Shown: in pieces, positions 1 to 64,000 of the stretch
Numbering within the stretch: the first letter of the stretch is position 1
How the letters are laid out: each line of letters begins with the position of its first letter
Source of the DNA: an uncultured Clostridia bacterium
Lineage (GTDB): Bacteria; Bacillota; Clostridia; Christensenellales; UBA1242
Assembly (NCBI GenBank): GCA_944377825.1
Contig: CALWGA010000050.1
Span: 329 to 64,328 of the forward strand
DNA length: 64,000 nt
Reading direction: 5' to 3'
Made by a program: the position numbers and the translations under genes
Notes under the pieces: generated by a model
The model's input: the letters and a program-made list of their open reading frames with translations, nothing else
Database searches by the model: none
What the model was told of the DNA's origin: nothing

Positions 1-768
1 GCAAAGAACAGGAGTTAATTTTCTTGAAATTGTGGCATTTCTAATAGCCTTTTTGAGTTCATCAATACTGATTTCTTCGCCCTCAAAATATTTTGAAAGA
101 AGTTCATCATCAGTTTCAACAATCTTTTCGATGATTTCATCGTGTAATTTTTGTGCTTCGTCCTTATATTCAGCAGGAATATCGGTTACATCAAACACCT
201 TTCCTAAATCATCTTCATAAATCTCTGCCTTCATAGTAAGTAGATCAATAATCCCACTAAAGGTTTCAGCAGCGCCGATTGGCATTTGAATTGGAAGAGG
301 ATTGGTTTTAAGTCTTTCTCTAATTGAATCTACACAACCAAAAAAGTCAGCAGCATCTCTATCCATCTTGTTAACATAGATGATAGTTGGCACTTTGTAT
401 TTAGAAGATTGACGCCAAACAGTTTCAGTTTGAGGCTGAACTTTATCTCTCGCAGAGAGAACAAGCACCGCACCATCCAAAACCTTAAGTGAACGCTCAA
501 CTTCAACAGTGAAATCAACGTGTCCCGGAGTGTCAATGATGTTAATCTTGTGATCCTTCCAAAAGCAAGTGGTGCAGGCAGATGTGATTGTGATACCACG
601 CTCTTGTTCCTGTGCCATCCAGTCCATGGTAGCTTGACCGTCATGAACTTCGCCGATTTTGTGACTTTTACCTGTATAGAACAAAATTCTTTCGGTGGTT
701 GTGGTTTTACCAGCGTCAATATGCGCCATAATACCAACATTACGCACCATAGTTAAATCGGTAGCCAT
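1..768 (-). CDS. fusA: Elongation factor G, N-terminal 256 codons (gene continues past window start)
   Basis: Minus-strand frame is open from ATG 768 to base 1, and it is absent from the ORF track because there is no stop in the window. My translation starts [33 protein letters not shown]...[10 protein letters not shown] (GTPase motifs of EF-G). AAGGAGA lies upstream. It follows rpsL-rpsG as in the str operon. Confidence 0.9.
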
Positions 769-969
769 ATTTTTCTCCTTTTTTAAATCTATTTAGCAAA
801 ATTGCCTTTATCTTCCAACCTCTCTAGAATTATTGTCTTTAGAAGTTGGTTTATGCCTATGAGCATAGATTTTTTTGTAGTTTTCTTCAACCTTCTGCTC
901 GTAGGAGTTATCTTTGTTATTTCTTTCTGCAAGTTGCCTTGCTTTTGCATCATTATATGTTTTCATATA

Positions 970-1443
970 TTACCACTTATAATGAGCGAATGCTTTGTTA
1001 GCCTCTGCCATTCTATGCATTTCATCTCTCTTCTTAATGGAAGCGCCAGTGCTGTTGTAGGCATCCATAAGTTCTCCGGCAAGTTTTGCGTCCATATTGC
1101 GTTCTGCTGTTCTTTTCCTAGTGTTATTCACAATCCAGCGAATAGCAAGAGTTTGACGGCGTTCTGGTCTTATCTCCATAGGAACTTGGTATGTTGCACC
1201 GCCCACACGTCTACCTTTTGTTTCAAGCATAGGCTTAACATTTTCGATTGCTGTGAGGCAAACATCCAAAGGCTCTAAACTTGTCTTTTCTTTAATAATG
1301 TCAAATGCACCATAAACAATTCTTTGTGCAAGTCCCTTTTTGCCGTTCATCATAACTTGGTTAATGAGTTTTGTGACAACCTTACTATTATATATAGGAT
1401 CAGGCAAAACGTCTTTCTTAACCGCACATTTTCTTCTTGGCAT
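970..1443 (-). CDS. rpsG: 30S ribosomal protein S7
   Basis: ORF 970..1497 trimmed to the internal ATG at 1443, giving [28 protein letters not shown]..., the typical S7 N-terminus (157 aa). AAAGGAGAG RBS lies 6 nt upstream. Confidence 0.93.
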
Positions 1444-1486
1444 TTTAGTCTCTCCTTTTAATCTATATTTTGTTTTTTCTCTCATC

Positions 1487-1574
1487 GGCAAAATCATGTT
1501 TGCTAAGCAAACTCAAGTTTTCGCTGAAAACTTGAAACAAAATTTTCGAGTGAAAATTTTGTGATGATTTTGCC
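1487..1574 (-). promoter_or_regulatory. Perfect four-way-junction (cloverleaf-like) RNA fold in the rpsL-rpsG intercistronic region
   Basis: On the mRNA strand, closing stem GGCAAAATCAT/ATGATTTTGCC (11 bp) encloses three mismatch-free hairpins: ACAAAATTTT-cactcg-AAAATTTTGT, CAAGTTTT-cagcg-AAAACTTG and GTTTGC-tta-GCAAAC. Confidence 0.6.
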
Positions 1575-1589
1575 ACCCGCCCAAAAAGA

Positions 1590-1964
1590 TTACTTCTTAG
1601 GTCTTTTTGCGCCATATTTTGAACGGCCCTGTTTTCTGTTTGCAACGCCTGCTGTGTCAAGTGTTCCGCGAATGATGTGATATCTCACACCTGGAAGGTC
1701 CCTAACACGTCCGCCACGAACAAGCACAACACTGTGCTCTTGAAGGTTGTGACCGATACCTGGAATATAGCAAGTTCCTTCTCGACCATTAGAAAGTTTA
1801 ACCCTCGCAATCTTACGAAGAGCAGAGTTAGGCTTTTTAGGTGTTGCGGTTCTAACCGACAAGCAAACGCCACGCTTTTGTGGACATTCCTCTAAGAGTG
1901 GAGCCTTCTGCTTTTTCTCAAAAGTTTTGCGACCTTTTCTACCTAACCGGGTACATGCAGGCAT
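1590..1964 (-). CDS. rpsL: 30S ribosomal protein S12
   Basis: ORF 1590..2102 trimmed to ATG 1964 (124 aa). Contains ...[34 protein letters not shown]...[38 protein letters not shown], the S12 signature. AAAAGGAGAA RBS. Confidence 0.95.
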
Positions 1965-2021
1965 TTTAATTCTCCTTTTAGTTAAAATTTTCAGTTTTAA
2001 ATCATGAATAGGATTTGTCAT

Positions 2022-2051
2022 AAAAAAAGACGCGAATTTCGCGTCAAAAAA
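2022..2051 (-). terminator. Intrinsic-terminator-like hairpin inside the rpsL leader
   Basis: GACGCGAA-ATT-CGCGTC (2029-2045) is flanked by A7 and A6 on the plus strand, which is T6...T7 on the minus strand. It lies about 60 nt upstream of the rpsL ATG and downstream of the consensus promoter at 2204-2232. Confidence 0.55.
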
Positions 2052-2203
2052 TATGCTAATATTAGGCAAACACGAACAGCACAATCGAAAATTCGACTTC
2101 AAAGCGACCGCTTCAAATCGGTGATATAGAATAGTTAAAAAATCACCTGCTGTTTGTTTATGCTTTTGTTAAGCATATGCTTCCGACAACGAAACACGCT
2201 TAT

Positions 2204-2232
2204 ATTATACCTATTCCACATCCCGTTGTCAA
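2204..2232 (-). promoter_or_regulatory. Consensus sigma-A promoter for rpsL-rpsG-fusA
   Basis: Minus strand reads TTGACA (2232-2227) - 17 bp (ACGGGATGTGGAATAGG) - TATAAT (2209-2204). Confidence 0.7.
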
Positions 2233-2578
2233 GCATTTTGCAAATTTAAATTGAAGATTTTGGAAATTTTATAAATTCAAAATAACAAAATAAAAAATTT
2301 TGATTTTAAACGAAGAGTAAGAGTAATATGATTTATATATAATAAGAGTAGTGTGATTTATATATAAGTTAGATTATTACATAAAGTTCACTTACAATAT
2401 AATCAATCCTTATATAAAAAATTTTTATATAATCAATTTTTGATTTTGCGAAGCGTAGAACTGTGTTTGGCGAGCATAAATCGAAAATCACATACCAAAA
2501 CCTACAGAACGAAATACAAAAAGTGAAAAAAAGTTGTGGATTGTTTGATAATAGTTTGTTTGAGATATAATCAAAACC

Positions 2579-2809
2579 ACTTTAAGTAGCGACGGCGTCA
2601 CAAACCGCACTTCATTTCAACTTTTGTCTTACGCCAAAAGTCTTACCATTCGTTTGTTTGTTCCTTTCCCCTAAAAACGACAGGCGTTTTTAGGGTTCCC
2701 ATTTAAATGAAATGAGTGCGATTTCGTTTGGTCGCTGGTAGGCGAAAACAAGTGTCAACGCGATACTTTTCGAACGAGTTCGAAAATGAGCAAAAGCGCA
2801 ATTTTCGCC
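2579..2809 (+). repeat. Copy A of a ~230-nt conserved structured element (candidate ncRNA; transcribed strand unknown)
   Basis: Aligns along its whole length, by eye at roughly four-fifths identity, with the reverse complement of 7558-7790. It folds into a long irregular helix plus hairpins, with compensatory differences between copies (see findings). It abuts the glmS stop codon. Confidence 0.6.
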
Positions 2810-4518
2810 TACTCGACAGTCACTGACTTCGCCAAATTTCGCGGTTTGTCAGGGTTGTAGCCAAAGAGTTCGCAAATGCGTAATGCCAAAAACTGCATTG
2901 GAATAACACTGACAATCGGCATTAGTTCTGTCTGCGTTTCTGGAAGTTTGACAAGTTGATAATCGAAAAAATCATCAAATTGGCTCACAACAATAATCTT
3001 CCCACCACGTGCCTTTATTTCTTCAAGGTTAGATAGAAGTTTTGTTTTAATATTTTCCTGCGTGCAAATGGCAATCACCACCGCATCGCTATCGATAAGC
3101 GCAAGTGTGCCATGTTTAAGTTCGCCAGAGGCAATGGCAAAACAGTTAATATACGAAATCTCCTTGAGTTTCAAACTCGCTTCAAGCGCAGTGATATAGT
3201 CTAAATTTCTGCCGATAAAAAACACCTTTTTAAATTTTGCAATCTGCTTCACTAATTCTTCACTGAAAGTCACATACGGAAAGTTATCAAAAATCTCTTC
3301 CTTTGGTAATGGTATATTTGCTAGATAAAGCGAGAATAGATATAGCGAAAACACTTGACAAGTGTATGCCTTTGTGGATGCCACCGCAATCTCTCGCCCA
3401 GCAAAAGTTGAAAGCACATTTTCACATATTCGGTTAAGTAAGCAGTTCTCCATATTCGTAAGTGCCAGCATAGGCAAATTCCTTTCTTTTACCATTTTCG
3501 CAGATGCAATCGTGTCCGCCGTTTCGCCACTTTGACTGACAAAGATGTGAAGTGTGTCATCCTTTAATATCTCATTGCCATATCGAAATTCGCTGGCAAG
3601 ATATGCCCGTGCATCGACGCCCACCTTTTTGAAAAATTCCGCGCCCATAAGCGAAGCATGGTATGCCGTTCCGCAAGCGATAAGCGAAATTGAATTTAGT
3701 TTTTTTGGCAACTTGATATTTTGAATGATATTCTCTTCCTTATATTTTTTTAATGTTTTTTCAAGCACATTTTTCGTTTCAAAAATTTCACTTTCCATGT
3801 GTGTTTTATAAAAAATTTCAGAAAAATCACTGTTTTTTTCAATTTTTTCGCATTTTTTAGTGATTTTTTCGCCATTTTTATTATAAAAAATTATTTTTCC
3901 ATTTTTAACGCTTGCAAATTCATCGTCGTTTAAAGCAAAATAATTTTCGCCTTTCAACGCCAAAACATCGCTCGCAATATAGACCTCATCTTCCACATTA
4001 GAAAGATATAGTGGACTTTCACGCTTGCCCAAAACCATCTCTCCGTCACTGCCCAGCACTAGCACCGCAAATGTTCCCTGCACCTTTTTTGATGCCTTAA
4101 TAACCTTATCAATCAAAGTTCCTTTTTCACAATCTATCAAATTTAAAAAAACTTCGCTGTCAGTGTCGGAAAGACAATTTAATTTAAACTCTTCTTTCAA
4201 TTCCTTATAGTTTTCAATAATTCCGTTATGCACCATGGCAAGATTTTTCGAAGTCGACAAATGCGGATGAGCATTCTTCTCATTCACGCTTCCATGTGTC
4301 GCCCAACGAGTGTGTCCGATAACAACATTCGCACTTAAATTTTCAGTCAGCTTTTTAAGACTATCAACATCTCCAATGGTCTTGATAATGTCGATTTTTT
4401 TATTATCTAAATACGCCACTCCGCACGAATCATAGCCACGATATTCCAAAATCTTCAGCCCTTGAACGACCTCTTTAACTCCATTTCCGCCACCAACATA
4501 ACCGCAAATCCCACACAT
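2809..4518 (-). CDS. glmS: Glutamine--fructose-6-phosphate aminotransferase
   Basis: 569 aa. N-terminal MCGICGYVG (Ntn amidotransferase catalytic Cys), two SIS-type segments, and C-terminal ...DKPRNLAKSVTVE, typical of GlmS. Confidence 0.95.
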   Translation of the reverse strand: MCGICGYVGGGNGVKEVVQGLKILEYRGYDSCGVAYLDNKKIDIIKTIGDVDSLKKLTENLSANVVIGHTRWATHGSVNEKNAHPHLSTSKNLAMVHNGIIENYKELKEEFKLNCLSDTDSEVFLNLIDCEKGTLIDKVIKASKKVQGTFAVLVLGSDGEMVLGKRESPLYLSNVEDEVYIASDVLALKGENYFALNDDEFASVKNGKIIFYNKNGEKITKKCEKIEKNSDFSEIFYKTHMESEIFETKNVLEKTLKKYKEENIIQNIKLPKKLNSISLIACGTAYHASLMGAEFFKKVGVDARAYLASEFRYGNEILKDDTLHIFVSQSGETADTIASAKMVKERNLPMLALTNMENCLLNRICENVLSTFAGREIAVASTKAYTCQVFSLYLFSLYLANIPLPKEEIFDNFPYVTFSEELVKQIAKFKKVFFIGRNLDYITALEASLKLKEISYINCFAIASGELKHGTLALIDSDAVVIAICTQENIKTKLLSNLEEIKARGGKIIVVSQFDDFFDYQLVKLPETQTELMPIVSVIPMQFLALRICELFGYNPDKPRNLAKSVTVE

Positions 4519-4905
4519 ATTATTCTCCTAGAAGAATATATGAAAATCAAAAATGGTTTGTTAAATTTAAAGATTTTTAAAAAAATTCACTTTATATGTC
4601 AATTATGTAATTGATATGCAACAAAAAAATAAAACACTAAAAGATAAATCTTGGATAAATCATTAAAACATGTCCGCGCTAAGTAAAATTAAAATGACAC
4701 AAAATACACAAAATATGGTGTAGTATGCTTGCATACCACACCACAAATACAACCCAAAAATAAACATACTCAAACAAATGAACACATATTTAAAGTTTAA
4801 AATTATATTAAATATATAACAATAGTACGCAAAAAAATGCAAGCATATATTGCCTGCATTTTTAATTATCTTTATATATTACCTTTTTGTTGCTATTATA
4901 ATAAT

Positions 4906-6090
4906 TTATTTCTTCCACTTATTTCTTATCTTTTCAATCCAAGGTGGAATGGACTGACTTGGATTGACATCAACGCGTGAGGTCTGCTCGTTTTGTTCAA
5001 GTTTAACTTCTTCGCCACTTGTTTGAGGATTGTATCCAAAAGGATTGAAACTTTTAAATTCGTCCTCTTCTTCCTTCTCTTCCGCTAAATTTTCTGCCTC
5101 TGGTTCTTCCTTTTTCTCTTCCTCTTCTTCGTCATCCTTGCCTTTAAAACCAGTTGCAATGATGGTTATCTCCACCTCGTCGTGCATATCTGGGTCGATA
5201 CTGCTTCCAAAGATAAGGTTGCAACTTGGGTCGATAACCTCTTTCACCATGTTAGCCGCCTCAGTAACCTCGCGAAGAGTGATGTCGCTTCCGCCCTTGA
5301 TGTTCAAAACAACACCAGTTGCGCCTTCAATGGTGGTTTCAATAAGAGGTGATGCCACCGCCTGACGCACTGCTTCCAAAGTCTTGTTCTCGCCTTTGCC
5401 TCTACCGATGCCCATGTGAGCAAGTCCGCGATTTTTCATAACCGTTTCAATATCGGCAAAGTCAAGGTTAATCATTCCAGGGAAAACGATAAGGTCGCTT
5501 ATACCTTGAATACCTTGTCTCAAAACATCATCCGCATACCTAAACGCATCCACAAGCGTAATCTTTTCAGGCAAGATTGTGGCAAGACGCTCGTTTGGAA
5601 TTATGACGATGGTGTCCACATACTTTTTAAGTTCAGCAATGCCCTTTTCTGCGTTTTCCATTCTCTTTCTGTTTTCAAAAGCGAAAGGCTTGGTCACAAT
5701 TCCGACTGTGAGAATGCCAAGTTCCTTAGCAATCTGTGCAATAACAGGAGCAGCACCAGTTCCCGTTCCACCGCCCATACCAGCCGTGATAAACACAAGG
5801 TCAGCGCCTTTCAAAACTTCCGTGATAGAGGTTTTGCTCTCTTCAGCCGACTTTCTGCCAACTTCAGGAATACCACCCGCACCCTTTCCGCCTGTCAATC
5901 TTTCGCCGATTTGTAAACGCTTTGGCGCCTTTGAGATTAAAAGTGCCTGTTTATCTGTGTTGATTGCCACAAATTCCGCAGAAGAAACATTGGCGTCTAT
6001 CATTCTGTTGACAGCGTTATTTCCGCCACCGCCAACACCAAGTACCTTGATTTTTACCACCGATGTTGAATTGAAATCTTGTTCATCCAT
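4906..6090 (-). CDS. ftsZ: Cell division protein FtsZ
   Basis: [15 protein letters not shown] and [13 protein letters not shown] tubulin-signature motifs, acidic linker and C-terminal peptide. Start set to ATG 6090 (MDEQDF...), because the track start at 6102 is a GTG overlapping the AAGGAG RBS. Confidence 0.93.
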
Positions 6091-6169
6091 AAATAATATC
6101 ACTCCTTTTTAATATTTTAACTCTTTTTAAAGGTGTTTTGCAACTTTTTTAGAGTTATTTAATAAATTT

Positions 6170-7288
6170 TTATTCACTTAACGCACTATTCACAAGCCCT
6201 AAGATTGCTGAAAGTTCAGGTTTGTCCATTCCAGGAACTGGTGGAACGCCATATGATACATTTCGGTTCAAGCATTTTGCCAAATAGTCTTTGCCACCTT
6301 TAATCTTTGTAAGCCCTGCTCCACAAAGGTAGATTGGATAGAATGGTACGTATTCTTTCGCAAACACGCGTATGCACTCGTTGATTGTGGATGCGATAAG
6401 CCCTATTCGATAGCACACCGCCTCATTGACAAAATTGAGTGGCAACTTTAAAATTTTTCCGCCGAGAGTGGACAGTTCATATGTATCATCCTTGTCGCCC
6501 TTGAGAGATAAGACAATCTGTTTCTTCAAACTGCGCGCCTCTGTGTAGCCTATGCCACACGCTTCAGTTAAGTCGCTTGTTATGTAAGAGCCACCCATCG
6601 AAAAGGATGTCAAATTGGTCATAGCGTTATTTTTTATGAAAGCCACACTTGTCGACCTTGCTCCCACATCAATCACAATGCAAGTTCTCTCTCTTTCCTC
6701 TTCTTCCAGCACAAACATACCTTCAGCAAGCGGTTCGCTTATGTATTCCACTTGCTCAATGCCAAGTTTTGACCAAATCTTGTTAAAGAGTTTGATAAAA
6801 CCTGATTGCGCAAGCACAAGCGAAAGTTCTGCGGAGATAAAATAGCATTTTTGTTTAAGTGGATTTTGAATATTCTTCGTTTCATCAATCGTATACGAAA
6901 TTGGATTGACAGAAATTATATCCATATCATCAGCATAATTTTGCTCAGAAACCTTAGCGAAAATGGAGTCTATATCTTTTTGTGATATTGTGTGGCGATT
7001 TTTGAAATTTAGTTGGCAAGTTTTGGTTATCACTTTCGAAAACTCAGCAGGAACGCCAACATAGACCTTTCTAATCTTCTTTTTGTAAATTGATGTTATT
7101 TGAGAAAACAAGGTCATCACAGCATCGTCAAGGTATGCTTTTTCGATAAATTCGCCCTCGAAAAAGCCAGCGTAGTCGACAGACGCCTTCGCCTTGATGT
7201 TGAAGATGTTATTGACGCCTCTTTCGGCAATCATGCACGACAGTTTAGACGACCCAATTTCTATAACCGTAACACACTTTTCTGCCAT
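6170..7288 (-). CDS. ftsA: Cell division protein FtsA (actin-like ATPase), short form
   Basis: 372 aa lying immediately upstream of ftsZ. Actin-fold phosphate motifs are present (VIEIGSSKLSCMIA, VIDVGARSTSVA, YLCGAGLTKIKG). I saw no obvious C-terminal amphipathic helix. Confidence 0.8.
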   Translation of the reverse strand: MAEKCVTVIEIGSSKLSCMIAERGVNNIFNIKAKASVDYAGFFEGEFIEKAYLDDAVMTLFSQITSIYKKKIRKVYVGVPAEFSKVITKTCQLNFKNRHTISQKDIDSIFAKVSEQNYADDMDIISVNPISYTIDETKNIQNPLKQKCYFISAELSLVLAQSGFIKLFNKIWSKLGIEQVEYISEPLAEGMFVLEEEERERTCIVIDVGARSTSVAFIKNNAMTNLTSFSMGGSYITSDLTEACGIGYTEARSLKKQIVLSLKGDKDDTYELSTLGGKILKLPLNFVNEAVCYRIGLIASTINECIRVFAKEYVPFYPIYLCGAGLTKIKGGKDYLAKCLNRNVSYGVPPVPGMDKPELSAILGLVNSALSE

Positions 7289-7557
7289 AACCCCTCTTTT
7301 AACTATATTCTAACTTTTTATAGATAAAAAGTCAAACAAAAAATGAAAAATATTTATAAAAATTAAGAATTTTTAATATTTATGCAATTTGATAAAGTAT
7401 CTAAAAATTTACAAAAATAAATCGCACTATTTTTTGAAAATTTTCTGTTATTTATAGCAAAAACTTGCTTTTTTTTGCCGATTATACTAAAATTATTGAA
7501 GGAGAGAACTTTTGTAGTGCCCAAAAGTTGCAAAAGACATTGGGGAGTTTCAATTTC

Positions 7558-7790
7558 GGCGAAAACTGCACTTTTGCTCGTTTTCGAAACGAGTTCGAAA
7601 AGCATCGCACTTACACTTGTTTTCGCCTTCTCGCGACCACACGAAATCGCACTCACACCATAAACGGGAACCCTAAAAATGCTTGTCATTTTTTGGGAAA
7701 AGGAACAAACAAACGAATGGTAAGCGTTTTGATGTTTTGCATTTAAACGCGAAATGAAGTGCAGTTTGTGACGCTGTCGCGACTTAAAGT
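7558..7790 (-). repeat. Copy B of the ~230-nt structured element, inverted relative to copy A
   Basis: Its reverse complement aligns with 2579-2809, sharing blocks such as ACTTTAAGT.GCGAC.GCGTCACAAAC.GCACTTCATTTC, CTTACCATTCGTTTGTTTGTTCCT and GTGAGTGCGATTTCGT.TGGTCGC. It lies between the ftsA upstream region and serS. Confidence 0.6.
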
Positions 7791-7891
7791 AGAAGGAATA
7801 TTTACAAATTGTTTACTTTGGAAAGGCGTGGAACAGTTTTTTTGATTACAACTTTATGTTGTTAAATTCTTCATAAAATAAGGAGTTAAAT

Positions 7892-9184
7892 ATGATAGAC
7901 ATAAACTTAATAAGAACGAATAAAGAACTTGTGAAAGAAAATATTAGAAAGAAATTCCAAGACGAAAAATTGCCGCTTGTTGACGAAGTGGAAGAGTTAG
8001 ATAAGAAAAATCGCGCTCTAAAGCAAGAGGCTGACTCTTTGAGAGCATCAAGAAATAGTCTAAGCGAAAAAATCGGAAAATTGATGCGAGAAAAGAAGAT
8101 TGAAGAGGCAAACACAATCAAAGAAACCGTTAAAAAGAACAACGAACGCATCGCCGAGATTGAAAAAGAAGAGAGCGTGCTTGACAAGAAAATCAAGAAG
8201 ATTATGATGACCATTCCGAACATCATTGACGATAGCGTGCCAATCGGTAAGGACGACAGCGAAAATGTAGAAGTAGAAAGATTTGGCGAGCCAAAAGTGC
8301 CAAACTTTGAAATTCCATATCATGCCGACATCTTAAAAAGATTTAACGGCTTAGATAAGGAAAGCGCAGGAAGAACAAGCGGAAACGGCTTTTACTATCT
8401 TATGGGCGACCCAGCGCGCTTAGTTAGCGCCATGATTAACTACGCACGCGACTACATGATTGAAAAGGGCTTTATCTACTGCATCCCGCCGTTCATGATT
8501 CGAAGTGATGTTGTCAATGGCGTTATGAGTTTTGCTGAAATGGACGCCATGATGTATAAGATTGAAGGCGAAGATTTATTCTTAATCGGCACCAGCGAAC
8601 ACAGCATGATAGGAAAATTCAAAAACCAAATCATAAACGAAAAAGAGTTGCCGATAACCATGACCTCATATAGCCCATGCTTCCGTAAAGAAGTTGGCGC
8701 GCATGGCATTGAAGAGCGTGGAATCTATCGCGTTCACCAATTCGAAAAGCAAGAGATGATTGTGCTCTGCAAGCCAGAAGAGAGCATGGAGTGGTATAAC
8801 AAGATGTGGAGTTACACAGTGGAAATCTTCCGCAATATGAACATCCCTGTCCGCACGCTTGAATGTTGCAGTGGCGACCTTGCTGATTTGAAGGTTAAAA
8901 GTTGCGATGTGGAAGCATGGAGTCCGCGCCAAAAGAAATATTTTGAAGTCGGTTCTTGCTCCACTTTAGGAGACGCTCAGGCAAGGAGACTCGGCATAAG
9001 AGCAAAGGGCGAAAAAGGAAACTACTATGTTCACACTCTTAACAACACCGTGCTTGCCTCCACCCGCGCACTCATTGCCCTACTTGAGAACAACTTGCAA
9101 GAGGACGGAAGCGTGCTTGTGCCAGAGGTTCTTCAAAAATACATGGGCGGAAAGACCAAAATCGTGCCTGTCGATAAAAAGTAA
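7892..9184 (+). CDS. serS: Seryl-tRNA synthetase
   Basis: 430 aa with an N-terminal coiled-coil arm (MIDINLIRTNKELVKENI...) and class II core motifs (...FRKEVGAHG..., ...RVHQFEKQEM..., ...NNTVLASTRALIALLEN). AAGGAG RBS. Confidence 0.93.
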   Translation: MIDINLIRTNKELVKENIRKKFQDEKLPLVDEVEELDKKNRALKQEADSLRASRNSLSEKIGKLMREKKIEEANTIKETVKKNNERIAEIEKEESVLDKKIKKIMMTIPNIIDDSVPIGKDDSENVEVERFGEPKVPNFEIPYHADILKRFNGLDKESAGRTSGNGFYYLMGDPARLVSAMINYARDYMIEKGFIYCIPPFMIRSDVVNGVMSFAEMDAMMYKIEGEDLFLIGTSEHSMIGKFKNQIINEKELPITMTSYSPCFRKEVGAHGIEERGIYRVHQFEKQEMIVLCKPEESMEWYNKMWSYTVEIFRNMNIPVRTLECCSGDLADLKVKSCDVEAWSPRQKKYFEVGSCSTLGDAQARRLGIRAKGEKGNYYVHTLNNTVLASTRALIALLENNLQEDGSVLVPEVLQKYMGGKTKIVPVDKK

Positions 9185-9454
9185 TCTTTTTGTCACATAA
9201 AAAATTTTTGTTTAAATATAAAAATTAAAGATTTAAAAAACTTAAGACTTAAAACACTAAAGCAAATTTTATATTAAACCAAAAAAGTTGCGTTTACCCT
9301 TCCCTCAACTTTTTTATTATAATTTATTTATCTTTTCAGTTTTTAACTTTTTTTATTATTTTCATATTTTTCTCAAATTTTTATTAATTTTCACTAGTTT
9401 TTTTATATTTTTTTAGATTTAACGCATTTTTTTCAGACTTTTTTATTTGATTAT

Positions 9455-9484
9455 AAAAAAGCCACCTTGGTTTTGGTGACTTTT
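9455..9484. terminator. Bidirectional terminator between convergent serS and the 138-aa ORF
   Basis: AAAAAA-GCCACC-ttggtttt-GGTGAC-TTTT: a hairpin with A-run and T-run flanks, so it is usable on both strands. Confidence 0.55.
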
Positions 9485-9521
9485 ACATAACAAAAATTGT
9501 TATTTATTATTTTACCGAGGG

Positions 9522-9938
9522 TCAAAACTCCCCCCCCCGCACTGGAGTTTGCTTTTCAGTAGTCTTGGCTTCGCAAATGATAATTTCGCGCGCTTGCACA
9601 AGGCGTTTTTCACAATTTCGGCTATAGGTGTAGATGAAATCTTCGTTTCCGTTCTTCGAAATAAAAGATATAACTTGATATTTGCTCATGTCGTTGTTAT
9701 CTCTTTTGATTTTTATCTCCTCATCGCTTACGCCAGCGTTTTCAAATCTATAACATAATAAAGACGCATTGCTATTTAATGTTTGAACTGACTTTTCTGC
9801 CATCCATCTATTCGCATATTTATATAACTCCCAAGCAATATCGCCTGTCAAGTAAATTTTACTATCAGGATTATTTTTTATCGTGCCTTTTATAGTTTCA
9901 AAAATGTCGTCATTTTTATTGAAATTAACATTGTCCAT
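9522..9938 (-). CDS. Hypothetical 138-aa protein with a G9 tract in its last codons
   Basis: ORF with its own promoter (9969-9997) and terminator. No motif recognised. The coding-strand G9 (plus-strand C9 at 9530-9538) encodes ...RGGEF-stop. Confidence 0.55.
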   Translation of the reverse strand: MDNVNFNKNDDIFETIKGTIKNNPDSKIYLTGDIAWELYKYANRWMAEKSVQTLNSNASLLCYRFENAGVSDEEIKIKRDNNDMSKYQVISFISKNGNEDFIYTYSRNCEKRLVQAREIIICEAKTTEKQTPVRGGEF

Positions 9939-9968
9939 ATTTTCTCCATTAAATAATTTTTCGCTAAT

Positions 9969-9997
9969 AGTCTACCACAATAATCGCATGATGTCAA
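9969..9997 (-). promoter_or_regulatory. Sigma-A-type promoter of the 138-aa ORF
   Basis: Minus strand reads TTGACA (9997-9992) - 17 bp - TAGACT (9974-9969), preceded by TGG (extended -10). Confidence 0.5.
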
Positions 9998-10003
9998 TAT
10001 TCT

Positions 10004-10031
10004 ATAAAAAAATAGCCAAAAATTGGCTATT
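10004..10031 (-). terminator. rpoC terminator
   Basis: Minus strand has ATAGCCA-attt t-TGGCTAT followed by T7, about 35 nt after the rpoC stop. Confidence 0.6.
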
Positions 10032-10064
10032 TTCTAATTAAAATTTGTCTTTAACTTATCCGCT

Positions 10065-13000
10065 TTAAATTGCAGTTTCTTCTTTTTCCACCTTAACAGG
10101 AACAACGGAGCGGTATTTTTTAAGTCCAGTTCCTGCTGGAATAAGTTTGCCGATGATGACATTCTCTTTGATACCAACAAGGTTATCGACCTTGCCCTTA
10201 AGAGCGGCATCAGTAAGCACTCTCGAAGTCTCTTGAAAGGAAGAAGAAGATAGGAAGGAGTCTGTCATAAGAGCAGCACGTGTGATTCCAAGAAGCATTC
10301 TTCTTGCAATAGCAGGACGTCCACCTTCACGCAAAACTCTCTCATTTTCTTCGTCACAACGCGAGATGTCAACAATTTCGCCTGTCAAGAGGTCAGTATC
10401 TCCAGAGTCCTCAATCTTAACCTTCTTAAGCATCTGACGGATAATGATTTCGATGTGTTTATCATTAACCTTAACATCCTGTCCGCGGTAAACTTTGATA
10501 ACTTCGCTGAGTAGGTACTGCTCAAGTCCCTTAAGACCTTTGGTGCGGAGTAAGTCGGTTGGGTTGATTGCACCGCCAGTGAGTTGCGTTCCTGGTTCAA
10601 CATTTTCGCCCTCTTTAACCTTCAAAACGGCAGGTTTTCTAACTTCATAGTCAATATCGCCTTCGCCGGTTAAGATTGTGATGGTGTAGTTCTTAGCATC
10701 CTCTCTGATGTGAACTTTACCAGCAACTTCGGAAAGCAAGCACTCGCCCTTTGGCTTTCTTGCTTCGAAAATCTCTTCAACTCTCGGCAAACCTTGAGTG
10801 ATGTCGGCAGCAACCGCAGAACCACCAGTGTGGAAAGTTCTCATGGTAAGTTGCGTGCCCGGTTCGCCAATGGACTGAGCGGCAATGATACCAACCGCCT
10901 CGCCAAGTGGAACCATATCTTTGCCAGCCATGTTTCTGCCATAGCACTTCGCACAAACGCCATGTTTGCAACGGCAAGTGATAAGTGAACGAATTTGAAC
11001 TTCTTTGATGCCAGCCTTTGTGATTTCATCTGCTTGTTTTTTGGAAATCATCTCATTTGAGTGAACGATAATTTCCTTTGTCTTAGGATTTACAATATCC
11101 TCAACTGCCACACGACCATAGATTCTTTCAGCCAAAGTCTCTTGAACAAAGCCGTCTGTGACAAGGTCAGTAACTGTCACGCCTTTAATCTTCTCGCCAG
11201 TTTCAGCAAAGCAGTCTTTACTTGTTATCACAACGTCCTGAGCAACATCGACAAGTCTTCTTGTTAAATATCTAGAGTCTGCAGTCTTAAGCGCTGTGTC
11301 GGACAAACCTTTTCTCGAACCACGAGAGTTGACGAAATACTCAATAGGAGTAAGACCTTGTCTGAAGGAAGATTTGATAGGTGTGTCAATCTTAGTTCCA
11401 GATGCGGTTGTCTTAATACCAATCATACCGCAGTCACTGTTCAACTGCACGGTGTTACCACGCGCGCCAGAAAGCACCATAAGTGAGAATGGGTTGAATG
11501 GGTCAAGCGACTTAACAACCGCGTCTTGCACCTTGTTAACCGCATGGTTCCAAATGTCGATGTTTGCATCCAACTTTTCGTTTAAAGTGATAAGTCCGCG
11601 ATTCAAAAGTTTCTCATTTTCAAGCACTTGGTCTTCTGCTTCTTTCATAATCACTTTCTTCTCTTTTGGCTCTTCAATATCAAAGATATTAACCGAAATT
11701 GAAGCAAGTGTGGAATATTTATAACCTATTTCCTTTAATTTATCAACAAGGTCAGCGGTCGCAGTTGTTCCAAACTTATCATAAACATCTCCAACCAAGT
11801 TTTTAAGTTCCTTCTTCATAACCGGCTTGTTGATTTCAAGTTCGCAGATGTTATCTTCAATCGTTCTATCAACATAGCCAAGGTCTTGAGAAATTATGTT
11901 GTTAAATAGTATTCTTCCAACGGTTGTCACAACACGCTTGGTGTAAGTTTTACCATTGACCTCTTTTGTAAGTCTAACAGTGCATTCCGCTTGAAGGTCA
12001 AGGTTCTTAGTTTGGTATGCATAAATCATCTCGTTGCGGGATGCGAATATGCTACCTTCGCCCTTAGCGCCAGGTCTAACAAGTGTCAAGTAGTAGCATC
12101 CAAGCACGATATCCTGTGATGGAGAAACGATAGGTTCGCCGTCGGAAAGTTTTAAGATGTTGTTCGAAGCAAGCATCAAAGTTCTAGCCTCAGTGCGCGC
12201 ATCGATAGAAAGAGGAATGTGAACAGGCATTTGGTCGCCGTCGAAGTCAGCGTTGAACGCAGCGCAGGCAGATGGATGGAGTTTAATCGCATTGCCTTCC
12301 ACAAGCACAGGCTCAAACGCCTGAACGGAAAGTCTGTGAAGAGTTGGAGCACGGTTCAAAAGCACTGGATGGTCTTTGATGACATCAGCCAAAATATCCC
12401 AAACCACTGGCTTTTCGCGTTCAATCATACGCTTTGCAGTTTTGATGTTGTTTGTTAAGTTCATTTCAACAAGTCTGTTCATAATGAAAGGCTTGAAGAG
12501 TTCAAGCGCCATCTCCTTTGGAAGTCCACACTGATATATTTTAAGTTCTGGTCCAACCACGATAACCGAACGACCTGAGTAGTCAACACGCTTACCAAGA
12601 AGGTTCTGTCTGAAGCGTCCTTGCTTACCACTGAGCATAGCAGAGAGTGATTTCAAATCTCTTTGCTTTGAGCCTTGCACAGCCTTTCCGCGCTTACCAT
12701 TGTCGATAAGATTGTCAACAGCCTCTTGAAGCATTCTCTTTTCGTTACGGCAGATAACGTCAGGAGCGCCAAGTTCGATAAGTTTTTTCAAACGGTTATT
12801 TCTGTTGATAACTCTGCGGTATAGGTCGTTCAAGTCGCTTGTTGCATATCTTCCGCCATCAAGTGGCACCATAGGACGAAGGTCTGGTGGAAGCACTGGA
12901 ATAACATCAAGCACCATCCAAGTTGGATTGTTTCCACTCTTTCTGAAAGACTCCACAATGTCAAGTTTCTTAGCCGCCTTAATCTTTCTTTGACCTTTAG

Positions 13001-13595
13001 AGTTTTTAAGTTCTTCTTTTAACTCCTTTGCCTCTCTTTCAAGGTCAACATCGCCAAGGAGTTTCTTGATAGCCTCAGCACCCATACCAGCCTCAAAACT
13101 TCCAGCACCGTATTTTTCAAGTGCATCACGATATTCCTTGTCAGTTAAAATTTGTTTATATTCTAGGTCAGTTGATTTAGGGTCTGTTACGATGTAATTG
13201 ATATAATATACTACTTGCTCCAAAGTTTTTGGAGTAAGGTCAAGTAGCATACCGATACGAGATGGCACCGTTCTAAAATACCATAGATGTGTCACAGGGC
13301 AAGCAAGTTCAATATGTCCCATTCTTTCACGGCGCACCTTGCTTCTCGTAACCTCAACGCCACACTTGTCGCAGATTACACCACGATAGCGAATCTTCTT
13401 GTATTTTCCGCAGTGGCATTCCCAATCCTTTTTAGGTCCAAAAATTCTCTCGCAGAACAAACCATCTTTTTCTGGCTTTTGAGTTCTGTAGTTGATAGTT
13501 TCTGGCTTTGTGACCTCACCATGAGACCATTCTCTAATCTTCTCTGGTGAAGCAAGTCCTATTTTGATTTTTTCAAAGTTATTAAGTTCAAACAT
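10065..13595 (-). CDS. rpoC: DNA-directed RNA polymerase subunit beta'
   Basis: 1176 aa. Zn-finger [23 protein letters not shown], catalytic NADFDGDQM, and trigger-loop and bridge-helix regions are recognisable. Confidence 0.97.
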
Positions 13596-13645
13596 AACAA
13601 TCCCCTAAAAATAAATTTATATATATTATCATTTGTGCAAATGTT

Positions 13646-14107
13646 TTATCTATTAATCTCTTTTTCTTTTACTCCATAAGGAGTTTTAGAAATTTTTATT
13701 TCTTCATTTCCGCTTAGAATACTCTCTCTGTATTGTAAACAAGTGTTAATATCGCCAATCTGTTTTTCAGAATAATGATTTCCAAACACCACCACACCGC
13801 CTTTAATCGGCATGCCTTTCCCATCTTCAGCAAAATAAGCAGGGTAATATTTCTTCAAAAATTCATCTTGCTCAGGAGTGGTGTAGATTGTGTAAATAGA
13901 ATTTTTACTTAAACCATGCCTGTTTTTGAAAACATTGGCAGGAATAAAAGACTTTTGCTGAGCAAATTCATCAAATGGTTCATCATTTGGATAAGTGAAA
14001 GGCAAATTTATCTTTTCTTTACTTAGATAAAAATCTTTAATTTTCAAATTTCTTGCATCAAAGATACTTATGCGATATTTTCCTTTTACTTCATTTTTGT
14101 TAATCAT
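13646..14107 (-). CDS. Hypothetical 153-aa protein, paralog 2 of the rpoB-rpoC insert
   Basis: Shares FDA..., PFTYP, EPF(D/E)EF, KSFIP..VFK.RHGL, TIY..PEQD.FLK.YY, DG.G..IK...VVFGNHY.E.QI.DI.TCL with ORF 14167..14589. No family recognised. Confidence 0.6.
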   Translation of the reverse strand: MINKNEVKGKYRISIFDARNLKIKDFYLSKEKINLPFTYPNDEPFDEFAQQKSFIPANVFKNRHGLSKNSIYTIYTTPEQDEFLKKYYPAYFAEDGKGMPIKGGVVVFGNHYSEKQIGDINTCLQYRESILSGNEEIKISKTPYGVKEKEINR

Positions 14108-14166
14108 TTGCCTTCCCTCCTTTATGTTTTTAATAGGTAAATTTTCATTGGTTATTATTAATATTT

Positions 14167-14589
14167 TTATAATGAATGTTTTCTTTCATTGTCGTCCATT
14201 TTTGTTTTTAGTTTCAAACAGGTGTAAATATCATCTATTTGACTTTCAGTGTAGTGATTTCCAAAGACGACTTTGCTATCTTTAATAAGTTGACCAATCC
14301 CATCTTTAGCATAGAATGTTGAATAATAATCTTTCAAAAACTTGTCTTGTTCAGGTGAGCAGTAGATTGTGTGAATTATTTTTCTAAACAAACCATGCCT
14401 TTTTTTAAAAACATCTAAAGGAATAAAAGATTTTATATGTTGATTAAATTCTTCAAATGGTTCCACATACCTTGGATAAGTGAAAGGCTGTTTTATTTCC
14501 TCACCGTTCAAAAAGAAATCATAAAAACACATACATGTCGCATCAAAAACAGTCACACAATATTTTTTCTTTTCGTCTATGAAACTCAT
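14167..14589 (-). CDS. Hypothetical 140-aa protein, paralog 1 of the rpoB-rpoC insert
   Basis: Shares the motif set listed for 13646..14107. AAAGGAG RBS lies before ATG 14589. Same strand as rpoB and rpoC. Confidence 0.6.
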   Translation of the reverse strand: MSFIDEKKKYCVTVFDATCMCFYDFFLNGEEIKQPFTYPRYVEPFEEFNQHIKSFIPLDVFKKRHGLFRKIIHTIYCSPEQDKFLKDYYSTFYAKDGIGQLIKDSKVVFGNHYTESQIDDIYTCLKLKTKMDDNERKHSL

Positions 14590-14716
14590 TCTACTCCTTT
14601 ATGTCTTTATTAAGCAATGTTTTATCTAGAATTAACACTTTTTACCACACTCTATTTAAATAATCCACAACTCTTCACTGAAAACCGAAGGTTTTCCTTC
14701 ACTTTTCACTCTTCAC

Positions 14717-17700
14717 TTATTCGTCGAAGTCCCCAAAATCATCAAACAAATCGATATCGTCAATGCCTTGAGTTGAAGTCTGTTCATCGATTGCCTCTTG
14801 AATATCACTCTTCTTTTCTTCTTCGCCTTGGTCGTTAATTAGTTCGTCAAGGTCGATAGTGACATTCTTAAGGTCATTTTCAACATCCTGTTCCATTGAA
14901 GGTTTATCGTGTTCGTCTTGCGATAGTTCTGGAAGGTCAATCTCTTCATCATTCTCGGTCAAAATCTTCACATCAAGCGCAAGTGCTTGTAATTCCTTTA
15001 CTAACACTTTGAAGGATTCTGGAATACCTGGCTCTGAAATTGGCTCGCCTTTCACGATTGCTTCAAAGGTCTTAACACGGCCAACAACATCGTCAGACTT
15101 CACTGTGAGCATTTCTTGAAGAACGTGGCTTGCGCCGTATGCTTCAAGCGCCCAAACTTCCATTTCACCAAATCTCTGACCACCGAAGAGCGCTTTACCA
15201 CCGAGTGGTTGTTGAGTGATGAGTGAGTATGGTCCAATCGAACGAGCATGCACTTTACTGTCAACCATGTGGTTAAGTTTAAGCATATATTTTATGCCGA
15301 TTGTGGTCTTGTTCTCAAATGGCTCGCCTGTTCTTCCGTCATAGAGTTGAACTTTGCCATCTTCTGGGAAATTGTTTTCTTTAAGTAGTTCCTTAATGGA
15401 AGCGACATCTGCGCCATCAAACGCTGGAGTTGCCACTTTCCAACCAAGGCTACCTGCAACAAGTCCCAAATGCACTTCAAGCACCTGACCTAAGTTCATA
15501 CGCGCTGGAACGCCAAGTGGATTAAGCACGATGTCAAGTGGTTTGCCGTTTGCCATAAATGGCATATCAGCCTCTGGCATAACGATGGAAACGACACCTT
15601 TGTTGCCGTAACGACCGCTCATCTTGTCGCCGACAGAGAGTTTTCTCTTCTGAGCGATATAGACTTTGACAAGTTCGTTGACGCCTGGTTCAAGTTCGTC
15701 TTTATTCTTCCTTGAGAACACTTGAACATCAACAACAATTCCGCCCTTGCCATGTTGCACGCGAAGAGATGTGTCTCTAACCTCTCTCGCCTTCTCGCCG
15801 AATATAGCGCGGAGTAATCTCTCTTCAGGACTTAATTCTGTTTCGCCCTTAGGAGAAACCTTACCAACTAAGATGTCGCCTGGACGAACCTCAGCGCCGA
15901 TTCTAACAATTCCGTTCTCGTCCAAGTTCTTAAGAGCATCCTCGCCAAGATTTGGAATATCGCGAGTGATTTGCTCGTCGCCTAACTTTGTGGTTCGACA
16001 TTTAAGTTCTTCCACTTTCAAGCAAATTGAAGTGTAAATATCGTCTTTCACAAGTCTTTCGTTGATAATGATAGCATCCTCGAAGTTGTATCCTTCCCAG
16101 TTCATATAGCCGACAAGCACATTCTTTCCAAGTGCAAGTTCGCCATTTTCACAAGAATATCCGTCGATGATGACGTCGCCCTTATTAACCTTTTCGCCTT
16201 TCTTTACGCAAGGTTTTTGGTTGATGCAAGTTTCGTCATTTGTCTTTTCAAACTTAGTAAGTGGATAGATGTCCACAGTGCCTTCGTTATTTTTAACTCT
16301 AACTTCGTCAGCGCTGACATATTCCACAACACCGGCGTTTTTAGCAAGTGTGCAGTAACCTGAGTCACGCGCCACAACCTCTTCCATACCAGTTCCAACA
16401 ACTGGAGACTCTGGTCTTAAAAGTGGAACGGCCTGTCTCTGCATGTTTGCGCCCATGAGCGCACGGTTTGCTTCGTTTGAATTAAGGAATGGAATGAGCG
16501 AGGTTGCCACTGAAATGAATTGTCTTGGAGATGCGTCCACGAGGTCAACCTGTCTTGCTGGAACATCGACAACATAGTCCTTATGACGGCAGATAATTCT
16601 CTTGTTGACAAATCTACCTTCTTCATCAAGTGGCTCGGTTGCCTGAGCGATGTAAGCGGTGTCCTCAATATCTGCCATATAATATTCGCACTTATCAGAA
16701 ACCTTGCCTGTCTCCTTATCCACTTTTCTATATGGAGTTTCAAGGAAGCCATATTCATTGATTTTAGCGTAACTTGTCATGGTGTTAACAAGTCCAATAG
16801 CCTGACCTTCTGGGGTTTCGATAGGGCAGATACGTCCATAGTTTGTGTAGTGAATATCACGCACTTCTGCGTCCGCTCTTTCCTTTCTGATACCGCCAGG
16901 TCCAACAGCGGAAACACGGCGTTTCTGAGTTATTCCAGAAAGCGGGTTCACTTGGTCCATAAACTGCGAAAGTTGTGAGGTTGCCACGAAATCGCGGAGC
17001 GCTCTGTTCACAGCCTTAGGGTTGACAATCTGTCTTGGAGTGACCTCAGAAAGTTCCTTACCTTGCAAGGTCTCACGAACATTGGAAACAAGTTTTGTCA
17101 CGCCCGAACGGAAGTGGTCGTATAATAACTCTCCACAAGTTGCAATTCTCTTGTTTGAAAGGTGTTCAATCTTATCTGTCTTTGCAATGCCTTCGATAAC
17201 ATCCAAATACATGCTGATTGATGCCAAAATATCGTCCATAGTAAGCGTGGTTATCATTAAATCTTTCGCTCTTTCACGGATTGCCTGCATTCTCTTCTCT
17301 TTGGACTTATTTTCTTTCAAAATCTCTTTGAGAACAGGATAGTAAACTTCCTCTAAAATTCCAAGGTCCTTTTCGTTGCAAGGCAAGACGTCGGAAAGTC
17401 TAACTCTGTTGTTGCCACGAATTAGATATTTCTTATCTGGAAGTTGAATCCAAACCTCGTTAATTCCGCTTGCCTTAATCTTGTTTGCAGTTTCAGCGTC
17501 AATCTCTTGACCTGCTCTTGCTAAGATTTCGCCGTCCTCAGTTACGATGTTTTCAGCGGCAACCTGACCGGTAATACGCCTTGCGATAGAAAGTTTCTTA
17601 TTTAAGTTATATCTACCAACTCTTGAAAGGTTGTAGTATTGGTCAGAGAAGAACCAAAGGTTAAGATAGTTTCGTGTGGTCTCAGCGCTTGGCACATCGG

Positions 17701-18427
17701 CAGGACGAGTTTTTCTTGCAAATTCAAGAAGCGCCTCTTCCTGAGTTTGTTGAGGCTCTTTTTCAAGCACATGTTTCACAAGTCTATGGCCACCAAAAAG
17801 TTTAGAAATCTCGTCAGCGGTGTAGCCAAAGCATTTTAAGAACAAACCAAGCGTGATTCTGTTTCGCCTGTCAAGCACGATGTTCAAAACTTCATTCGCA
17901 CCCTGCTTAACTTCGATATACATACCTCTCTTTGGAATGATTTGACCAACAAGCGTGGAATTGTCTTGATTTTTGTCTCTTAATAGGTAATAGTTTGGCG
18001 ATTTGATGATTTGATTGACAATAACTCTTTCAACACCATTGATGATAAAGGTGCAGTCATCTGTCATATATGGAATGTCGCCTAAAAAAACGACATCTTC
18101 AACAGCCTGACCTGTCTCTTCCACAACAAAACGCGCCCTGACATTTAAAGGGATAGAATAAGTGGCACTTCTACGCTTGCACTCCTTGGTGGAATATTTA
18201 GGCTCTTTGTCCATAACAATGTCAAGAAGATAAAGTTTAGCCTTACCGCTGTAGTCAACGATAGGCGAAAACTCGTCTAATGCTTCACGTATGCCATGCT
18301 CCAAGAAGTCTTTAAAAGATTTTCTTTGAATTTCAAGAAGAGATGGAATTTGAATATAGTCTTTGAGTTTTGCAAAGGTATATCTTTCGGCTTTTCCAAA
18401 TTTTTGTTTTTTAAGTTCTACTGACAT
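14717..18427 (-). CDS. rpoB: DNA-directed RNA polymerase subunit beta
   Basis: 1236 aa with conserved blocks (...GDKMSGRYGNKGVVS..., ...GGQRFGEMEVWALEAYGA...) and a long acidic C-terminal tail. Confidence 0.97.
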   Translation of the reverse strand: MSVELKKQKFGKAERYTFAKLKDYIQIPSLLEIQRKSFKDFLEHGIREALDEFSPIVDYSGKAKLYLLDIVMDKEPKYSTKECKRRSATYSIPLNVRARFVVEETGQAVEDVVFLGDIPYMTDDCTFIINGVERVIVNQIIKSPNYYLLRDKNQDNSTLVGQIIPKRGMYIEVKQGANEVLNIVLDRRNRITLGLFLKCFGYTADEISKLFGGHRLVKHVLEKEPQQTQEEALLEFARKTRPADVPSAETTRNYLNLWFFSDQYYNLSRVGRYNLNKKLSIARRITGQVAAENIVTEDGEILARAGQEIDAETANKIKASGINEVWIQLPDKKYLIRGNNRVRLSDVLPCNEKDLGILEEVYYPVLKEILKENKSKEKRMQAIRERAKDLMITTLTMDDILASISMYLDVIEGIAKTDKIEHLSNKRIATCGELLYDHFRSGVTKLVSNVRETLQGKELSEVTPRQIVNPKAVNRALRDFVATSQLSQFMDQVNPLSGITQKRRVSAVGPGGIRKERADAEVRDIHYTNYGRICPIETPEGQAIGLVNTMTSYAKINEYGFLETPYRKVDKETGKVSDKCEYYMADIEDTAYIAQATEPLDEEGRFVNKRIICRHKDYVVDVPARQVDLVDASPRQFISVATSLIPFLNSNEANRALMGANMQRQAVPLLRPESPVVGTGMEEVVARDSGYCTLAKNAGVVEYVSADEVRVKNNEGTVDIYPLTKFEKTNDETCINQKPCVKKGEKVNKGDVIIDGYSCENGELALGKNVLVGYMNWEGYNFEDAIIINERLVKDDIYTSICLKVEELKCRTTKLGDEQITRDIPNLGEDALKNLDENGIVRIGAEVRPGDILVGKVSPKGETELSPEERLLRAIFGEKAREVRDTSLRVQHGKGGIVVDVQVFSRKNKDELEPGVNELVKVYIAQKRKLSVGDKMSGRYGNKGVVSIVMPEADMPFMANGKPLDIVLNPLGVPARMNLGQVLEVHLGLVAGSLGWKVATPAFDGADVASIKELLKENNFPEDGKVQLYDGRTGEPFENKTTIGIKYMLKLNHMVDSKVHARSIGPYSLITQQPLGGKALFGGQRFGEMEVWALEAYGASHVLQEMLTVKSDDVVGRVKTFEAIVKGEPISEPGIPESFKVLVKELQALALDVKILTENDEEIDLPELSQDEHDKPSMEQDVENDLKNVTIDLDELINDQGEEEKKSDIQEAIDEQTSTQGIDDIDLFDDFGDFDE

Positions 18428-18448
18428 AACAACACTCCTTAATCAGAC

Positions 18449-18494
18449 TAAAAAAGGAAACAATATGGCAAAAAACTTTGCCACAATGTTTCCT
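18449..18494 (-). terminator. Strong terminator-like hairpin in the rpoB leader
   Basis: Minus strand has AGGAAACATTGTGGCAAA-gtttt-TTGCCATATTGTTTCCT (about 17-18 bp stem with two mismatches) followed by TTTTTT. It ends about 20 nt before the rpoB RBS. Confidence 0.6.
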
Positions 18495-18547
18495 ATATTA
18501 AGTTAAAAATCGCGATATTCTTCCACATTTATGATAATAACCACTTA

Positions 18548-18577
18548 ATTATAACAACATTTAGAACTCTTTGTCAA
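18548..18577 (-). promoter_or_regulatory. Consensus sigma-A promoter upstream of rpoB
   Basis: Minus strand reads TTGACA (18577-18572) - 18 bp - TATAAT (18553-18548), preceded by TGT (extended -10). Confidence 0.6.
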
Positions 18578-18774
18578 TAGTTTTTTTAAAAAAATTTTAA
18601 AAATAGCAAAAATATACTTAGTTAATGATATTTTAACAAGTAATCAAGCAAAAATCAAGCGATTTTAATAAAAATATATATAAATTTTATTGCCCACATA
18701 AAAAATTTTAAACAAAAAAAGGAAAAAGAGGTTAAATCTCCTTTCCTTTTTATGTTAATCTTCAAACATATCGC

Positions 18775-21700
18775 CTATAAACTCGTGAAATCTCTGCTGA
18801 CGCCCATACCAAAATCTGTCAAGTATAGAGTATGCTCCGACTCGCCGTTTTCCATATAGAAGGTGTAGGTCACGTCATGGCTGTAGATTGGAAGAATATA
18901 GAAATTATCTGTGTCCATAGAGCCATCTGCACGGAGATTTGCACCAAAACTAACTGTTGTTATCACTGTTTCTCCATCAATGTCAAGCGTTGCGGTTGAA
19001 GGAGAATAGAACGAGTTGGTAGTTTGAACGATATGTCCCCTGTCGGTCTCTGCTGATGTTTCTGTGAAATTAAGTTCATTTACAAACATCGTTCCGCTTC
19101 CTGGCAAAATCCCGCTACTTGTGATAAGGTTATAGTTATATGAAGAATTTGATATATATGCACTCTCAGTGAATTCTTCTGGACTACTCCACCCCATATT
19201 ATAACTTAAAACATTAGCAGTATACGCGCTCACGGTGTTGTTGACACTCACCATATTGCTCAAAGTGTAGCCAACAATCTCGCCAAGGTAGACATCTAAG
19301 ATTGTTCCATAAGTATACGCTAAAACATATGCATCAAACTGAACATTGTTTGCTTCGCTTAGATACTGCGAATTGATAACGCTTCTATCGTCACTCGTGT
19401 AGATGTCAGTAGAAAGAACATACTCTTCAGCGTCAATAGCCTGTGTAAATTCTAGGTATGACGAGTCATCTGTTCCGCTGTTTCGCAATGATTCATAGTA
19501 GTTATTAATGCTGTTTTTCAAACTCTCTGTTAAATCAGCGGTTATATTTATGCTTGATGTGTCAGTCGCCGAGCCAATCATGCCTCCGATAGACGCTTGC
19601 GATTGTTGTGTGGATAAAACTGAGAGATAGCCGTTGGTGTAATTGATGTTACGCATGTTGACAACATTGTTTATGCCTGTTACTCCGCCGACGATACCAC
19701 CCACCGAACTAAAGCCGATGTAAGAGCCTTGAATGTCGATATTAGTTATAGTCACACTTCCGCTCACTGTTCCGATTAAGCCACCAAGATAGGAAACGCC
19801 TGAGGTGTTTGTGGAACTTGAGAGATTTAGGCTTTGGTTAGCGGAAACATCGTTTATTTCTCCGCTCGACATAAGCCCAACAACTCCACCAACCGCAGTT
19901 GGATAGTTTGGAATGTTGTTGAATATCGTTTCATAAAGCCCTGTTCCAATAACATCAACACTGCTTATTCTTCCAGCACTTTCTCCGATAACAAGTCCGC
20001 CATAAAAGTAAGCATTAATCATGAAATCTTCATCCACGGTCAAGGTCAAGTTGGACGCTCTTGCTTCTCTGCCAACCATTCCAATAAGACCACCAGCGGT
20101 TGAACCTATCACGGAGACGGCAGAAGATACAGATGCCTTATTGACAATTCCACTGCCACCAGCCACGCCGACAATGGCGCCAGCGTATGAACTACTGCTG
20201 AAATCAGAACTGTTTTCATTGAAAAAGTTTGCACTGCTACTTGATGGAATGTAAGTCGCCCTTGCTGAAGCGTAAGAGGAGACATTTTCAATGTCATAAT
20301 ATCCAACTGCAATTCCCACAAGACCACCACTTATGTTGTTTGCTGAAATCATGACATCGCTATCGCCTAACAAATTCACATTTGTTATAATTCCGCCGTC
20401 TAAGCGCCCTGTGATACCACCAGAAACTTGCGTGTTAGTGAACACCATCTCCGCAGGTTCCAAGTTGAAATTCATCACCGTTCCAATAGCATCTTGTCTT
20501 GTGGAAGAGCCGATTTCCGCAAAGAAGCCAGCATAGGTCAATCTTTCACTTGTCACCATGCGCACATTTGAAATCGTCAAGAAATTGCCCTCTAAGTAAC
20601 CCATAAATCGTGTTCTAAAGAGTTCGCTGTTGTCATCATAATCTGAATAATCTATATTATTGATGAGTCTATAGTAAGCGTGATTGTAATTGTTGTTGTC
20701 ATTTTCGTTTAAGATGTAATTTTCAAAGTTTTCGGCGTTATCAAGCAAAATAGGATTTGTTATACTGCCACTTTCTCCACTTTCTGCCGTGTTCAAGTAG
20801 TGATAGATAACCATGCTTACGCCAGTTTCGGCATCCACAACCTCTTCTGCTGAATATAGATATCTTTGTGAGAATGCGATGATATTAGGCGCGACAAGTT
20901 CCAACCTGTTCAAATTGAAATTCTGCCCGTCGTAATACGCGGAAGTGTTGGTGTTGTTATAGAACCAAACTGCATTATAGCCTCTATCTGAAGAATAAAC
21001 AAAGTTTTGGAAATGCTCAGCAAAATCTTCGTCAGTGATGTTGAAATCTTCAATAGTCAAAGGTTCAATGGAAGTGTTTGCGTTGTTATCAATTGTTGCA
21101 ATACTAACATTGACATTTTCTTCACTATCACTTAAATAGTAAGCATCTTGAATGGTTCCAGAGTTTGCTCTTGCAAAGCCGTAACTTAACGTGCTGTTGC
21201 TTGTTAAAACACTTGTTGAGAAGGACGAACTCACACTTCCACCCGATTGATTGCTGAACACAAAGCCAGACGCATAGGAACTTGTGTTGTTCATGTAGAT
21301 GTTAGAATAAGAGTTGGAAATCTCGCCTGAATTCATGAACACAAAGCCAGAAATTGCGTTATGTGAGGTTATGAAACTTTCGCTATCTCTGCTGTAAACA
21401 TTTTCGCCGTCATTTACCACGCCCGAAACATACGATGTGTTAATCTCTCCACTGTTTGTCACAACAAAGCCGGCAGTATATTCCGTCGTTGTGGTCGTTT
21501 CATTTCGTAGTGCTCCACCATAGAAATATGATGAAGATATCGTTCCTGAGTTATTACCAACAAAACCTGCTAAGTTAACATTTGTGAATATGCTTACCGA
21601 ACTTCTCGAATTGGTGATAATTCCAGAGTTTCTGCCCACCATTCCGGCAACATATGAGCCAGAACTAACGCAAGAAACGGACAATGCAGAATTGTTGTTT

Positions 21701-24700
21701 GCAACCACACTGCAGTTTGTTATAACGCCACTGTTAGTTCCTGCAATCAGGCCTAAATTGAAACTTGAACTTGTTAAAGTGAAGATTGTGTTGGAATAGA
21801 GTTCGACTGTTAGATTTCGCACAACCACATTATCGTCATTCACGCCTATCGTCTCAAAAACGCCAACACTACTGCCGTCGAAGGTGTAGTTTCCGCCAAA
21901 TAGGAGTGAGTAGCCATTGCCGTCAAAGCCAGCCACATTTGCCGTTATCGGCGTGAAAGGATTGATGCTGTCATTGTTTGGCAAGATAATATCGTTAAGT
22001 AGGATATAGTATTGCCCATCTTCCATATCCATAAGTTCTTCATATGTTTCAATAGGAAGAGGACTTTCGTTTGTCGATTGCTGATGGATGCTAAATGAGA
22101 ACTCTGTGTAAATTCTTTGACTGTCTAGCGCTCCCGCTGTGTCGACCACATAAAGTCCATTTCTTCTAACAAAATTCGCTTCCATCGAGAAATGATAGAT
22201 GTCTTGCTCTGGCTCGTAAAGCCTTATGCCTGTAAAGACAAGTCCATGAATATAGTAGTAATCACTTCGAATGTCGGTGTTTGCATTAAGAACCAAACCA
22301 TCTCTGCCGGTGGACGAATCATAAATTCTAAAGGTTGCATTGTTTGTTAAGGAGTTGATAAATTCTTGCACATTTCTAACAACCGAATTGTTAGAAGTAT
22401 CATATTCAATGAAATCCCAAATATCAACTTCAAGCGTGTAGGCATTTCCAACGGCAGTGCTAATCACTCCCTCTTCCATACCTCGAACAATGTCCTCATA
22501 TTGACCTTGAATATATTGATAGTCAAACACAAACTCCATTATATACACAGTGAGAATTTCGGAGTACTGCACTGTGACATTGTCGACAACTCGGCTGGCG
22601 TTCACATAGATGTAGAAACGATAGCCAATATCGTCATTAGGTGTTATCACATTGTCGGTTATCTCCAAGGTGTAGGCTGTTCCATTTCCAACAAGCGTTG
22701 CCACATCGCTTGAGATTGTGATGTCAATATCTTCAAGTCCGAAACCATAGTAGTCAAGCGTCATGCCATAATCAAGTCCGCGTGCAACATAGTAGACATC
22801 ACTCTCTTCTCTGTCGTCAAAGGATAGATGTGCATAATTTGCAAGTTTTGTTGTGAGATTAACTTCTTCATATTCCACTTGACCGCTCAAGTAAGAAACT
22901 TCAATATCAAACCTAATCGGCATCTCATCCTGAACGCCAAGCGAACCTAAAAGGTATCGAATGTAGATTTTTCCATTGTAACTCTCGCCGTGATTTTCAA
23001 GATAGTCAACATAGTCGTCATAAGTGAAACTGAGTGATCCACCATAGTTTGAGCCGAAGTTAACATCTGGAACAAAACTTACAACCCCATTTGTTGTGCT
23101 TTGATAAACAAAGGTAAAGTCAACCTCGCCTGCGCCCTCGCTGTAATTTATGCTATTGTTCCTGATTGTAAAGGTGTTAAATTCAGCGTCCACTGGGTCA
23201 ATGCTTATCTCTAAAATTCCATATTGAGATGGCACAATTGTCTCATCACGCACGCTGATATCTCTAATATTCGAATAGTTCACTGCTTCCACATTTGTTA
23301 TCTCTGCTTCGCTTAGGAAGAAGACAAAGTTGGTGTGAACGCCGTTAAATAATTCGTTGGCATAGAAGACAATTCGGTATTCGCCATAGATGTCCGCGTT
23401 TGCTCTGTTTAAATACCTTGCGCTTGTTTTGTTGACGCTTAATTCAAAGGTCATCTCGTTGTTATTTAAAACTTTGTTTATCTTTAGATTGAATAAGTCA
23501 CTGTTTGAATTTAGCATATAAGATTGATATTGCGCTAAATATGCATCTTCTTCAAAATTAATTATCCAATCTGTGCTCATTCTCTGTTGAATTAGATGTT
23601 CATTATTGTTGTCATCAGTATAGTAAATTTCATAATAAACAAACTCGTCATTTCGTGATGTGACATTGATTTTTTCGGTGTAAGTGTCGTTGGTTCTCAT
23701 GGATATAAGATTGGAAGAGACATTGATGGCAGTTGCCGTTTCTCTATACTCAACATCAATTTCAACATCGGCGTTATTTTTGGACGCTCCGATAGGCAGT
23801 CTGTAGACATTTCCGCCAACTTCTGTTTCAAGGTATGAGGTCAAACTGTAGGTATCTGTTCCCTGCAAATTATCGCCATTTCCATAGAACAATATCGACT
23901 GCCCGCTGACTTGATAGGTTGTGTAAAGTGGATTTTCGCAAGTCGCATCAACCACCACACTATCGTTTTGGTTGAGCCTTATGCTGACATTGTTAAGTAG
24001 GAATGTGCCGTCTGAGTTTATCACAACATCTCTTCTCTCTCCATTAGACATTTCATAGGAAAGATTACCAGAACTTAAACTGTAGGTTGGAACGGCGTAG
24101 ATAGAGGTCTGTCTTGTTCCATAAACCACAACCTGTGAGCCGTCGATAAGATTGAGAGAGTTGGTTGTGTTAGACGAATAGAATATTGAATTTTCCGACT
24201 GAATATCTAAATAGTTCACAATGTAAAGATAGATATTGATAGAGGTCTGCACATTCAAAATCGATTGCAAACTAACTATGGCTGTTCCATTTGAATATGT
24301 TGTCAAACTGCCATCCGCATCCACTCTCAAAAGGTTGGTCGATGTAGACAAAATTTGTGCGTCACGCGTGTTTAGTGCAAATGGATAGAGACTTGAGTTT
24401 GGAGAAAATCTGTTTATCGACGTATCTTCAATATAGTCTTGAGCGACGCCGTCAGCATCTTCCGTCAGCATTCCGCTGAAATAGAACATCAAAAAGACGT
24501 TCTCTTCGCCGTTTTCTGAAGTCATAGCAAACATGCTTTCTTGTAAACCTAAATTGACAGCCTGTTTTGTAAATACAAATTGTTCAACAATAGTGTTGCC
24601 GTTGTAAACGAGATAGTCGCCATAATAACTTGAAGTTGAGGTGTCTGATTGATTGATTTCTTCACCCGTATCACCATTTCGATTTCGTGAAACATAAGAG

Positions 24701-27700
24701 CAAACTTCAAAAAGTGCGGTTGTCACGCCTGGGGATATATAACTTCTGCCGTTATCAAAAGAGTTACCTATTGCCACAATAACCTCTTCTGTCACGCCAT
24801 CACTTTCGTTTATATTATCTTCGGTGAGTTTCACAGTTGTTCCACGTAGTAGCATCATGGAACTATCAAACGCACCTCTGCCATCGTCCACTGCTTCAAT
24901 AGCATTTATGGTATTTGCTAGTATTACCCTTCCTCCATCTTGTGTCTCAAAACTTCCACTCTCATCAGTTTCATAGAGAAGATAGTTGACATTTGTGTTT
25001 AATTCAATGCCTAAAATTCCTCCAACATAAAGTTGACCGCGCACGAAAGTTCTTGAGATATTTCCAAGGATATATATATTGTTCTCCCCCGCTCCAGCGT
25101 ATCCGACAATTCCACCCACCGCGCTTGTTGTTGCATCTGATTGAACGTCAACTTCGCCACCAACAAGCAAGTTGTAGATGGTTGCTCTTGGAATTTCGTT
25201 TGAAGTATAGTCGATAGGATTATCGTTGACATAGAAATTTTCTTCATCGCCGGCATCATCCAGTTGTCGAATTATGTTTGAAGATATATTGGCATCTCCT
25301 TGGAAATAACCAACTGCGCCACCTGCGAACAACCTATTCGCCGAAGAGCCAGAAATCTCGATATTTATGTAACTTGAATATGACGCATAGCCATAGACGC
25401 TGAGGTCACTGTTGTCTATCCTATATATATCGCCATAACTTATGCCTGCAATACCGCCAGCATACACACTTGAGTTTACTCCAGTGCCGTCGATGACGAT
25501 GCTGAGTTTAGCATTAAAATAGGCAAGATTTCTTGGCGATTGTCCTTCAAATTCGCCGACCTTATCTTCAATGGTGTAATAAGCGCTCTCTTCCTCTGTT
25601 TTTTCAACATAGGAGTTAAAGTTTTGCACAATTTCGCCAACCGCATAATCGTTGGTATTTCCATCAACACTATAAGTATAGACCGCATTTGAGCCAACAA
25701 GCCCGCCGATAGCATACTCGCCACTGTTGCAAATCAAAATCTCCGACGCGCCTGTGATTTCCGCTCCAACATTGGAAAGTTTGCCATAGTTTACGCCTGC
25801 AAGCAAGCCCGCATAGAAATTGGAGTTAGGAAGATTTGTGGTGTTAAGATTTATAGTTCCAGAAACCGTTAAATTCTTGATGTATCCATCATAGTTTATT
25901 TGAGCAAACAAGCCCGCATAATAGGTAGTTCCAGAGGCTATAGCCGTGATATTTCCATTTTCCGCCTCATCAACCGAAGTTAAAGTTATGTTAAAGTTGG
26001 AAATACCCGCCTGCGAGGTCGTGCCCACAATGGAGCCAGAAAAACCTACTAACTGCTTACCGCTTGCGGTGTTAACAAAGCCTAAAGTCTCACTTTTCAC
26101 TGTTGACATGTCGATATTTGTTCGAATTTCATAGTGACTCGACAAGGTCTCTTCGTTGTTATTTATTGCCAGCACATCTTCCGGAGAGTCGATTATATAT
26201 CTATTCGCCTCCGTGCCATTTCGATAGGATATATCAATTCTAATTGGCGTATGTTCGCCAAGCACAGAATAATCTTCTCCCCACTCGACAGGATAGATAT
26301 ATAAAGTTCCACCAAGTGCCGTTTCAATGGTGTTGATGATATTGCTGTTTGCATTATAGAAATCTTCAACAGAAATTTCAATCAGATAAACGCCCAAACT
26401 CTGCTCTATGATGTTTGTCGTCACAAGCCCTCTTGACGTTGCATTGTCAGCAACAAATTGCGCGTTAAGTTCGATGTTTGTGGCGTTTGTTGGATTGACA
26501 AAAACAATCACTGAATCGCTAAAATAACCATTAGTGAAGGCGAATTCGTCAATACTAGAAGCGGTGCTAACCCTTTCGACTTGGATATATTCAGAAGTGA
26601 TAATGTTGGCGTTATATTGCATCTCTGTGTAGTTACGTTGTCTTATATATGAGTGCAAAACAAAGTCTCCGCTAGTCGAAGCGATATGCGTGTAGGTAAA
26701 GGTGTTTAAATCAAACCTTCCTTGAATGCCGGAGGCTCCAGCGAGCATATATTCGTTTGTGAAATCGATGTTGATATTAAAGTCGATATTGTTAAAATTG
26801 CAAGTGGTGGAGACATCTACTATGTCAAACATTATGCCGTTGCCAAATTCCAAATAGAGAGGATAAGTGGAAGTGAGACCACTTGCAGAACTAATTGTTA
26901 TCACTGCTACAGCAGAAGTGGTCAACGCTTTCGAGTTTGCGTCAGCATAAAAGTAGATAAAATCTCTGCTATATGGACTATATTCAAGTTCAGACACAAT
27001 GTAACTATCGTCTACACTAAGAGTGATAGGCGTATTGCTTACTATATCCTCTGTCACTCCCGCAGTCATTGCGCCAATCAACTCTTCAATCAATCCAGCA
27101 ATTTCGTTAGTTGTCGATAGTTCTTCATCAACTATAATCTCATTCATTAAATCGTCGAAAAATGAGTCGCTGATTTTATACTTATAAAAACCAAATGCCT
27201 CTTGATTTTCCGCGTGAACATCAAAGGTCACACTGGTCGATTCCGTTGGCAAATTTGCACTTTGTCCGTAATAGACCACATTGTCAACGGCAAAACTGCC
27301 TCCATTCATAAGGTAGAATTCATCAAGTAGTGAATAGGACACAACCTCAACATAGTATTCAACCGAAACTGTCGACCTGTTTAACGAACCGCTGACTCCG
27401 TTTCCCTCAACAGTGAAGGTTATATACGCCTCTCCATTCTCATTTGTTGAAATAACATAAGAAAATGTGCCATCACTTCCAACAGAGATTACATTGCCAT
27501 TGTCGACATCAGGCTCTTCAATAGACTCAATATTACCATAAAATCCAAGCCTAACCTCGCTGCCATAGATGACAGTGTGACTATCGTCATCACTTGAAGT
27601 TGGGTTTAAAATCTCAAGAAAGAGCGTGTTGGTGTAAACATCTTCAGCATCCTCAGCAAAATTGGTCGATTTATATTCATAATAACCGACATGGTCAGAC

Positions 27701-29811
27701 GACAAAAGTTCCACGCCAAAATCATCCGTTTGAAGTGTGTCAATAACACTTATCGTCACACTCACAAACACACCATTATCCAGCATCACTTGATACATTC
27801 CAGTGCCTGTGGTAAGCGGATTGACATATAGATTTAACGCATAATACAGCGTGTCGCCGTTTTCATCTCTCCTTTCCTTGCAACATTCTTCGTCGACAAC
27901 GAAAGACACCACGTTCGTGCCTGACATATGTCTCACTGTCACCTCTTGGAAACGGCTTTCAGTGTAAAGATAGTCACCTAGACTTACCATACCTTCTGCT
28001 TGCCTATCTATAAAAATCATTTCGCCATTGCCATAACTTTGATTACGAGTGATTTCACTTGCTCCTGCAATTATATCAAAATACACTTGGCAAGAGATAG
28101 ATATAACATTTTCCGAGTTCGCTTCGTCACCTGAAACTAAATAATAGATTGTTATAGTGAAATAGTTTCCATCACTTTCATTAGCATCCGTTCTTCCGCG
28201 ATAGAAGAAATTTGTTTCAAGGTCAGTAATTTGCCTGTCACTGACAACTTCTCCATTCGTTCCTTGTCTAAAATCGATGATTTGGCTATCGAAATTGATT
28301 GTTGCGTAACTAAATGTTGGCTCTGCGTCTAAGCCACTTGAGAGCGAAACATCAAGTTCCATCCAGCCAAATTCAGGAAATCTATAGAAATTATATATAT
28401 AGATAGGATTTTCTTCCGAACTATAGGAAGAAGCACTGACATTATTCAAAAGAATATCGGTGGCAACTAAGTCAATCTCAACCTGAGCAGTTGGATTGTA
28501 ATTGACATTATAATCATTAACCTCTTCCATGCCTTCATATCGAACATAAAGACTGAAATTTTGAATATCACTGCTAAATGAGGAGGTTCTTATTATTATA
28601 TAGAAAGCGTTGTCTGCGTCTCCCTCTCCGTCGTCTATTTCAAGCGAGTCCCATGCCTCTTGGTCATAAGTTTCAAGCGAAAGATTGTTGCCGACATTTG
28701 AAACACCAAACTCTAAGTTAGATAGATTGATGTCTGTCACTAATTTTATAACATAAGCATCAAATTGACTGTTATTTGGAACAATTTTGAGAACATCATC
28801 TAAATCTATCTGCGTAGACAAATCGACTGACTTTGTTTCAATTTCATTCTCGCCAATCTCTGTTTTTACATATCCGCCATATGCCGTGACGCCCAAATTT
28901 TGATAGATTGACACTTTGTGAAGTTGATGAAGATAGTTTGTCGTTCCTAATTCGGCGTTTTCATATATGGAATAGTTATAGAAAGCGATTATGTCGAAAC
29001 TATCGTTTATAAGTGCGTCAGTTAGACTGTCAAGATATAGAGCGCTTTCCTCGTCACTATTTGCCACAACCACGCCGTTGTTATATAGATATAACACATC
29101 GTTAACAATCTCTGCACTATCAAACTTTAAGGCTTCCAACTCAATCCTTGTTCTCTCGCCGATAAAACGCAAAGTGGCGTTATTTGGCGTGATTATATTG
29201 TTGACATCGGAAAAATCAAACTCGGCTTCAATGAAACTATCAAAATTCATAGAAGAAATATCGACACCGCTCACATTTCCATCAAAATAGAGATAATAGA
29301 ACGACATATCTTTATCTGTGGCGTTAGCATCGAAATTGTAATAACCGCTATTCAAATTCAAACTTGTGGCAGGGAAGTTTTCATTGCCGGTTGTCAAATA
29401 CAACTGACTGTTGTTAAATTCCATAGTTGAAGAGTGCTCAACAACATTCAGTCTTATCGTTGTCCACTTATATCCCTCTTCAGAAGTCGCCATCAAATTG
29501 ACGCTTCCGCCTTCAAGTCCAGCAACTGTCACTGTGGCAACATTTTCATTGTAACTGACATTTGTGATATTGACAACGCTCTCGTTGTCAACCGAAAATC
29601 TTAAAACTCTATAAAAGGAACTTGAGGCATTTTCAATCGTAAAATCGATGTCTCTTGTCTCTCCGACCTCCAAATCAACCGACGGCACACTTGTGGAAAT
29701 TGTGACATTGGAGTAGTCAACTGCATTACATCCAACAAAAAAGAGTCCTGCAAACGCAAATGCGATTGCAGTTAATATGCTAAGTAAGATGTTTTTCTTA
29801 AGTTTTGACAT
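18775..29811 (-). CDS. Giant (3,678-aa) surface lipoprotein with an Ig-like (Big_2-type) N-terminal domain and many GLUG-type beta-helix repeats
   Basis: Start trimmed to ATG 29811 (AGGAGGAGT RBS), giving MSKLKKNILLSILTAIAFAFAGLFFVGC (signal peptide plus lipobox Cys). VDLEVGETRDIDF...VATVTVAGLEGGSVNLMATS is Big_2-like. There are dozens of repeats of the form (Y/F)xGG(L/I)(V/A)Gxnx G.I.N, e.g. IGGLVGSNAV, YAGGIAGISYGDIYRI, YVAGMVGRNSGIITNS, NLAGFVGNNSGTISSS. No LPXTG motif. Confidence 0.8.
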   Translation of the reverse strand: MSKLKKNILLSILTAIAFAFAGLFFVGCNAVDYSNVTISTSVPSVDLEVGETRDIDFTIENASSSFYRVLRFSVDNESVVNITNVSYNENVATVTVAGLEGGSVNLMATSEEGYKWTTIRLNVVEHSSTMEFNNSQLYLTTGNENFPATSLNLNSGYYNFDANATDKDMSFYYLYFDGNVSGVDISSMNFDSFIEAEFDFSDVNNIITPNNATLRFIGERTRIELEALKFDSAEIVNDVLYLYNNGVVVANSDEESALYLDSLTDALINDSFDIIAFYNYSIYENAELGTTNYLHQLHKVSIYQNLGVTAYGGYVKTEIGENEIETKSVDLSTQIDLDDVLKIVPNNSQFDAYVIKLVTDINLSNLEFGVSNVGNNLSLETYDQEAWDSLEIDDGEGDADNAFYIIIRTSSFSSDIQNFSLYVRYEGMEEVNDYNVNYNPTAQVEIDLVATDILLNNVSASSYSSEENPIYIYNFYRFPEFGWMELDVSLSSGLDAEPTFSYATINFDSQIIDFRQGTNGEVVSDRQITDLETNFFYRGRTDANESDGNYFTITIYYLVSGDEANSENVISISCQVYFDIIAGASEITRNQSYGNGEMIFIDRQAEGMVSLGDYLYTESRFQEVTVRHMSGTNVVSFVVDEECCKERRDENGDTLYYALNLYVNPLTTGTGMYQVMLDNGVFVSVTISVIDTLQTDDFGVELLSSDHVGYYEYKSTNFAEDAEDVYTNTLFLEILNPTSSDDDSHTVIYGSEVRLGFYGNIESIEEPDVDNGNVISVGSDGTFSYVISTNENGEAYITFTVEGNGVSGSLNRSTVSVEYYVEVVSYSLLDEFYLMNGGSFAVDNVVYYGQSANLPTESTSVTFDVHAENQEAFGFYKYKISDSFFDDLMNEIIVDEELSTTNEIAGLIEELIGAMTAGVTEDIVSNTPITLSVDDSYIVSELEYSPYSRDFIYFYADANSKALTTSAVAVITISSASGLTSTYPLYLEFGNGIMFDIVDVSTTCNFNNIDFNINIDFTNEYMLAGASGIQGRFDLNTFTYTHIASTSGDFVLHSYIRQRNYTEMQYNANIITSEYIQVERVSTASSIDEFAFTNGYFSDSVIVFVNPTNATNIELNAQFVADNATSRGLVTTNIIEQSLGVYLIEISVEDFYNANSNIINTIETALGGTLYIYPVEWGEDYSVLGEHTPIRIDISYRNGTEANRYIIDSPEDVLAINNNEETLSSHYEIRTNIDMSTVKSETLGFVNTASGKQLVGFSGSIVGTTSQAGISNFNITLTSVDEAENGNITAIASGTTYYAGLFAQINYDGYIKNLTVSGTINLNTTNLPNSNFYAGLLAGVNYGKLSNVGAEITGASEILICNSGEYAIGGLVGSNAVYTYSVDGNTNDYAVGEIVQNFNSYVEKTEEESAYYTIEDKVGEFEGQSPRNLAYFNAKLSIVIDGTGVNSSVYAGGIAGISYGDIYRIDNSDLSVYGYASYSSYINIEISGSSANRLFAGGAVGYFQGDANISSNIIRQLDDAGDEENFYVNDNPIDYTSNEIPRATIYNLLVGGEVDVQSDATTSAVGGIVGYAGAGENNIYILGNISRTFVRGQLYVGGILGIELNTNVNYLLYETDESGSFETQDGGRVILANTINAIEAVDDGRGAFDSSMMLLRGTTVKLTEDNINESDGVTEEVIVAIGNSFDNGRSYISPGVTTALFEVCSYVSRNRNGDTGEEINQSDTSTSSYYGDYLVYNGNTIVEQFVFTKQAVNLGLQESMFAMTSENGEENVFLMFYFSGMLTEDADGVAQDYIEDTSINRFSPNSSLYPFALNTRDAQILSTSTNLLRVDADGSLTTYSNGTAIVSLQSILNVQTSINIYLYIVNYLDIQSENSIFYSSNTTNSLNLIDGSQVVVYGTRQTSIYAVPTYSLSSGNLSYEMSNGERRDVVINSDGTFLLNNVSIRLNQNDSVVVDATCENPLYTTYQVSGQSILFYGNGDNLQGTDTYSLTSYLETEVGGNVYRLPIGASKNNADVEIDVEYRETATAINVSSNLISMRTNDTYTEKINVTSRNDEFVYYEIYYTDDNNNEHLIQQRMSTDWIINFEEDAYLAQYQSYMLNSNSDLFNLKINKVLNNNEMTFELSVNKTSARYLNRANADIYGEYRIVFYANELFNGVHTNFVFFLSEAEITNVEAVNYSNIRDISVRDETIVPSQYGILEISIDPVDAEFNTFTIRNNSINYSEGAGEVDFTFVYQSTTNGVVSFVPDVNFGSNYGGSLSFTYDDYVDYLENHGESYNGKIYIRYLLGSLGVQDEMPIRFDIEVSYLSGQVEYEEVNLTTKLANYAHLSFDDREESDVYYVARGLDYGMTLDYYGFGLEDIDITISSDVATLVGNGTAYTLEITDNVITPNDDIGYRFYIYVNASRVVDNVTVQYSEILTVYIMEFVFDYQYIQGQYEDIVRGMEEGVISTAVGNAYTLEVDIWDFIEYDTSNNSVVRNVQEFINSLTNNATFRIYDSSTGRDGLVLNANTDIRSDYYYIHGLVFTGIRLYEPEQDIYHFSMEANFVRRNGLYVVDTAGALDSQRIYTEFSFSIHQQSTNESPLPIETYEELMDMEDGQYYILLNDIILPNNDSINPFTPITANVAGFDGNGYSLLFGGNYTFDGSSVGVFETIGVNDDNVVVRNLTVELYSNTIFTLTSSSFNLGLIAGTNSGVITNCSVVANNNSALSVSCVSSGSYVAGMVGRNSGIITNSRSSVSIFTNVNLAGFVGNNSGTISSSYFYGGALRNETTTTTEYTAGFVVTNSGEINTSYVSGVVNDGENVYSRDSESFITSHNAISGFVFMNSGEISNSYSNIYMNNTSSYASGFVFSNQSGGSVSSSFSTSVLTSNSTLSYGFARANSGTIQDAYYLSDSEENVNVSIATIDNNANTSIEPLTIEDFNITDEDFAEHFQNFVYSSDRGYNAVWFYNNTNTSAYYDGQNFNLNRLELVAPNIIAFSQRYLYSAEEVVDAETGVSMVIYHYLNTAESGESGSITNPILLDNAENFENYILNENDNNNYNHAYYRLINNIDYSDYDDNSELFRTRFMGYLEGNFLTISNVRMVTSERLTYAGFFAEIGSSTRQDAIGTVMNFNLEPAEMVFTNTQVSGGITGRLDGGIITNVNLLGDSDVMISANNISGGLVGIAVGYYDIENVSSYASARATYIPSSSSANFFNENSSDFSSSSYAGAIVGVAGGSGIVNKASVSSAVSVIGSTAGGLIGMVGREARASNLTLTVDEDFMINAYFYGGLVIGESAGRISSVDVIGTGLYETIFNNIPNYPTAVGGVVGLMSSGEINDVSANQSLNLSSSTNTSGVSYLGGLIGTVSGSVTITNIDIQGSYIGFSSVGGIVGGVTGINNVVNMRNINYTNGYLSVLSTQQSQASIGGMIGSATDTSSINITADLTESLKNSINNYYESLRNSGTDDSSYLEFTQAIDAEEYVLSTDIYTSDDRSVINSQYLSEANNVQFDAYVLAYTYGTILDVYLGEIVGYTLSNMVSVNNTVSAYTANVLSYNMGWSSPEEFTESAYISNSSYNYNLITSSGILPGSGTMFVNELNFTETSAETDRGHIVQTTNSFYSPSTATLDIDGETVITTVSFGANLRADGSMDTDNFYILPIYSHDVTYTFYMENGESEHTLYLTDFGMGVSRDFTSL

Positions 29812-29824
29812 ACTCCTCCTTTTA

Positions 29825-32500
29825 TCAGCCTCCAAAGAGTTGTCTGATGTAATCGTTGGCAACAACTTGGACGGTTGTTCTCGAAGTTGGACCTGTGATT
29901 AAGAATGCTTGTCCAACGCCGGCGGTAACGATGGAGTTTTGTTCCTCTTCGTTGATACCGCCTGACTTTTTGTAAAGTTCAGTTAGGTCGTTCACGTCGT
30001 TTGGCGCAAGCGAGAAAATCATGGAATACTGACACGCGTTGATAACGGCGGTTGACTGCCTTTTAATTTCATCCGTTCCGATAAAGTCGGCAAGGTTCTG
30101 CGTAATGACGATTTGCATACCGCCATACTTTCTGATACGCTTAGCCATTTGCGCCATGAAGTCAAGCGCGATAGGATATTTAGGATTGATGAAGATGTGC
30201 GCCTCATCCACCGCAACGATGACCTTTCTGTTCTTATGGTACTTCGCGTTAAAGTCCTTGTTATTGATGATTTCATTGTTCAAGTATCTAAAGACGAGAA
30301 GCATCTGCGCGTTGGTAACCGTTGGGTTATTGCTTGCAACAAGCGACTGAAAGTTGAAGGTGACAAAGTTTTCGTTTGTTTCAATGGAGGTTGGTCCATT
30401 CCAAAGGGCGCTGTTACGTCCGCCAGTGGCAAACTTTTTAATGTAAGTTTCAACTGTCATCAAGTTTCTAACAGTGAAATCGTCCTTCGCCGTCTTTAAG
30501 CGTTTCAAAATCAAGTTGTATAGGTCGTCGAAGATAGGATAGTCCTCAGGTTTCAACTTAGAAAGGTTTGTTTTATAGTCTATCCCCTTTCCCTTATATA
30601 CATCAATAATGAGCGAGTTCAAAACCTCAAAGGCGTCGGAGTTTATTCCTTCCAAAATCACTCTAAAGAATTGTTCAAGGAATTGAAGGTGCTGAGCGAA
30701 CGAGTCGTCAACATTCTCCACAATTTCCTTTTCGATAAGTTGCCCATATTCGTCATACTCTTCCTTCTCGTCCTCAGAAGCGTCAAGCGAAGTGATGATG
30801 TGGAAAGGATTGATGATACCTTGAAGCGACGAGCCGACATCAATAAACTTTCCGCCCAAGTTTCTCGTCAGCGTCTTATACTCATTTTCAGGGTCAAGAA
30901 TGAAAATCTTACAGTTGTCAGCCGCCAAATTTGTCAAAAGCGTCTTTGTGGCGTAACTCTTTCCCGAGCCTGATTTTCCGATAATCATCATGTTGGAGTT
31001 TACTCTCTCGCGGTCACGCTTGAAGAAGTCGACAAACACTGGATACTCATTGTCGCCCAAATACATGCCGTTATCGTCTTGCAAGGAGTTCGAAATGAAT
31101 GGGAAAGCGGCTGCAAGCGTGGTGGTTGGAATGCCACGTTTAGTCGATTTCATGGTGTCAAGACGCGAAATATTGGAAGAAATGAAGCCGTCAATCTGAC
31201 GCGAGAACATCTCGCTATACTTAAAGCCCTGTTGCTTGAGCATTGCCCTAACATCCTTTTTAGCCGCCTCTTCGCTGACAATAAAGGTGTTGACGTTGTA
31301 GAGTTGTTCGTTGTTGTTTTTAAGACTGACAAGCAGTTGTCTCAAGGTCTCAAGGTGAGTTTGATAGTCAATCTGCGTCGAACTACGCCCTGCCTTACTG
31401 AGTTTTGACTCCATTTCCATGATAGCCTTATCAATCTGTTTTTCACTGTCGAGTCTAGGCATAGGATTGAATTTCATTATAACCTTTGTTCTATCCAAAA
31501 GGAAGAAGGATGCCGCCCACGCATTGCCCACTTGAAGAGGATAGTCGATGATGTTATAAACACGATATGTATCCTTGTCGATATTGTATTTTGCGATGTT
31601 AAACTTAATCTTCTCAGGCTTTATCCAGTCGTTATACTTATTGAATGGCATAACATCCAAATCTCTTTCGTCAAATTCCTTACCCAAATTCGCCTTTAAG
31701 AAGACATATAAGTCCTTGCCAGTCAAAATTTTAGAACTTATAGGATTTAAGGATGTGGCAAGAGAAGTCACCATACCGCTGACCGTATTCTCTAGTAATT
31801 CTCTGTCGCGGTCATAGACAACGATATAGAAATAATCCTTATAAATCTTCTGTTGACGGTTTATGTATTCAAAGAAGGAAACGCGCTCTTCAAAGATAGG
31901 TGCACGCGCGTCAATCTCAGCCTCCGAAATCTGACCATCATACTGCATATCATAGAGAGTGTCATATTTTCTATTCTCATTATGGATGTAGTTATCCAGC
32001 ACCATAGGCTTTCGAATTTTCACTATCGAGCAGGTTTGGTCATTGTTAAGTCGCCTAAGTGCGTTAGCAAAACTATCTATAACATTATCCTGAAAACTTT
32101 CCGTCAAAAGCGTGAAGAACATCGGCGCAACTTCAAGCACCATTCCGTAGTATATGCCAAAATTTATGTATCTATCTTGAACAACGCCAGTATAAGGTAA
32201 GATAGTGTTGATATCGCCCTTCTTACCTTCCTTGTCGTTTGCGAATCTCTTTTTTTGCACCATAAATTTCAACAGGTAAACCATGGTGGTGTAAAATCTC
32301 ACATCGTCGGCAAACTTGAAGAACAAAGAAACCGCCACGATGACCCAAGCAAGACCCACCCAAATATGGTAATCAAAGTTGGCGGTGAAAAGAACAATGG
32401 CGATAGCAAGGAAGATGGCTCCAAGCAGAATATCAAGCCCAGTGACTCCACGGAAAAATTCAAATCTGACCTTTGTCTTTCTCGGTATCAATCTAACCAT
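29825..32500 (-). CDS. VirB4/TrsE-family secretion ATPase with N-terminal transmembrane segments
   Basis: 891 aa. Two to three N-terminal hydrophobic helices (GLDILLGAIFLAIAIVLFTA, IWVGLAWVIVAVSLFF), Walker A IIGKSGSGKSYATK, ILDPENEY, Walker B VIVAVDEAHIF and ITQNLADF match the VirB4-type motif set and order. The stop lies 14 nt before the giant lipoprotein ATG. Confidence 0.75.
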   Translation of the reverse strand: MVRLIPRKTKVRFEFFRGVTGLDILLGAIFLAIAIVLFTANFDYHIWVGLAWVIVAVSLFFKFADDVRFYTTMVYLLKFMVQKKRFANDKEGKKGDINTILPYTGVVQDRYINFGIYYGMVLEVAPMFFTLLTESFQDNVIDSFANALRRLNNDQTCSIVKIRKPMVLDNYIHNENRKYDTLYDMQYDGQISEAEIDARAPIFEERVSFFEYINRQQKIYKDYFYIVVYDRDRELLENTVSGMVTSLATSLNPISSKILTGKDLYVFLKANLGKEFDERDLDVMPFNKYNDWIKPEKIKFNIAKYNIDKDTYRVYNIIDYPLQVGNAWAASFFLLDRTKVIMKFNPMPRLDSEKQIDKAIMEMESKLSKAGRSSTQIDYQTHLETLRQLLVSLKNNNEQLYNVNTFIVSEEAAKKDVRAMLKQQGFKYSEMFSRQIDGFISSNISRLDTMKSTKRGIPTTTLAAAFPFISNSLQDDNGMYLGDNEYPVFVDFFKRDRERVNSNMMIIGKSGSGKSYATKTLLTNLAADNCKIFILDPENEYKTLTRNLGGKFIDVGSSLQGIINPFHIITSLDASEDEKEEYDEYGQLIEKEIVENVDDSFAQHLQFLEQFFRVILEGINSDAFEVLNSLIIDVYKGKGIDYKTNLSKLKPEDYPIFDDLYNLILKRLKTAKDDFTVRNLMTVETYIKKFATGGRNSALWNGPTSIETNENFVTFNFQSLVASNNPTVTNAQMLLVFRYLNNEIINNKDFNAKYHKNRKVIVAVDEAHIFINPKYPIALDFMAQMAKRIRKYGGMQIVITQNLADFIGTDEIKRQSTAVINACQYSMIFSLAPNDVNDLTELYKKSGGINEEEQNSIVTAGVGQAFLITGPTSRTTVQVVANDYIRQLFGG

Positions 32501-32769
32501 ATCTTTTCCCCTTTAAATACTAATTATATATCTTTATGATACTACAAATTAAGTCAAAAATACAAATGAATATAATAAAAAATATGAAAATTTTTATTAT
32601 TTAAAATTAATATAAAAATAGGAAAAAATATTAAATCAAATAAAAATATTAAATTTGATTAAAATTTTAATTAAAATAGATAAAATTTAATTAAAAATAT
32701 CATTTTTTTTAATAATTTTTAATAAATTTAAGGTATTTTTGGCAATTTTTTGTCAATTTTGCGATTTTT

Positions 32770-33411
32770 CTATTTTATTATAAAGAAAAGTTCGTTAAGC
32801 CTATTGTGTTTTTTCGCCTTATCAAAAATCTGCTTTGTGACCTTCACACCTTCCTTTATGATTAGTTCATTATTCATGCCGAGCAATGTTTCAAACGCAA
32901 CTTTGCCAAGATAATAGTTAGGCGAAAGATTGATAACGATAGGAAGTGCCACCTCCTTATCTTCCATAATCTTCACAGGCATATTTTCATTTTTCGCCCT
33001 AGGGAACTTTTTGCGTCTACGAACAAAAGAGACAAAGAGGATTTCCTCTCCACTATCAGAAATAAATTTGGCGTTAATCTCACATCTATCCGTCACAATC
33101 TTTTTAAGTGTGCGATATTGAAAAACATATTCCTTAACCACGCCGTAATCCTCTCCAGAATTTGAAAGCACTTTCTTTCTAAACTCGCCACTCTCTCCAA
33201 CATACTCCAAAACCGAACTATTTTCAATAAGCACACAATCATCTATTTTCTTGATATTGTCAAAACTGAGAAAATACTCCTGCTCGCTTTCCTCATCGAC
33301 AATAATATAGCCAACCTTCTTCAAAAGTTTAAAGTCAATGCAAGGCTTAAGCACATACCCCACACTCTTCTTCTCGTTTAAAGCGATAACCTTCTTTGCA
33401 ATATTTTCCAC
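32770..33411 (-). CDS. Hypothetical protein, possibly with two PRC-barrel-like domains
   Basis: The track start (TTG 33468) has no RBS. I prefer GTG 33411, preceded by AAGGAG-6 nt, giving MENIAKKVIALNEKKSVGYVLKP...GYIIVDEE (YlmC/YmxH-like pattern, weak). Confidence 0.4.
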   Translation of the reverse strand: MENIAKKVIALNEKKSVGYVLKPCIDFKLLKKVGYIIVDEESEQEYFLSFDNIKKIDDCVLIENSSVLEYVGESGEFRKKVLSNSGEDYGVVKEYVFQYRTLKKIVTDRCEINAKFISDSGEEILFVSFVRRRKKFPRAKNENMPVKIMEDKEVALPIVINLSPNYYLGKVAFETLLGMNNELIIKEGVKVTKQIFDKAKKHNRLNELFFIIK

Positions 33412-33715
33412 AACAAACTCCTTAATAAAACGATATGTGGAAAATAAAAAATTAGAATAATCTAACAAAATTAGACAGTTTTTGCAAAAAGGAAAAGACA
33501 GATTAAAACGAACAAAATATTTTTAAAGTTTAAATTAATTATTAAAGTTTAAATTGAATAATAACAAAATAAAACATCAAAATAAGCAAAATTTAATAAA
33601 AAATAAAGAAAAAATCGCGATTTTTTTTGATTTTTTTGTGATTTTTTGTCATTTTTTGTTTTTATTTTAAATTATTTTAAAAAATATTAAATTTTAAATC
33701 ACCTGAAAATTTATC

Positions 33716-33940
33716 TTATTTTGATTTTTTCTTAACATTTTCATTTAGTTTTTTCAAAACAAAGTCGCTTTCAAGCCCATGCACTAGACACGCTTCTTCC
33801 ACTGTCTCCATTTGACTAACTGGACAGGATATGCAGTGCATACCAAAACCCATAAACACATCGGCAAGATTTTCATCTATTTCAAGCACCTCGCCTATTG
33901 TCATATCTTTATTGATTAAATCTTCTTTTTGTTTTTTCAT
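33716..33940 (-). CDS. DUF1858-type small redox-disulfide domain protein
   Basis: 74 aa. ...DMTIGEVLEIDENLADVFMGFGMHCISCPVSQMETVEEACLVHG... matches the hybrid-cluster-protein-associated CxxC domain pattern. Confidence 0.7.
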   Translation of the reverse strand: MKKQKEDLINKDMTIGEVLEIDENLADVFMGFGMHCISCPVSQMETVEEACLVHGLESDFVLKKLNENVKKKSK

Positions 33941-34185
33941 TTTTCACCTCGCATGTTTATTATAACACTTTTCTCTTTCGTTGTCAAAATATATTTTCAT
34001 TTACAAAAATTTCATACAACTTTTTTGTAAATCTATTTTTTATTCTTCTTATTCCTTTTTACCATCTTATTATTTTCTCTTAATATCCAAGGCTTAGAAC
34101 AATATTTTATCTTTGTGGTTATTTACTTACAAAACCTACAAGCCATTTACCCAAACTCACACGTTGACATCAACTTATTATAAAC

Positions 34186-34914
34186 CTAAACAATCTCTTC
34201 TTTTTCAAGTTTATGCTTTATTTTGTTTAAAATTTTCTTTTCTATGCGCGAAATATAACTTTGACTTATTCCCATGATGTCCGCCACTTCCTTTTGCGTT
34301 TTCTCTTCTTCGCCATTTAGTCCAAAGCGGTATATCATAATCTTTTGCTCGCGAATGTCAAGTTTACTTAGCACATTAAAAAGTATCTGCTTATCCGAAC
34401 TCATCTCCACACCCTTCGAAACACTATCTTCGTCAAGCGGAATGATGTCGGCAAGTAGTAGTTCATTTCCGTCGCCGTCAGAAGATAAAGGCTCATCCAA
34501 ACTTACTTCGCTTTTAATGCGAGTGTTCTTCCTTAACTGCATTAAAATTTCATTTTCAATGCACCGACTGGCATAGGTGGCAAGTTTGATATTTTTATCT
34601 AAACTATACGTTTTAACCGCCTTAATAAGTCCAATCGCGCCGATAGAAATCAAGTCGTCAAGTTCCATACCGCTATTTTCAAACTTCTTAGCAATATACA
34701 CCACAAGTCTAATATTGTGTTCGATTAATTTATCGCGCGCCACCTTGCTTCCATTTTTAGTTTCTTCTAAAAGCACCAATTCTTCTTCACTGTCGAGTGG
34801 CTCAGGCAACGCCTCTTTGCCATTTATATAAAAGACAAAATTTTGCGCTTCTCTCCACTCTTCTTTGTGCAGTAGCCTAAACAAAAATAACTTTATTTTT
34901 CTTAAAATATTCAT
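34186..34914 (-). CDS. sigE: Sporulation sigma factor sigma-E (pro-sigma-E)
   Basis: Near-colinear with Bacillus SigE: ...GKEALPEPL..., NIRLVVYIAKKFENSG, ISIGAIGLIKAVKTY, KLATYASRCIENEILM, EEKTQKEVADIMGISQSYISRIEKK. It lies directly downstream of spoIIGA. Confidence 0.92.
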   Translation of the reverse strand: MNILRKIKLFLFRLLHKEEWREAQNFVFYINGKEALPEPLDSEEELVLLEETKNGSKVARDKLIEHNIRLVVYIAKKFENSGMELDDLISIGAIGLIKAVKTYSLDKNIKLATYASRCIENEILMQLRKNTRIKSEVSLDEPLSSDGDGNELLLADIIPLDEDSVSKGVEMSSDKQILFNVLSKLDIREQKIMIYRFGLNGEEEKTQKEVADIMGISQSYISRIEKKILNKIKHKLEKEEIV

Positions 34915-35001
34915 AAAATCCTCCTAAAAACGCAATTTTTTCGCTTTTTTCTCATTTTTATCCTATTTTTTCCAAATTTTTATCTTTAACTAACTTAAAC
35001 A

Positions 35002-35793
35002 TCAAACAAAGGAACTATTTAAAATCATCTCATATGACGAGAAATTTTTATAAGTTAATGCCAGCATTGGCTTATCGACGACCTCCTTTCCGCTGACCGA
35101 CATTCTGTCAATTTCAAAGGTCAAAACCTTGTCGCCTTTACCGACAGTGTCAAGATGAATAAAATGCCCAAATGTAAACTTTGAAACATCCACCTTTTTC
35201 GTCAATAGTTCTATCGTCTTTTCCTGTCCAAAAATTTTACTGAAGAGATTTAAATCAATTATTGAAACAGGTCTATTTGTCAGCGGGTCAATTAAAAGGT
35301 TGCCAGTATCTAAAAATCCCTTGCACCTAACACGCTTGCCTTCAACCTCCAGTTCAACATCGTAACAAAGATTTTGCACCGCCTTTCGCTTATTTAAGAA
35401 CTTTATAAGATATTTCAAGATAAGGTAAGTTAATGTTACAACGCCTAAGATAATCAGCGTGGCGATTTCGCCAAAACTTTGCTCGATAAACGCCACAACT
35501 CCTCCATATAAAAAAGTGGAAAATAGAAAGACCAAAAACACCTTAATAAAGGAGCGAATTGAAGAAAACTTAAAAGCCATATTTGTGAGAAGTATGCCTA
35601 AAAGAATTTTAATAAAAAATAGTGGCAATTTTCCAAGATGAAAGATAGGCAAAATTAATGCAACAACAGAAGCAAAAAGAGAAATCAAAAACAAAAATCT
35701 GCCTTTGATTTTCAGCACCATGGATGTGGTTTTAAATATCATTAAGTCAATCAAAACATTTTCTAAAAGCACATACTCAACAACAATCTCCAT
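35002..35793 (-). CDS. spoIIGA: Sigma-E processing peptidase SpoIIGA
   Basis: Start trimmed to ATG 35793 (MEIVVEYVLLENVLIDLMIF...). The N-half has five hydrophobic helices and the C-half has the aspartic-protease motif FLDTGN. It is adjacent to sigE. Confidence 0.85.
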   Translation of the reverse strand: MEIVVEYVLLENVLIDLMIFKTTSMVLKIKGRFLFLISLFASVVALILPIFHLGKLPLFFIKILLGILLTNMAFKFSSIRSFIKVFLVFLFSTFLYGGVVAFIEQSFGEIATLIILGVVTLTYLILKYLIKFLNKRKAVQNLCYDVELEVEGKRVRCKGFLDTGNLLIDPLTNRPVSIIDLNLFSKIFGQEKTIELLTKKVDVSKFTFGHFIHLDTVGKGDKVLTFEIDRMSVSGKEVVDKPMLALTYKNFSSYEMILNSSFV

Positions 35794-36126
35794 CCGCCCT
35801 CGCTTATAAACATAATATTTCATTTTAATCACATACGCCTTCAAAAAAAATAACAAAAAGAGAACTTTTTTCGCTCTTTTTGTCATATTGAAATTTAAAG
35901 CAAATATTAGCAATATCAAAATTGAAATAAAAAACGTAATTTAATTGTTTAATTTTAAATCATTTTTACTCTATCTAGTAACTGTCATAAATTCTTTCTT
36001 TTTGATAAAATTTATAATTTTGTCTCAGCAAAAAACAGCATAATCTTATAAAAAACAATAAAAATACAAAAAATGCCATTTTTATTGATAAAAAACAGCA
36101 ATTTTTGGTAAATTTTATTAAATTTT

Positions 36127-37539
36127 CTACGAAAAGAATTTTATCTTCTTTTCCACCATCTCATCAATGCGCGAGATATAATCTTCGATAAACTTGCAAT
36201 TCGGTTGACGCTCCAGCCTGTTTTCTAGATTAAAAACGCGCTTGCTTATTGCACCTGCGCCAACACCGATGACGGAAGAGACATCTTCCATGCTGTCGAT
36301 GTTAAACATGCACACATGACCATCTCTAAAGTAACCGACATTTTCCAGTCCGCCAATTTGATGTTTTTGACGATAGATGTAATATGGTTTATATCCATTC
36401 TCTTGCAATGTCTTTTCTGCATAGTCCACCATCTTTGGCACATCTCGCTCAGACACCTGCGACTTATCCTCTTTGAGCGGTGCACCATTTTTAATCGTCA
36501 AAGTGTGCACCGTGATATTATGCGGAGCAAGTTCCAAAAGCGTGTTTATTGAGCGCTTGAATATGCCAAGTTTCTCGCCTGGAAGTCCTGCAATCATATC
36601 CATATTGACGATAAAGTCATATTCCATAGCAAGCATATATGCTTCAAAAATTTGCTTATTTGTCTGTTTTCTTCCAATTCTTTTAAGCGTGGTTTCACAA
36701 AACGTTTGAGGATTTATCGAAATTCTGTTGACGTTGTGTCGCTTCAAAATCTCCAATTTTTCACGCGTTATCGTGTCCGCTCTTCCGCACTCCACAGTAA
36801 ACTCCGAAACAGGATAATTGATTTCGCCAAGGAGCCTATCAAGTTGCTTTGCGGAGAGCACTGTTGGCGTGCCACCACCAATGTAGATAGTTCGCACAAT
36901 ATAGGACTTATCTTGAATTAACTCCTTAACCGCTTTAAGTTCCTTTAAAACACAATCTAAATATGTATCCACTTTATCGGCAACCTTGCATAGTTCGCTT
37001 GAGATAAAAGAGCAATAGTTACACCTTGTTGGACAGATAGGAATGTTGATGAAAAGGTCGACAAGTTTATCGTTTTTTATAATGCACTTTTGATTTTTCA
37101 TAATCTCATAGACAAGTTTTGCTTTATCTTCACTGACAAAATATTCCTTCATCATAACTTCCGGCACGATGTGTTCCTTAATCTCCCCGCGTTCCACCAT
37201 TTCACGCATAAACTTGCATGGTCTGACGCCTGTCAGCGAACCCCATGGAAGCGTTTTCTTTGTGAGCGAAGAAAGCACTTGATAGAGATGATTTTTGAAA
37301 AAGCCTTTCACAACACTCTTCTCTCTCAGTGGACTTAGTCCAACAGGTATGGTGAAGAATTTTACGAACTCCTTATTTTCGCCATTAATCTCAATTTCAA
37401 TCTTGCTTGTCAGTGTGCTATCCAAAACGCTGTCACTGTGGTGCAATAAGAAAGGCATGTCACCTTCTGGGTCAAAGAAGTTGACAAGGTCTTGCATCTC
37501 AACTTGGAAAGCCTCACTGTCACAAACAATCTTCATCAT
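36127..37539 (-). CDS. Radical-SAM coproporphyrinogen-III oxidase-like protein (HemZ/HemN family)
   Basis: 470 aa with radical-SAM CPTRCNYCSF and a GGGTPT motif. The size and N-terminal extension resemble HemZ. Confidence 0.65.
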   Translation of the reverse strand: MMKIVCDSEAFQVEMQDLVNFFDPEGDMPFLLHHSDSVLDSTLTSKIEIEINGENKEFVKFFTIPVGLSPLREKSVVKGFFKNHLYQVLSSLTKKTLPWGSLTGVRPCKFMREMVERGEIKEHIVPEVMMKEYFVSEDKAKLVYEIMKNQKCIIKNDKLVDLFINIPICPTRCNYCSFISSELCKVADKVDTYLDCVLKELKAVKELIQDKSYIVRTIYIGGGTPTVLSAKQLDRLLGEINYPVSEFTVECGRADTITREKLEILKRHNVNRISINPQTFCETTLKRIGRKQTNKQIFEAYMLAMEYDFIVNMDMIAGLPGEKLGIFKRSINTLLELAPHNITVHTLTIKNGAPLKEDKSQVSERDVPKMVDYAEKTLQENGYKPYYIYRQKHQIGGLENVGYFRDGHVCMFNIDSMEDVSSVIGVGAGAISKRVFNLENRLERQPNCKFIEDYISRIDEMVEKKIKFFS

Positions 37540-39614
37540 TCACTCCTATAAACTTTTTCCACGCCTTTGACGCTTTCAAAGGTCTTAATCGCGCTGTCGA
37601 TGTCGCTCTTATCTTTCACTTCAATTATTATATCAAAAATTATATCATCTTTAACCTTTTTTGAAGAAAATCCTTTCAAATTCAGTTTCAAATTGCGTGC
37701 AACGTTGTTTATATAGTCGCTTGCCTTTGCGTCGCTGGAGACAACTTTGATGATTGCGGTGTATTTCGAATCAGAATTTTGCTCCCACTTCGCCGAGATA
37801 AGTCTTTCTTTCTCAAGATATTTAAGGTTTGGACATTCCTTCCTATGTATCGTCACACCTCTTCCGCGCGAGATGTAACCGATTATCTCATCGCCCATAA
37901 CTGGCGAACAACAGCCAGCAAAGCGAATGAGCAGTCCGCTGTCGCCGTCGACAAGCACGCCGTCTTTATTCTTCTTAACTTCAATGATTTGTTCGGTGAC
38001 CTGTTTTGATTTTTCCTTGTAGTAAAGATTGGTCAGCCTGCCGATAACGGAATTTACCTGAAGCGTTCCGCCACCAATTTCAGCGTAGAGCATTTCAGGA
38101 GTCTCCATCATATATGACGAGGCAATTTCGTTTAAATATTTCTCTTTTTCCGCCTTTGTGATATTGAAATTCTTTGCCTTAAACGCCTGTTCGAAGATAT
38201 TTTTTCCAACGCGCGTGTTCTCTTCCTTAAACTCACTCTTAAAGAAGGAGCGTATTTTTGAGCGAGCGGACGAAGTTTTCACATATTTAAGCCAGTCACG
38301 CGATGGTCCTTTACTGTTTTGGTTTGTGATAATCTCAACAGTGTCGCCGTTGTTGAGTTCAGTTGTGATAGGATAAAGTTTGCCATTGATTTTTCCGCCG
38401 ACACATTTATTGCCAATTTCGCTGTGAATGGCATAAGCAAAATCGATGACTGTGGAGTGGGCAGGAAGTTCCAAAACCTTACCTTTCGGCGTTTGCACAA
38501 AGATGCTTTCGCCGTATAGGTCGCTTTTCAAGGTCGCCAAAAACTCTTCAGGTGGAAGGTCGTTGGCGTTTTCCAAAATCTCCTTAAAGCGCGCAAACTT
38601 TGCGTCTAGTTTATTCGACTTTCTTCTCTCCTTATATATCCAGTGCGCAGCAATACCATATTCCGCGTGCCTATGCATATCAAAGGTTCTAATTTGAATT
38701 TCAAGTGGTCGGTTGTTGTCGGCAATTATGGTGGTGTGCAAACTTTGGTAGCCGTTTGGCTTAGGGTTTGCGATGTAATCTTTCACACGCTCTGGGATAG
38801 GTCTATAAATCGCATGAATTTTACCTAAAACCGAATAGCAGTCTTCAACTGTCGGCACAAGCACACGCATAGCGAGCAGGTCATAGACTTTGCCGAGCGT
38901 GATGTTTTTCTTTTGCAGTTTTTTATAAACGCTGTAAAAATGCTTTTGCCTTTTTTGAATTTCGCCTTCAATTCCAAGTTCGTGAAGAATTTTGAAGAGT
39001 TTACGCTCCACAATCTCCATCTGCTTCATATTGTCGTCGGTTTTTAAAAGCACATTGTTTTTAAGTTCGTTATACGCCTTTGGCTCAAGCAATTTAAAAG
39101 TGTTCTCTTCAAAAGATGATTTGAATTTCCCAAGTCCTAAACTTTCGGCGAGCGGAGAAAAAATATCTGCCACAATTTTGACAAACTTTTTGGTCTCCGC
39201 GTCCATAGGGAGTGTGATGCGTGACAAATCATAGTCAATCGTTGCAAACTTGATAATGACCACACGCATATCCTGGCAGATTGCCACAAACATACGCTTG
39301 ATATCTTCCGCCTCACCGCTTTTTGAGATGGTGTTGACATTTCTAAGGAGTTTGAAAGTTTCAAAAAGTTTTTTCTGCGACTCGGTCAACTCATCGATAT
39401 AGTTCTCCGCTTCCTCTTCTATAACTTTGTAGAACTGAAAAAGCAGGTATCCCATCAAGACTTCGTTCTGCATATTGTATTCTGCCATAATATCGATGAC
39501 GTGGTTAAGCCTGTCGAGATTGATGTCCTCAACAACTAAACTATTAACCAACTTATTTTCATGTGGTGATAACTTAAAATTTTTCTTAATGTTATCTATA
39601 ACAATTTCTCTCAT
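37536..39614 (-). CDS. relA: Long RelA/SpoT-homolog (p)ppGpp synthetase with degenerate hydrolase motifs
   Basis: 692 aa. The synthetase block is intact (HFYSVYKKL..., YDLLAMRVLV, GYQSLHTTI, EIQIRTFDMHRHAEYGIAAHW), and TGS and ACT-like C-terminal domains are present. At the expected HD positions I read LLFQFYKVIEEE and FATIDYDL instead of LHDVVEDT and ADRLHNM. Confidence 0.85.
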   Translation of the reverse strand: MREIVIDNIKKNFKLSPHENKLVNSLVVEDINLDRLNHVIDIMAEYNMQNEVLMGYLLFQFYKVIEEEAENYIDELTESQKKLFETFKLLRNVNTISKSGEAEDIKRMFVAICQDMRVVIIKFATIDYDLSRITLPMDAETKKFVKIVADIFSPLAESLGLGKFKSSFEENTFKLLEPKAYNELKNNVLLKTDDNMKQMEIVERKLFKILHELGIEGEIQKRQKHFYSVYKKLQKKNITLGKVYDLLAMRVLVPTVEDCYSVLGKIHAIYRPIPERVKDYIANPKPNGYQSLHTTIIADNNRPLEIQIRTFDMHRHAEYGIAAHWIYKERRKSNKLDAKFARFKEILENANDLPPEEFLATLKSDLYGESIFVQTPKGKVLELPAHSTVIDFAYAIHSEIGNKCVGGKINGKLYPITTELNNGDTVEIITNQNSKGPSRDWLKYVKTSSARSKIRSFFKSEFKEENTRVGKNIFEQAFKAKNFNITKAEKEKYLNEIASSYMMETPEMLYAEIGGGTLQVNSVIGRLTNLYYKEKSKQVTEQIIEVKKNKDGVLVDGDSGLLIRFAGCCSPVMGDEIIGYISRGRGVTIHRKECPNLKYLEKERLISAKWEQNSDSKYTAIIKVVSSDAKASDYINNVARNLKLNLKGFSSKKVKDDIIFDIIIEVKDKSDIDSAIKTFESVKGVEKVYRSE

Positions 39615-39728
39615 CTTTACTCCGTAGATATTTTAGCAAAATTATAGAACAATTTCAATCACTTAACTTAAAATTATATGCGATAATTTAATAACTTTGT
39701 CTAAGATAGAATAGAAACTTTAATATTT

Positions 39729-42083
39729 TTATCGATTTTTATTGCCTAAGGTCGTCAATAACTGCAGTTTGTTGTAAAATTTCGACTCTTCAAGCGGTTT
39801 CTTAACATTTTTGGCTTCAACGTGACTAAAGAAATCTCCCTCTTCCTTTTTAATAAATCCTAACTCCAAAAAGGTCAAATATGCCACATAGAAGGTGTCG
39901 AATGTCACCTTACCTTTTAGTTTTGCCTCGTAAAAGTCGACTGGCGAATAAAATTTCTGCCCACCGCGAGAGACAAGCGCTTTAAAGACCTTAGCAAAAC
40001 TTTCTCGCGACAAATTGACATTTCTAAACCTATTCTTATCCTCTTTAATTTCGGTTGGAAGATAAATCTCTGCATTTGTCACTTTCTTTATCTCGCTTAG
40101 ATAGCCACTGTCAAGCACAGGAGACAAAAAGACAATCTTCTCAAAATTCTTCGCCCACTCCACGCCACGTGGCGCCAAAAGCAAACTGTTGTAACCTATA
40201 ATGTTTTGGTCATATATGCCCATATGGAAGATATTTTCCTTCGAGTAATTTCGCGAAAAGGCGACATATTCATAGGCGTCAAAAGTGACAAACGCCGTAC
40301 CATACACACTCTTTTCCGTGCCTGCCACAAAGTTCAAAAGTTCGTTCGGCGGATAATAGGCAAAATCCAAACTTTCGACATTGTCATAACAGAGTTCTTC
40401 AAACTGCACAGGATAAGTGTAGGTGTTGGCATTCTCGATTATGAAACCGCCTGCGTCGAAATAGGAAACATTTCCGCTTTTACCCTGCCCTTGAAATTCA
40501 AATATGAAAGACTTGTATCTTGAGAAGAAAAGAGCGTTAAAATTCTTTGCAAAATTGAAATAGACAAGTTGCAAATCGCCGATTTTAATGTTGCAATGTT
40601 GTGGACAATACTTCATCGGCAAAAGTTCAATCTTCTCAGTATTTGTTCTAAATTTTGGCTTTGGATTTCCGCATCCATATGGCTCTAAAAGTTTAAGTTC
40701 GCTTAAAAACCTATCGTCAATCTCTTCAAGTTTGATGTCGAGGTCGTAATATTTGATTGGAATAAACACATCGTCGTTGATATTTTGAAAGACGAAAGCG
40801 TTGACGCGTTTAGAAAACTCCTCATAGTTCTCTCTTTTAAGTGTGAGTCCTGCCGCCATGGTGTGACCGCCAAAGGTCTCTAAAATATCCGACATGGAAG
40901 AGAGCAGTTCGTGGATGTTGATGTCGTCAATACTTCGCCCTGAGCCATGCAAAACATCGCCCACTTGCGAGAACAAAAAGACAGGTCGGTTATACTCTTC
41001 CACAAGCCTTGCACACGCAATTCCAAGCACGCCCTGGTCCCACTTCTTCGACGCCAAAGTGATGACGCGCGTCTTAGACAAATCCATCTTCTTTATCGCC
41101 TTTTCCGCATCTTCCATGATAATCGAAGAAAGTTCCTGACGCTTTTGATTATGCCGATTTATCCTTTGAAGATAGGTCTTAATCTCCACCATATCTTCGC
41201 TCATATAAAGTTTCAAACTATCTTCAGCCCTGCCCATTCTGCCAGCCGAATTGATTTTTGGCGCAATCTTAAAAGCAATGTCGCTTGCTGAAGGATTAGA
41301 TAACGAAACCTTGTTCTCTTTGAAAAGTTGTTTTAGTCCTATCGGCAGTTTGTCGAAGCATAGAAATCCACGCTTGACAATATTTCTATTCTCGCCCGTC
41401 AGCGAAACGATGTCGGCAATGGTGGCAATCGCAGCGATAGGCAAAAATTCCTCCGCCTTTTTCTGCCCGAGTAGCGCCTCTGAAATCTTATACGCCATGC
41501 CTGTTCCGCAAATCTCAGTAAAAGGATAGTCCTGCCCCTTGATTTTTGCGTTAAGCACCAAAGTCCCAGGCAAAATATCCGGAATTTCGTGGTGGTCTGT
41601 TATGATGATGTCTATCCCCTTTTGCTTGCAATACTCCACTTCGTCATGGCATGAAATACCGCAGTCGACCGTGATGATAAGGTCTGGACAAAACTTCTTC
41701 TCAATCTTGTCAATCACTTCGCGTGATAAACCATATCCGTCCTCGTAGCGGTTTGGTAAGTAAAAGGACGCATCAATTCCTAACCTTTTCAGCGTTTTCA
41801 GCATGATAGCCGTTGCACTGATACCGTCAACATCGTAATCGCCAAATATGAGAACCCTATCGCCTAATTCTTTTGCAAGTTTAATCCTTTCGCAAAGTTC
41901 CTTCATGCCTTTAATTAAGAACGGGTCCAAAAGTTTTCCAACTGATAGGTATTCCTCTATTTCCTCCTCACTTGCAAGCCCACGTGACAAAATCAAATAC
42001 ATCGTTGACGGTAAAACATTAAATTTTTCTGCATACTCCTTAACAAGAGCAGAATTTTGATTAAAAAACTTCTTAAATATCAT
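39729..42083 (-). CDS. recJ: Single-stranded-DNA-specific exonuclease RecJ
   Basis: 784 aa with DHH-family motifs IFGDYDVDGISATA, ITVDCGIS, IIITDHHE and a GGH motif (FGGHTMAAG). Confidence 0.9.
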   Translation of the reverse strand: MIFKKFFNQNSALVKEYAEKFNVLPSTMYLILSRGLASEEEIEEYLSVGKLLDPFLIKGMKELCERIKLAKELGDRVLIFGDYDVDGISATAIMLKTLKRLGIDASFYLPNRYEDGYGLSREVIDKIEKKFCPDLIITVDCGISCHDEVEYCKQKGIDIIITDHHEIPDILPGTLVLNAKIKGQDYPFTEICGTGMAYKISEALLGQKKAEEFLPIAAIATIADIVSLTGENRNIVKRGFLCFDKLPIGLKQLFKENKVSLSNPSASDIAFKIAPKINSAGRMGRAEDSLKLYMSEDMVEIKTYLQRINRHNQKRQELSSIIMEDAEKAIKKMDLSKTRVITLASKKWDQGVLGIACARLVEEYNRPVFLFSQVGDVLHGSGRSIDDINIHELLSSMSDILETFGGHTMAAGLTLKRENYEEFSKRVNAFVFQNINDDVFIPIKYYDLDIKLEEIDDRFLSELKLLEPYGCGNPKPKFRTNTEKIELLPMKYCPQHCNIKIGDLQLVYFNFAKNFNALFFSRYKSFIFEFQGQGKSGNVSYFDAGGFIIENANTYTYPVQFEELCYDNVESLDFAYYPPNELLNFVAGTEKSVYGTAFVTFDAYEYVAFSRNYSKENIFHMGIYDQNIIGYNSLLLAPRGVEWAKNFEKIVFLSPVLDSGYLSEIKKVTNAEIYLPTEIKEDKNRFRNVNLSRESFAKVFKALVSRGGQKFYSPVDFYEAKLKGKVTFDTFYVAYLTFLELGFIKKEEGDFFSHVEAKNVKKPLEESKFYNKLQLLTTLGNKNR

Positions 42084-42236
42084 TTTGTTTTACCTATTTT
42101 TCATTAATATTATATAAACTTTCCGCAAAATAATCAAGAGAAAATGCACATAAATATAAAAATAAATAAAAAATGCTTGCAAAAATCAAGCAAATATGTT
42201 AAACTTTAAGCGTTGCAACATATCACAAAAATCTTT

Positions 42237-42322
42237 GCTGGTGTGGCGGAATGGCAGACGCACGGGACTCAAAATCCCGCGAGGGCAACTTCATGTGGGT
42301 TCGACCCCCACCACCAGCACCA
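42237..42322 (+). tRNA. tRNA-Leu (anticodon CAA), type II with long variable arm, CCA encoded
   Basis: Acceptor GCTGGTG/CACCAGC, anticodon stem CGGGA/TCCCG with loop CTCAAAA, T-arm GTGGG-TTCGACC-CCCAC, then discriminator A plus CCA. A hairpin and T-run follow at about 42333-42385. Confidence 0.9.
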
Positions 42323-42456
42323 AACAAAGATAAAACGAACCTTGAAAGAGAACAATTCTCCCACTCAAAGTTCGTTTTATTTTTTAATAAAGATTGATAT
42401 GGAAATATAATATGTAGCGAATGTAATTTTTAACTTTTATTTATTAAATAAACAAA

Positions 42457-43579
42457 TTAAAAAAGTTTTTTATAATAATTTTTTACTTCATGATAACGTA
42501 AATTTTTGAAAAATATTTTGCCAGCAATAGTTGGGTTTAATTGTTTAACTTTACTTAAAGGAAAAGAAACGATTTCTCCATTGTTGGTGCATTGAGCCAT
42601 ATAAATAAAGAAAAGTGAATTTATTTTATATCCAGAAACTTTACTTTTCCTTCCTCGTTCTTTTCTCAAGGATAAATTATTTCTATTAATGGAAACAATA
42701 CCATCTTTAATAACGCCACCCTTTTCTTCAATAAATCTTTTTAAAGCATTTGGAGTCCAAACATAATAAGGGTTTCTTCCTGCAGGTCTTATTTCGCCAA
42801 CTATTTCTCCCCACATTGAAATCTGGTTTGCTGGCATCATAACTAAATATCCATCAGAATCCTCAGTGCAAACCACATCAGCATATTTCTTCGTATAGTT
42901 GTTTGTAACAGCAATATTTACACTTTCTACACTAAAATTGTTTTCATTACTCCCCATTTTTTCAAAAAAATTTAAACTTTTTTGCTCTTCTAGCATTTGT
43001 TTGAATTGTGGATACCTTTTTAAAAATTCGTCTGTTATAAGTATATTGCCATCTTCTTTGTATTTAGGCAAATCCGGCTCACTGGTTTTCGCCCCTGGTT
43101 CTTTAAATTCTATAGTATAAATATTTAGGTCTATAACTGTGATAAGAGCGCTATCTATTCCATTACAACCACCAGCCTGAATAAGCATTCTTGACTTATC
43201 GTCATTAGAATAGGCATATCTAGGATACAAACTATATGATTTTAATAAGTTTAATACATCCTCAGGTATAAAAGAATGATTTTCAAAACAATTAGTAAAA
43301 ATTTTTAAATTGAACATATTAGCAAAAGTTTGAGCATATACACACTCACTAAAAACTGCTGATTGGATATTATGACCACTTTCATAACTTTTCTCTATTT
43401 GATGAGCTAAAGCAGGGCAATTTCCCCTTATTTTTTCAAGATTTATATCTTGTTTTGAAGATGCAGTATCCCATAATTTTTTTTCTTTCTTTTTTATTGT
43501 AAATCACTTTTAATGGAGAATAACTATAAAATTCTCTCATTATTTCTTTTTGTAATTTTGTTAATGGTATAACACTCAT
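42457..43579 (-). pseudogene. Putative PD-(D/E)xK restriction endonuclease with reading frame split at an A-tract
   Basis: Frame A: ATG 43579 overlaps the methyltransferase stop as ATGA, giving MSVIPLTKLQKEIMREF..., with a stop at 43436-43438. Frame B is open from 43503 and continuous with ORF 42457..43317 (...LWDTASSKQDINLEKIRGNCPALAHQ...NMFNLKIF...). Both frames are open across A6 (43500-43505) and A8 (43487-43494). A candidate D...EFK nuclease motif is VIDLNIYTIEFKE. Confidence 0.5.
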
Positions 43580-45228
43580 ACATTTACCTCCAAAGCCATA
43601 TTAGAATGAACTACATCAAACACTTTTTCGCTAATATCTAACCCAAGAATATCTAAAATTTTTCTGTTGATTTTATCTCTGTATCTACTAGGAAATTTTA
43701 TATTCTCTTGAACTCCAACATTGTTTTTGGTTATTATAAAATTTGAAGAAATGTTAATCATCTCATTTGCTGTCTCTTTAAAAAATTTTTTATCTTCTGC
43801 TGTCAACATATCAAAAAATACTGGCAAACTTAACAATAATTTTTTCGGATAAGTTATTCCACCATCAAACAATCGCCAATACCAGTAAGCAAAAGACGAA
43901 TTTATTAAACAAAAAACAAAATAGAATACACTCTCATCTTCAAACCTTAAAACTATTTGTCCCCGTCTATTCATTACTCCTTTTGAAGCTGTTGTATAAT
44001 ATCTACAAGTGTTAGGCATCGACAAAATATATTGCCCATATTGACTAACATATTCACCTAATGTGCTTTTGCTTTTATTTTGCCACGCATCCCAAACCAC
44101 TTCAAGGTCTTTAAAGCATTTAAGATACATTTGGTGTTGTTTTGAAATTATTTGATATCTTTGACTTACAAATGATTCCAAAACATCACATTTCAATAAT
44201 ATTTTTCTTTCTATATTTTTAAATCTAATAAGCGGACTTATTTTAAATCCTTTAAAACCTTCCATATTTTCAACAACAGTAATTGATGCCCTCACAGAAT
44301 TTGCTGTATTTGTATTAAAAATACCTTGTTTTTTACCACAAAAAATATTGCCGGGAACATTGTCAAACGAAACGATAAATCCATTATAATCATTCATAAT
44401 TTCTCTTAACGGATAAAATTTACTGCCGCGTAAAAAACTATATGGTGATATTATCACCGAACTTTCACTTTGTTTTAAAATTTTTTCAATAAACATTGCA
44501 TATAATTCTTTCGTTTTGATTGCCGTTTTTGTCTTATCCCAATCTAAAGAAAGATACTTAACTGTTGAGTAAGGTGGATTAGATATAACTTTACAATTTG
44601 CTGGTAAAGATATGGAATTTGATAAAAAATCACAGTGCACAGCATTAATATAGTCAGACAGGTCTTTGCCATATTTTAATAATAAAATAGTTTTACATAT
44701 GCTTAGTGCCGTTTCATCTAAATCATATAAATAAAGCCTTCTATTTTTTATTATTTCAACAGCAGCATCTTGCCCAATAATTTCAAAAAAAGCTAAAATT
44801 AACTTACCTGTTCCACAAGCCACATCACAAATATTTTCGCCTTTTAAATCTTTAAACCAATTAGCCATCACATAGGCCACATCATCAGGAGTATAATATT
44901 GTCCGTTCACCTTTTTGTTGTTTTTATTCTCTAACGCCAAACCAATTTCGTATAGGTCAGCCAAATTTTGAATTTTTAAAAATTTATTTTTTGAGTTATA
45001 ATAGTTTAATAAATAATAATTTATATACTTCCATGTTTCGTTCAGTCCAATTTCTGCAATATCTTTCCTATATGCGTCTATGTTATAATTGTCAAATTTT
45101 TCAAAATAGAAATTTTCATTAATATTTATAGAGGATAAAAAATCTGAATACTCAGCCCGTTTTGTCATAGTGCTAAGTTCTGAAAATTTATATAAATTAA
45201 GTTGTGCTTCCGCAATAAACTCTTTCAT
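43576..45228 (-). CDS. N6-adenine DNA methyltransferase (gamma-class, Eco57I/TaqI-like)
   Basis: 550 aa. GQYYTPDDVAYVMANW, the AdoMet motif DVACGTGKL and the catalytic NPPY (VISNPPYS) occur in the order I then IV. The long C-terminal part is presumably the target-recognition domain. Confidence 0.85.
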   Translation of the reverse strand: MKEFIAEAQLNLYKFSELSTMTKRAEYSDFLSSININENFYFEKFDNYNIDAYRKDIAEIGLNETWKYINYYLLNYYNSKNKFLKIQNLADLYEIGLALENKNNKKVNGQYYTPDDVAYVMANWFKDLKGENICDVACGTGKLILAFFEIIGQDAAVEIIKNRRLYLYDLDETALSICKTILLLKYGKDLSDYINAVHCDFLSNSISLPANCKVISNPPYSTVKYLSLDWDKTKTAIKTKELYAMFIEKILKQSESSVIISPYSFLRGSKFYPLREIMNDYNGFIVSFDNVPGNIFCGKKQGIFNTNTANSVRASITVVENMEGFKGFKISPLIRFKNIERKILLKCDVLESFVSQRYQIISKQHQMYLKCFKDLEVVWDAWQNKSKSTLGEYVSQYGQYILSMPNTCRYYTTASKGVMNRRGQIVLRFEDESVFYFVFCLINSSFAYWYWRLFDGGITYPKKLLLSLPVFFDMLTAEDKKFFKETANEMINISSNFIITKNNVGVQENIKFPSRYRDKINRKILDILGLDISEKVFDVVHSNMALEVNV

Positions 45229-45383
45229 AAGTTAGTTCCTTTTTATTAATATTGAATATTATATCACATAAATTTTAAAATTGATACGCTTTTTATGTAA
45301 TTTTAACTAAAACATAGAACGTTTTATAAAACCTATTCACACACAACTCTTCCCTATTTGTCTTAAATACCTCTAACTTCCGT

Positions 45384-46031
45384 TCACTCTTTCTCTAACT
45401 TTTCTAGGTAATTTGCGACATCTAAAAAAGTGCCGTCAAATTTAGGTTCATCACTTTCAAGGAAAAACTTGTCAGGTCTATCCAGTCCTTTTTCTAGCAT
45501 TTTCTTAATCCTTTCGTCGTTTAGACAGGTTGGATTTGCGTGCTCTAAATTGAAATTATCTCGATAAATATACGCTTGAAGGTCGGCTTCCAACTTGTCG
45601 CACATATAAGCAAACTTTGCTTCTTTCGTTTCTCCGCTTTCAAATTCTTCAATCACTTTTAAAAATTTATCACTCTCGCTATCTTCAAACATTTTTTCAA
45701 CCGCAATTCTGCCCGCCTCTTTCTTAGTTTTCGCGCCTTCATAGTCGAACATCGTGATATCGCCGATTAAAATTTCTTCGGTCTCATGAAGAGCAAGCAT
45801 CAGCGCCACCTTTTCAATATCTAAATCTTCATACTCGTCGCTATGGGCATAGATAGACACTGCCAACATAAGCGTGCCGAACACATGTTCTGCAACACTT
45901 TCCAGCCTCACATCGCCCTCAACCGCCCAATACTTCCAGCCAGTTCTTATAACATTTTTCAGTTTGTTTGAAAGCATATAAAATTTCAAAATTTTTTCGC
46001 ATTTTTCATTGTTATTATTAGAATTTTTCAT
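45384..46031 (-). CDS. HD-superfamily phosphohydrolase (YfbR-like 5'-nucleotidase family)
   Basis: RTGWKYW...RLESVAEHVFGT...LALHETEEILIGDIT fits the HD_3 pattern, with HE in place of HD. Confidence 0.6.
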   Translation of the reverse strand: MKNSNNNNEKCEKILKFYMLSNKLKNVIRTGWKYWAVEGDVRLESVAEHVFGTLMLAVSIYAHSDEYEDLDIEKVALMLALHETEEILIGDITMFDYEGAKTKKEAGRIAVEKMFEDSESDKFLKVIEEFESGETKEAKFAYMCDKLEADLQAYIYRDNFNLEHANPTCLNDERIKKMLEKGLDRPDKFFLESDEPKFDGTFLDVANYLEKLEKE

Positions 46032-46107
46032 ATTTACTCCTAAGGTTTGTTTTCAATTTTCCATAAAAATATCTATAAAAGTTTATCATAAAAGTTTTAA
46101 AAAACGC

Positions 46108-46665
46108 TTATTTAAGTCTTAAAAGGCAAAAAGTTGTTTTGCTGATTCTATCCGCAATGTTTTTCGAAACCAAAAACAAATTGTTTTCTTTTCCTGCCTT
46201 TTCACTGCAAATAACACCAGTTGTCTTATTTAATATTCCGTTTTTTAAATCTTCCGCCGCTTTTGCCGTGTCATCATATTTTTGCAACTTACAATTTGGA
46301 TAATTTAATTTTAAATATTTTTCGCACTGTTTTAATGCTTGCGTGTGAGAAGCGATTGCTTCTAAATTTTCAAACGACTTTTCGTCAAATGCAAAAAGAC
46401 AGTGATTGATTTCCATTTCCACCATATCCACAATTTTAAACAAATTCGACTTTAAAATATCCTCACTTTCTTTCACAAGCCCTGCAATGTTATTTTTTAA
46501 TGCAACAACTCCAAAATCAATTTCTTTGTTTATTAACACCTTTGCAACATTTTCTGAGGTTGTTAGCGGAATTTTTTTTGCACCAGCAAAATCTAGCATT
46601 TCAATAAACTTATCGGTGGCGAAATCATTATAACTATTTTTTATTCCCTGAAATCCAATAATCAT
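46108..46665 (-). CDS. pheA: Prephenate dehydratase catalytic (PDT) domain protein, no ACT domain
   Basis: 185 aa. Starts IIGFQGIKNSYND..., ends ...SKTTFCLLRL (NxTRF-like), which fits the PDT domain layout. Confidence 0.55.
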   Translation of the reverse strand: MIIGFQGIKNSYNDFATDKFIEMLDFAGAKKIPLTTSENVAKVLINKEIDFGVVALKNNIAGLVKESEDILKSNLFKIVDMVEMEINHCLFAFDEKSFENLEAIASHTQALKQCEKYLKLNYPNCKLQKYDDTAKAAEDLKNGILNKTTGVICSEKAGKENNLFLVSKNIADRISKTTFCLLRLK

Positions 46666-46685
46666 TTTACCCTGCCATTAACATA

Positions 46686-47669
46686 TTATTCGCTCTTTGC
46701 AACTAGATTGTAGTAGATGTCGCTCTCGGAAATTTCTTGATAGTCATTCAAAATGTAGTTGTCGATAAGCACATACGAATTTTGCAGGCGTTCATATGTC
46801 CACACCTCGCCTTTCAGCGGTTCGCCATTATCGTCAAGCATAATATTTCCATTTTCGTCCAAAACATTGTCGTAAATCACATTTCCGTCAGCGTCAACAA
46901 TGAAGCCGTCTTGGTCTATTTGATTATAGAGCGCGCTGTCAAGAGCAAACATAAGTTGAATTTTGTTGGCGAGCGCAAAGTCAATGTTGTTTATCACAAA
47001 CTCGCGCCCATTATGCGTGACAATCTTCGCTGAAACATAGTCGCGGTCAGTCACATCAACATGATTAACTCCAAGTTCAATTTCCTTTACAAACCCCTTT
47101 TGCTCTTCAAGCGTTCGGTTGTTTGTCAGAAAGGCGTTGTAAATGTCAAACACTCCGCCTTGCTCCACATTCAAAAAATCGCCCACTTCAATATTTTCAT
47201 TTAAAATATTCAAATTTTTAAGTTCAATCGCATTTCCTTTATTTGAAATGTAACTCTCGCCGTTCGCCAAACTTTCCTTTCGAAGAACCCTTAAATCGTC
47301 GTCCAATATTAACACATCACTGCCATTTTGATATGCGAAAACTTCTTCTCGCTCCGCCACATGAATGACATAACGATTCGGAAAGATTGTTTCGATATTG
47401 ACAACCTCTAAGTATGCAAAATTTTCGTTCTCCTGCACCTTTTCAGTGAGCCGATTTATGTATTTCCCCTTGCCGTCAAAAAGCACGCAAGCGCCATAGG
47501 AAAAATCTCCTGCTTCCACGATCTCTGTTTCGGTCAAGGTCAAATTTTTCGTCGTCGTGTGGAACTTGACCGTGACCGACGATAAAGCAAACAGCGTCCA
47601 AAACAAAATTAGAACAACCGCCACCACGCCTAAGCACACAGACAAAATTATGATTGCTTTTTTACTCAA
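46686..47669 (-). CDS. FtsQ/DivIB-like cell-division protein
   Basis: TTG start with an AAGGGGA RBS, a single N-terminal TM helix (IIILSVCLGVVAVVLILFWTLFAL), then a POTRA-like region. It lies downstream of ddl, as in dcw clusters. Confidence 0.55.
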   Translation of the reverse strand: MSKKAIIILSVCLGVVAVVLILFWTLFALSSVTVKFHTTTKNLTLTETEIVEAGDFSYGACVLFDGKGKYINRLTEKVQENENFAYLEVVNIETIFPNRYVIHVAEREEVFAYQNGSDVLILDDDLRVLRKESLANGESYISNKGNAIELKNLNILNENIEVGDFLNVEQGGVFDIYNAFLTNNRTLEEQKGFVKEIELGVNHVDVTDRDYVSAKIVTHNGREFVINNIDFALANKIQLMFALDSALYNQIDQDGFIVDADGNVIYDNVLDENGNIMLDDNGEPLKGEVWTYERLQNSYVLIDNYILNDYQEISESDIYYNLVAKSE

Positions 47670-47897
47670 ATTATCCCCTTAAAATCTGAAAACGCCTACA
47701 ATTTTAATCATCAAAATTGCAAAAATGCATTTTCTAACTATATTTTAATAAAAATCAACAAAAAATCATAATGATTTTAATAAATTTATAAAAAAACAAG
47801 CGTTATCCGCCTGCTTCATAAACAATAATAAATATTATTATATCAATAAACACTTTAAATTTTAACTTTTATAAATAATTAGTATAATCACATTCTT

Positions 47898-49013
47898 CTA
47901 TTTCTTTACCATCTCCAAATTCAACTTTTCAAAAACGGCAAGCGCCTCGCTGTCGTATGCCGACACAAACTGCTCTCTCACGCGCCTAAGTTTGCCCTCT
48001 TCAATTAGGCAATTTATTAGGTCTTTAAATTTTAAATCTTTAAATAGATAAAAGGCAAGCGAACCAGGAATATTATTTAGTTCGTTGACATAGAGTTTTT
48101 GATTTTTCTTATCATAGATAAAGTCAATTCGCACAACACCAAAGCAATTAAATATCTCATAAACCTTATATGTAAGCATTTTTACCTGTTTTTTTAAGTT
48201 TTTATCAATTTTTTCATTATTTTTTTCGTGATTTTTTAAATATTTTTCTTCAAAGGAAAAAATTTGCGATGTCTTTTCCACCTTTTGCACTTCAGAAACA
48301 AGTGGCTCATTGTTCATATACACACATGCACAATTATACTCATCAATCTCTGAAAGGTATTTTTCCAGCAAAATTCGATTGTCAAATTTAGCACAAAATT
48401 CTACCGCCTTTTCTAAATCTTCTACACTCTCGCAAACACGAATGCCGATGGAACTACCAAGTCTAGCCGGTTTTAAAATCAGCGGAAAACCTATCTCTTT
48501 TGCAATATCTTTTTTAACCCTAGCCTTATTTTTTAAGTAATCGTTATAGATAAGCGGATAACTTTTCACCGACGGAATATTCCTAGACGCAAAAATGTCT
48601 TTCATAAAAATTTTATCCATGCACAGCGCACTTGAAATGCTGTTGGAACTTGAGTATGGAATATGACAACTGTCTAGTATGCCCTGAAGTCCTCCGTCCT
48701 CGCCAAACTTGCCGTGCGTGCAGAGAAGAGCAAAATCGACCGGCAAAAATTTGCTATACTTTCCATTTTTCTTCACTGCCAAATATGATTTACCAGTTAC
48801 AAACGTGACATCCTTAACACCTTTTGCCAGCCTATCAAAATTTGAATAAATTTTAACATCCTTTAAATTTTCCGCGATATGCATAACTCCATTTCGACCG
48901 ATATACACAGGAATTAAATCTGGACACACTCTTAAAACCTGCATGGCGGTAATAATTGAAATATCATGCTCCACGCTTTCGCCACCATAAAAAACATACA
49001 TATTATTTTTCAT
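47898..49013 (-). CDS. ddl: D-alanine--D-alanine ligase
   Basis: 371 aa. FYGGESVEHDISIITA, HGKFGEDGGLQGILD, an ATP-grasp core and ELNNIPGS. Confidence 0.9.
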   Translation of the reverse strand: MKNNMYVFYGGESVEHDISIITAMQVLRVCPDLIPVYIGRNGVMHIAENLKDVKIYSNFDRLAKGVKDVTFVTGKSYLAVKKNGKYSKFLPVDFALLCTHGKFGEDGGLQGILDSCHIPYSSSNSISSALCMDKIFMKDIFASRNIPSVKSYPLIYNDYLKNKARVKKDIAKEIGFPLILKPARLGSSIGIRVCESVEDLEKAVEFCAKFDNRILLEKYLSEIDEYNCACVYMNNEPLVSEVQKVEKTSQIFSFEEKYLKNHEKNNEKIDKNLKKQVKMLTYKVYEIFNCFGVVRIDFIYDKKNQKLYVNELNNIPGSLAFYLFKDLKFKDLINCLIEEGKLRRVREQFVSAYDSEALAVFEKLNLEMVKK

Positions 49014-49143
49014 AAATACCTCTTATATTTTTATGAAAATTATAAAAAATAGGTTAAAAAATACTAAAAAATTGATTTTTTTCTATATTTTTTCGAAAAA
49101 TTTGAATTTTAATTGTAATTTTCGAATCTTTCTCATAATTCTA

Positions 49144-50559
49144 TCATCTATAATTATCCGGCAAATCGTTTTCAAAAAGAATGACACTGTCTTTCGTTAT
49201 CAACTTTTTTAATATCTCCTTTTGCTCCTTTCGAGACTGAGCATATGCCACATTTTTCATATCAAACTTTGCAGACCTTAAGCCCTCAGCGAGTGCGTTT
49301 TTATTCACTTTATTCATGATGATAACATAGTCGCAAACCTTGGCAATTTCACGCGCTATGTCGCGATTTATCGCATACTGTTCCTCGCCTAATTCCACCA
49401 TGCCCGGCGTCACCAAAATCTTTTTTCCGCCGAACGAATCAAGCACAGCAAGCGCCTGCTTGAAGCCGTCATAGTTACTGTTATACGAATCATCAATGAC
49501 GGTCGCATAGCCTTTTATAAGTTCCAAGCGATGCGGTATCGGTTTTAAGTTTTCAATACCACTTTTAATGTCCAATAGATTGACACCAAGAAGATACGCC
49601 AAACTCGACGCCACAACAATGTTGTCAACATTCGCCCTACCAAGCAAGTTGGCTTTAACAGTCACGCTCTTATCATCTATATGTAATGTAAAAATAGTCA
49701 CGCCTTCCGATAACCCGACATCGCTAGCATACGCAAAAGAATCCTCCTTGCAAATCAAATATTTTTTCTTTTCGCACTTATCATACAGTCTCATGTTTGA
49801 TTCACTTTTGGCATTGATAAGCATGAAATCTTTGACATTTTGGCATAGTTCAAATTTGGTCTTTTCCACATTTTCCAGCGTTTTAAAAGTCTCGATATGG
49901 CACTTCCCTACAGGCGTCAAAATACCATAGTCCGCACCAATCAAATTGCACAAAAAAGCAATATCGCCTTTATGTCTTGCTCCCATTTCGACAATAAAGA
50001 AATCGTCAAGCGGACTTAAATTTTCTAAAATAGTCTTACAAATACCCATCGGCGTGTTGTAACTTTTAGGCGTGGCGCAAGTTCTAAATTTTTTGCTTAA
50101 AATTTGAAGAAGAATGTTTTTCGTGCTGGTCTTACCAAAACTTCCAGTAATTGCTATCTTTCTGCACGGCATACTTTTAAGTTTTTCTTTTGCCTTTTTG
50201 ATATAGTGGTGCATAATCAGTCTTTCAATCGGCAAGACCAAAAAATGAGATATAATTAGAAAAACCGGCAAGATTAAAACACCCACAAAAATCAAAATTA
50301 ATTCAACATAAACATTGTGAATTAAATAAAAAATCAATAAAAATACCACAAAAATTAATAAAAAATCGCAAAAAATCGCTCTTATCATGCGTTTTGTGAA
50401 TTTTATAGAGTTTTTGTCGCCGAAACCTAGATTTAGTTTGAGTATACGTTTTATAAAATTTAGTATGCGATAATTCTCCAGTTGATAGGTCTTAAGTAAT
50501 GGCAACATCAAAAATGTTTCTGCCACCGCCACCAAAAACGCGAACAAAACATTCATCAT
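49144..50559 (-). CDS. murF: Mur ligase (MurF-like) with an N-terminal membrane domain
   Basis: Mur-ligase P-loop ITGSFGKTSTKN and C-terminal LVTPGMVELGEE. The first ~110 aa are hydrophobic helices rather than the usual MurF N-domain. Adjacent to ddl. Confidence 0.7.
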   Translation of the reverse strand: MMNVLFAFLVAVAETFLMLPLLKTYQLENYRILNFIKRILKLNLGFGDKNSIKFTKRMIRAIFCDFLLIFVVFLLIFYLIHNVYVELILIFVGVLILPVFLIISHFLVLPIERLIMHHYIKKAKEKLKSMPCRKIAITGSFGKTSTKNILLQILSKKFRTCATPKSYNTPMGICKTILENLSPLDDFFIVEMGARHKGDIAFLCNLIGADYGILTPVGKCHIETFKTLENVEKTKFELCQNVKDFMLINAKSESNMRLYDKCEKKKYLICKEDSFAYASDVGLSEGVTIFTLHIDDKSVTVKANLLGRANVDNIVVASSLAYLLGVNLLDIKSGIENLKPIPHRLELIKGYATVIDDSYNSNYDGFKQALAVLDSFGGKKILVTPGMVELGEEQYAINRDIAREIAKVCDYVIIMNKVNKNALAEGLRSAKFDMKNVAYAQSRKEQKEILKKLITKDSVILFENDLPDNYR

Positions 50560-51278
50560 CCCTCCTTCAAAAATGCACTCACACTTTTTAAAAATACATA
50601 CCGATTATCATCAAAACAAAAATGCCCAGCGTCGTCAATCAAAATTAATTTGCTATTCTTTATCCTTTTATGTAAGTATTTTGCCATGTATAACGGAGTG
50701 GTTTTATCGTTCTTTCCAAAGACTATCAAAGTCGGCACTTTCACATCTTTTAAAAAATCATTTAAGTGCGTGTTGACGATGTTTTTAAAGGTCTTTTTCA
50801 TGTTGTCACTTAACGCCAAATAGTCACAACTGCCCATGTTTGAAGTATCCAGCCTCAAACGCCTTCGCATACGATATTTCCAAACTTTAAAATGGTAACT
50901 AAGTCCGCGCCTTGGTTTAACTCCAGCGCTATCCACAAGCACAAGTTTGTTGACGCGACTAGGGCAAAACACCGAGACGAGTATTGCCACCCTACCGCCA
51001 AACGAATGCCCAATCAAATTTATCTTACGAATACCAAGTTTTTCGCAAAGCGACACGACCATTGTGGCATATGAAAAAATCGACCAACCTTTGATGTTCT
51101 TGTCACTCAGCCCAAATGGCGGGAAATCAATAAAAAGAGAAGAGGTCTTTATGTGGTCTTTACAAAAATACAGCGACTTGTAGCTTACTCCCCAACCATG
51201 CAGATAGACATTGACAACCTCATCCTTTCGCTTTATATACCTATAAAAAATTGGACTATTTTTATAAATAAACTTCAT
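50556..51278 (-). CDS. Alpha/beta-fold hydrolase
   Basis: 240 aa with nucleophile elbow GHSFGG and C-terminal DDAGHF. Its stop overlaps the murF start (ATGA). Confidence 0.7.
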   Translation of the reverse strand: MKFIYKNSPIFYRYIKRKDEVVNVYLHGWGVSYKSLYFCKDHIKTSSLFIDFPPFGLSDKNIKGWSIFSYATMVVSLCEKLGIRKINLIGHSFGGRVAILVSVFCPSRVNKLVLVDSAGVKPRRGLSYHFKVWKYRMRRRLRLDTSNMGSCDYLALSDNMKKTFKNIVNTHLNDFLKDVKVPTLIVFGKNDKTTPLYMAKYLHKRIKNSKLILIDDAGHFCFDDNRYVFLKSVSAFLKEG

Positions 51279-51456
51279 ACATTCTCATTTTATGAAACTC
51301 TCCTATTTTAGTTACACGTTTATGTTTTTATAAAAATTTACTTTTCTTAAATTAAATTTGAAAATATAGTTTTTTATTAAAAATCTCCACTTTTTTTAAT
51401 TAAAAATGTAATTTTTATCAAAAATTTTTGCTTTTTTTAATAAAAAATTGATTTTT

Positions 51457-52701
51457 TTAGTTATTTTCTATATATTTTTTATCTTCCAGCAATTTCGGAA
51501 GGTCGCCCGCACCTATAAAAATAGACGTGAAATTTGAGTACTCTACTTTTAAAAATTTCACCAATTCGTCAACATCGTCAAAATATTTTCGCCCTAATAT
51601 TCTTGCCAGTTCTTCGCTGGATAACCCAGCATCTTCTTTCTCTCGTGCCGGAAAGGTTTTATAGAATATTACATTTTCTTCTTCTTTAAAAACCTCTATA
51701 AATTCTTTTAATAGTTCCTTTGTGCGAGAGTAGGTGTGCGGTTGAAAAATGAACACAACATTTTTATAAATTTTCTTTGCCGTTTGAAGCGTGTTTTTAA
51801 TCTCGGTTGGATGGTGTGCATAGTCCACAATCACATTTTTAAAAACCTTCGACTTGACCTTTTCAAACCTACGCTTGACACCTTTGAAACTCTCTAAGCC
51901 CTGTTTAATCTCAAAATCGCTTACGCCTAAGAGTTTGCTAGTCCTATACGCCAAAAGCGCATTAACCGCATTCACATCTTCACATATGTTCATTTTAAGC
52001 GACATCACACATTCGTCATTCAAATATATGTCAAAGCACAGTTTTCCGTATCGGTGTTTTATATTTTGAATATGATATTCTCCCTGTCCGTCGATAGCAT
52101 TCTTACATTTTTTTCGAAATTTATCAAACGAAGCAAGTTCATTTTCAAAGGTCTTAAAATAGTTAAGATGCTCTCTTTCAATATTTGTGATAACTCCAAC
52201 ATATGGTTTTAAATAAAGAAAATTATCATGATACTCACACGCTTCAGTTATAAAATATTTTTTATCGCCATAGATAAAACTTGTATTTTCTTCTTTTAAT
52301 ATCCCGCCTAAGTGCAAGGTCGGTTTTTCTTTTTTTAGGATGTTATAAATTAGAGCCGTCGTTGTCGTCTTTCCGTGGGAGCCTGCCACCGCTATAACCT
52401 TTTCGTAATATGAAGAAATTTCGCCGAGAAGTTCGCCACGCGTTATAATTTTTCGCTTAAACATTTTTGCAGTTTGAAGGTCAATATCATTTTCTCCAAT
52501 CGCAGATGAAACCACAACCACGTCCGCCTTTTTCACTTCGCTTGGCATATGTCCATCAAAAACTTTTATGTTGTATTTTTCGAAAAAATCTAAATCGGTT
52601 GGCGAAATATCGCTACCTTCAACCTCGTGTCCATTCAACTTCAAAAGAACAGCAAGCGAACGCATAGATATTCCACATATACCTATAAAATAATATTTCA
52701 T
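51457..52701 (-). CDS. murC: UDP-N-acetylmuramate--L-alanine ligase
   Basis: 414 aa. FIGICGISMRSLA, VAGSHGKTTTTA and DYAHHPTEI. Confidence 0.9.
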   Translation of the reverse strand: MKYYFIGICGISMRSLAVLLKLNGHEVEGSDISPTDLDFFEKYNIKVFDGHMPSEVKKADVVVVSSAIGENDIDLQTAKMFKRKIITRGELLGEISSYYEKVIAVAGSHGKTTTTALIYNILKKEKPTLHLGGILKEENTSFIYGDKKYFITEACEYHDNFLYLKPYVGVITNIEREHLNYFKTFENELASFDKFRKKCKNAIDGQGEYHIQNIKHRYGKLCFDIYLNDECVMSLKMNICEDVNAVNALLAYRTSKLLGVSDFEIKQGLESFKGVKRRFEKVKSKVFKNVIVDYAHHPTEIKNTLQTAKKIYKNVVFIFQPHTYSRTKELLKEFIEVFKEEENVIFYKTFPAREKEDAGLSSEELARILGRKYFDDVDELVKFLKVEYSNFTSIFIGAGDLPKLLEDKKYIENN

Positions 52702-52826
52702 ACCTTTTTATATGAAACTTGTTAAATATTTAATAAAATTATTGAAAATCGTTTGGAATATTTGCAAATTATGGTATAATTATCTTGACCATAAAGGTTA
52801 ATTTAAAAAAGGAAGGTATAAGCAAA

Positions 52827-53096
52827 TTGAAAATCACAGACATTAGAGTAAGACTTGTAAACAACAACGAAAAACTTAAAGCGGTTGCTTCCATCACAAT
52901 CGACGATGAACTTGTTGTTCACGACATCAAAGTCATCAATGGCAAAGACGGATATTTTCTTTCAATGCCAAGCAAAAAAACTGAAGATGGAAAATTCAAG
53001 GACATCGTTCATCCAATCAAAACCGAAGTTAGAGAGAGTTTGAAGGAACAAATCATGGCCGCTTATGAAAAAGCACTTGCAAGTGAACAAGAATAA
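52827..53096 (+). CDS. spoVG: Septation/sporulation regulator SpoVG
   Basis: Start set to TTG 52827 (GGAAGG RBS). (M)KITDIRVRLVNNNEKLKAVASITIDDELVVHDIKVINGKDGYFLSMPSKKTEDGKFKDIVHPI is colinear with SpoVG. Confidence 0.9.
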   Translation: MKITDIRVRLVNNNEKLKAVASITIDDELVVHDIKVINGKDGYFLSMPSKKTEDGKFKDIVHPIKTEVRESLKEQIMAAYEKALASEQE

Positions 53097-53111
53097 GTGT
53101 GATTATCAAAA

Positions 53112-53138
53112 AAGTATGCAAAACTGCATACTTTTTTT
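53112..53138 (+). terminator. spoVG terminator
   Basis: GTATGCA-aaac-TGCATAC followed by T7. Confidence 0.65.
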
Positions 53139-53177
53139 ATTAAATTAAACATCTAAATCCTAAGAATTAAAAAACGC

Positions 53178-53206
53178 TTGACTACTACCCCCCCCAATGT
53201 TATAAT
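53178..53206 (+). promoter_or_regulatory. Consensus promoter with a C8 tract in a 17-bp spacer
   Basis: TTGACT (53178-83) - ACTA CCCCCCCC (53188-95) AATGT - TATAAT (53201-06), with a TGT extended -10. AGGAGG and ATG 53230 lie 23 nt downstream. Confidence 0.7.
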
Positions 53207-53229
53207 AAGGATGATTTAGGAGGGAGATT

Positions 53230-54165
53230 ATGAAAAGTTATTATTACACAAAAAATCCAATTGATATGATATTCACTGACAAAAATGAAGCAGAGGAATT
53301 TTATTCAAGAATTAACGACATAGCTTTAAATCAACTGCTTGAAGAAAATAATTTATATGGTATCACAAAAGAAAATAGAAATGAAACGAACAAATTAATT
53401 GAAGCTCAAAACAATGATTATATTAATAGAGAAGGAAAATTTACTGCCTCAAATTTCGTCTTTTATCCAGATGTTTTTGATGAAAATGTAAATAAAGATG
53501 ATATGATGACAGATATTGCATACAACCCGAGCAGTTTATCAAACATATTCGCCACAGCCTATGATGATATGACATATAATAGTCATGCTGATAACTTACC
53601 TTCTTTCAGTGAAAGAGCAAAAGCACGGGATACATTAGTCCAAGCCGTAGAAAGGGGCGTCAATGTCGAAATATTAAAACTTCATCTTGCCAAAATCTTA
53701 AACGAACAAACCGCCGATATTAAGAAAAATGGCAAAAAGAGCATGTTTGCCATTACTGATATCGTGAGAACTGAAAACTTACTTTCTCATGCCGAAGAGC
53801 TTTCAAAAGATTTTTCTCCATATGATAAGCTTTTTAAAATGGGTGAAGAATTAGCGACACTCAAAGCCAAAGCTACAAAATTAGAAGGCGAAGAATGGGA
53901 AAAAGCACAAGATAAATACACTGATATGAAGATAGCGTTTAATAATGAATGTGCAAAATTTGATCCAGAAATGCTTCAAGATGTAGCAAATCACAGAAAA
54001 CAATACTATGTAGAAGTCGATAAAAACATGGCGATGTCTAAAAATACTGCTTTCAATTTAGACCAAACCATACACACACCAGCTTACCAAAGTACTTATA
54101 TTGTTGGATTTTACGTAAAAAACGCATTAGAAAAGCAAGAAAGAATGAGAAGCGAAAATAACTAA
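53230..54165 (+). CDS. Hypothetical 311-aa protein (orphan cassette 1)
   Basis: Strong RBS, own promoter and own terminator (ATACAGC-aaat-GCTGTAT-T7 at about 54168-54192). No signal peptide, TM helix or recognisable motif. Confidence 0.6.
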   Translation: MKSYYYTKNPIDMIFTDKNEAEEFYSRINDIALNQLLEENNLYGITKENRNETNKLIEAQNNDYINREGKFTASNFVFYPDVFDENVNKDDMMTDIAYNPSSLSNIFATAYDDMTYNSHADNLPSFSERAKARDTLVQAVERGVNVEILKLHLAKILNEQTADIKKNGKKSMFAITDIVRTENLLSHAEELSKDFSPYDKLFKMGEELATLKAKATKLEGEEWEKAQDKYTDMKIAFNNECAKFDPEMLQDVANHRKQYYVEVDKNMAMSKNTAFNLDQTIHTPAYQSTYIVGFYVKNALEKQERMRSENN

Positions 54166-54272
54166 AAAATACAGCAAATGCTGTATTTTTTTCATAATTT
54201 ATCTATTTTTTTGCCATTTTTTATATATTTTGAAATAATTTGTCTTATAGATTTTTTTTGACATTATCTTGT

Positions 54273-55724
54273 TTACATCAACTTTGAAGAATCTGTCGTC
54301 TCCACAACCTTTAAGATGTTTTCTTCTGCGCCGGTTTTAGCGTTGAAGTAGAAGTAATATGTTATTCCTTCTTTTTCACATTGATACTCATAGCACAAAA
54401 CCTCTCTATTATAATCAAGTGGAGCAAGCACCAAACGCTTAGTCACAATCTTAAATCCACTTGGGATGGAAACAGATACATCACTTGCCGAACCTAAAGT
54501 TCTATCAGTGTGGTTCGTGTAGTAGGAAATCGCATCATAGCCGATGACATTACCATACTCTAAATCCACCTTAACTTTCACAAGGTCCGGATAGAGAATG
54601 ATTCCATTTTCCTTTGGCGCGATGTTAAAATATGCTTGGTTGTTGAGTTCTTCACTCCAAACGATTTCAGGATTTTCGATGTCATTTGATTTTGCAAACT
54701 CTTTCGCTATCTTTTCGCCTGTCGCCATGTCTATATTTTTAACATCGCTGACATTTTGTCCACTGACAGTGAGAAGATGTCCGCCTTGTATGGTCACTTG
54801 TGCATATAATTCTTGATTGTCGCTTGTTATTACATCAAAGTTGTATGTTTGGAATTTTCCTTCCGTTCTGCCGTTATATGAATAAGAGGTCAAATCTTTA
54901 AAGACCTTGCCGAGCATTTCGCCAGCCTCTTCTTCTGTCACTTCACTGCCAGTTAAACCTTTAATTTTTTGGTTGACAACAGAGTCTGAGAAAGGTCCGT
55001 CGTAAATCATGGTTGGATAGTCAACATCGTTTGCCTTAATTTGATTGAAATCGACTGTGAAAGAGTTGAGGTCGCCATCCATTTCATTACTTGCCTTTAA
55101 AATGCTGTAACCATTTCGCATATCCATTGAAATTCTGTTTAAGTTATCTTTCATGCTGATGAGCGCCATATGAAGTTCCTGAAGCGTCGCAAGGTCGTCT
55201 TGCGATAAACTCTCGCCATTTGTCAACTTTTCTTCTAGAATTGTGGTATAGCCAGAAAGTTGATTGACAAAACTCACGCTCTCCAAAATATCATCGCCAG
55301 TGAGAGGCAAAAGCGCAATATTGTTTTGCATATTTTTGGAGGCGTCCGCAATCTCAGTCAACATCTTCTTTTGATATGTGGAACTTGAAGCATTTAAAAG
55401 TTTGCTCATCTCCATGTCGGCATTATTTACATTGTCAACAAGTTCGTAGTAATTTTTTTGATAGACGCTTTCAAGTTGCGTGCCATACGCGTCCACCTTA
55501 TCCTGTGTCACGCCGTATGCAACGCCTAAACCTAAAGTGGTTGCACCAAGTATTGCCACCGCAAGCGACAAACCGACAACAGCACTTTTAAATCTTTTAA
55601 TTTTAGATGATTTCTTTTCGCTCTCAATTTCGCATTTTTTGTTGGATTTTTTAGAATTTTCTAACTTTATTTGCGTTTTTTCTAAATTTTCTTGCGTAAT
55701 TTCGCCACTTTTTAACTTTTCCAT
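54273..55724 (-). CDS. ypeB: Germination protein YpeB
   Basis: 483 aa with an N-terminal TM anchor and C-terminal PepSY-like repeats. It lies immediately downstream of sleB, as in the Bacillus sleB-ypeB operon. Confidence 0.75.
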   Translation of the reverse strand: MEKLKSGEITQENLEKTQIKLENSKKSNKKCEIESEKKSSKIKRFKSAVVGLSLAVAILGATTLGLGVAYGVTQDKVDAYGTQLESVYQKNYYELVDNVNNADMEMSKLLNASSSTYQKKMLTEIADASKNMQNNIALLPLTGDDILESVSFVNQLSGYTTILEEKLTNGESLSQDDLATLQELHMALISMKDNLNRISMDMRNGYSILKASNEMDGDLNSFTVDFNQIKANDVDYPTMIYDGPFSDSVVNQKIKGLTGSEVTEEEAGEMLGKVFKDLTSYSYNGRTEGKFQTYNFDVITSDNQELYAQVTIQGGHLLTVSGQNVSDVKNIDMATGEKIAKEFAKSNDIENPEIVWSEELNNQAYFNIAPKENGIILYPDLVKVKVDLEYGNVIGYDAISYYTNHTDRTLGSASDVSVSIPSGFKIVTKRLVLAPLDYNREVLCYEYQCEKEGITYYFYFNAKTGAEENILKVVETTDSSKLM

Positions 55725-55734
55725 TTTTTACCTC

Positions 55735-56409
55735 CTATATTGCAAACACGTGCTTGCCGATTGTGACAACGGTCTGTCTCGACCATATCCACGAACTTGT
55801 GGCAGTGGCAGGGTTGTAATAATAGAGACTGCCATATGTAGGGTCCCAGCCATTCAAGGCGTCACGCGCTGCATTGTAAGCGGTTTGGTCCGGCTCTAAA
55901 TTGATTTGCCCATCGGTCACCGCCGTGAAAGCGTATGGCTGGTAGATGACACCTGCGATGGTGTTAGGGAATTTCTCACTTTCCACCCTGTTTAGTATCA
56001 CCGCAGCCACCGCTACTTGCCCAACATAACTCTCACCACGCGCTTCAGCATAGACGCATTTTGCTAAGAGATATAGGTCGTTATTAGATGTTGACGAACT
56101 ATCGCTTTTGATAGTAAACCCAATTGCTGCCGCTGTCTGCGGACCAACTATCCCGTCCACTTGAAGCCCATTGTTTTGTTGAAATTTTCGAACCGCCGAA
56201 CGCGTCAAACTGCCATAGATGCCGTCAACACTACCTGTGTAGTATCCCCAGTTTTTAAGTCTCTGTTGAACAAGACGCGTCTCGCTTGTTGAGATTGCCG
56301 CCGAAACCACGTTTGGCATTTGATATGTAATCACTGCGGTCGTGATTGCTCCAATACCAACAATCGCAAAGATAATTGCAAAAGTTAGTGCTAAAATTCT
56401 TCTTTTCAT
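55735..56409 (-). CDS. sleB: Spore cortex-lytic enzyme SleB
   Basis: Signal peptide, a PG_binding_1 motif (LKNWGYYTGSVDGIYGSLTRSAVRKFQQNNGLQVDGIVGPQT) and a Hydrolase_2 domain (AEARGESYVGQVAVAAVILNRV...YQPYAFTAV). Confidence 0.9.
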   Translation of the reverse strand: MKRRILALTFAIIFAIVGIGAITTAVITYQMPNVVSAAISTSETRLVQQRLKNWGYYTGSVDGIYGSLTRSAVRKFQQNNGLQVDGIVGPQTAAAIGFTIKSDSSSTSNNDLYLLAKCVYAEARGESYVGQVAVAAVILNRVESEKFPNTIAGVIYQPYAFTAVTDGQINLEPDQTAYNAARDALNGWDPTYGSLYYYNPATATSSWIWSRQTVVTIGKHVFAI

Positions 56410-56449
56410 TTTTTTTTTTTTTTATCATCAAATTATCAAATGAATTTTT

Positions 56450-56974
56450 TCATCCAATGATATTATTTATAATTTCCCAAATTTTTGAAATATACACATA
56501 ATTTTCAGAATTTTTTGTTTCTAAAAAGCAAAATGGCGGATAAACCACGCACCACCAGTTATCTCCATCGCCAGTTCCAAGAGCAAGAATGATGGCATCA
56601 TAAAAACCTTCTTCCAAAACCAAGTCGCCATACTCGCGCGTTGGAAATTCTTCAAATGAGATATAAGCCTTAGATGTGTATGTGAAACCATTTTTCGTTA
56701 AAACCTCATCCGCCACCGCCTCAATATCAGGTAGATGCTCACTTAAAATTTTCTCCGCTTCTTCCTTTGTCTCTGCGTCAGATAAAAGTGGAATTAAATA
56801 TTCCACCACCTCGTCCTTGACCTCATACTTAACATTTTGGTCCTCCGCCGAATTGGAGTTGGCACGAATATGAATTCTAAAATATTCCTCATTCGAACTA
56901 GAACTTACATTCCCACAAAAGACAATGATAAGCGTGATTGCAACCACACAAACAAAGGAAACTAGATATTTCAT
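56450..56974 (-). CDS. spoIIR: Stage II sporulation protein R
   Basis: Start set to ATG 56974 (AGAAGAGG RBS). Signal/TM segment, then FRIHIRANSNSAEDQNVKYEVKDEVVEYL, which is the SpoIIR signature. Confidence 0.85.
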   Translation of the reverse strand: MKYLVSFVCVVAITLIIVFCGNVSSSSNEEYFRIHIRANSNSAEDQNVKYEVKDEVVEYLIPLLSDAETKEEAEKILSEHLPDIEAVADEVLTKNGFTYTSKAYISFEEFPTREYGDLVLEEGFYDAIILALGTGDGDNWWCVVYPPFCFLETKNSENYVYISKIWEIINNIIG

Positions 56975-57110
56975 ACGCACCTCTTCTTTTAAATTTTGAC
57001 CAAAAAAAACATATAATTAAAGAAAAAAGTGCGAAAAATGCCTTAAAATCAAGAAAAAATTGAAAATATGCGTGATTTTGCTTAAATTTTTAAAAAAATA
57101 TATTTTCCTA

Positions 57111-57139
57111 TTGACATAAAACGTCTCATATGTTAAAAC
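57111..57139 (+). promoter_or_regulatory. Promoter placing the predicted transcription start site (TSS) at the ATG of ORF 57146 (candidate leaderless mRNA)
   Basis: TTGACA (57111-16) - 17 bp - TAAAAC (57134-39), preceded by TGT. Only 6 nt (ATAAAT) separate the -10 from ATG 57146, and there is no SD. Confidence 0.45.
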
Positions 57140-57145
57140 ATAAAT

Positions 57146-57688
57146 ATGACCAAAGAAAGTATAAAATTGAAAAACGGCAAGGTTGTCTCTATAAGTCTTT
57201 TGCCTACAAAAGATAAATATTTTGTCACAGCCCTAGACACGCAAAACAACATTGTCGGCAAATGTATTTTTGAAATAATAGAACGCGAAGTCAAGTTTTT
57301 AGAAAACACAAAGTTGAAAAAGTTTGAAGGAAAATTCTTAATAAAGGATACAAATCTTTTAAATAACACTGCTACTAGCCAAATCGTAGATGAAGCATAT
57401 ATTTATAAAAACAACCTTTCAAAAAATTCAAAAGTTAAAATTTGCCAACTTGATTTAATAGAAATCACCGATGAAAACTATTTCAAAGTCGGCTTGGGCA
57501 GTTTGATGTTTAAGAGAATGGAAGAGTTTGTCAAATCTCAAAATTGCCAAGAGATTGTCGGCTGGTTCTATCCAAATGGGAGTTTTTGGCACGGAGCAAG
57601 TGATTTCTACACCAAAAACGGCTTTACTTTTGAAAAGGAAGAAAATAAAATCGTATTAAGAAAAAGCAATCTATCAAAAGAAAAATAA
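57146..57688 (+). CDS. Hypothetical protein, C-terminal half weakly GNAT-acetyltransferase-like
   Basis: 180 aa. ...VGLGSLMFKRMEEFVKSQNCQEIVGW...FYTKNGFTFEKE resembles GNAT motifs A and B. Confidence 0.4.
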   Translation: MTKESIKLKNGKVVSISLLPTKDKYFVTALDTQNNIVGKCIFEIIEREVKFLENTKLKKFEGKFLIKDTNLLNNTATSQIVDEAYIYKNNLSKNSKVKICQLDLIEITDENYFKVGLGSLMFKRMEEFVKSQNCQEIVGWFYPNGSFWHGASDFYTKNGFTFEKEENKIVLRKSNLSKEK

Positions 57689-57751
57689 AACCTGCTAGTT
57701 ATAGCAGATTTTTTTATAAAAATTAAATAATATTAAAGAAAATAAAGTTAT

Positions 57752-59269
57752 TTAATTGGTCTTTTGATAATATACGATAACGTTGGTATCCTCAGCAAGC
57801 GGAAAAGCAATATCAGGATTTTGAAGCATCAAAACATCCTCTCTCACTTTAAATTGCTTTGCAATATCCCATGCTTCCATGCCAGTTTTCGCGTAGATAA
57901 GTTCGATTGAGCAATCTCTTTCGATGACATCTCCAGACAGGTTTGCGTCACTTATGACGGCACAGATTTCGTCGCAATCGTAACTTGCAAAGATTCTTAA
58001 TTTGCCGTCGAAGAACAAGTCTCTACCCTTCTTCGCAATCACGTCGACATCATTCAAAACTGCACATATGTTGATTTCAGTATTTTCGCATGAAACGCTT
58101 GTTTTGTCACTGACAACAAATGGCACTTCCATCGTCACAGAATGAAGAGAATTTTCTTCGTCATTGAGATAAACCACATTTGCCTTCACCACGCCCTCAA
58201 CAAAAAGTTCGCCGTTTTGGATATAAGAATTAGAAATTGTGAGATTCGTGCCAGCCACAAACAAAAGTTTGTCAACTCTTGGATGCTCTTCACCTAAATT
58301 CAAATTTCCGTCAATCTTAGTTTCAAAATAATCGCACTGCAACTCTTTCGTCATGTCAAAGGACTCGGTCGAAACCTCCATACCCTCTCTGCAACTATAA
58401 AGGTCTTTGATGACACTGCAAGGCTTTTCTTCAAACGCACACACTTTAAGGCAGACAGGAATGTTGGTTTTAATTAAAACTCCACGCTCTTGCTCTTCAA
58501 CCTCGCATTTAACTTGGCTACGTTTGACGAACGCCACTGCTTCGGCAACGGAATCTCTGGTCACTCCGTCAAGTTCCACCTCTTCTTTGAAATTTTCGCT
58601 TAAATATGAGGTTTCATAGCGGTCGTTCTCTGTGAGATACAAAAGTCTCCCAACCACCTCGCCGCTGACAGCAACAAAGTTGTTTCCACATTCCACATTC
58701 TTAACTGACACCGACGCATCGCAAAGCATAATCTTTCTCACTGGCTCTTTGATGGATACTTCGCTGTCAACCGAGAACACGCTTGACACATCGCCCACAT
58801 ATGTGCTGACAAAAATCTCTTCTTTTTTAGCACAGATATTGTCGTCATTGACATCAATTGTGGAGATATCTTTGTTTGTTATCACCACGCCCTTTTGTAC
58901 AAGCCTACAATTAATTTTGACGTTGGAATTTGTGGCACTCTCAATCGAATAGTCGACAACCTCGCACGAAATTTGCACCTTGTCGCCGACCGCCAAGTTC
59001 TCGTCCTCAATTTTGGAAGAAAACGGACAGGTATAGTTACTTGTCACAATCTCGCCGTTTGCCGATTCATACAAAATGCAAAAGTCGATGTTGCCTGTGT
59101 AGTTCACAGAGCCTGACGCCACCTCCACATTTTCGACTTCAGCCGAGTGACAAACAGAAAAAATCTTGGTTATCTCGCCTTCGACTGGCACATTGCACTC
59201 TACATTAAACTCGCTCTTTGGTAACCTTCTTTTCTTTACCACCTTAAAAGTATTTTTCTCAAAAGACAT
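57752..59269 (-). CDS. SipL/SpoVID-like spore-coat morphogenetic protein (DUF3794/SPOCS repeats plus C-terminal LysM)
   Basis: 505 aa. The C-terminus IELIYAKTGMEAWDIAKQFKVREDVLMLQNPDIAFPLAEDTNVIVY is LysM-like. Size and layout resemble clostridial SipL. Confidence 0.5.
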   Translation of the reverse strand: MSFEKNTFKVVKKRRLPKSEFNVECNVPVEGEITKIFSVCHSAEVENVEVASGSVNYTGNIDFCILYESANGEIVTSNYTCPFSSKIEDENLAVGDKVQISCEVVDYSIESATNSNVKINCRLVQKGVVITNKDISTIDVNDDNICAKKEEIFVSTYVGDVSSVFSVDSEVSIKEPVRKIMLCDASVSVKNVECGNNFVAVSGEVVGRLLYLTENDRYETSYLSENFKEEVELDGVTRDSVAEAVAFVKRSQVKCEVEEQERGVLIKTNIPVCLKVCAFEEKPCSVIKDLYSCREGMEVSTESFDMTKELQCDYFETKIDGNLNLGEEHPRVDKLLFVAGTNLTISNSYIQNGELFVEGVVKANVVYLNDEENSLHSVTMEVPFVVSDKTSVSCENTEINICAVLNDVDVIAKKGRDLFFDGKLRIFASYDCDEICAVISDANLSGDVIERDCSIELIYAKTGMEAWDIAKQFKVREDVLMLQNPDIAFPLAEDTNVIVYYQKTN

Positions 59270-59383
59270 AACACCTCCAAAACACTCACTTGTTTGATAT
59301 GATAATATATTGAAAAGCGGTTTAACTTAGAACAAAAATGTTTAAAATTTTTCTTTTAAGTCAAAAATAATAGCGAGGATATT

Positions 59384-59608
59384 ATGAGAAAAGCGATATA
59401 TGGTTTAAATGAAATTAAAGATAAAATAAAAAATTTGAAAGGTCAAAGCGTGACGCTCTCGATAAATCGCGGACGAAAAAAGATAGACACCGTAACTGCC
59501 ACGATTAACGATGTCTATCCAAGCGTTTTCACAATTAAAGTGGATGAAAAACTGCAAACCTTTTCCTATTTTGATGTGCTATGCGGAGATGTTGTGTTCG
59601 ATAACTAA
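59384..59608 (+). CDS. veg: Veg protein (DUF1021)
   Basis: 74 aa. ...IKDKIKNLKGQSVTLSINRGRKKIDTVTATINDVYPSVFTIKVD... is colinear with Bacillus Veg. Confidence 0.8.
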   Translation: MRKAIYGLNEIKDKIKNLKGQSVTLSINRGRKKIDTVTATINDVYPSVFTIKVDEKLQTFSYFDVLCGDVVFDN

Positions 59609-60841
59609 TTAAAAGTCTTTACCATCCAGCGAACGAGGATTGCCATTTCTAAAATGCTTATGTGCGCCTCTTTCTAAGTCAGTTTGCGTAAATGCATTTT
59701 TGTCATGATGATAGTTTGTTCCATCTTCAATTATCTTACGAATGCCAGCGCGAACTCCTTCCTTGTGCGCTTCTTCTTGTGCTTTCTTTAATTCTTCTTC
59801 ATATTCAGCACGCTTTTTGTCGATTATAGCGTGAAATTTTTTGTTTTCTATATTTAAAACTTGTTCTTCAATTTCTTCTTCAGACAACCCTGCATCTATA
59901 TATGGTTCACTTAACTCTATCAAATATGATGCAAATTCTTGATGGATTTTGTTCATCTCTTCACTGCCTTTAACAAAATTTTCAGCAGGATAACTTCTCA
60001 CTCTTTCATAAATTTCTGGTTCTTTCGTTTTTTCTTCACTTTCAGTATTTTTTGCTTCAGTTACATAAGTCTCACCATTTTCTTTAGCAATTTTAGCGTT
60101 AATATAATCAAGCACCCCTTGCCTAATAACAGAAAGAGAACTATCTTTGTCGCTTATGGCTTTTGCTTGCATATTGTTCATTGCCTTTTTATTTAAACTT
60201 ACAAAATCTCCAACTGTGGTTATTCCTCTATCTTTTAAATACTTCGAAAATTTCAATCCCTTATCAGTTTTTGGAACAAATATATCTAATGGTGTTTCAT
60301 CGTGAGCAAATTTAACTTTAAGGACTGGGTCGATTTTTTTATAAAACTTTCGCTTCATTTGTCTCGCTTTGTTACCTTTTGGTTCATCAAATAAATTAGC
60401 ATAACTTTTGCCCGCTATCAAATCTTCCTCATGCTCTGAGTGTTCTGGTTTGTCCACCACTGCCTGCTTGCCAAGAACTGAACTATCAATTTTTGCCATA
60501 ACCTCTTTGTTATAGATTACATGCGCCGCTTCAGATAAATTTCTAATAAGTCTGTTAAAATTTTCCTTTCGCACTCTTGCTTCACTATCCATAAATGTTG
60601 GATTGAATTTGGTTAGCATATATTCTAAATTTTGTTCATAAACAAAAAACTCTGGGTAACTTTTAAAACATTCAACCGCTTTTGTTGAATTACACTCTTT
60701 GCTAACTTTCAATCTTCCTGCATGCATTCTACTTGCAAAATCTACAGCATCCTTTGCAGTTGACCATCTCTCCTTTTGTAATATAATATCAACCCAATAC
60801 TGAATAGGTTGATCAGCAAACGAAATACGATTAGTTCCCAT
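59609..60841 (-). CDS. Hypothetical 410-aa protein (orphan cassette 2)
   Basis: Start set to ATG 60841 (GGAGG RBS 5 nt upstream; the track start at 60853 lies inside the RBS). No signal peptide. There is a possible helix-hairpin-helix segment, LKDRGITTVGDFVSLNKKAMNNM. Its stop abuts the veg stop. Confidence 0.6.
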   Translation of the reverse strand: MGTNRISFADQPIQYWVDIILQKERWSTAKDAVDFASRMHAGRLKVSKECNSTKAVECFKSYPEFFVYEQNLEYMLTKFNPTFMDSEARVRKENFNRLIRNLSEAAHVIYNKEVMAKIDSSVLGKQAVVDKPEHSEHEEDLIAGKSYANLFDEPKGNKARQMKRKFYKKIDPVLKVKFAHDETPLDIFVPKTDKGLKFSKYLKDRGITTVGDFVSLNKKAMNNMQAKAISDKDSSLSVIRQGVLDYINAKIAKENGETYVTEAKNTESEEKTKEPEIYERVRSYPAENFVKGSEEMNKIHQEFASYLIELSEPYIDAGLSEEEIEEQVLNIENKKFHAIIDKKRAEYEEELKKAQEEAHKEGVRAGIRKIIEDGTNYHHDKNAFTQTDLERGAHKHFRNGNPRSLDGKDF

Positions 60842-60865
60842 AACTACCTCCAATCTACGTTTTAG

Positions 60866-60895
60866 ATTATATCACACTCCCCCCCCACTTGTCAA
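60866..60895 (-). promoter_or_regulatory. Consensus promoter with a G8 tract in an 18-bp spacer
   Basis: Minus strand reads TTGACA (60895-90) - AGT GGGGGGGG AGTGTGA - TATAAT (60871-66), with a TGA extended -10 and a 24-nt leader to ATG 60841. The tract is the plus-strand C8 at 60879-60886. Confidence 0.7.
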
Positions 60896-61103
60896 TAGGC
60901 AGTTTTTATAATTTACATCAAATTATAAACAAATCTATAAAAATAAAAAATCTTACAAATCAAAAAGTGTAAGATTATTTAAAAATATAAAAATGAAAGT
61001 AAAAATAATTTAAATATAAAGAGTGCTTTTCTCTATATTTTAACAAATAACACGACTCAACACCCCATTTTGTCAAATCAAACTAAATATTTTTCAAAAC
61101 CCC

Positions 61104-61132
61104 TTGACAACTCCCCCCCCCGATGTTATAAT
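61104..61132 (+). promoter_or_regulatory. Consensus promoter with a C9 tract in a 17-bp spacer
   Basis: TTGACA (61104-09) - ACT CCCCCCCCC (61113-21) GATGT - TATAAT (61127-32), with a TGT extended -10 and a 25-nt leader containing AGGAGG to ATG 61158. Confidence 0.7.
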
Positions 61133-61157
61133 GAGATTGAAATTCAAGGAGGAAAAT

Positions 61158-61682
61158 ATGAAAAGTTATAACGAAATAAAATCATATAACGAAATTTATA
61201 AAATAAACTATAAAACCAATGAGATAATAGACCGAGAAACAGGTAAAGTGCTCAAATTTTCAGATAGTAAAGCCGACAAACTTCAAGAAAGAGAAATTTG
61301 GTATAATCTTGCTCTTTACAGATTATGCACTTCACCAGGAAAACATTTAGTTGGAGATGAAGCACAGGATGCTTACAATGCACGCATAACCGAATTAATG
61401 ATACCTATAGTAGAAGATTTTGAAAAATTGGTAGCGACAAGTACCACAAAAAAAGGTGTAAACATATCAGGAGAACAAATAAAAGCACTTGAAGATAAAC
61501 ATTCATCGGAATTCAAATACACAAATGAAATAGTAAAATGCTTAACAACAAACCCATTTGTTTTAAAGGGAATAATTGACTATACCTTAGAAACAGATTT
61601 AGATTTAAAGCAATTTGGCGATTTATCTCTTTTTGGATTTACAACCACTCACCGACCAGTCGATGTTGAAATCAAAAGATAA
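61158..61682 (+). CDS. Hypothetical 174-aa protein (orphan cassette 3)
   Basis: The track ORF 61104..61682 starts at the TTG of the -35 box. The real start is ATG 61158 with an AGGAGG RBS, giving MKSYNEIKSYNEIYK... No motif recognised. Confidence 0.6.
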   Translation: MKSYNEIKSYNEIYKINYKTNEIIDRETGKVLKFSDSKADKLQEREIWYNLALYRLCTSPGKHLVGDEAQDAYNARITELMIPIVEDFEKLVATSTTKKGVNISGEQIKALEDKHSSEFKYTNEIVKCLTTNPFVLKGIIDYTLETDLDLKQFGDLSLFGFTTTHRPVDVEIKR

Positions 61683-61724
61683 AATAATTGTAAAATCTTA
61701 TTGCAAAAAATTTCTCAAACAAAA

Positions 61725-61753
61725 AAGTCAAACAAAAATGTTCGACTTTTTTT
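61725..61753 (+). terminator. Terminator of orphan cassette 3
   Basis: AAGTCAAAC-aaaaat-GTTCGACTT (one mismatch) followed by a T-run. Confidence 0.55.
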
Positions 61754-61850
61754 GTTATTTATATATAACTTTTTATGTAAATAAACTTTCAATTAAACAA
61801 TCATATTAATTTGTTTTATTTATAAGAAATCAATTTATATTTTTATAACA

Positions 61851-61890
61851 AAAAACCTAGATAGTATATTTCTATATGTCTAGGCTTTTT
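61851..61890. terminator. Bidirectional hairpin downstream of ppdK
   Basis: AAAAA-CCTAGA...TCTAGG-CTTTTT: an imperfect palindrome with A-run and T-run flanks, about 50 nt after the ppdK stop. Confidence 0.45.
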
Positions 61891-61939
61891 ATTATTAATT
61901 TTTAATCAACATGCATTATCACAAACATGCAAAATTTGC

Positions 61940-64000
61940 TTACTTCTTTCTTGGATATTTGATATTTGCTTGCGCTGCAGCAAGGCGTGCGATTGGCACA
62001 CGATATGGCGAGCAAGAAACATAGTTAAGTCCAATTCTATGGCAGAACTCAACGGATGATGGGTCACCACCATGCTCACCGCAGATGCCAAGTTTGATAT
62101 CTGGACGAGTGCTTCTTCCAAGTTCAGCAGCAATTCTCACAAGTTTACCAACTCCATTTTGGTCAAGGCGAGCAAATGGGTCGCTTTCAAAAATCTTCTT
62201 TTCATAGTAAACATCTAAGAATTTAGCGGCATCGTCACGAGAGAAACCGTAGGTCATTTGTGTTAAGTCGTTTGTTCCGAATGAGAAGAATTCCGCATAT
62301 TTTGCAATTTGGTCAGCGGTGATTGCGGCTCTTGGAATTTCAATCATATTGCCGACTTTATACTGCATCTCCACTTTCTTTTCTGCAAGAATTTTATCAG
62401 CGATGTCAGTTACGATGTCCTTAACATACTTAAATTCTTTGCTGTCGCAAGTGAGTGGAATCATGATTTCAGGAACAACCTTGTATCCCTCTTCCTTTTC
62501 AACCTCGATGGCAGCGGTGATAACAGCCTCGGTCTGCATTCTTGCGATTTCTGGATATGTGACAGCAAGTCTAAGTCCGCGGTGTCCCATCATAGGGTTG
62601 AATTCGTGCAAACTTTCAACAGTTGCCTTCAAACTTTCGAAAGTGAGTTTCATCTCTTTTGCAAGCGCTCTAATTTCGTCATCTTCGTGTGGTAAGAACT
62701 CATGAAGAGGTGGATCTAGGAAACGAATGGTCACTGGACGACCTTTCATAGCCTTGAATATTCCCTTAAAGTCTTTCTTCTGCATTGGAAGAAGTTTTTT
62801 AAGAGCTTTTTCTCTTTCAGCAGTTGTGGAAGATACTATCATTTCTCTAACAGCTGGAATTCTGTCTGCTTCAAAGAACATATGTTCTGTTCTGCATAGT
62901 CCAACGCCCTCTGCACCGAATGAGAAAGCAACTGAGGCATCACGAGGATTGTCAGCGTTTGTTCTTATGTTTAATTTTCTATATTTATCAGCCCACTCCA
63001 TGATTGTGGCAAATTCGCCAGAGATTTTAGCAGACTCTGTTTCAATAGCACCATCATAGATTTTACCAGTTGAACCATCGAAAGAAATTACATCGCCTTC
63101 CTTATATTTCTTTCCGCCAAGTTCAAAAAATTTTCCGTCATCAGCGAATTTAATAGCGGAGCAACCTGCAACACAGCAAGTTCCCATACCACGAGCAACA
63201 ACGGCAGCGTGAGAGGTCATACCGCCACGAGCGGTTAAGATACCTTGGCTTGCAGCCATACCTTCAATATCTTCTGGGCTTGTTTCAAGGCGGACAAGCA
63301 CAACCTTTTCCTTCTTTCCTTGCTCTTTTGCCTTTTCAGCGGTAAAGCAAATCTTACCACTTGCAGCGCCAGGAGAAGCAGGAAGAGCCTCGCCTATAAC
63401 TTTTGCCTTCTTAAGAGCCTCAGCGTTGAAAGTTGGGTGAAGAAGCGCGTCAAGTTGTTTAGGGTCAAGCATCAAAAGTGCTTGTTTTTCGGAGATTTTA
63501 CCTTCTTTCACAAGGTCAACAGCAATTTTGAGCGCAGCCTTTGCTGTTCTCTTGCCGTTTCTTGTTTGAAGCATATAGAGTTTGCCCCTTTCAATTGTGA
63601 ACTCCATATCCTGCATATCTTTATAGTGGTCTTCAAGTTTTGTGGCAATAGCAACAAATTCCTTGTAAACTTCTGGATTTTGTTCTTCAAGTTTAGCGAT
63701 TGGTTGAGGTGTTCTAATTCCAGCAACAACATCCTCACCCTGTGCGTTCATAAGATATTCGCCATAGAGCGTGTTCTCGCCAGTTGCAGGATTTCTTGTG
63801 AAAGCAACGCCTGTGCCAGAGTCCTCGCCCATGTTACCGAACACCATCGATTGAACGTTGACAGCCGTTCCCCAACTGTATGGAATGTCGTGCATTCTTC
63901 TATATACATTTGCTCTTTCGTTATCCCATGACCTAAACACCGCTTTAACTGCCTCAATAAGTTGAACCTTAGGCTCCTGTGGGAACTCTTGTTTTTGACT
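61940..64000 (-). CDS. ppdK: Pyruvate, phosphate dikinase (N-terminus beyond window end)
   Basis: The frame stays open past the listed Met to base 64000 (...AVKAVFRSWDNERANVYRR). Phospho-His region GGMTSHAAVVARGMG, and PEP-utilising C-terminal domain with CGEHGGDP. Confidence 0.93.
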   Translation of the reverse strand, partial: SQKQEFPQEPKVQLIEAVKAVFRSWDNERANVYRRMHDIPYSWGTAVNVQSMVFGNMGEDSGTGVAFTRNPATGENTLYGEYLMNAQGEDVVAGIRTPQPIAKLEEQNPEVYKEFVAIATKLEDHYKDMQDMEFTIERGKLYMLQTRNGKRTAKAALKIAVDLVKEGKISEKQALLMLDPKQLDALLHPTFNAEALKKAKVIGEALPASPGAASGKICFTAEKAKEQGKKEKVVLVRLETSPEDIEGMAASQGILTARGGMTSHAAVVARGMGTCCVAGCSAIKFADDGKFFELGGKKYKEGDVISFDGSTGKIYDGAIETESAKISGEFATIMEWADKYRKLNIRTNADNPRDASVAFSFGAEGVGLCRTEHMFFEADRIPAVREMIVSSTTAEREKALKKLLPMQKKDFKGIFKAMKGRPVTIRFLDPPLHEFLPHEDDEIRALAKEMKLTFESLKATVESLHEFNPMMGHRGLRLAVTYPEIARMQTEAVITAAIEVEKEEGYKVVPEIMIPLTCDSKEFKYVKDIVTDIADKILAEKKVEMQYKVGNMIEIPRAAITADQIAKYAEFFSFGTNDLTQMTYGFSRDDAAKFLDVYYEKKIFESDPFARLDQNGVGKLVRIAAELGRSTRPDIKLGICGEHGGDPSSVEFCHRIGLNYVSCSPYRVPIARLAAAQANIKYPRKK

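Follow-up and report, generated by a model that had tools for sequence, protein, structure and literature searches.

The DNA analysed here, which we refer to as the window, is a 64-kb stretch of low GC content (37%) from an uncultured Clostridia lineage, whose closest named relative is Candidatus Caccovivens (FtsA 67%, GlmS 77%). The genes around the element are rpsG (970–1497), rpsL (starting at about 1964), glmS (2809–4518, with its stop codon TAG at 2809–2811), ftsZ (4906–6102) and ftsA (6170–7288), all on the minus strand, followed by serS on the plus strand (7892–9184, with its ATG at 7892) and then by rpoC, again on the minus strand. Two segments of about 230 nt, inverted relative to each other, lie between these genes: copy A is located in the long rpsL-glmS spacer, and copy B in the 604-nt ftsA-serS spacer. 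They had been noticed in an earlier reading of the sequence alone, and the repeat is real: 2579–2809 matches 7790–7558 with 82% identity over 235 nt (blastn, E = 1e-61), in agreement with MAFFT. The pair is the strongest non-coding repeat in the window, which contains no further full copies.

The base pairing described in the sequence-only reading was recovered in full. The hairpin CCCTAAAAACG/CGTTTTTAGGG of copy A (2669–2679/2685–2695) corresponds to ..AAAAATG/CATTTTT.. in copy B, where a C-G pair has become U-A. AGCGAC (2588–2593) pairs with GTCGCT (2731–2736), and in copy B CGCGAC (7781–7776) pairs with GTCGCG (7637–7632). Where copy A has the hairpin ACTTTTG..CAAAAGT (2620–2641), copy B has GCGTTT..AAACGC (7750–7724), and both copies contain GGCGAAAA..TTTTCGCC around TTTTCGAA..TTCGAAAA. 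Whichever strand is taken, each copy folds better than its shuffled versions (z from −2.4 to −5.1). As had also been noted, a TATAAT box is found at 2566–2571, and the copies have no ORF in common and encode nothing conserved. Homology to related elements extends beyond the ends of the 230-nt segments first described, copy B lying within a 375-nt insertion (7505–7879).

The element matched no Rfam family at either gathering or relaxed thresholds. A scan of the whole window against Rfam 15 at the gathering threshold gave a single tRNA, and both copies together with five related loci gave only chance-level matches at E up to 1–10. The gathering thresholds for 6S, raiA, T-box, glmS ribozyme, SRP, tmRNA and RNase P RNAs were not reached, and no glmS ribozyme was detected upstream of glmS. 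ARAGORN found no tmRNA and only ordinary tRNAs, and we rejected a tmRNA-like or tRNA-like identity; the tRNA-like pieces near some copies are partial duplicates of tRNA-Leu or tRNA-Thr. Plasmids, phages and viral contigs gave no match either, nor did searching the literature by sequence. A small ORF starting at a conserved AUG after the Shine-Dalgarno-like AAAGGA was also considered. By eye, its peptides differ between copies in length (5 to >17 aa) and in sequence, and this AUG is therefore not coding.

Some further features of the window were noted. The rpoB coding region contains a direct repeat of about 430 nt (13737–14168 and 14216–14642, 68% identity), which suggests an internal duplicated domain. 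The stretches 32500–33760 and 42000–52000 are very AT-rich (GC 0.30–0.33), with strongly negative GC skew, and hold several long imperfect palindromes that resemble one another (for example 33480–33759 and 32603–32760). The 3′ spacer of ftsZ and its terminator (4750–4904) are swapped for unrelated sequence in the conspecific contigs L002 and L019–L021.

Related copies were collected by scanning large collections once each, using exact words (20–23-mers) only. An exact 20-mer from the most conserved block was found in 7 stretches from 6 ‘uncultured Clostridia’ MAGs among 185,579 species representatives, and a second pattern, used on metagenomes, gave 5 true metagenome contigs; a further match (L011) was rejected as a eukaryote-like chance match. 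Syntenic loci at graded distances (L014–L025) were added from look-ups anchored on FtsA and GlmS. The exact 20-mer gives a core copy number of 1–2 per MAG, a count that may be too low given that MAGs can under-count repeats: in L005, L006 and L021 the contig ends fall within the element. The element is thus narrowly distributed and of low copy number, in a small group of uncultured gut Clostridia.

Modules of the element and their arrangement

The 230-nt segment is a composite. It contains at least three units that in related MAGs are also found apart from one another, differently ordered or oriented, namely a terminal hairpin domain (TD), a scaffold hairpin (SH) and a core of 115 nt with three helices. 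TD consists of GGCGAAAAC...GUUUUCGCC enclosing an inner hairpin. SH has the form NGCGACC-AAACG-AAWUCGC-loop-GCGAWUU-GUCGCN-ACUUAAAG, and both of its stems covary. The core comprises a 5′ hairpin (H2), a long-range helix ACAAAC/GUUUGU and a variable hairpin enclosed by that helix.

In copy A the units lie on the minus strand. TD (2738–2812; 2809–2740 according to nhmmer) is formed by GUAGGCGAAAA...UUUUCGCCUAC around the UUUUCGAAC/GUUCGAAAA hairpin, and its first bases overlap the TAG of glmS. It is followed by the first arm of SH (AGCGACCAAACGAAAUCGCACUC..., 2714–2736), by the core (2596–2710, CM match 127 bits) and by the second arm of SH with its tail (GUCGCUACUUAAAGU, 2579–2593). Along the folded strand, the core runs from H2 (2669–2695) through the purine-rich linker AAAGGAACAAACAAACGAAUGGUAAG (2642–2667) and the variable hairpin (2620–2641) to the tail GAAAUGAAGUGCNGUUUGUGACG (2596–2618), which pairs back to the linker as ACAAAC/GUUUGU. 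Copy B has the same units on the plus strand: TD at 7558–7627, in which GGCGAAAAC (7558–7566) pairs with GUUUUCGCC (7619–7627), the first arm of SH at 7630–7655, the core at 7656–7773 (CM match 109 bits) and the second arm of SH with its tail (GUCGCGACUUAAAGU) at 7776–7790.

The sequence-only reading had treated the two copies as one RNA, which is not supported: parts of it are found alone, rearranged or inverted elsewhere, and copy B is an insertion that is missing from conspecific contigs, as described below. The core occurs alone in four loci (L003, L004, L007 and L012). In L009 it interrupts TD rather than SH, while L008 and L014 have an SH that is inverted relative to the core and takes the place of H2. 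The rpoB-rpoC spacer of L014, where the spacer of the window is only 50 nt long, carries a 5′ flank, TD and an intact SH with no core. Downstream of tRNA-Pro, L001 carries two cores and a tandem series of several TD/SH units, and H2-like hairpins are also found alone.

The rpsL side of copy A (2431–2575) was observed to be a shared set of modules too, with a TATAAT-bearing block that includes GTTGTGGAT and a hairpin of about 50 nt, TGATTTTGCGA..TCGAAAATCA; this set is duplicated in L009 (5585–5885) and inverted beside the core of L003 (5569–5627). Given that GTTGTGGAT resembles a DnaA box and lies upstream of copy A, a replication origin was considered and rejected: the window shows no excess of such boxes (22 against 18 expected) and no switch in GC skew.

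The folded strand and its orientation to transcription

Compensatory changes had been proposed from the two copies, and a larger alignment bears this out. In 14 core copies, 97.9% of the cells pair and 16 of the 28 pairs are double-changed, a result reached in 0 of 500 shuffles; this alignment was fitted to the model, and slid controls give 33–48% pairing cells. One subfamily has a compensatory change in the long-range helix, from ACAAAC/GUUUGU to GCAAAC/GUUUGC. The outer stem of SH, AGCGAC/GTCGCT, likewise covaries, being replaced by CGCGAC/GTCGCG, TGCGAC/GTCGCA, ACGGC/GCCGT or GCCAC/GTGGC in other copies. The unpaired linker AAAGGAACAAACAAACGAAUGGUAAG and tail GAAAUGAAGUGCNGUUUGUGACG, of 26 and 23 nt, are nearly invariant while the stems drift, a pattern that would be less usual for a passive repeat than for a recognition site or a functional RNA.

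The two strands differ markedly in how they accommodate these changes. For 12 core copies, the consensus fold has an energy of −26.89 kcal/mol on the strand that reads in the sense of glmS and serS, compared to −12.65 kcal/mol on the opposite strand, from which the sequence-only reading had its RNAs transcribed. When cells are counted on one structure, both strands have 299 Watson-Crick cells. The glmS/serS-sense strand has a further 26 G.U cells, no A.C cells and 8 unpaired cells, whereas the opposite strand has no G.U and 34 unpaired cells: its mismatches are mostly A.C or C.A, at the positions that are G.U or U.G on the other strand. Copy A is thus folded on the minus strand and copy B on the plus strand, and the structural constraint acts on one strand only.

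This argues against the proposal that the copies are two independent small RNA genes on the strand opposite to the folded one, each starting after a -10-like box and resembling 6S or raiA RNA. The TATAAT at 2566–2571 is kept in the orthologous L002 and in the homologous flanking module of L009, and the strand concerned also folds well. However, the box belongs to a flanking module that is missing from copy B and from most other copies, and lies at an unfavourable distance (15 or 19 nt) from a -35 element. The sequence upstream of copy B and of most cores is unrelated, consisting for example of tRNA fragments or the ends of coding regions; that strand carries no terminator; and no 6S or raiA match was found even at E up to 10. 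No conserved promoter, terminator or locus belonging to the element itself was found, and we consider such small RNA genes very unlikely. The opposite orientation, with copy A as a 3′ UTR of glmS and copy B as a leader of serS, had been mentioned in passing as an alternative, and is the one favoured by the evidence.

We infer transcription of the element from its position and orientation. In every one of the 12–13 contexts that could be read, the folded strand has the direction of the gene or tRNA before it or, where the element is a 5′ UTR, of the gene after it; L013 looked like an exception until a tRNA-Thr was found immediately before the element. In about 5 of 11 cases a tRNA gene (tRNA-Leu, tRNA-Pro or one of two tRNA-Thr isoacceptors) directly precedes the core and points the same way. 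Local GC skew, a crude measure at this scale (the orthologous L004 and L012 were assigned opposite ways), places the folded strand on the putative lagging strand in about 6 of 15 contexts, and copies A and B occupy opposite strands in a window whose skew is uniform. It is thus transcription, and not replication, that the orientation follows.

The asymmetry between strands would also be expected of a single-stranded DNA intermediate, in which G.T-tolerant pairing on one strand fits as well as G.U pairing does in RNA. The modules might then be recognition hairpins mobilised by a REP-associated tyrosine transposase or one of the IS200/IS605 type. Consistent with this, the modules are rich in hairpins, terminal inverted repeats are absent, L001 has arrays of units, and TD of copy A starts with GTAGGCG, reminiscent of the GTAG of REP sequences. 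On the other hand, the orientation tracks transcription and not the replication strand, the copy number is low, and no such transposase gene was seen in the loci examined. The core has no fixed target motif beside it, and for the same reason we rejected an IS200/IS605-type end or guide-RNA scaffold. A 6-nt duplication such as that found at the resolved junction (below) is not made by IS200/IS605-type insertion. A function as single-stranded DNA is accordingly improbable in our judgement.

Some tRNA-adjacent cores are flanked by partial duplicates of the neighbouring tRNA. We observed a repeat of 78–85 nt, comprising the tRNA-Thr 3′ end and terminator, on both sides of the core in L007 (5700–6062), and a fragment of the tRNA-Leu D arm and anticodon arm after the core in L004 (6245–6605) and L008 (1–300), both of which also have an inverted 5′ tRNA piece within the preceding terminator hairpin. 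At the L007 junction, GTCGCG is common to SH and tRNA-Thr. No convincing terminators were found adjoining the modules.

A further complementarity was seen within the element. The 5′ arm of TD in copy B, AAACTGCACTT (7563–7573), is complementary at 11 of 11 positions to AAGTGCAGTTT in the invariant core tail (7757–7767), and the equivalent pairing in copy A includes three G.U pairs when read on the folded strand. An alternative long-range helix could account for this, or a remnant of inverted ends (GGCG..AAACTGCACTT at either end of the stretch from TD to core).

The insertion upstream of serS and the spacer behind glmS

The insertion that contains copy B (7505–7879, plus strand) is present in L021 and L022, and missing from the conspecific L019 and L020 and from the sister species L014–L016. 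L019 and L020 are approximately 96% identical to the window in ftsA-ftsZ, and have serS joined to ftsA without these 375 nt. Given that the sister species are empty, the presence of the insertion is the derived state. The sequence AAGGAG occurs on both sides of it and only once in the empty L019 and L020, resembling a target-site duplication. The left copy (7499–7504, plus strand) is the original Shine-Dalgarno sequence of serS, and the right copy (7880–7885, plus strand) is the functional one, 6 nt upstream of the ATG. The empty site reads ...TAAAATTATTAAAGGAGTTAAATATG (also written ...CTAAAATTATTAAAGGAGTTAAATATG), and the filled site reads ...CTAAAATTATTGAAGGAG and AAGGAGTTAAATATG on either side of the 375 nt. 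This is the one clean pair of empty and filled sites that was recovered; at the rpoB-rpoC insertion of L014, at most TAA is repeated at the junction. The empty alleles are more diverged on the serS side (86–93%) than on the ftsA side (96%), and the polymorphism may therefore have come by homologous allele exchange rather than by a very recent insertion.

Copy B is flanked within the insertion by further modules. On the 5′ side (7507–7557, plus strand) there is a hairpin AACUUUUG..CAAAAGUU and a spacer, in common with the rpoB-rpoC element of L014. The weakly structured 3′ part (7791–7879, plus strand) is also partly common to L014 (AAUAUUU..UUUACUUU..AAAGGCGU).

A probable serS promoter, TTGCTT-17 nt-TAAAAT (7465–7493, plus strand), lies upstream of the insertion, and the same motif is found at the same place before serS in L014, L015, L016, L019 and L020, though a simple promoter scan did not flag it. 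Copy B should therefore be transcribed as part of the serS 5′ UTR, on the folded strand. This position, together with that of copy A upstream of rpsL, a conserved fold and invariant loops, would suit a cis-regulatory leader, whether riboswitch-like or sensing an r-protein or aminoacyl-tRNA synthetase, of serS and of rpsL-rpsG-fusA. However, conspecific and sister genomes have the same serS promoter with no element, and these empty sites largely refute the leader reading. More widely, serS lacks the element in L014–L016, L019, L020, L024 and L025. Other copies lie after tRNA genes or between convergent genes, so that neither a constant position upstream of one gene family nor presence in close relatives is seen, and there is no T-box or other Rfam match. 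For copy A, rpsL has its own consensus promoter (TTGACA-17-TATAAT, 2232–2204, minus strand) downstream of the element, which points to copy A as a glmS 3′ UTR and not an rpsL leader. On this evidence we consider a regulatory leader very unlikely.

TD of copy A begins at the stop codon of glmS, TAG being followed directly by GCGAAAA. The same junction is found at glmS in relatives and at two unrelated genes (L009 and L006). An exact-protein look-up of GlmS for an empty copy A site returned no record, and among the GlmS homologues there was no clean empty site, only different arrangements of modules. L022 has copy B and lacks copy A; in L022–L024 glmS is followed by a mini-TD, an H2-like hairpin and half an SH, and in L025 by a different array of hairpins. 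In the latter (7705–7830) we observed a hairpin at the glmS stop codon (TAG followed by GCGAGGCGGTGCCTCGCC) and then four tandem units of about 24 nt, each consisting of AGTGAAGG and a short hairpin that is self-complementary but of different sequence.

Two further observations concern the rpsL side. A gene for an 876-residue protein with matches to sigma-70 regions 2 and 4 lies between glmS and rpsL in L024 (7950–10580), and also starts in L022 at 6951. Its presence in some strains or species but not in the window identifies the glmS-rpsL spacer as a variable spot. The rpsL promoter is followed by a leader of about 240 nt, with a terminator-like hairpin GACGCGAAATTCGCGTC and a U-run (2045–2029, minus strand). 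This leader (2029–2232) is conserved in L024 and L025, has no Rfam match, and could serve the S12-S7-EF-G operon as an attenuator or r-protein leader.

Comparison with known repeats and interpretation

Several families of small structured repeats resemble the element. The BOX elements of Streptococcus pneumoniae, built as boxA-boxB(n)-boxC and grouped here with RUP and SPRITE, are thought to alter the expression or stability of co-transcribed genes (PMC3049150). Like the element, they are small non-coding modular units of variable number and order, extensive secondary structure and strain-variable occurrence (PMC3049150), and its modules too are separable and vary in number, order and presence. 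Both lie in intergenic DNA that is co-transcribed with its neighbours (PMC3049150), as far as the element's transcription can be judged from its position. However, BOX elements have terminal modules that pair and more than 100 copies, in contrast to the 1–2 cores per MAG and the absence of detected terminal inverted repeats here; the orientation of the element to transcription looks strict, unlike that of BOX; and the streptococci are unrelated to its host lineage. The comparison covers the organisation of the elements.

ERIC/IRU elements of enterobacteria and Correia elements of Neisseria are transcribed imperfect palindromes that affect RNase cleavage and mRNA stability (PMC3049150). They are structured repeats of 100–150 nt and share with the element a location in transcribed intergenic regions, often at gene ends, and presence or absence at orthologous sites. 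Nevertheless, they are single long palindromes with defined inverted ends and a TA target duplication, whereas the element is a mosaic that combines several different hairpins with long unpaired stretches that are invariant, and repeats the 6-nt AAGGAG at its one resolved junction.

REP/BIME sequences, which act as 3′ stabilisers or attenuators, also consist of hairpin units and conserved linkers after stop codons or between cistrons, and form tandem arrays, as in L001. REP units, which number in the hundreds and have a link to RAYT transposases, are GC-rich palindromes of 20–40 nt that carry a conserved GTAG, whereas the units described here are AT-rich, 55–115 nt long and of low copy number. 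GTAG precedes TD in copy A only, copy B having UUUCGGCG, so that the element does not fit the description of a REP sequence.

As for MITEs, the element is non-coding and shorter than 400 nt, and has a duplication like that of a target site at one junction (AAGGAG). Other features do not fit a classical MITE, namely the absence of terminal inverted repeats, the apparently low copy number and the length of the unpaired stretches that stay invariant. Within the 375-nt insertion there is only an imperfect inverted repeat of 10 nt, 20–25 nt inside each end, and the 11-nt complementarity between TD and the core tail is internal, not terminal. There are 2 copies in the 64 kb, and exact core 20-mers number 1–2 per MAG, which is unlike classical high-copy repeats, though MAGs may under-represent repeats and contigs do end in the element. 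No partner insertion sequence with matching ends was found in the loci examined, in plasmids or in phages. We also considered a relic of a Tn7-like element, given the glmS and tRNA flanks, and rejected it by eye, finding no TGT...ACA end, 5-bp duplication or repeated transposase-binding sites.

The external transcribed spacers at the 3′ end of tRNAs can act as sponges, and small RNAs are also derived from 3′ trailers and 3′ UTRs. The core resembles these in its position just behind tRNA or coding regions, whose direction it shares, and in having conserved single-stranded sequence between its hairpins. Its low copy number and its invariant unpaired stretches make a specific RNA function possible. 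The core, and especially its three-helix domain, might thus be a functional RNA released from tRNA-operon or mRNA 3′ trailers, for example a 3′-UTR-derived small RNA or a protein-binding decoy, with the surrounding repeats being incidental. The near invariance of the linker and tail beside hairpins that change by compensation, the compensatory change in the long-range helix, the 1–2 copies per MAG and the roughly 5 of 11 contexts directly 3′ of a tRNA, always in its direction, all favour this reading. Against it, 3′-trailer small RNAs are fixed at one locus and use the terminator of the parent transcript, whereas the core changes its locus, is embedded in other repeats and lacks any conserved promoter, terminator or site of processing. 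An intrinsic terminator stands before the core in L004 and L007 and leaves no space for a promoter. The locus varies between species, with presence and absence among strains, and in the stretches examined the core is missing from relatives at FtsA identities of 85% or lower. We regard this functional RNA as unlikely. When targets complementary to the linker were sought, copies A and B themselves were the sole matches.

A related suggestion, to which we give somewhat less credence still, is that the 75-nt domain made up of the linker, the variable hairpin and the tail is an undescribed functional RNA module that relocates between 3′ trailers, on the transcribed strand only. If true, this would imply RNA-mediated copy-and-paste in bacteria, or a host factor that binds the invariant purine-rich internal loop.

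The explanation that we prefer, and think probably correct, is that the element represents a new family of small structured mosaic intergenic repeats, similar in kind to BOX, ERIC and BIME, which are carried in host transcripts and subject to selection at the RNA level. As a mosaic repeat, it would be carried as RNA within the mRNAs of its host and the trailers of tRNA operons, where selection would keep the RNA folded. After glmS and the tRNA genes it would provide a stable 3′ structure that hinders exonucleases, and before serS it would form a long, structured but tolerated leader. Its modules would spread and be reshuffled by putative copying and pasting. The 6-nt identities at the resolved junctions and the lack of terminal inverted repeats favour template switching at short homologies, or illegitimate recombination, as the route, and the duplication at the junction may alternatively have been made by a transposase.

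If this is correct, the uncultured gut Clostridia of the clade near Candidatus Caccovivens have one more family of small structured interspersed repeats. Its discovery is also a warning that structured segments present in two copies should not be called RNA genes. The element marks both contig break points and strain-variable sites in these MAGs, and its insertion exactly in a Shine-Dalgarno sequence, rescued by duplication of that sequence, provides a clean natural case.

Follow-up and report, generated by a model that had tools for sequence, protein, structure and literature searches.

A hypervariable orphan gene between rpoB and rpoC in uncultured gut bacteria of the Candidatus Caccovivens/UBA1242 clade

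rpoB and rpoC are neighbours and share one transcript in nearly all bacteria. In the 64,000-nt stretch of DNA analysed here (the window), which comes from an uncultured Clostridia bacterium, the ORF table places a gap of 1121 nt (13596–14716) between the two genes, with two ORFs inside it on the same strand, in exact agreement with the coordinates given in the original prediction for this locus. What these ORFs are, how they came to lie within an essential operon and whether they have to do with RNA polymerase (RNAP) are the questions that the locus raises. The orphan gene family comprising ORF-A and ORF-B is hereafter named X.

Gene content and signals of the rpoB–rpoC gap

The features of the locus, all on the minus strand, are as follows, in the order of transcription.

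18548..18577, minus strand: promoter-like site, sigma-70-type consensus TTGACA-18-TATAAT with TG (12/12 match, scan)
14717..18427, minus strand: rpoB, RNA polymerase beta, 1236 aa (ORF table; Pfam RNA_pol_Rpb2_1-7 on the identical L002 gene)
14590..14716, minus strand: spacer between rpoB and ORF-A, with the UUCG hairpin and AGTGAAG repeats, and the ORF-A Shine–Dalgarno sequence at its end
14167..14589, minus strand: ORF-A, 140 aa, upstream paralogue (ORF table, BLASTP)
14108..14166, minus strand: A–B spacer, including the ORF-B Shine–Dalgarno site
13646..14107, minus strand: ORF-B, 153 aa, downstream paralogue (ORF table, BLASTP)
13596..13645, minus strand: spacer between ORF-B and rpoC, kept across species, holding a palindrome and the rpoC ribosome-binding site
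10065..13595, minus strand: rpoC, RNA polymerase beta', 1176 aa (ORF table; Pfam RNA_pol_Rpb1_1-5 on the identical L002 gene)

The site upstream of rpoB is likely the operon promoter, as predicted from its match to the consensus. The rpoB product ends in an acidic tail of about 80 aa (D or E at 32 of 79 residues, pI 4.05). The order rpoB-A-B-rpoC was found again in 10 independent metagenome contigs of the window species, in all of which both duplicates are intact and ORF-A is either identical or a 1-aa variant (P0003).

The plausible ribosome-binding sites originally assigned to both ORFs correspond to a Shine–Dalgarno sequence at each, namely AAAGGAG, 5 nt upstream of the ORF-A ATG, and AAAGGAGGGAAGG, ahead of the ORF-B ATG; the rpoC ribosome-binding site is TAGGGGATT. 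A consensus scan of the minus strand from rpoB to rpoC yielded no convincing intrinsic terminator. The hairpin GAAAACC-UUCG-GGUUUUC at 14680–14696, a stem with a C(UUCG)G tetraloop, carries no U-tract and has AGTGAAG repeats on either side, so that scan and sequence agree with the earlier view of a U-tract-less hairpin and no T-run terminator. The spacer of about 130 nt between rpoB and ORF-A has a minimum free energy of −25.1 kcal/mol (z = −3.7) and is more stable than 200 of 200 shuffled sequences; in strains L005 and L010, about 140 nt are inserted at 14685. The A–B spacer is unstructured as RNA. The spacer between ORF-B and rpoC contains a perfect 14-bp palindrome, CATTTGCACAAATG, at 13630–13643, directly 3' of the ORF-B stop codon; it occurs once in the window and is kept in three species groups, but not in the L013 and L016 groups, where X is present and the gap after it is 26–30 nt. 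Rfam covariance models gave no relevant match at E ≤ 1 in window positions 9000–19500 or in L001, L012 and L019, and no tRNA-like gene was detected in the spacers. A tRNA-like identity of the GGGGAGTTTCGATTCTCCCC element was dropped, ARAGORN and Rfam both being negative.

In the relative L013, 11 nt follow the rpoB stop codon and 30 nt precede the rpoC start codon. Because the spacers are so short, separate transcription signals have no room in several species, which, together with the lack of a terminator in the scan, bears out the original placement of the ORFs within the operon. Fusion of X to beta by read-through or frameshift was rejected, the gaps of 11 and 28 nt being out of frame.

ORF-A and ORF-B are identical at 68 of 125 residues (54%; BLASTP, E = 1e-46) and contain every shared motif quoted when they were called clear paralogs. 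The ORF-B leader is homologous to the ORF-A leader, giving a tandem unit of about 480 nt; the direct repeats D1–D3 are spaced 477–482 nt apart, and a 13-nt direct repeat (13640–13652 and 14616–14628) brackets the pair. The two copies differ with dN 0.35 and dS of about 1.4, and their duplication is judged to be old. Orthologues from other species retain the reading frame and the motifs, and both ORFs are, on this comparison, genuine coding sequence; coding-type conservation in relatives was confirmed by dN/dS and purifying selection.

The original prediction also described the locus as the insertion of a pair and considered an immunity-type protein pair. The first description does not hold, and the second is not supported. 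X is a single-copy gene common to at least six species-level lineages and is duplicated only in the window species, where ORF-B is the positional orthologue of the relatives' single copy (the L012 alignment runs unbroken through ORF-B into rpoC). An obligate two-protein module is thus not supported: in every other X-bearing species the gap holds a single copy, unaccompanied by a partner gene. With regard to a toxin–antitoxin or toxin–immunity arrangement, the two ORFs are mutually paralogous, not dissimilar partners.

Extent, position and copy number of the family

The first reading of the sequence did not recognise the family, and X indeed matches nothing in Pfam, NCBIfam, PHROG, PADLOC, PDB or BFVD. 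For both ORFs, hmmscan against Pfam-A returned no family at E ≤ 10, including the RNAP-subunit, nuclease and Myb models, NCBIfam returned no match, and the PADLOC defence HMMs returned no family at E ≤ 1. The best PHROG match, at E 0.075, was not meaningful, and nothing credible was found among PDB sequences with the family profile. IMG/VR contained no relatives of X, nor did tblastn detect any in 50,697 phage or 72,556 plasmid records. No transposase, integrase or terminal inverted repeats occur at the locus, where the only repeats are those of the tandem duplication. Homologues confined to mobile elements or phages and never beside rpoBC had been considered at the outset; none was found in such elements, and all relatives with readable context are rpoBC-adjacent.

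With a profile built from three sequences, an exhaustive HMMER scan across 1.84 billion cluster representatives gave ten matches, seven of them genuine. The latter, as 50%-identity representatives, are the two window ORFs, P0002, P0005, P0006, P0007 and P0010; P0004, P0008 and P0009 proved to be artefacts of repeats or low complexity and were discarded. In a 5.8-billion-sequence collection, two more profile searches gave 11 and then 18 clusters at 90% identity. Since these searches produced no scores between E 1e-44 and E 1, the family is tiny and sharply bounded.

The sole match in the species-representative genome set was Candidatus Caccovivens faecavium, which belongs to GTDB genus UBA11517, family UBA1242, order Christensenellales (PMC8035907). 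The carriers of X are uncultured gut bacteria of the Candidatus Caccovivens/UBA1242 (Christensenellales) clade; all relatives are metagenome contigs, and the limits of "species" are here inferred from how similar the flanks are. All seven 50%-identity representatives lie in the rpoB–rpoC gap, as do all further alleles with readable contigs, which answers the earlier question of whether relatives carry the insert there: all readable members do. X lies between rpoB and rpoC in the following.

Window species: 10 contigs
Ca. C. faecavium type: L001, L012, L023
P0005 group: L013–L015, L020, L022, L024–L029
P0006: L016–L018
P0010: L019
P0007: L030

The conserved gene order is a giant protein of about 3700 aa, rpoB, X, rpoC, a variable region, serS, ftsA and ftsZ. 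Most species have a single copy of X, the window species alone has two, and L021 has none. In L021, which was found by a scan keyed to the invariant rpoC start and independent of X, rpoB is 92% identical to that of the others, and the rpoB–rpoC spacer is 249 nt long and lacks X; as the rpoB tree is unrooted, this state may be either a loss or a primary absence. The gap also contains hairpin-bearing repeat elements in L019 (two copies), L023 and strains L005 and L010, a 265-nt insertion in L011 and a 150-nt non-coding block that is also present in L021. The gap between rpoC and serS in relatives is a hot spot for restriction–modification and Mrr genes. The GC content of X is 29–35% compared with 40–45% in the flanks, with the exception of L019 at 40%, and its GC3 is likewise below that of the flanks.

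These features could suggest that X is a selfish passenger, or an orphan that hitchhikes, in a permissive, transcribed and recombination-prone slot. It would persist because transcription there comes at no cost and because homologous recombination through the conserved flanks passes it on. Any function would then have nothing to do with RNAP; immunity without a toxin, anti-defence or some weak benefit would be examples. The gap has gathered hairpin repeats, the L011 insertion and the block shared with L021, L021 has lost or never gained X, X is AT-rich, and the neighbouring hot spot holds restriction–modification systems. However, at least six lineages at dS of about 1 have kept X intact, with omega 0.17–0.34 and 11 residues that never vary, and both duplicates persist in every strain contig of the window species. 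Furthermore, the occurrence of X nowhere else among 15 billion proteins, phages or plasmids would be odd for a free mover, and a transposase, integrase, terminal inverted repeat or nuclease motif is lacking. We consider a passenger less likely than not, though it is the main rival of our preferred interpretation.

Protein character and predicted fold

Eleven columns are invariant in X: D17, F37, Y39, K52, F54, P56, Y75, G98, F108, G109 and Q116. The polar invariants are D, K and Q only, and the rest are aromatic residues, Gly or Pro, with no His, Glu or Cys catalytic constellation. Because the invariants are mainly aromatic residues, Gly and Pro, X is more likely a binder than a catalyst and probably acts by binding. 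It is soluble, with neither a signal peptide nor a membrane segment, and its pI is not conserved (5.3–9.4) and is often acidic.

The AF2 model of ORF-B, like that of ORF-A built on a shallow alignment of 13–20 sequences, is a compact domain (pLDDT 75.9, pTM 0.71, 50 residues above 90), and the model of ORF-A has the same topology (pLDDT 72, pTM 0.69). The predicted fold is beta-beta-alpha-beta-alpha-alpha with a confident core, its elements being, in order, a beta-hairpin, the PFTYP/FEEF loop, a short helix, a strand, a long helix, the FGxxY loop, a second long helix and a disordered tail. Foldseek searches of the two models against PDB and BFVD returned nothing below E 0.1, and the PDB search gave no fold match to solved RNAP subunits or phage Gp2. 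SRP14, obtained in a PDB sequence-profile search at E 0.05, is a chance match, its topology being different.

A motif of 13–15 residues in X, TPEQDEFLKKYYP, differs very little from helix 1 of bacterial Myb repeats (Myb/SANT, PF00249), and YTTPEQDEFLKKYYP resembles the same helix (WTPEEDEILKKYYP in the spurious match P0008). Together with the perfect palindrome CATTTGCACAAATG, which directly follows the ORF-B stop codon and is kept in three species groups, this resemblance might indicate a DNA-binding regulator of rpoC or of the operon that acts at the palindrome through a degenerate Myb/SANT-like helix. However, hhalign against nine Myb repeats aligned only 15 columns, with a probability of 40%, the Pfam Myb models miss X even at E ≤ 10, only one helix aligns, and X is predicted to contain a three-stranded sheet, which Myb domains lack. 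Homology to Myb domains, a lead that came from P0008, was rejected after the hhalign comparison. Moreover, the L013 and L016 groups have X without the palindrome, the pI is not conserved and is often acidic, and an invariant target should not go with a hypervariable regulator. Such a regulator is very improbable.

The position of X between two highly conserved essential genes, its presence/absence polymorphism between species (L021) and the recombination tracts that adjoin the cassette would also be expected of a free-standing homing endonuclease or other nuclease aimed at the rpoB/rpoC junction of X-less alleles. Against this, no LAGLIDADG, GIY-YIG, HNH, PD-(D/E)XK or other nuclease domain was found in X, its invariant residues do not include a catalytic His, Glu or Cys constellation, its predicted fold is unlike that of any nuclease, and it is present in all sampled strains of carrier species. 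Of the explanations considered here, a homing nuclease is the least probable.

Divergence, recombination and possible function

Between species, beta and beta' are 92–97% identical, whereas X is 27–57% identical. The dN values are 0.02–0.06 for rpoB and rpoC versus 0.34–0.74 for X, with dS near saturation in all three, and the non-synonymous evolution of X is 10–30 times that of beta and beta'; X nevertheless persists in six or more lineages whose mutual dS is about 1. The X tree departs from RNAP similarity: the RNAPs of the P0006 and P0010 hosts are 96–97% identical, yet their X types are the most divergent.

A similar contrast is seen within species. L013 and L020 are 99–100% identical along 8 kb, and only the 3' two-thirds of X differ, at 68–86% identity. 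Among seven alleles of the P0005-group species, a MAFFT-based profile gave a nucleotide diversity (pi) of about 0.02 in the flanks and 0.13–0.31 in X. The change falls at the rpoB stop codon on one side and at the rpoC ribosome-binding site, about 20 nt ahead of the rpoC ATG, on the other. The piS and piN values were 0.36 and 0.122, respectively, in X and 0.11 and 0.0009, respectively, in the first 133 codons of rpoC, though piS of rpoB and rpoC is perhaps somewhat depressed by codon bias, even if dS between species reaches about 1. The high synonymous diversity of X thus cannot be due to relaxed constraint alone and points to old alleles, maintained by balancing selection or re-imported; introgression, instead of balancing selection, could be its source.

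The X alleles are block mosaics that form at least 15 allele clusters at 90% identity, in which three N-terminal types, at least four types of the 40–50 loop, three core types and four tail types occur in many combinations. The Hudson–Kaplan Rmin was 13 in 450 nt of X compared with 1 and 3 in the flanks. Purifying selection on X was evident from piN/piS of 0.34 in every segment and from pairwise omega of 0.17–0.34; gene-wide positive selection was not detected, omega being below 1 wherever tested. Strains of the window species share an A–B cassette that varies at just two SNPs, and the tracts of rpoC and of the 3' end of rpoB that adjoin it differ by up to 20–37% at synonymous sites, which fits cassette exchange through the flanks. 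The identical A–B pair in the diverged strains L005, L010 and L011 could suggest a cassette sweep but is no proof of one, because rpoC carries patchy imported tracts. Since rpoC itself shows recombination tracts, the population of the window species recombines generally.

The strict position of X between the genes for the two largest RNAP subunits in each carrier, the tight spacing, the retention of the motif set across saturated synonymous divergence and the lack of epsilon in Clostridia would be in line with a housekeeping RNAP subunit or assembly factor, a functional analogue of delta, epsilon or omega that is co-synthesized stoichiometrically, is assembled with beta and beta' during translation and is involved in no conflict. 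However, the presumed partner is 92–97% conserved as against 27–57% for X, and many old mosaic alleles within one species are not a population pattern normal for subunits. In addition, X is absent from L021 and varies in copy number, and its GC and GC3 are lower than those of the flanks. A housekeeping subunit is thereby rather improbable.

Taken together, X is a vertically retained, recombining, clade-specific accessory gene, and the facts rule out that it arrived recently by mobile insertion, that it is a phage moron or a recognisable enzyme, and that it works as an obligate two-protein module. Its description as an orphan gene, with the position, divergence, mosaic alleles and copy number given above, is near-certain. 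The pattern is typical of genes in conflict, for example with attacking phages. Of the three roles named in the original prediction, we favour an accessory factor, of a conflict type rather than a housekeeping subunit. Our leading interpretation, which we hold tentatively and at somewhat short of an even chance, is that X is an accessory protein without enzymatic activity that is particular to this clade, is co-expressed with beta and beta', is probably RNAP-associated and takes part in genetic conflict.

Considering these results, we propose the following scenario. X would be transcribed from the rpoB promoter and so be made along with beta and beta'. Co-made operon neighbours frequently interact, and beta and beta' are the sole constant neighbours of X; RNAP itself is thus the most economical and most likely partner, even though adjacency to rpoB and rpoC alone is no proof of physical interaction. 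Counting against this view, X resembled no known RNAP-binding or defence protein in the searches above, and at least one species (L021) can dispense with it. The conserved face of X (FDA, PFTYP, FEEF, KSFxP and FGxxY/L) may dock on the nearly invariant beta or beta', and the variable loops and C-terminal tail may be turned toward a fast-evolving adversary. A partner that is 92–97% conserved cannot drive 10–30-fold faster evolution and old mosaic alleles, so that a third, fast-evolving party is the simplest explanation, and for this reason we favour X as a shield, decoy or sensor that would counter RNAP-targeting proteins or toxins, whether encoded by phages or not. Alleles would be transferred between strains by recombination through the conserved rpoB and rpoC flanks. 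A bolder and unlikely version is that X is an immune-type polymorphism built into the RNAP operon, that is, a hypervariable subunit-like blocker, decoy or sensor of RNAP inhibitors. The inhibitors countered could be phage-encoded or of toxin or lasso-peptide type, and allelic shuffling would feed the arms race.

By kind, X is closest to lineage-specific small RNAP accessory proteins or to the conflict genes of hot spots. Epsilon (RpoY/YkzG), delta (RpoE) and omega (RpoZ) are, like X, small, soluble and lineage-restricted, RNAP association being hypothetical in the case of X. X differs from all three in having no sequence similarity (Pfam) or fold similarity (PDB Foldseek) to them and in being hypervariable, whereas they are conserved. 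In the B. subtilis genome, their genes are not known to lie between rpoB and rpoC. Full-text literature searches found no description of a conserved protein gene between rpoB and rpoC. Small epsilon of Bacilli RNAP, which is absent in Clostridia, has been proposed to guard against phage Gp2-like inhibitors (10.1101/2021.06.06.447298). Defence and restriction–modification hot spots resemble X in presence/absence and copy-number variation, AT-richness, shuffled old alleles and sharp diversity boundaries. However, X matches no PADLOC model and is a single tiny, non-enzymatic-looking protein, and such hot spots lie between operons, whereas X is embedded inside an essential one.

As an orphan family with clear bounds, a core predicted with confidence and no fold relative that could be detected, X is a reasonable target for structure determination. 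It is among the most polymorphic stretches and adjoins two of the most conserved genes of the genome. If X does not bind RNAP, the interior of the rpoBC operon would be a recombination-driven slot for accessory genes; an accessory slot at this site bears on the use of rpoB and rpoC as phylogenetic markers and on models of operon evolution. If X binds RNAP, it would be a new lineage-specific RNAP factor for Clostridia-type bacteria without epsilon, and a natural system in which the core enzyme is defended or manipulated in genetic conflict.

Flanks of rpoB in the window and its relatives

The beta subunit carries an acidic extension of ~80 residues at its C-terminus (window 14717-14960), with D/E at 32 of 79 positions, a pI of 4.05 and the terminal residues DDIDLFDDFGDFDE. 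This extension is kept in all relatives and recalls the Bacillus delta subunit with its acidic tail. The position immediately upstream of rpoB, normally that of rplJ-rplL, is taken by a giant ORF of 3696 aa (window 18775-29865, minus strand), with no Pfam match recorded for L002 (window species) and L013 (P0005 group). Its synteny with rpoB is conserved in all relatives, at sizes of 3042-3754 aa.

Two non-coding features were also observed downstream of rpoB:

Hairpin repeat element, ~85 nt, pattern GTAGAAAAGTTACAAAAGAC..GGGGAGTTTCGATTCTCCCC..TTACTTTAAAAAAGTAAG: L019:1962-2487; L023:~455-500; L005/L010, inserted at window 14685
Non-coding block, ~150 nt, GGGCWCC..AAAATGCTT..TGACGCTGTCGC: L021:225-473 (minus) versus L023:480-700 / L012:1-160

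The hairpin repeat, directly downstream of rpoB in several relatives, differs between strains of the window species, and the P0010 contig L019 has two copies, one on each side of a perfect TTGACA-17-TATAAT; it had no Rfam match, and tRNA identity was excluded. The ~150-nt block is conserved between L021, a species lacking X (the orphan gene family of the rpoB-rpoC gap) in its spacer, and X-bearing species of the C. faecavium type.

Variation in and beyond rpoC

The rpoC-serS interval is a hot spot, variable by strain and by species:

window 9185-10064: orphan ORF of 138 aa (9522..9938, minus strand), no family match
L002:14044-17800 (window species): metG-like gene
L013:12018-14457 (P0005 group): Mrr_cat and NA-iREase1 genes
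L015:12018-15536 (P0005 group): DNA methylase and NgoFVII-type restriction enzyme
L014 and L020 (P0005 group): empty

Within rpoC, three strains of the window species (L002, L005 and L010) showed scattered tracts with 5-8% synonymous divergence (window 12438-12678 and 12834-13566) and were ~100% identical elsewhere, a patchiness that indicates frequent homologous recombination within this gene in the species.

The spacer between ORF-B and rpoC

One strain of the window species, L011, has 265 additional nt between ORF-B, the X copy nearer rpoC, and rpoC; this insertion opens with a second copy of AAAACATTTGCACAAAT and has potential for a small ORF. Two features were located here:

Perfect 14-bp palindrome CATTTGCACAAATG: window 13630-13643; equivalent place in L001, L012, L019 and L023
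265-nt insertion: L011:1643-1907, inserted at window 13648

The palindrome, which occurs once in the 64-kb window, adjoins the ORF-B stop on its 3' side inside a 50-nt spacer that is nearly invariant between species at dS ~1, and it is missing where the X-rpoC gap is only ~30 nt. It could serve rpoC as an operator or internal promoter element.

Follow-up and report, generated by a model that had tools for sequence, protein, structure and literature searches.

Homopolymer tracts in near-consensus promoter spacers of orphan genes in an uncultured Clostridia bacterium and their probable role as slippage switches

Genes A and B of this uncultured Clostridia bacterium encode dissimilar proteins but begin alike: at both loci (53178-53244 and 61104-61172) we find TTGAC(T/A)ACT, a run of eight or nine C's, ATGTTATAAT, a ribosome binding site (RBS) and ATGAAAAGTTAT, which opens both genes and encodes MKSY. 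The question raised by this pair is whether the common 5' end is a module that was duplicated or recombined as a unit and fused to divergent bodies, as an original prediction proposed by analogy with the Mycoplasma vlp and vsa families, or whether it has another origin. The sequences are as that prediction described them: in the window (the whole stretch of 64,000 nucleotides that was analysed), the pattern TTGACWACT-N(8-14)-ATGTTATAAT has two matches, exactly sites A and B, versus 0.00 expected in shuffles.

The window has a GC content of ~37% and carries spoVG, ypeB, sleB, spoIIR, sipL, veg, mur/ddl genes, recJ, rpoC and ppdK. It is 94-98% identical to the MAG uncultured Clostridia bacterium E10__bin241, and proteins identical to those of the window occur in ENA and Logan metagenome assemblies. 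A and B are separated by 8 kb, and ypeB, sleB, spoIIR, sipL, veg and other genes lie between them.

Predicted promoters and the orphan genes behind them

By their sequence, sites A and B and a third site, C, are predicted sigma-A promoters that come close to consensus and have an extended -10 box (Table 1). The consensus match is 11/12 for promoter A and 12/12 for promoters B and C, and TG is found in all three. These are also the best three sigma-70 matches within 52.5-62 kb, while the whole window contains five perfect sigma-70 matches, two of them with a homopolymer run. All three sites have recognisable -35 and -10 boxes with a homopolymer of about 8 nt or more in between; it begins 3-4 nt past the -35 box and makes up about half of the spacer, which is at the optimal 17 bp in A and B and at 18 bp in C. 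The AGGAGG of site A begins 12 nt after the -10 box, and the leader of gene C contains GGAGG between its promoter and the ATG. The B and C tracts are separate, ~230 bp apart within one 316-bp intergenic region. No Rfam matches or leader RNA elements were found in 52-62.5 kb.

Table 1. Coordinates of predicted promoters, genes and associated features in the window.
Feature	Position	Strand	Description
G9 run (C9 on + strand)	9530..9538	-	Inside 3' end of 138-aa orphan ORF 9522-9938
Promoter A	53178..53206	+	-35 TTGACT 53178-53183; 17-bp spacer ACTA-C8-AATGT; C8 53188-53195
Promoter A extended -10		+	TG 53198-53199 and TATAAT 53201-53206
RBS A and gene A	RBS 53218-53223; ATG 53230, stop 54165	+	RBS AGGAGG; 311 aa
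Hairpin terminator of A cassette	54164..54191		
Gene C	59609..60841, ATG 60841	-	410-aa orphan, transcribed divergently from gene B
Gene C mosaic	Replaced part 60825-60121	-	5' end to ~60826 conserved; codons ~6-240 replaced; codons 241-410 conserved
Promoter C	60895-60866	-	-35 TTGACA 60895-60890; 18-bp spacer AGT-G8-AGTGTGA; G8 60886-60879
Promoter C extended -10	TATAAT 60871-60866	-	TGA and TATAAT; divergent from gene B
Promoter B	61104..61132	+	-35 TTGACA 61104-61109; 17-bp spacer ACT-C9-GATGT; C9 61113-61121
Promoter B extended -10	TATAAT 61127-61132	+	TGT and TATAAT
RBS B and gene B	RBS 61146-61152; ATG 61158, stop 61682	+	RBS AAGGAGG; 174-aa orphan

Runs of C8 or longer (C or G, either strand) occur at four loci in the window compared to 0.11 matches expected, and outside these four loci the 64 kb contain no C/G runs of 6-7. 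Two of the four, the tract of promoter C (G8, spacer 18) and the C9 run at 9530-9538, were absent from the original prediction. The latter lies 15 nt ahead of the stop codon of a 138-aa orphan ORF located between rpoC and serS, where a one-base change would alter the C-terminal tail only. As a promoter element this run was rejected, there being no -10 box at the right distance on either strand.

The products of genes A, B, C and D gave nothing above noise in Pfam, PHROGs, PADLOC and NCBIfam; none of them matched a restriction-modification or defence model, and no signal peptide or transmembrane segment is visible in any of the four. Family A comprises 41 clusters at 90% identity (21 representative clusters among 1.84 billion), family B has three other clusters (75-87% identity) and family C has four clusters. 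The AlphaFold models are all-helical, that of the gene A product being confident with a pLDDT of 82 and that of the gene C product having a pLDDT of 66; Foldseek found no PDB match for either model (best E-values 0.29 and 0.93, TM ≤0.23). The segment GITTVGDFVSL in C recalls, by eye, the helix-hairpin-helix of the RNA polymerase alpha C-terminal domain, a likeness that no tool confirmed. Ten other poly-C-driven Clostridia proteins yielded one marginal DKNYY match. A, B and C are thus fast-evolving, non-secreted orphans of tiny families that lie in variable hotspots. A phage or mobile origin was rejected, as such promoters had 0 matches in 2.9 million viral contigs.

Tract length in strains, orthologues and other phyla

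The original prediction likened the homopolymer-containing promoter to those of phase-variable genes, and this part of it is borne out: the tract lies in the spacer, its length varies in near-identical strains and it is kept in diverged orthologues. Among sequences from independent samples that are 99-100% identical to the window, site C has C8 in six (window included), C9 in six and CCA-C6 in one; these are assembled metagenome contigs, several of them covered only 2-6x, and assembly can misstate the length of a homopolymer, a caution also raised elsewhere (PMC9187656). A 94% strain has CCCCTCCC at this site and a more distant allele has GGGGGAGG. The promoter C spacer is 18 or 19 bp in every strain and was never seen at 17. 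At site B, most contigs have C9, one has C10 via a G-to-C change and two have CCCTCCCCCC. The site A spacer is 17 bp in the window and L002 versus 15 bp in L001.

The C8 and C9 states of site C are scattered over SNP haplotypes, such that at least two independent changes are needed on any tree, and much of what little variation separates close strains falls in the tract columns. When the window was compared with L001 (99.5% identity over 3.5 kb), 7 of the 17 differences fell within the 43 bp from the spacer to the RBS of A and none within its 936-bp CDS. Mutation at the tract is therefore elevated and recurrent relative to the flanking DNA, with recombination as a possible source of some of the change. 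The window also has a suspicious T15 run at a position where all other strains have an RBS.

In the orthologues of A at protein identities of 67%, 48% and 36% alike, TTGACA-A(C/A)T-C8..10 is kept ahead of the -10 box: TTGACAACT-C9-GATTTATAAT at 67%, TTGACAACT-C8/9/10-ATTGATATAAT at 48% and TTGACAACT-C8-TGTGTTATAAT at 36%. One species has C8, C9 or C10 (in one, two and nine contigs, respectively) ahead of an identical A-family protein, with resulting spacers of 16, 17 and 18 bp, and it also carries a TTGACATT-G7/8/9-...TAAAAT promoter upstream of a neighbouring orphan gene of 238 aa. The 75% homologue of B keeps C9, and the 83% homologue has CCCCTTTT in the tract with the spacer still at 17 bp. 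The 41% homologue of C keeps an identical G8 promoter. In a distant member of the A family, which lies in a different genomic context, the spacer has a T-run and no C-run.

The original prediction named restriction of the module to two loci, together with a similarity that is not significant given AT-rich composition and generic consensus, as the outcome that would count against it. Sites A and B do not stand alone: besides promoter C in the window itself, a scan of one genome per species with the pattern TTGAC-N3-5-C7-N1-6-TGNTATAAT retrieved more than 119 poly-C promoter loci across phyla. Of the 41 matches listed from genomes below 42% GC, 34 have exactly C9, six have C8 and one has C10, and C7 was never found; chance would favour the shortest run in such a scan. 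Assembled spacers among the matches listed from other low-GC genomes group at 15-16 and 19-20 bp and not at 17. A near-identical core, CTTGACAACT-C9-G(A)TGTTATAAT, recurs in organisms that are unrelated, one of them a Bipolaricaulota MAG with a GC content of 68%. In Mucispirillum, Treponema, Oscillospiraceae and others, many of the downstream genes have lipoprotein or signal-peptide starts; in the low-GC Clostridia MAGs the downstream genes encode hydrophilic orphans. In several taxa, both members of an orthologous pair have retained the run. Related low-GC Clostridia loci also have intragenic G9/C10 tracts, one of which splits an ORF into parts of 117 aa and 240 aa. A scan of JGI metagenomes gave four matches, none from this clade.

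Resemblance of A to B and turnover of the genes

A repeat finder pairs 53167-53214 with 61093-61140 (48 nt, 81%) and 53214-53253 with 61142-61181 (40 nt, 73%), and these pairs exceed nearly all other repeats in the region (≤31 nt). Such lengths favour the reading in which A and B carry one homologous 5' module that was duplicated, or moved by recombination, onto different bodies in the manner of vlp or vsa. So do the identical first four codons, and so does the 67% homologue of A, whose core CTTGACAACT-C9-GAT(-)TTATAAT is one base from that of B. When A and B were ranked among 595 pairs of poly-C promoters from low-GC genomes, however, the promoter, the leader and the upstream segment of 12 nt each came no higher than the top 15-16%, and only the first five codons stood out (top 1.7%). 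Leader and codons combined placed the pair 8th, behind true orthologues, and our own Fisher calculation over all four segments gave p ~0.01.

The start itself has a history in each family. An M-(K/R)-(S/N)-(Y/F) start is found in 3 of ~13 families. Family A begins M(K/Q/I/R)(S/G/N)(Y/F)YYT(K/Q)(N/D/Y)P (MKSYYYT, MQSYYYT, MQSSFFT, MIGYYT, MKNFYYT, MRYYT) and family B begins M(K/R)(S/N)Y(N/D) (MKSYNEIKSY, MRNYDIIKSY, MRSYDVIKSY), an MKSY-like start being ancestral inside each. Past codon 4 the two proteins are dissimilar, as originally noted; remote homology was rejected on a weak, C-terminal BLASTP match (E-value: 0.013) and an hhalign probability of 0.2%. Gene conversion from B to A was also rejected, given that the derived bases in the A allele of the window do not match B.

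The surroundings of the genes likewise differ from those of the Mycoplasma families. No recombinase-like ORF is present in 42-64 kb, the repeat finder found no meaningful inverted repeats flanking genes A, B and C, and a tandem cluster of A/B paralogues is absent. In place of the long shared 5' block of vlp, A and B have an identity that ends after codon 4 and is no greater than unrelated promoters of this class can show, and in place of silent promoter-less copies and recombination sites, each gene has its own promoter. The claim of a module duplicated or recombined in one piece is therefore not upheld. The same core occurs in unrelated phyla, the similarity is ordinary for the class, the starts are ancestral, the proteins are unrelated at the profile level and a relative of A has a T-run instead of the C-run; the resemblance of A to B is what is ordinary for two promoters of the poly-C class and does not amount to evidence for a copied module. 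The residual signal, consisting of the Fisher value and the recurrent start, leaves a small share of probability for an old common origin, and we consider one shared module unlikely.

Exchange of coding sequence behind a conserved promoter does occur in this region and is the further point in favour of a mobile 5' end. Across the two promoters, the leader and the opening ~15 nt of C, L159 and L160 are 92-94% identical to the window. All DNA similarity is then lost for ~720 bp, a stretch in which protein identity is clearly below that of the C-terminal part; at codon ~241 it returns, with 88-98% identity onwards through veg and sipL. The alleles of gene C are a recombination mosaic with one breakpoint just past the start codon. 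A test for breakpoints at this position had been proposed, and one exists, but between alleles of gene C (~15 nt past the ATG). The mosaic is seen between strains and not within one genome.

In two related species, the veg-ppdK slot holds a single non-homologous gene of 187-188 aa behind a poly-C promoter. Positional equivalents of B (L103, L107) were rejected as its homologues. The A cassette (53142-54273) is missing from the 94-98% identical MAG, and in another species all that is left of it is the promoter, fused to the last 79 codons. Taken together, the A, C and veg-ppdK slots are hotspots of gene turnover.

Slippage switching, its alternatives and known systems

The most likely explanation for the tracts, to which we assign a probability of about 0.7, is that they are mutational dimmer switches, in which slipped-strand mispairing retunes the spacer length and promoter strength of orphan genes. 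During replication, the run would gain or lose a base by slipped-strand mispairing and the spacer would move between about 15 and 19 bp; the -35 and -10 boxes would then be mis-aligned for sigma and transcription of the downstream orphan gene would go up or down. Such a change in length would be heritable and reversible. The strength of sigma-70 promoters depends on spacer length, and it is from this rule that tract length is expected to alter transcription here; switching within a population is likewise presumed to be frequent and reversible. Because the boxes are at consensus, spacer length would be the main variable, and the tract could act as an ON / dim / OFF dial. Observed directly are the architecture, the length polymorphism, the conservation of the tract across diverged orthologues and its decay to interrupted tracts with the spacing kept. 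Some observations weigh against a slippage switch. The products have no signal peptide and no restriction-modification or defence match, which makes them atypical targets for contingency switching, where surface-exposed or restriction-modification products are usual although not strictly defining; promoter C is never at spacer 17; and the low-GC spacer clusters at 15-16 and 19-20 are not predicted by a simple "majority state is ON" model.

From the very sharp C9 mode in different phyla one could also suspect a role for the sequence itself, and the C-run might be a fixed cis-element, either a regulator binding site or a rigid G/C stretch by which the geometry of the spacer is set, with the length differences being ordinary strain divergence. 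The preponderance of exactly C9 in several phyla (among the matches listed), the retention of the run upstream of orthologues down to 36% protein identity and the recurrence of ACT or a T base right before the run would all suit such an element. It fits poorly with tracts that are interrupted or replaced (CCCCTTTT, CCCCTCCC, CCCTCCCCCC, GGGGGAGG) while boxes and spacing are kept, with length states that are homoplasic among 99.5-100% identical haplotypes, with C8, C9 and C10 all preceding one identical protein, and with a run that may be C or G on the coding strand. Long retention combined with flickering length and with interruption ("locking") at constant spacing argues for a mutable switch rather than a fixed binding site, and we judge the fixed element to be improbable. 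Chance similarity of AT-rich promoter and RBS consensus, or assembly artefacts, would be compatible with the fact that the shared elements are mostly consensus boxes and with the T15 run of the window, but would not produce the excess of C8+ loci over expectation, the same tracts in more than 20 independent assemblies or their fixed position in the spacer. This reading is effectively refuted, and we give it hardly any weight.

Slippage in promoter spacers has well-characterized precedents. In Neisseria meningitidis, porA and fetA have poly-C or poly-G in or beside the -35/-10 spacer. At the opc promoter the number of C's dictates Opc expression, 11 versus 12 C's giving low versus high Opc (PMC3447861). 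The tracts described here resemble opc, porA and fetA in placing a G/C homopolymer in a sigma-70-type promoter, where single-base slippage could give graded output. They differ in that the host belongs to the spore-forming gut Clostridia, the tracts are 8-10 nt long compared to 9-17 in Neisseria, the hexamers are perfect consensus with an extended -10, and the products are cytoplasmic-looking orphans rather than outer-membrane proteins.

In the vlp family, the paralogues form a tandem cluster and have in common a long, highly conserved 5' block, of which a lipoprotein signal peptide is part. Transcription of vlp, maa2 and vmm is switched by indels in the -35/-10 spacer; in vsa and vpma a promoter, RBS and 5' coding end are placed before alternative 3' bodies (PMC2268961). 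The proposed likeness to these families holds in part. As in vlp of Mycoplasma hyorhinis (poly-A spacer), there is a homopolymer in the spacer, the bodies are divergent and each gene has its own tract; unlike vlp, identity is confined to four codons, no signal peptide or tandem gene cluster is present, A and B lie 8 kb apart between core genes, and the similarity is at the level of the promoter class. The mosaic alleles of gene C resemble vsa of Mycoplasma pulmonis and vpma of M. agalactiae superficially, but those systems rely on a tyrosine recombinase, on inverted recombination sites and on silent copies that lack a promoter within one genome, none of which is present here.

The divergent B and C genes recall hif, in which one TA dinucleotide repeat in an overlapping spacer serves both promoters. 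Haemophilus influenzae hifA and hifB are divergent genes under repeat-length changes in their promoter spacers (PMC9187656). B and C instead have two separate homopolymers in their shared intergenic region, which would allow them to switch independently. Campylobacter jejuni, a low-GC genome, has intergenic and intragenic G/C tracts of ~8-10 nt (PMC8355987). The related Clostridia resemble it in having a set of G/C tracts including intragenic G9/C10. The Campylobacter tracts are mostly intragenic and in surface-structure genes, whereas in the window three of the four tracts lie in promoter spacers, with orphan genes behind them.

In gut commensals, work on phase variation has centred on the invertible promoters of Bacteroides; slippage-type promoter switches are barely documented for Clostridia, and our literature searches found none described. 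Homopolymer-spacer phase-variable promoters are a known mechanism, here in an unusual host and on unusual cargo. More speculatively, and at odds that we put well below even, hypermutable poly-C sigma-A promoters may serve this lineage as a dedicated system for expressing rapidly replaced, non-secreted orphans that lie in recombination hotspots flanked by core genes (spoVG-ypeB, veg-ppdK). This would be a new functional type of contingency set, serving for example intracellular phage defence or sporulation bet-hedging, in a design that would have arisen convergently in at least five phyla.

The pattern TTGACA, 2-4 nt, C8-10, TGnTATAAT is a cheap search key, as the candidate loci already retrieved across phyla demonstrate, and in metagenomes tract length offers a convenient marker with which to follow population dynamics, both among strains and within a host. 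Given the mosaic alleles of gene C and the exchange of genes behind promoters that stay conserved, these slots deserve further attention as recombination hotspots. If the convergent design of consensus boxes and C9 is true, it would point to a general design rule for slippage promoters. If the tracts switch, uncultured spore-formers carry stochastic on/off control over lineage-specific products that are not obviously surface-exposed, and the range of uses for contingency loci would be wider.

Mosaic structure of gene C and variation in the gene A cassette

When the window was compared with contigs L159 and L160, gene C (a 410-aa orphan behind a promoter with a G8 run) was found to be a mosaic between alleles. 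Identity is 92-94% across the promoter and the first ~15 nt; DNA similarity is then absent over codons ~6-240 and returns at 88-98% identity over codons 241-410. In the same comparison, conservation of the intergenic region exceeds that of the core genes on either side. The contig of one strain, L127, agrees with the window as far as the loop of the hairpin AATCTTACA...TGTAAGATT, beyond which it turns GC-rich and encodes a protein that looks topoisomerase-like by eye; either the assembly is chimeric here or a mobile element has inserted.

The cassette carrying gene A (a 311-aa orphan) is absent from a MAG that is 94-98% identical, where ~130 bp are found instead. In a species that is 75-80% identical (L114), the last 79 codons of A are joined directly to the poly-C promoter, and beside this remnant lies an additional 294-aa gene with repeats that, judged by eye from its sequence, looks leucine-rich-repeat-like. 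The species carrying the A-orthologue of 48% protein identity has another promoter, TTGACATT-G7/G8/G9-ATATTTGG-TAAAAT, and the gene behind it is a 238-aa orphan placed between A and ypeB.

The sleB upstream region and a tRNA-Leu island

A T15 run is located immediately upstream of the sleB-like gene of the window. At this position, each of the five other strains checked has TTTTCCTCCCTTTT, corresponding to GGGAGG, the RBS of the sleB-like gene, when read on the minus strand. In the window this RBS has been erased by five C-to-T changes, and a G-to-T change is found nearby. Either the RBS has really been lost or the consensus of the source assembly is in error here. Elsewhere in the window, tRNA-Leu(CAA) precedes a low-GC island (0.29-0.31) containing a 286-aa orphan gene and the gene for a 550-aa N6 DNA methylase (PF02384); this is probably a restriction-modification island.

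Coordinates of the features (window positions unless a compared contig, designated L, is named)
Feature	Location	Strand
G9 run	9530-9538	-
138-aa orphan ORF	9522-9938	
tRNA-Leu(CAA) and low-GC island	42237-45228	
Gene A cassette	53142-54273	
~130 bp in place of gene A cassette	L041 7344-7477	
Promoter/A remnant and adjacent 294-aa gene	L114 1043-2260	
sleB-like gene, ATG	56409	-
T15 run	56413-56427	
Changes at and near sleB-like RBS	56413-56427, 56447	
Gene C	59609-60841	
L127 switch	L127 5569 onward (equivalent to window 60968)	
Second promoter, species with 48% A-orthologue	L137 3312, L147 3239, L148 1927, L026 4274	
Intragenic G9/C10 runs	L092 1338, L011 1511, L052 5817	
Mucispirillum promoters	L020, L023, L027, L031, L038, L048, L062, L067, L090, L091, L095, L098, L110, L125	

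Homopolymer runs in coding sequences and in promoters of other phyla

Between rpoC and serS, a 138-aa orphan ORF contains a G9 run 15 nt ahead of its stop codon. The effect of a one-base change in this run is limited to an altered or extended C-terminal tail, and the run is of equal length in the single other contig that carries the ORF. Intragenic G9 or C10 runs are also present in MAGs of related low-GC Clostridia. In one of these (L092), the run stands between a 117-aa ORF and its 240-aa continuation, which is in the next frame; this is the arrangement of a classic frameshift-type switch.

Among the matches listed, Mucispirillum genomes have many copies of TTGACA(T/A)T-C9-(A/G)TG(A/C)TATAAT, invariably with C9 and a 15-bp spacer and mostly ahead of lipoprotein or signal-peptide genes. 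At a Bipolaricaulota locus, two contigs with identical flanks differ in having C9 versus C12 (L162/L164; L025/L050). L162 and L164 are both from metagenome Ga0256839, and the difference hints at tract heterogeneity inside one sample.
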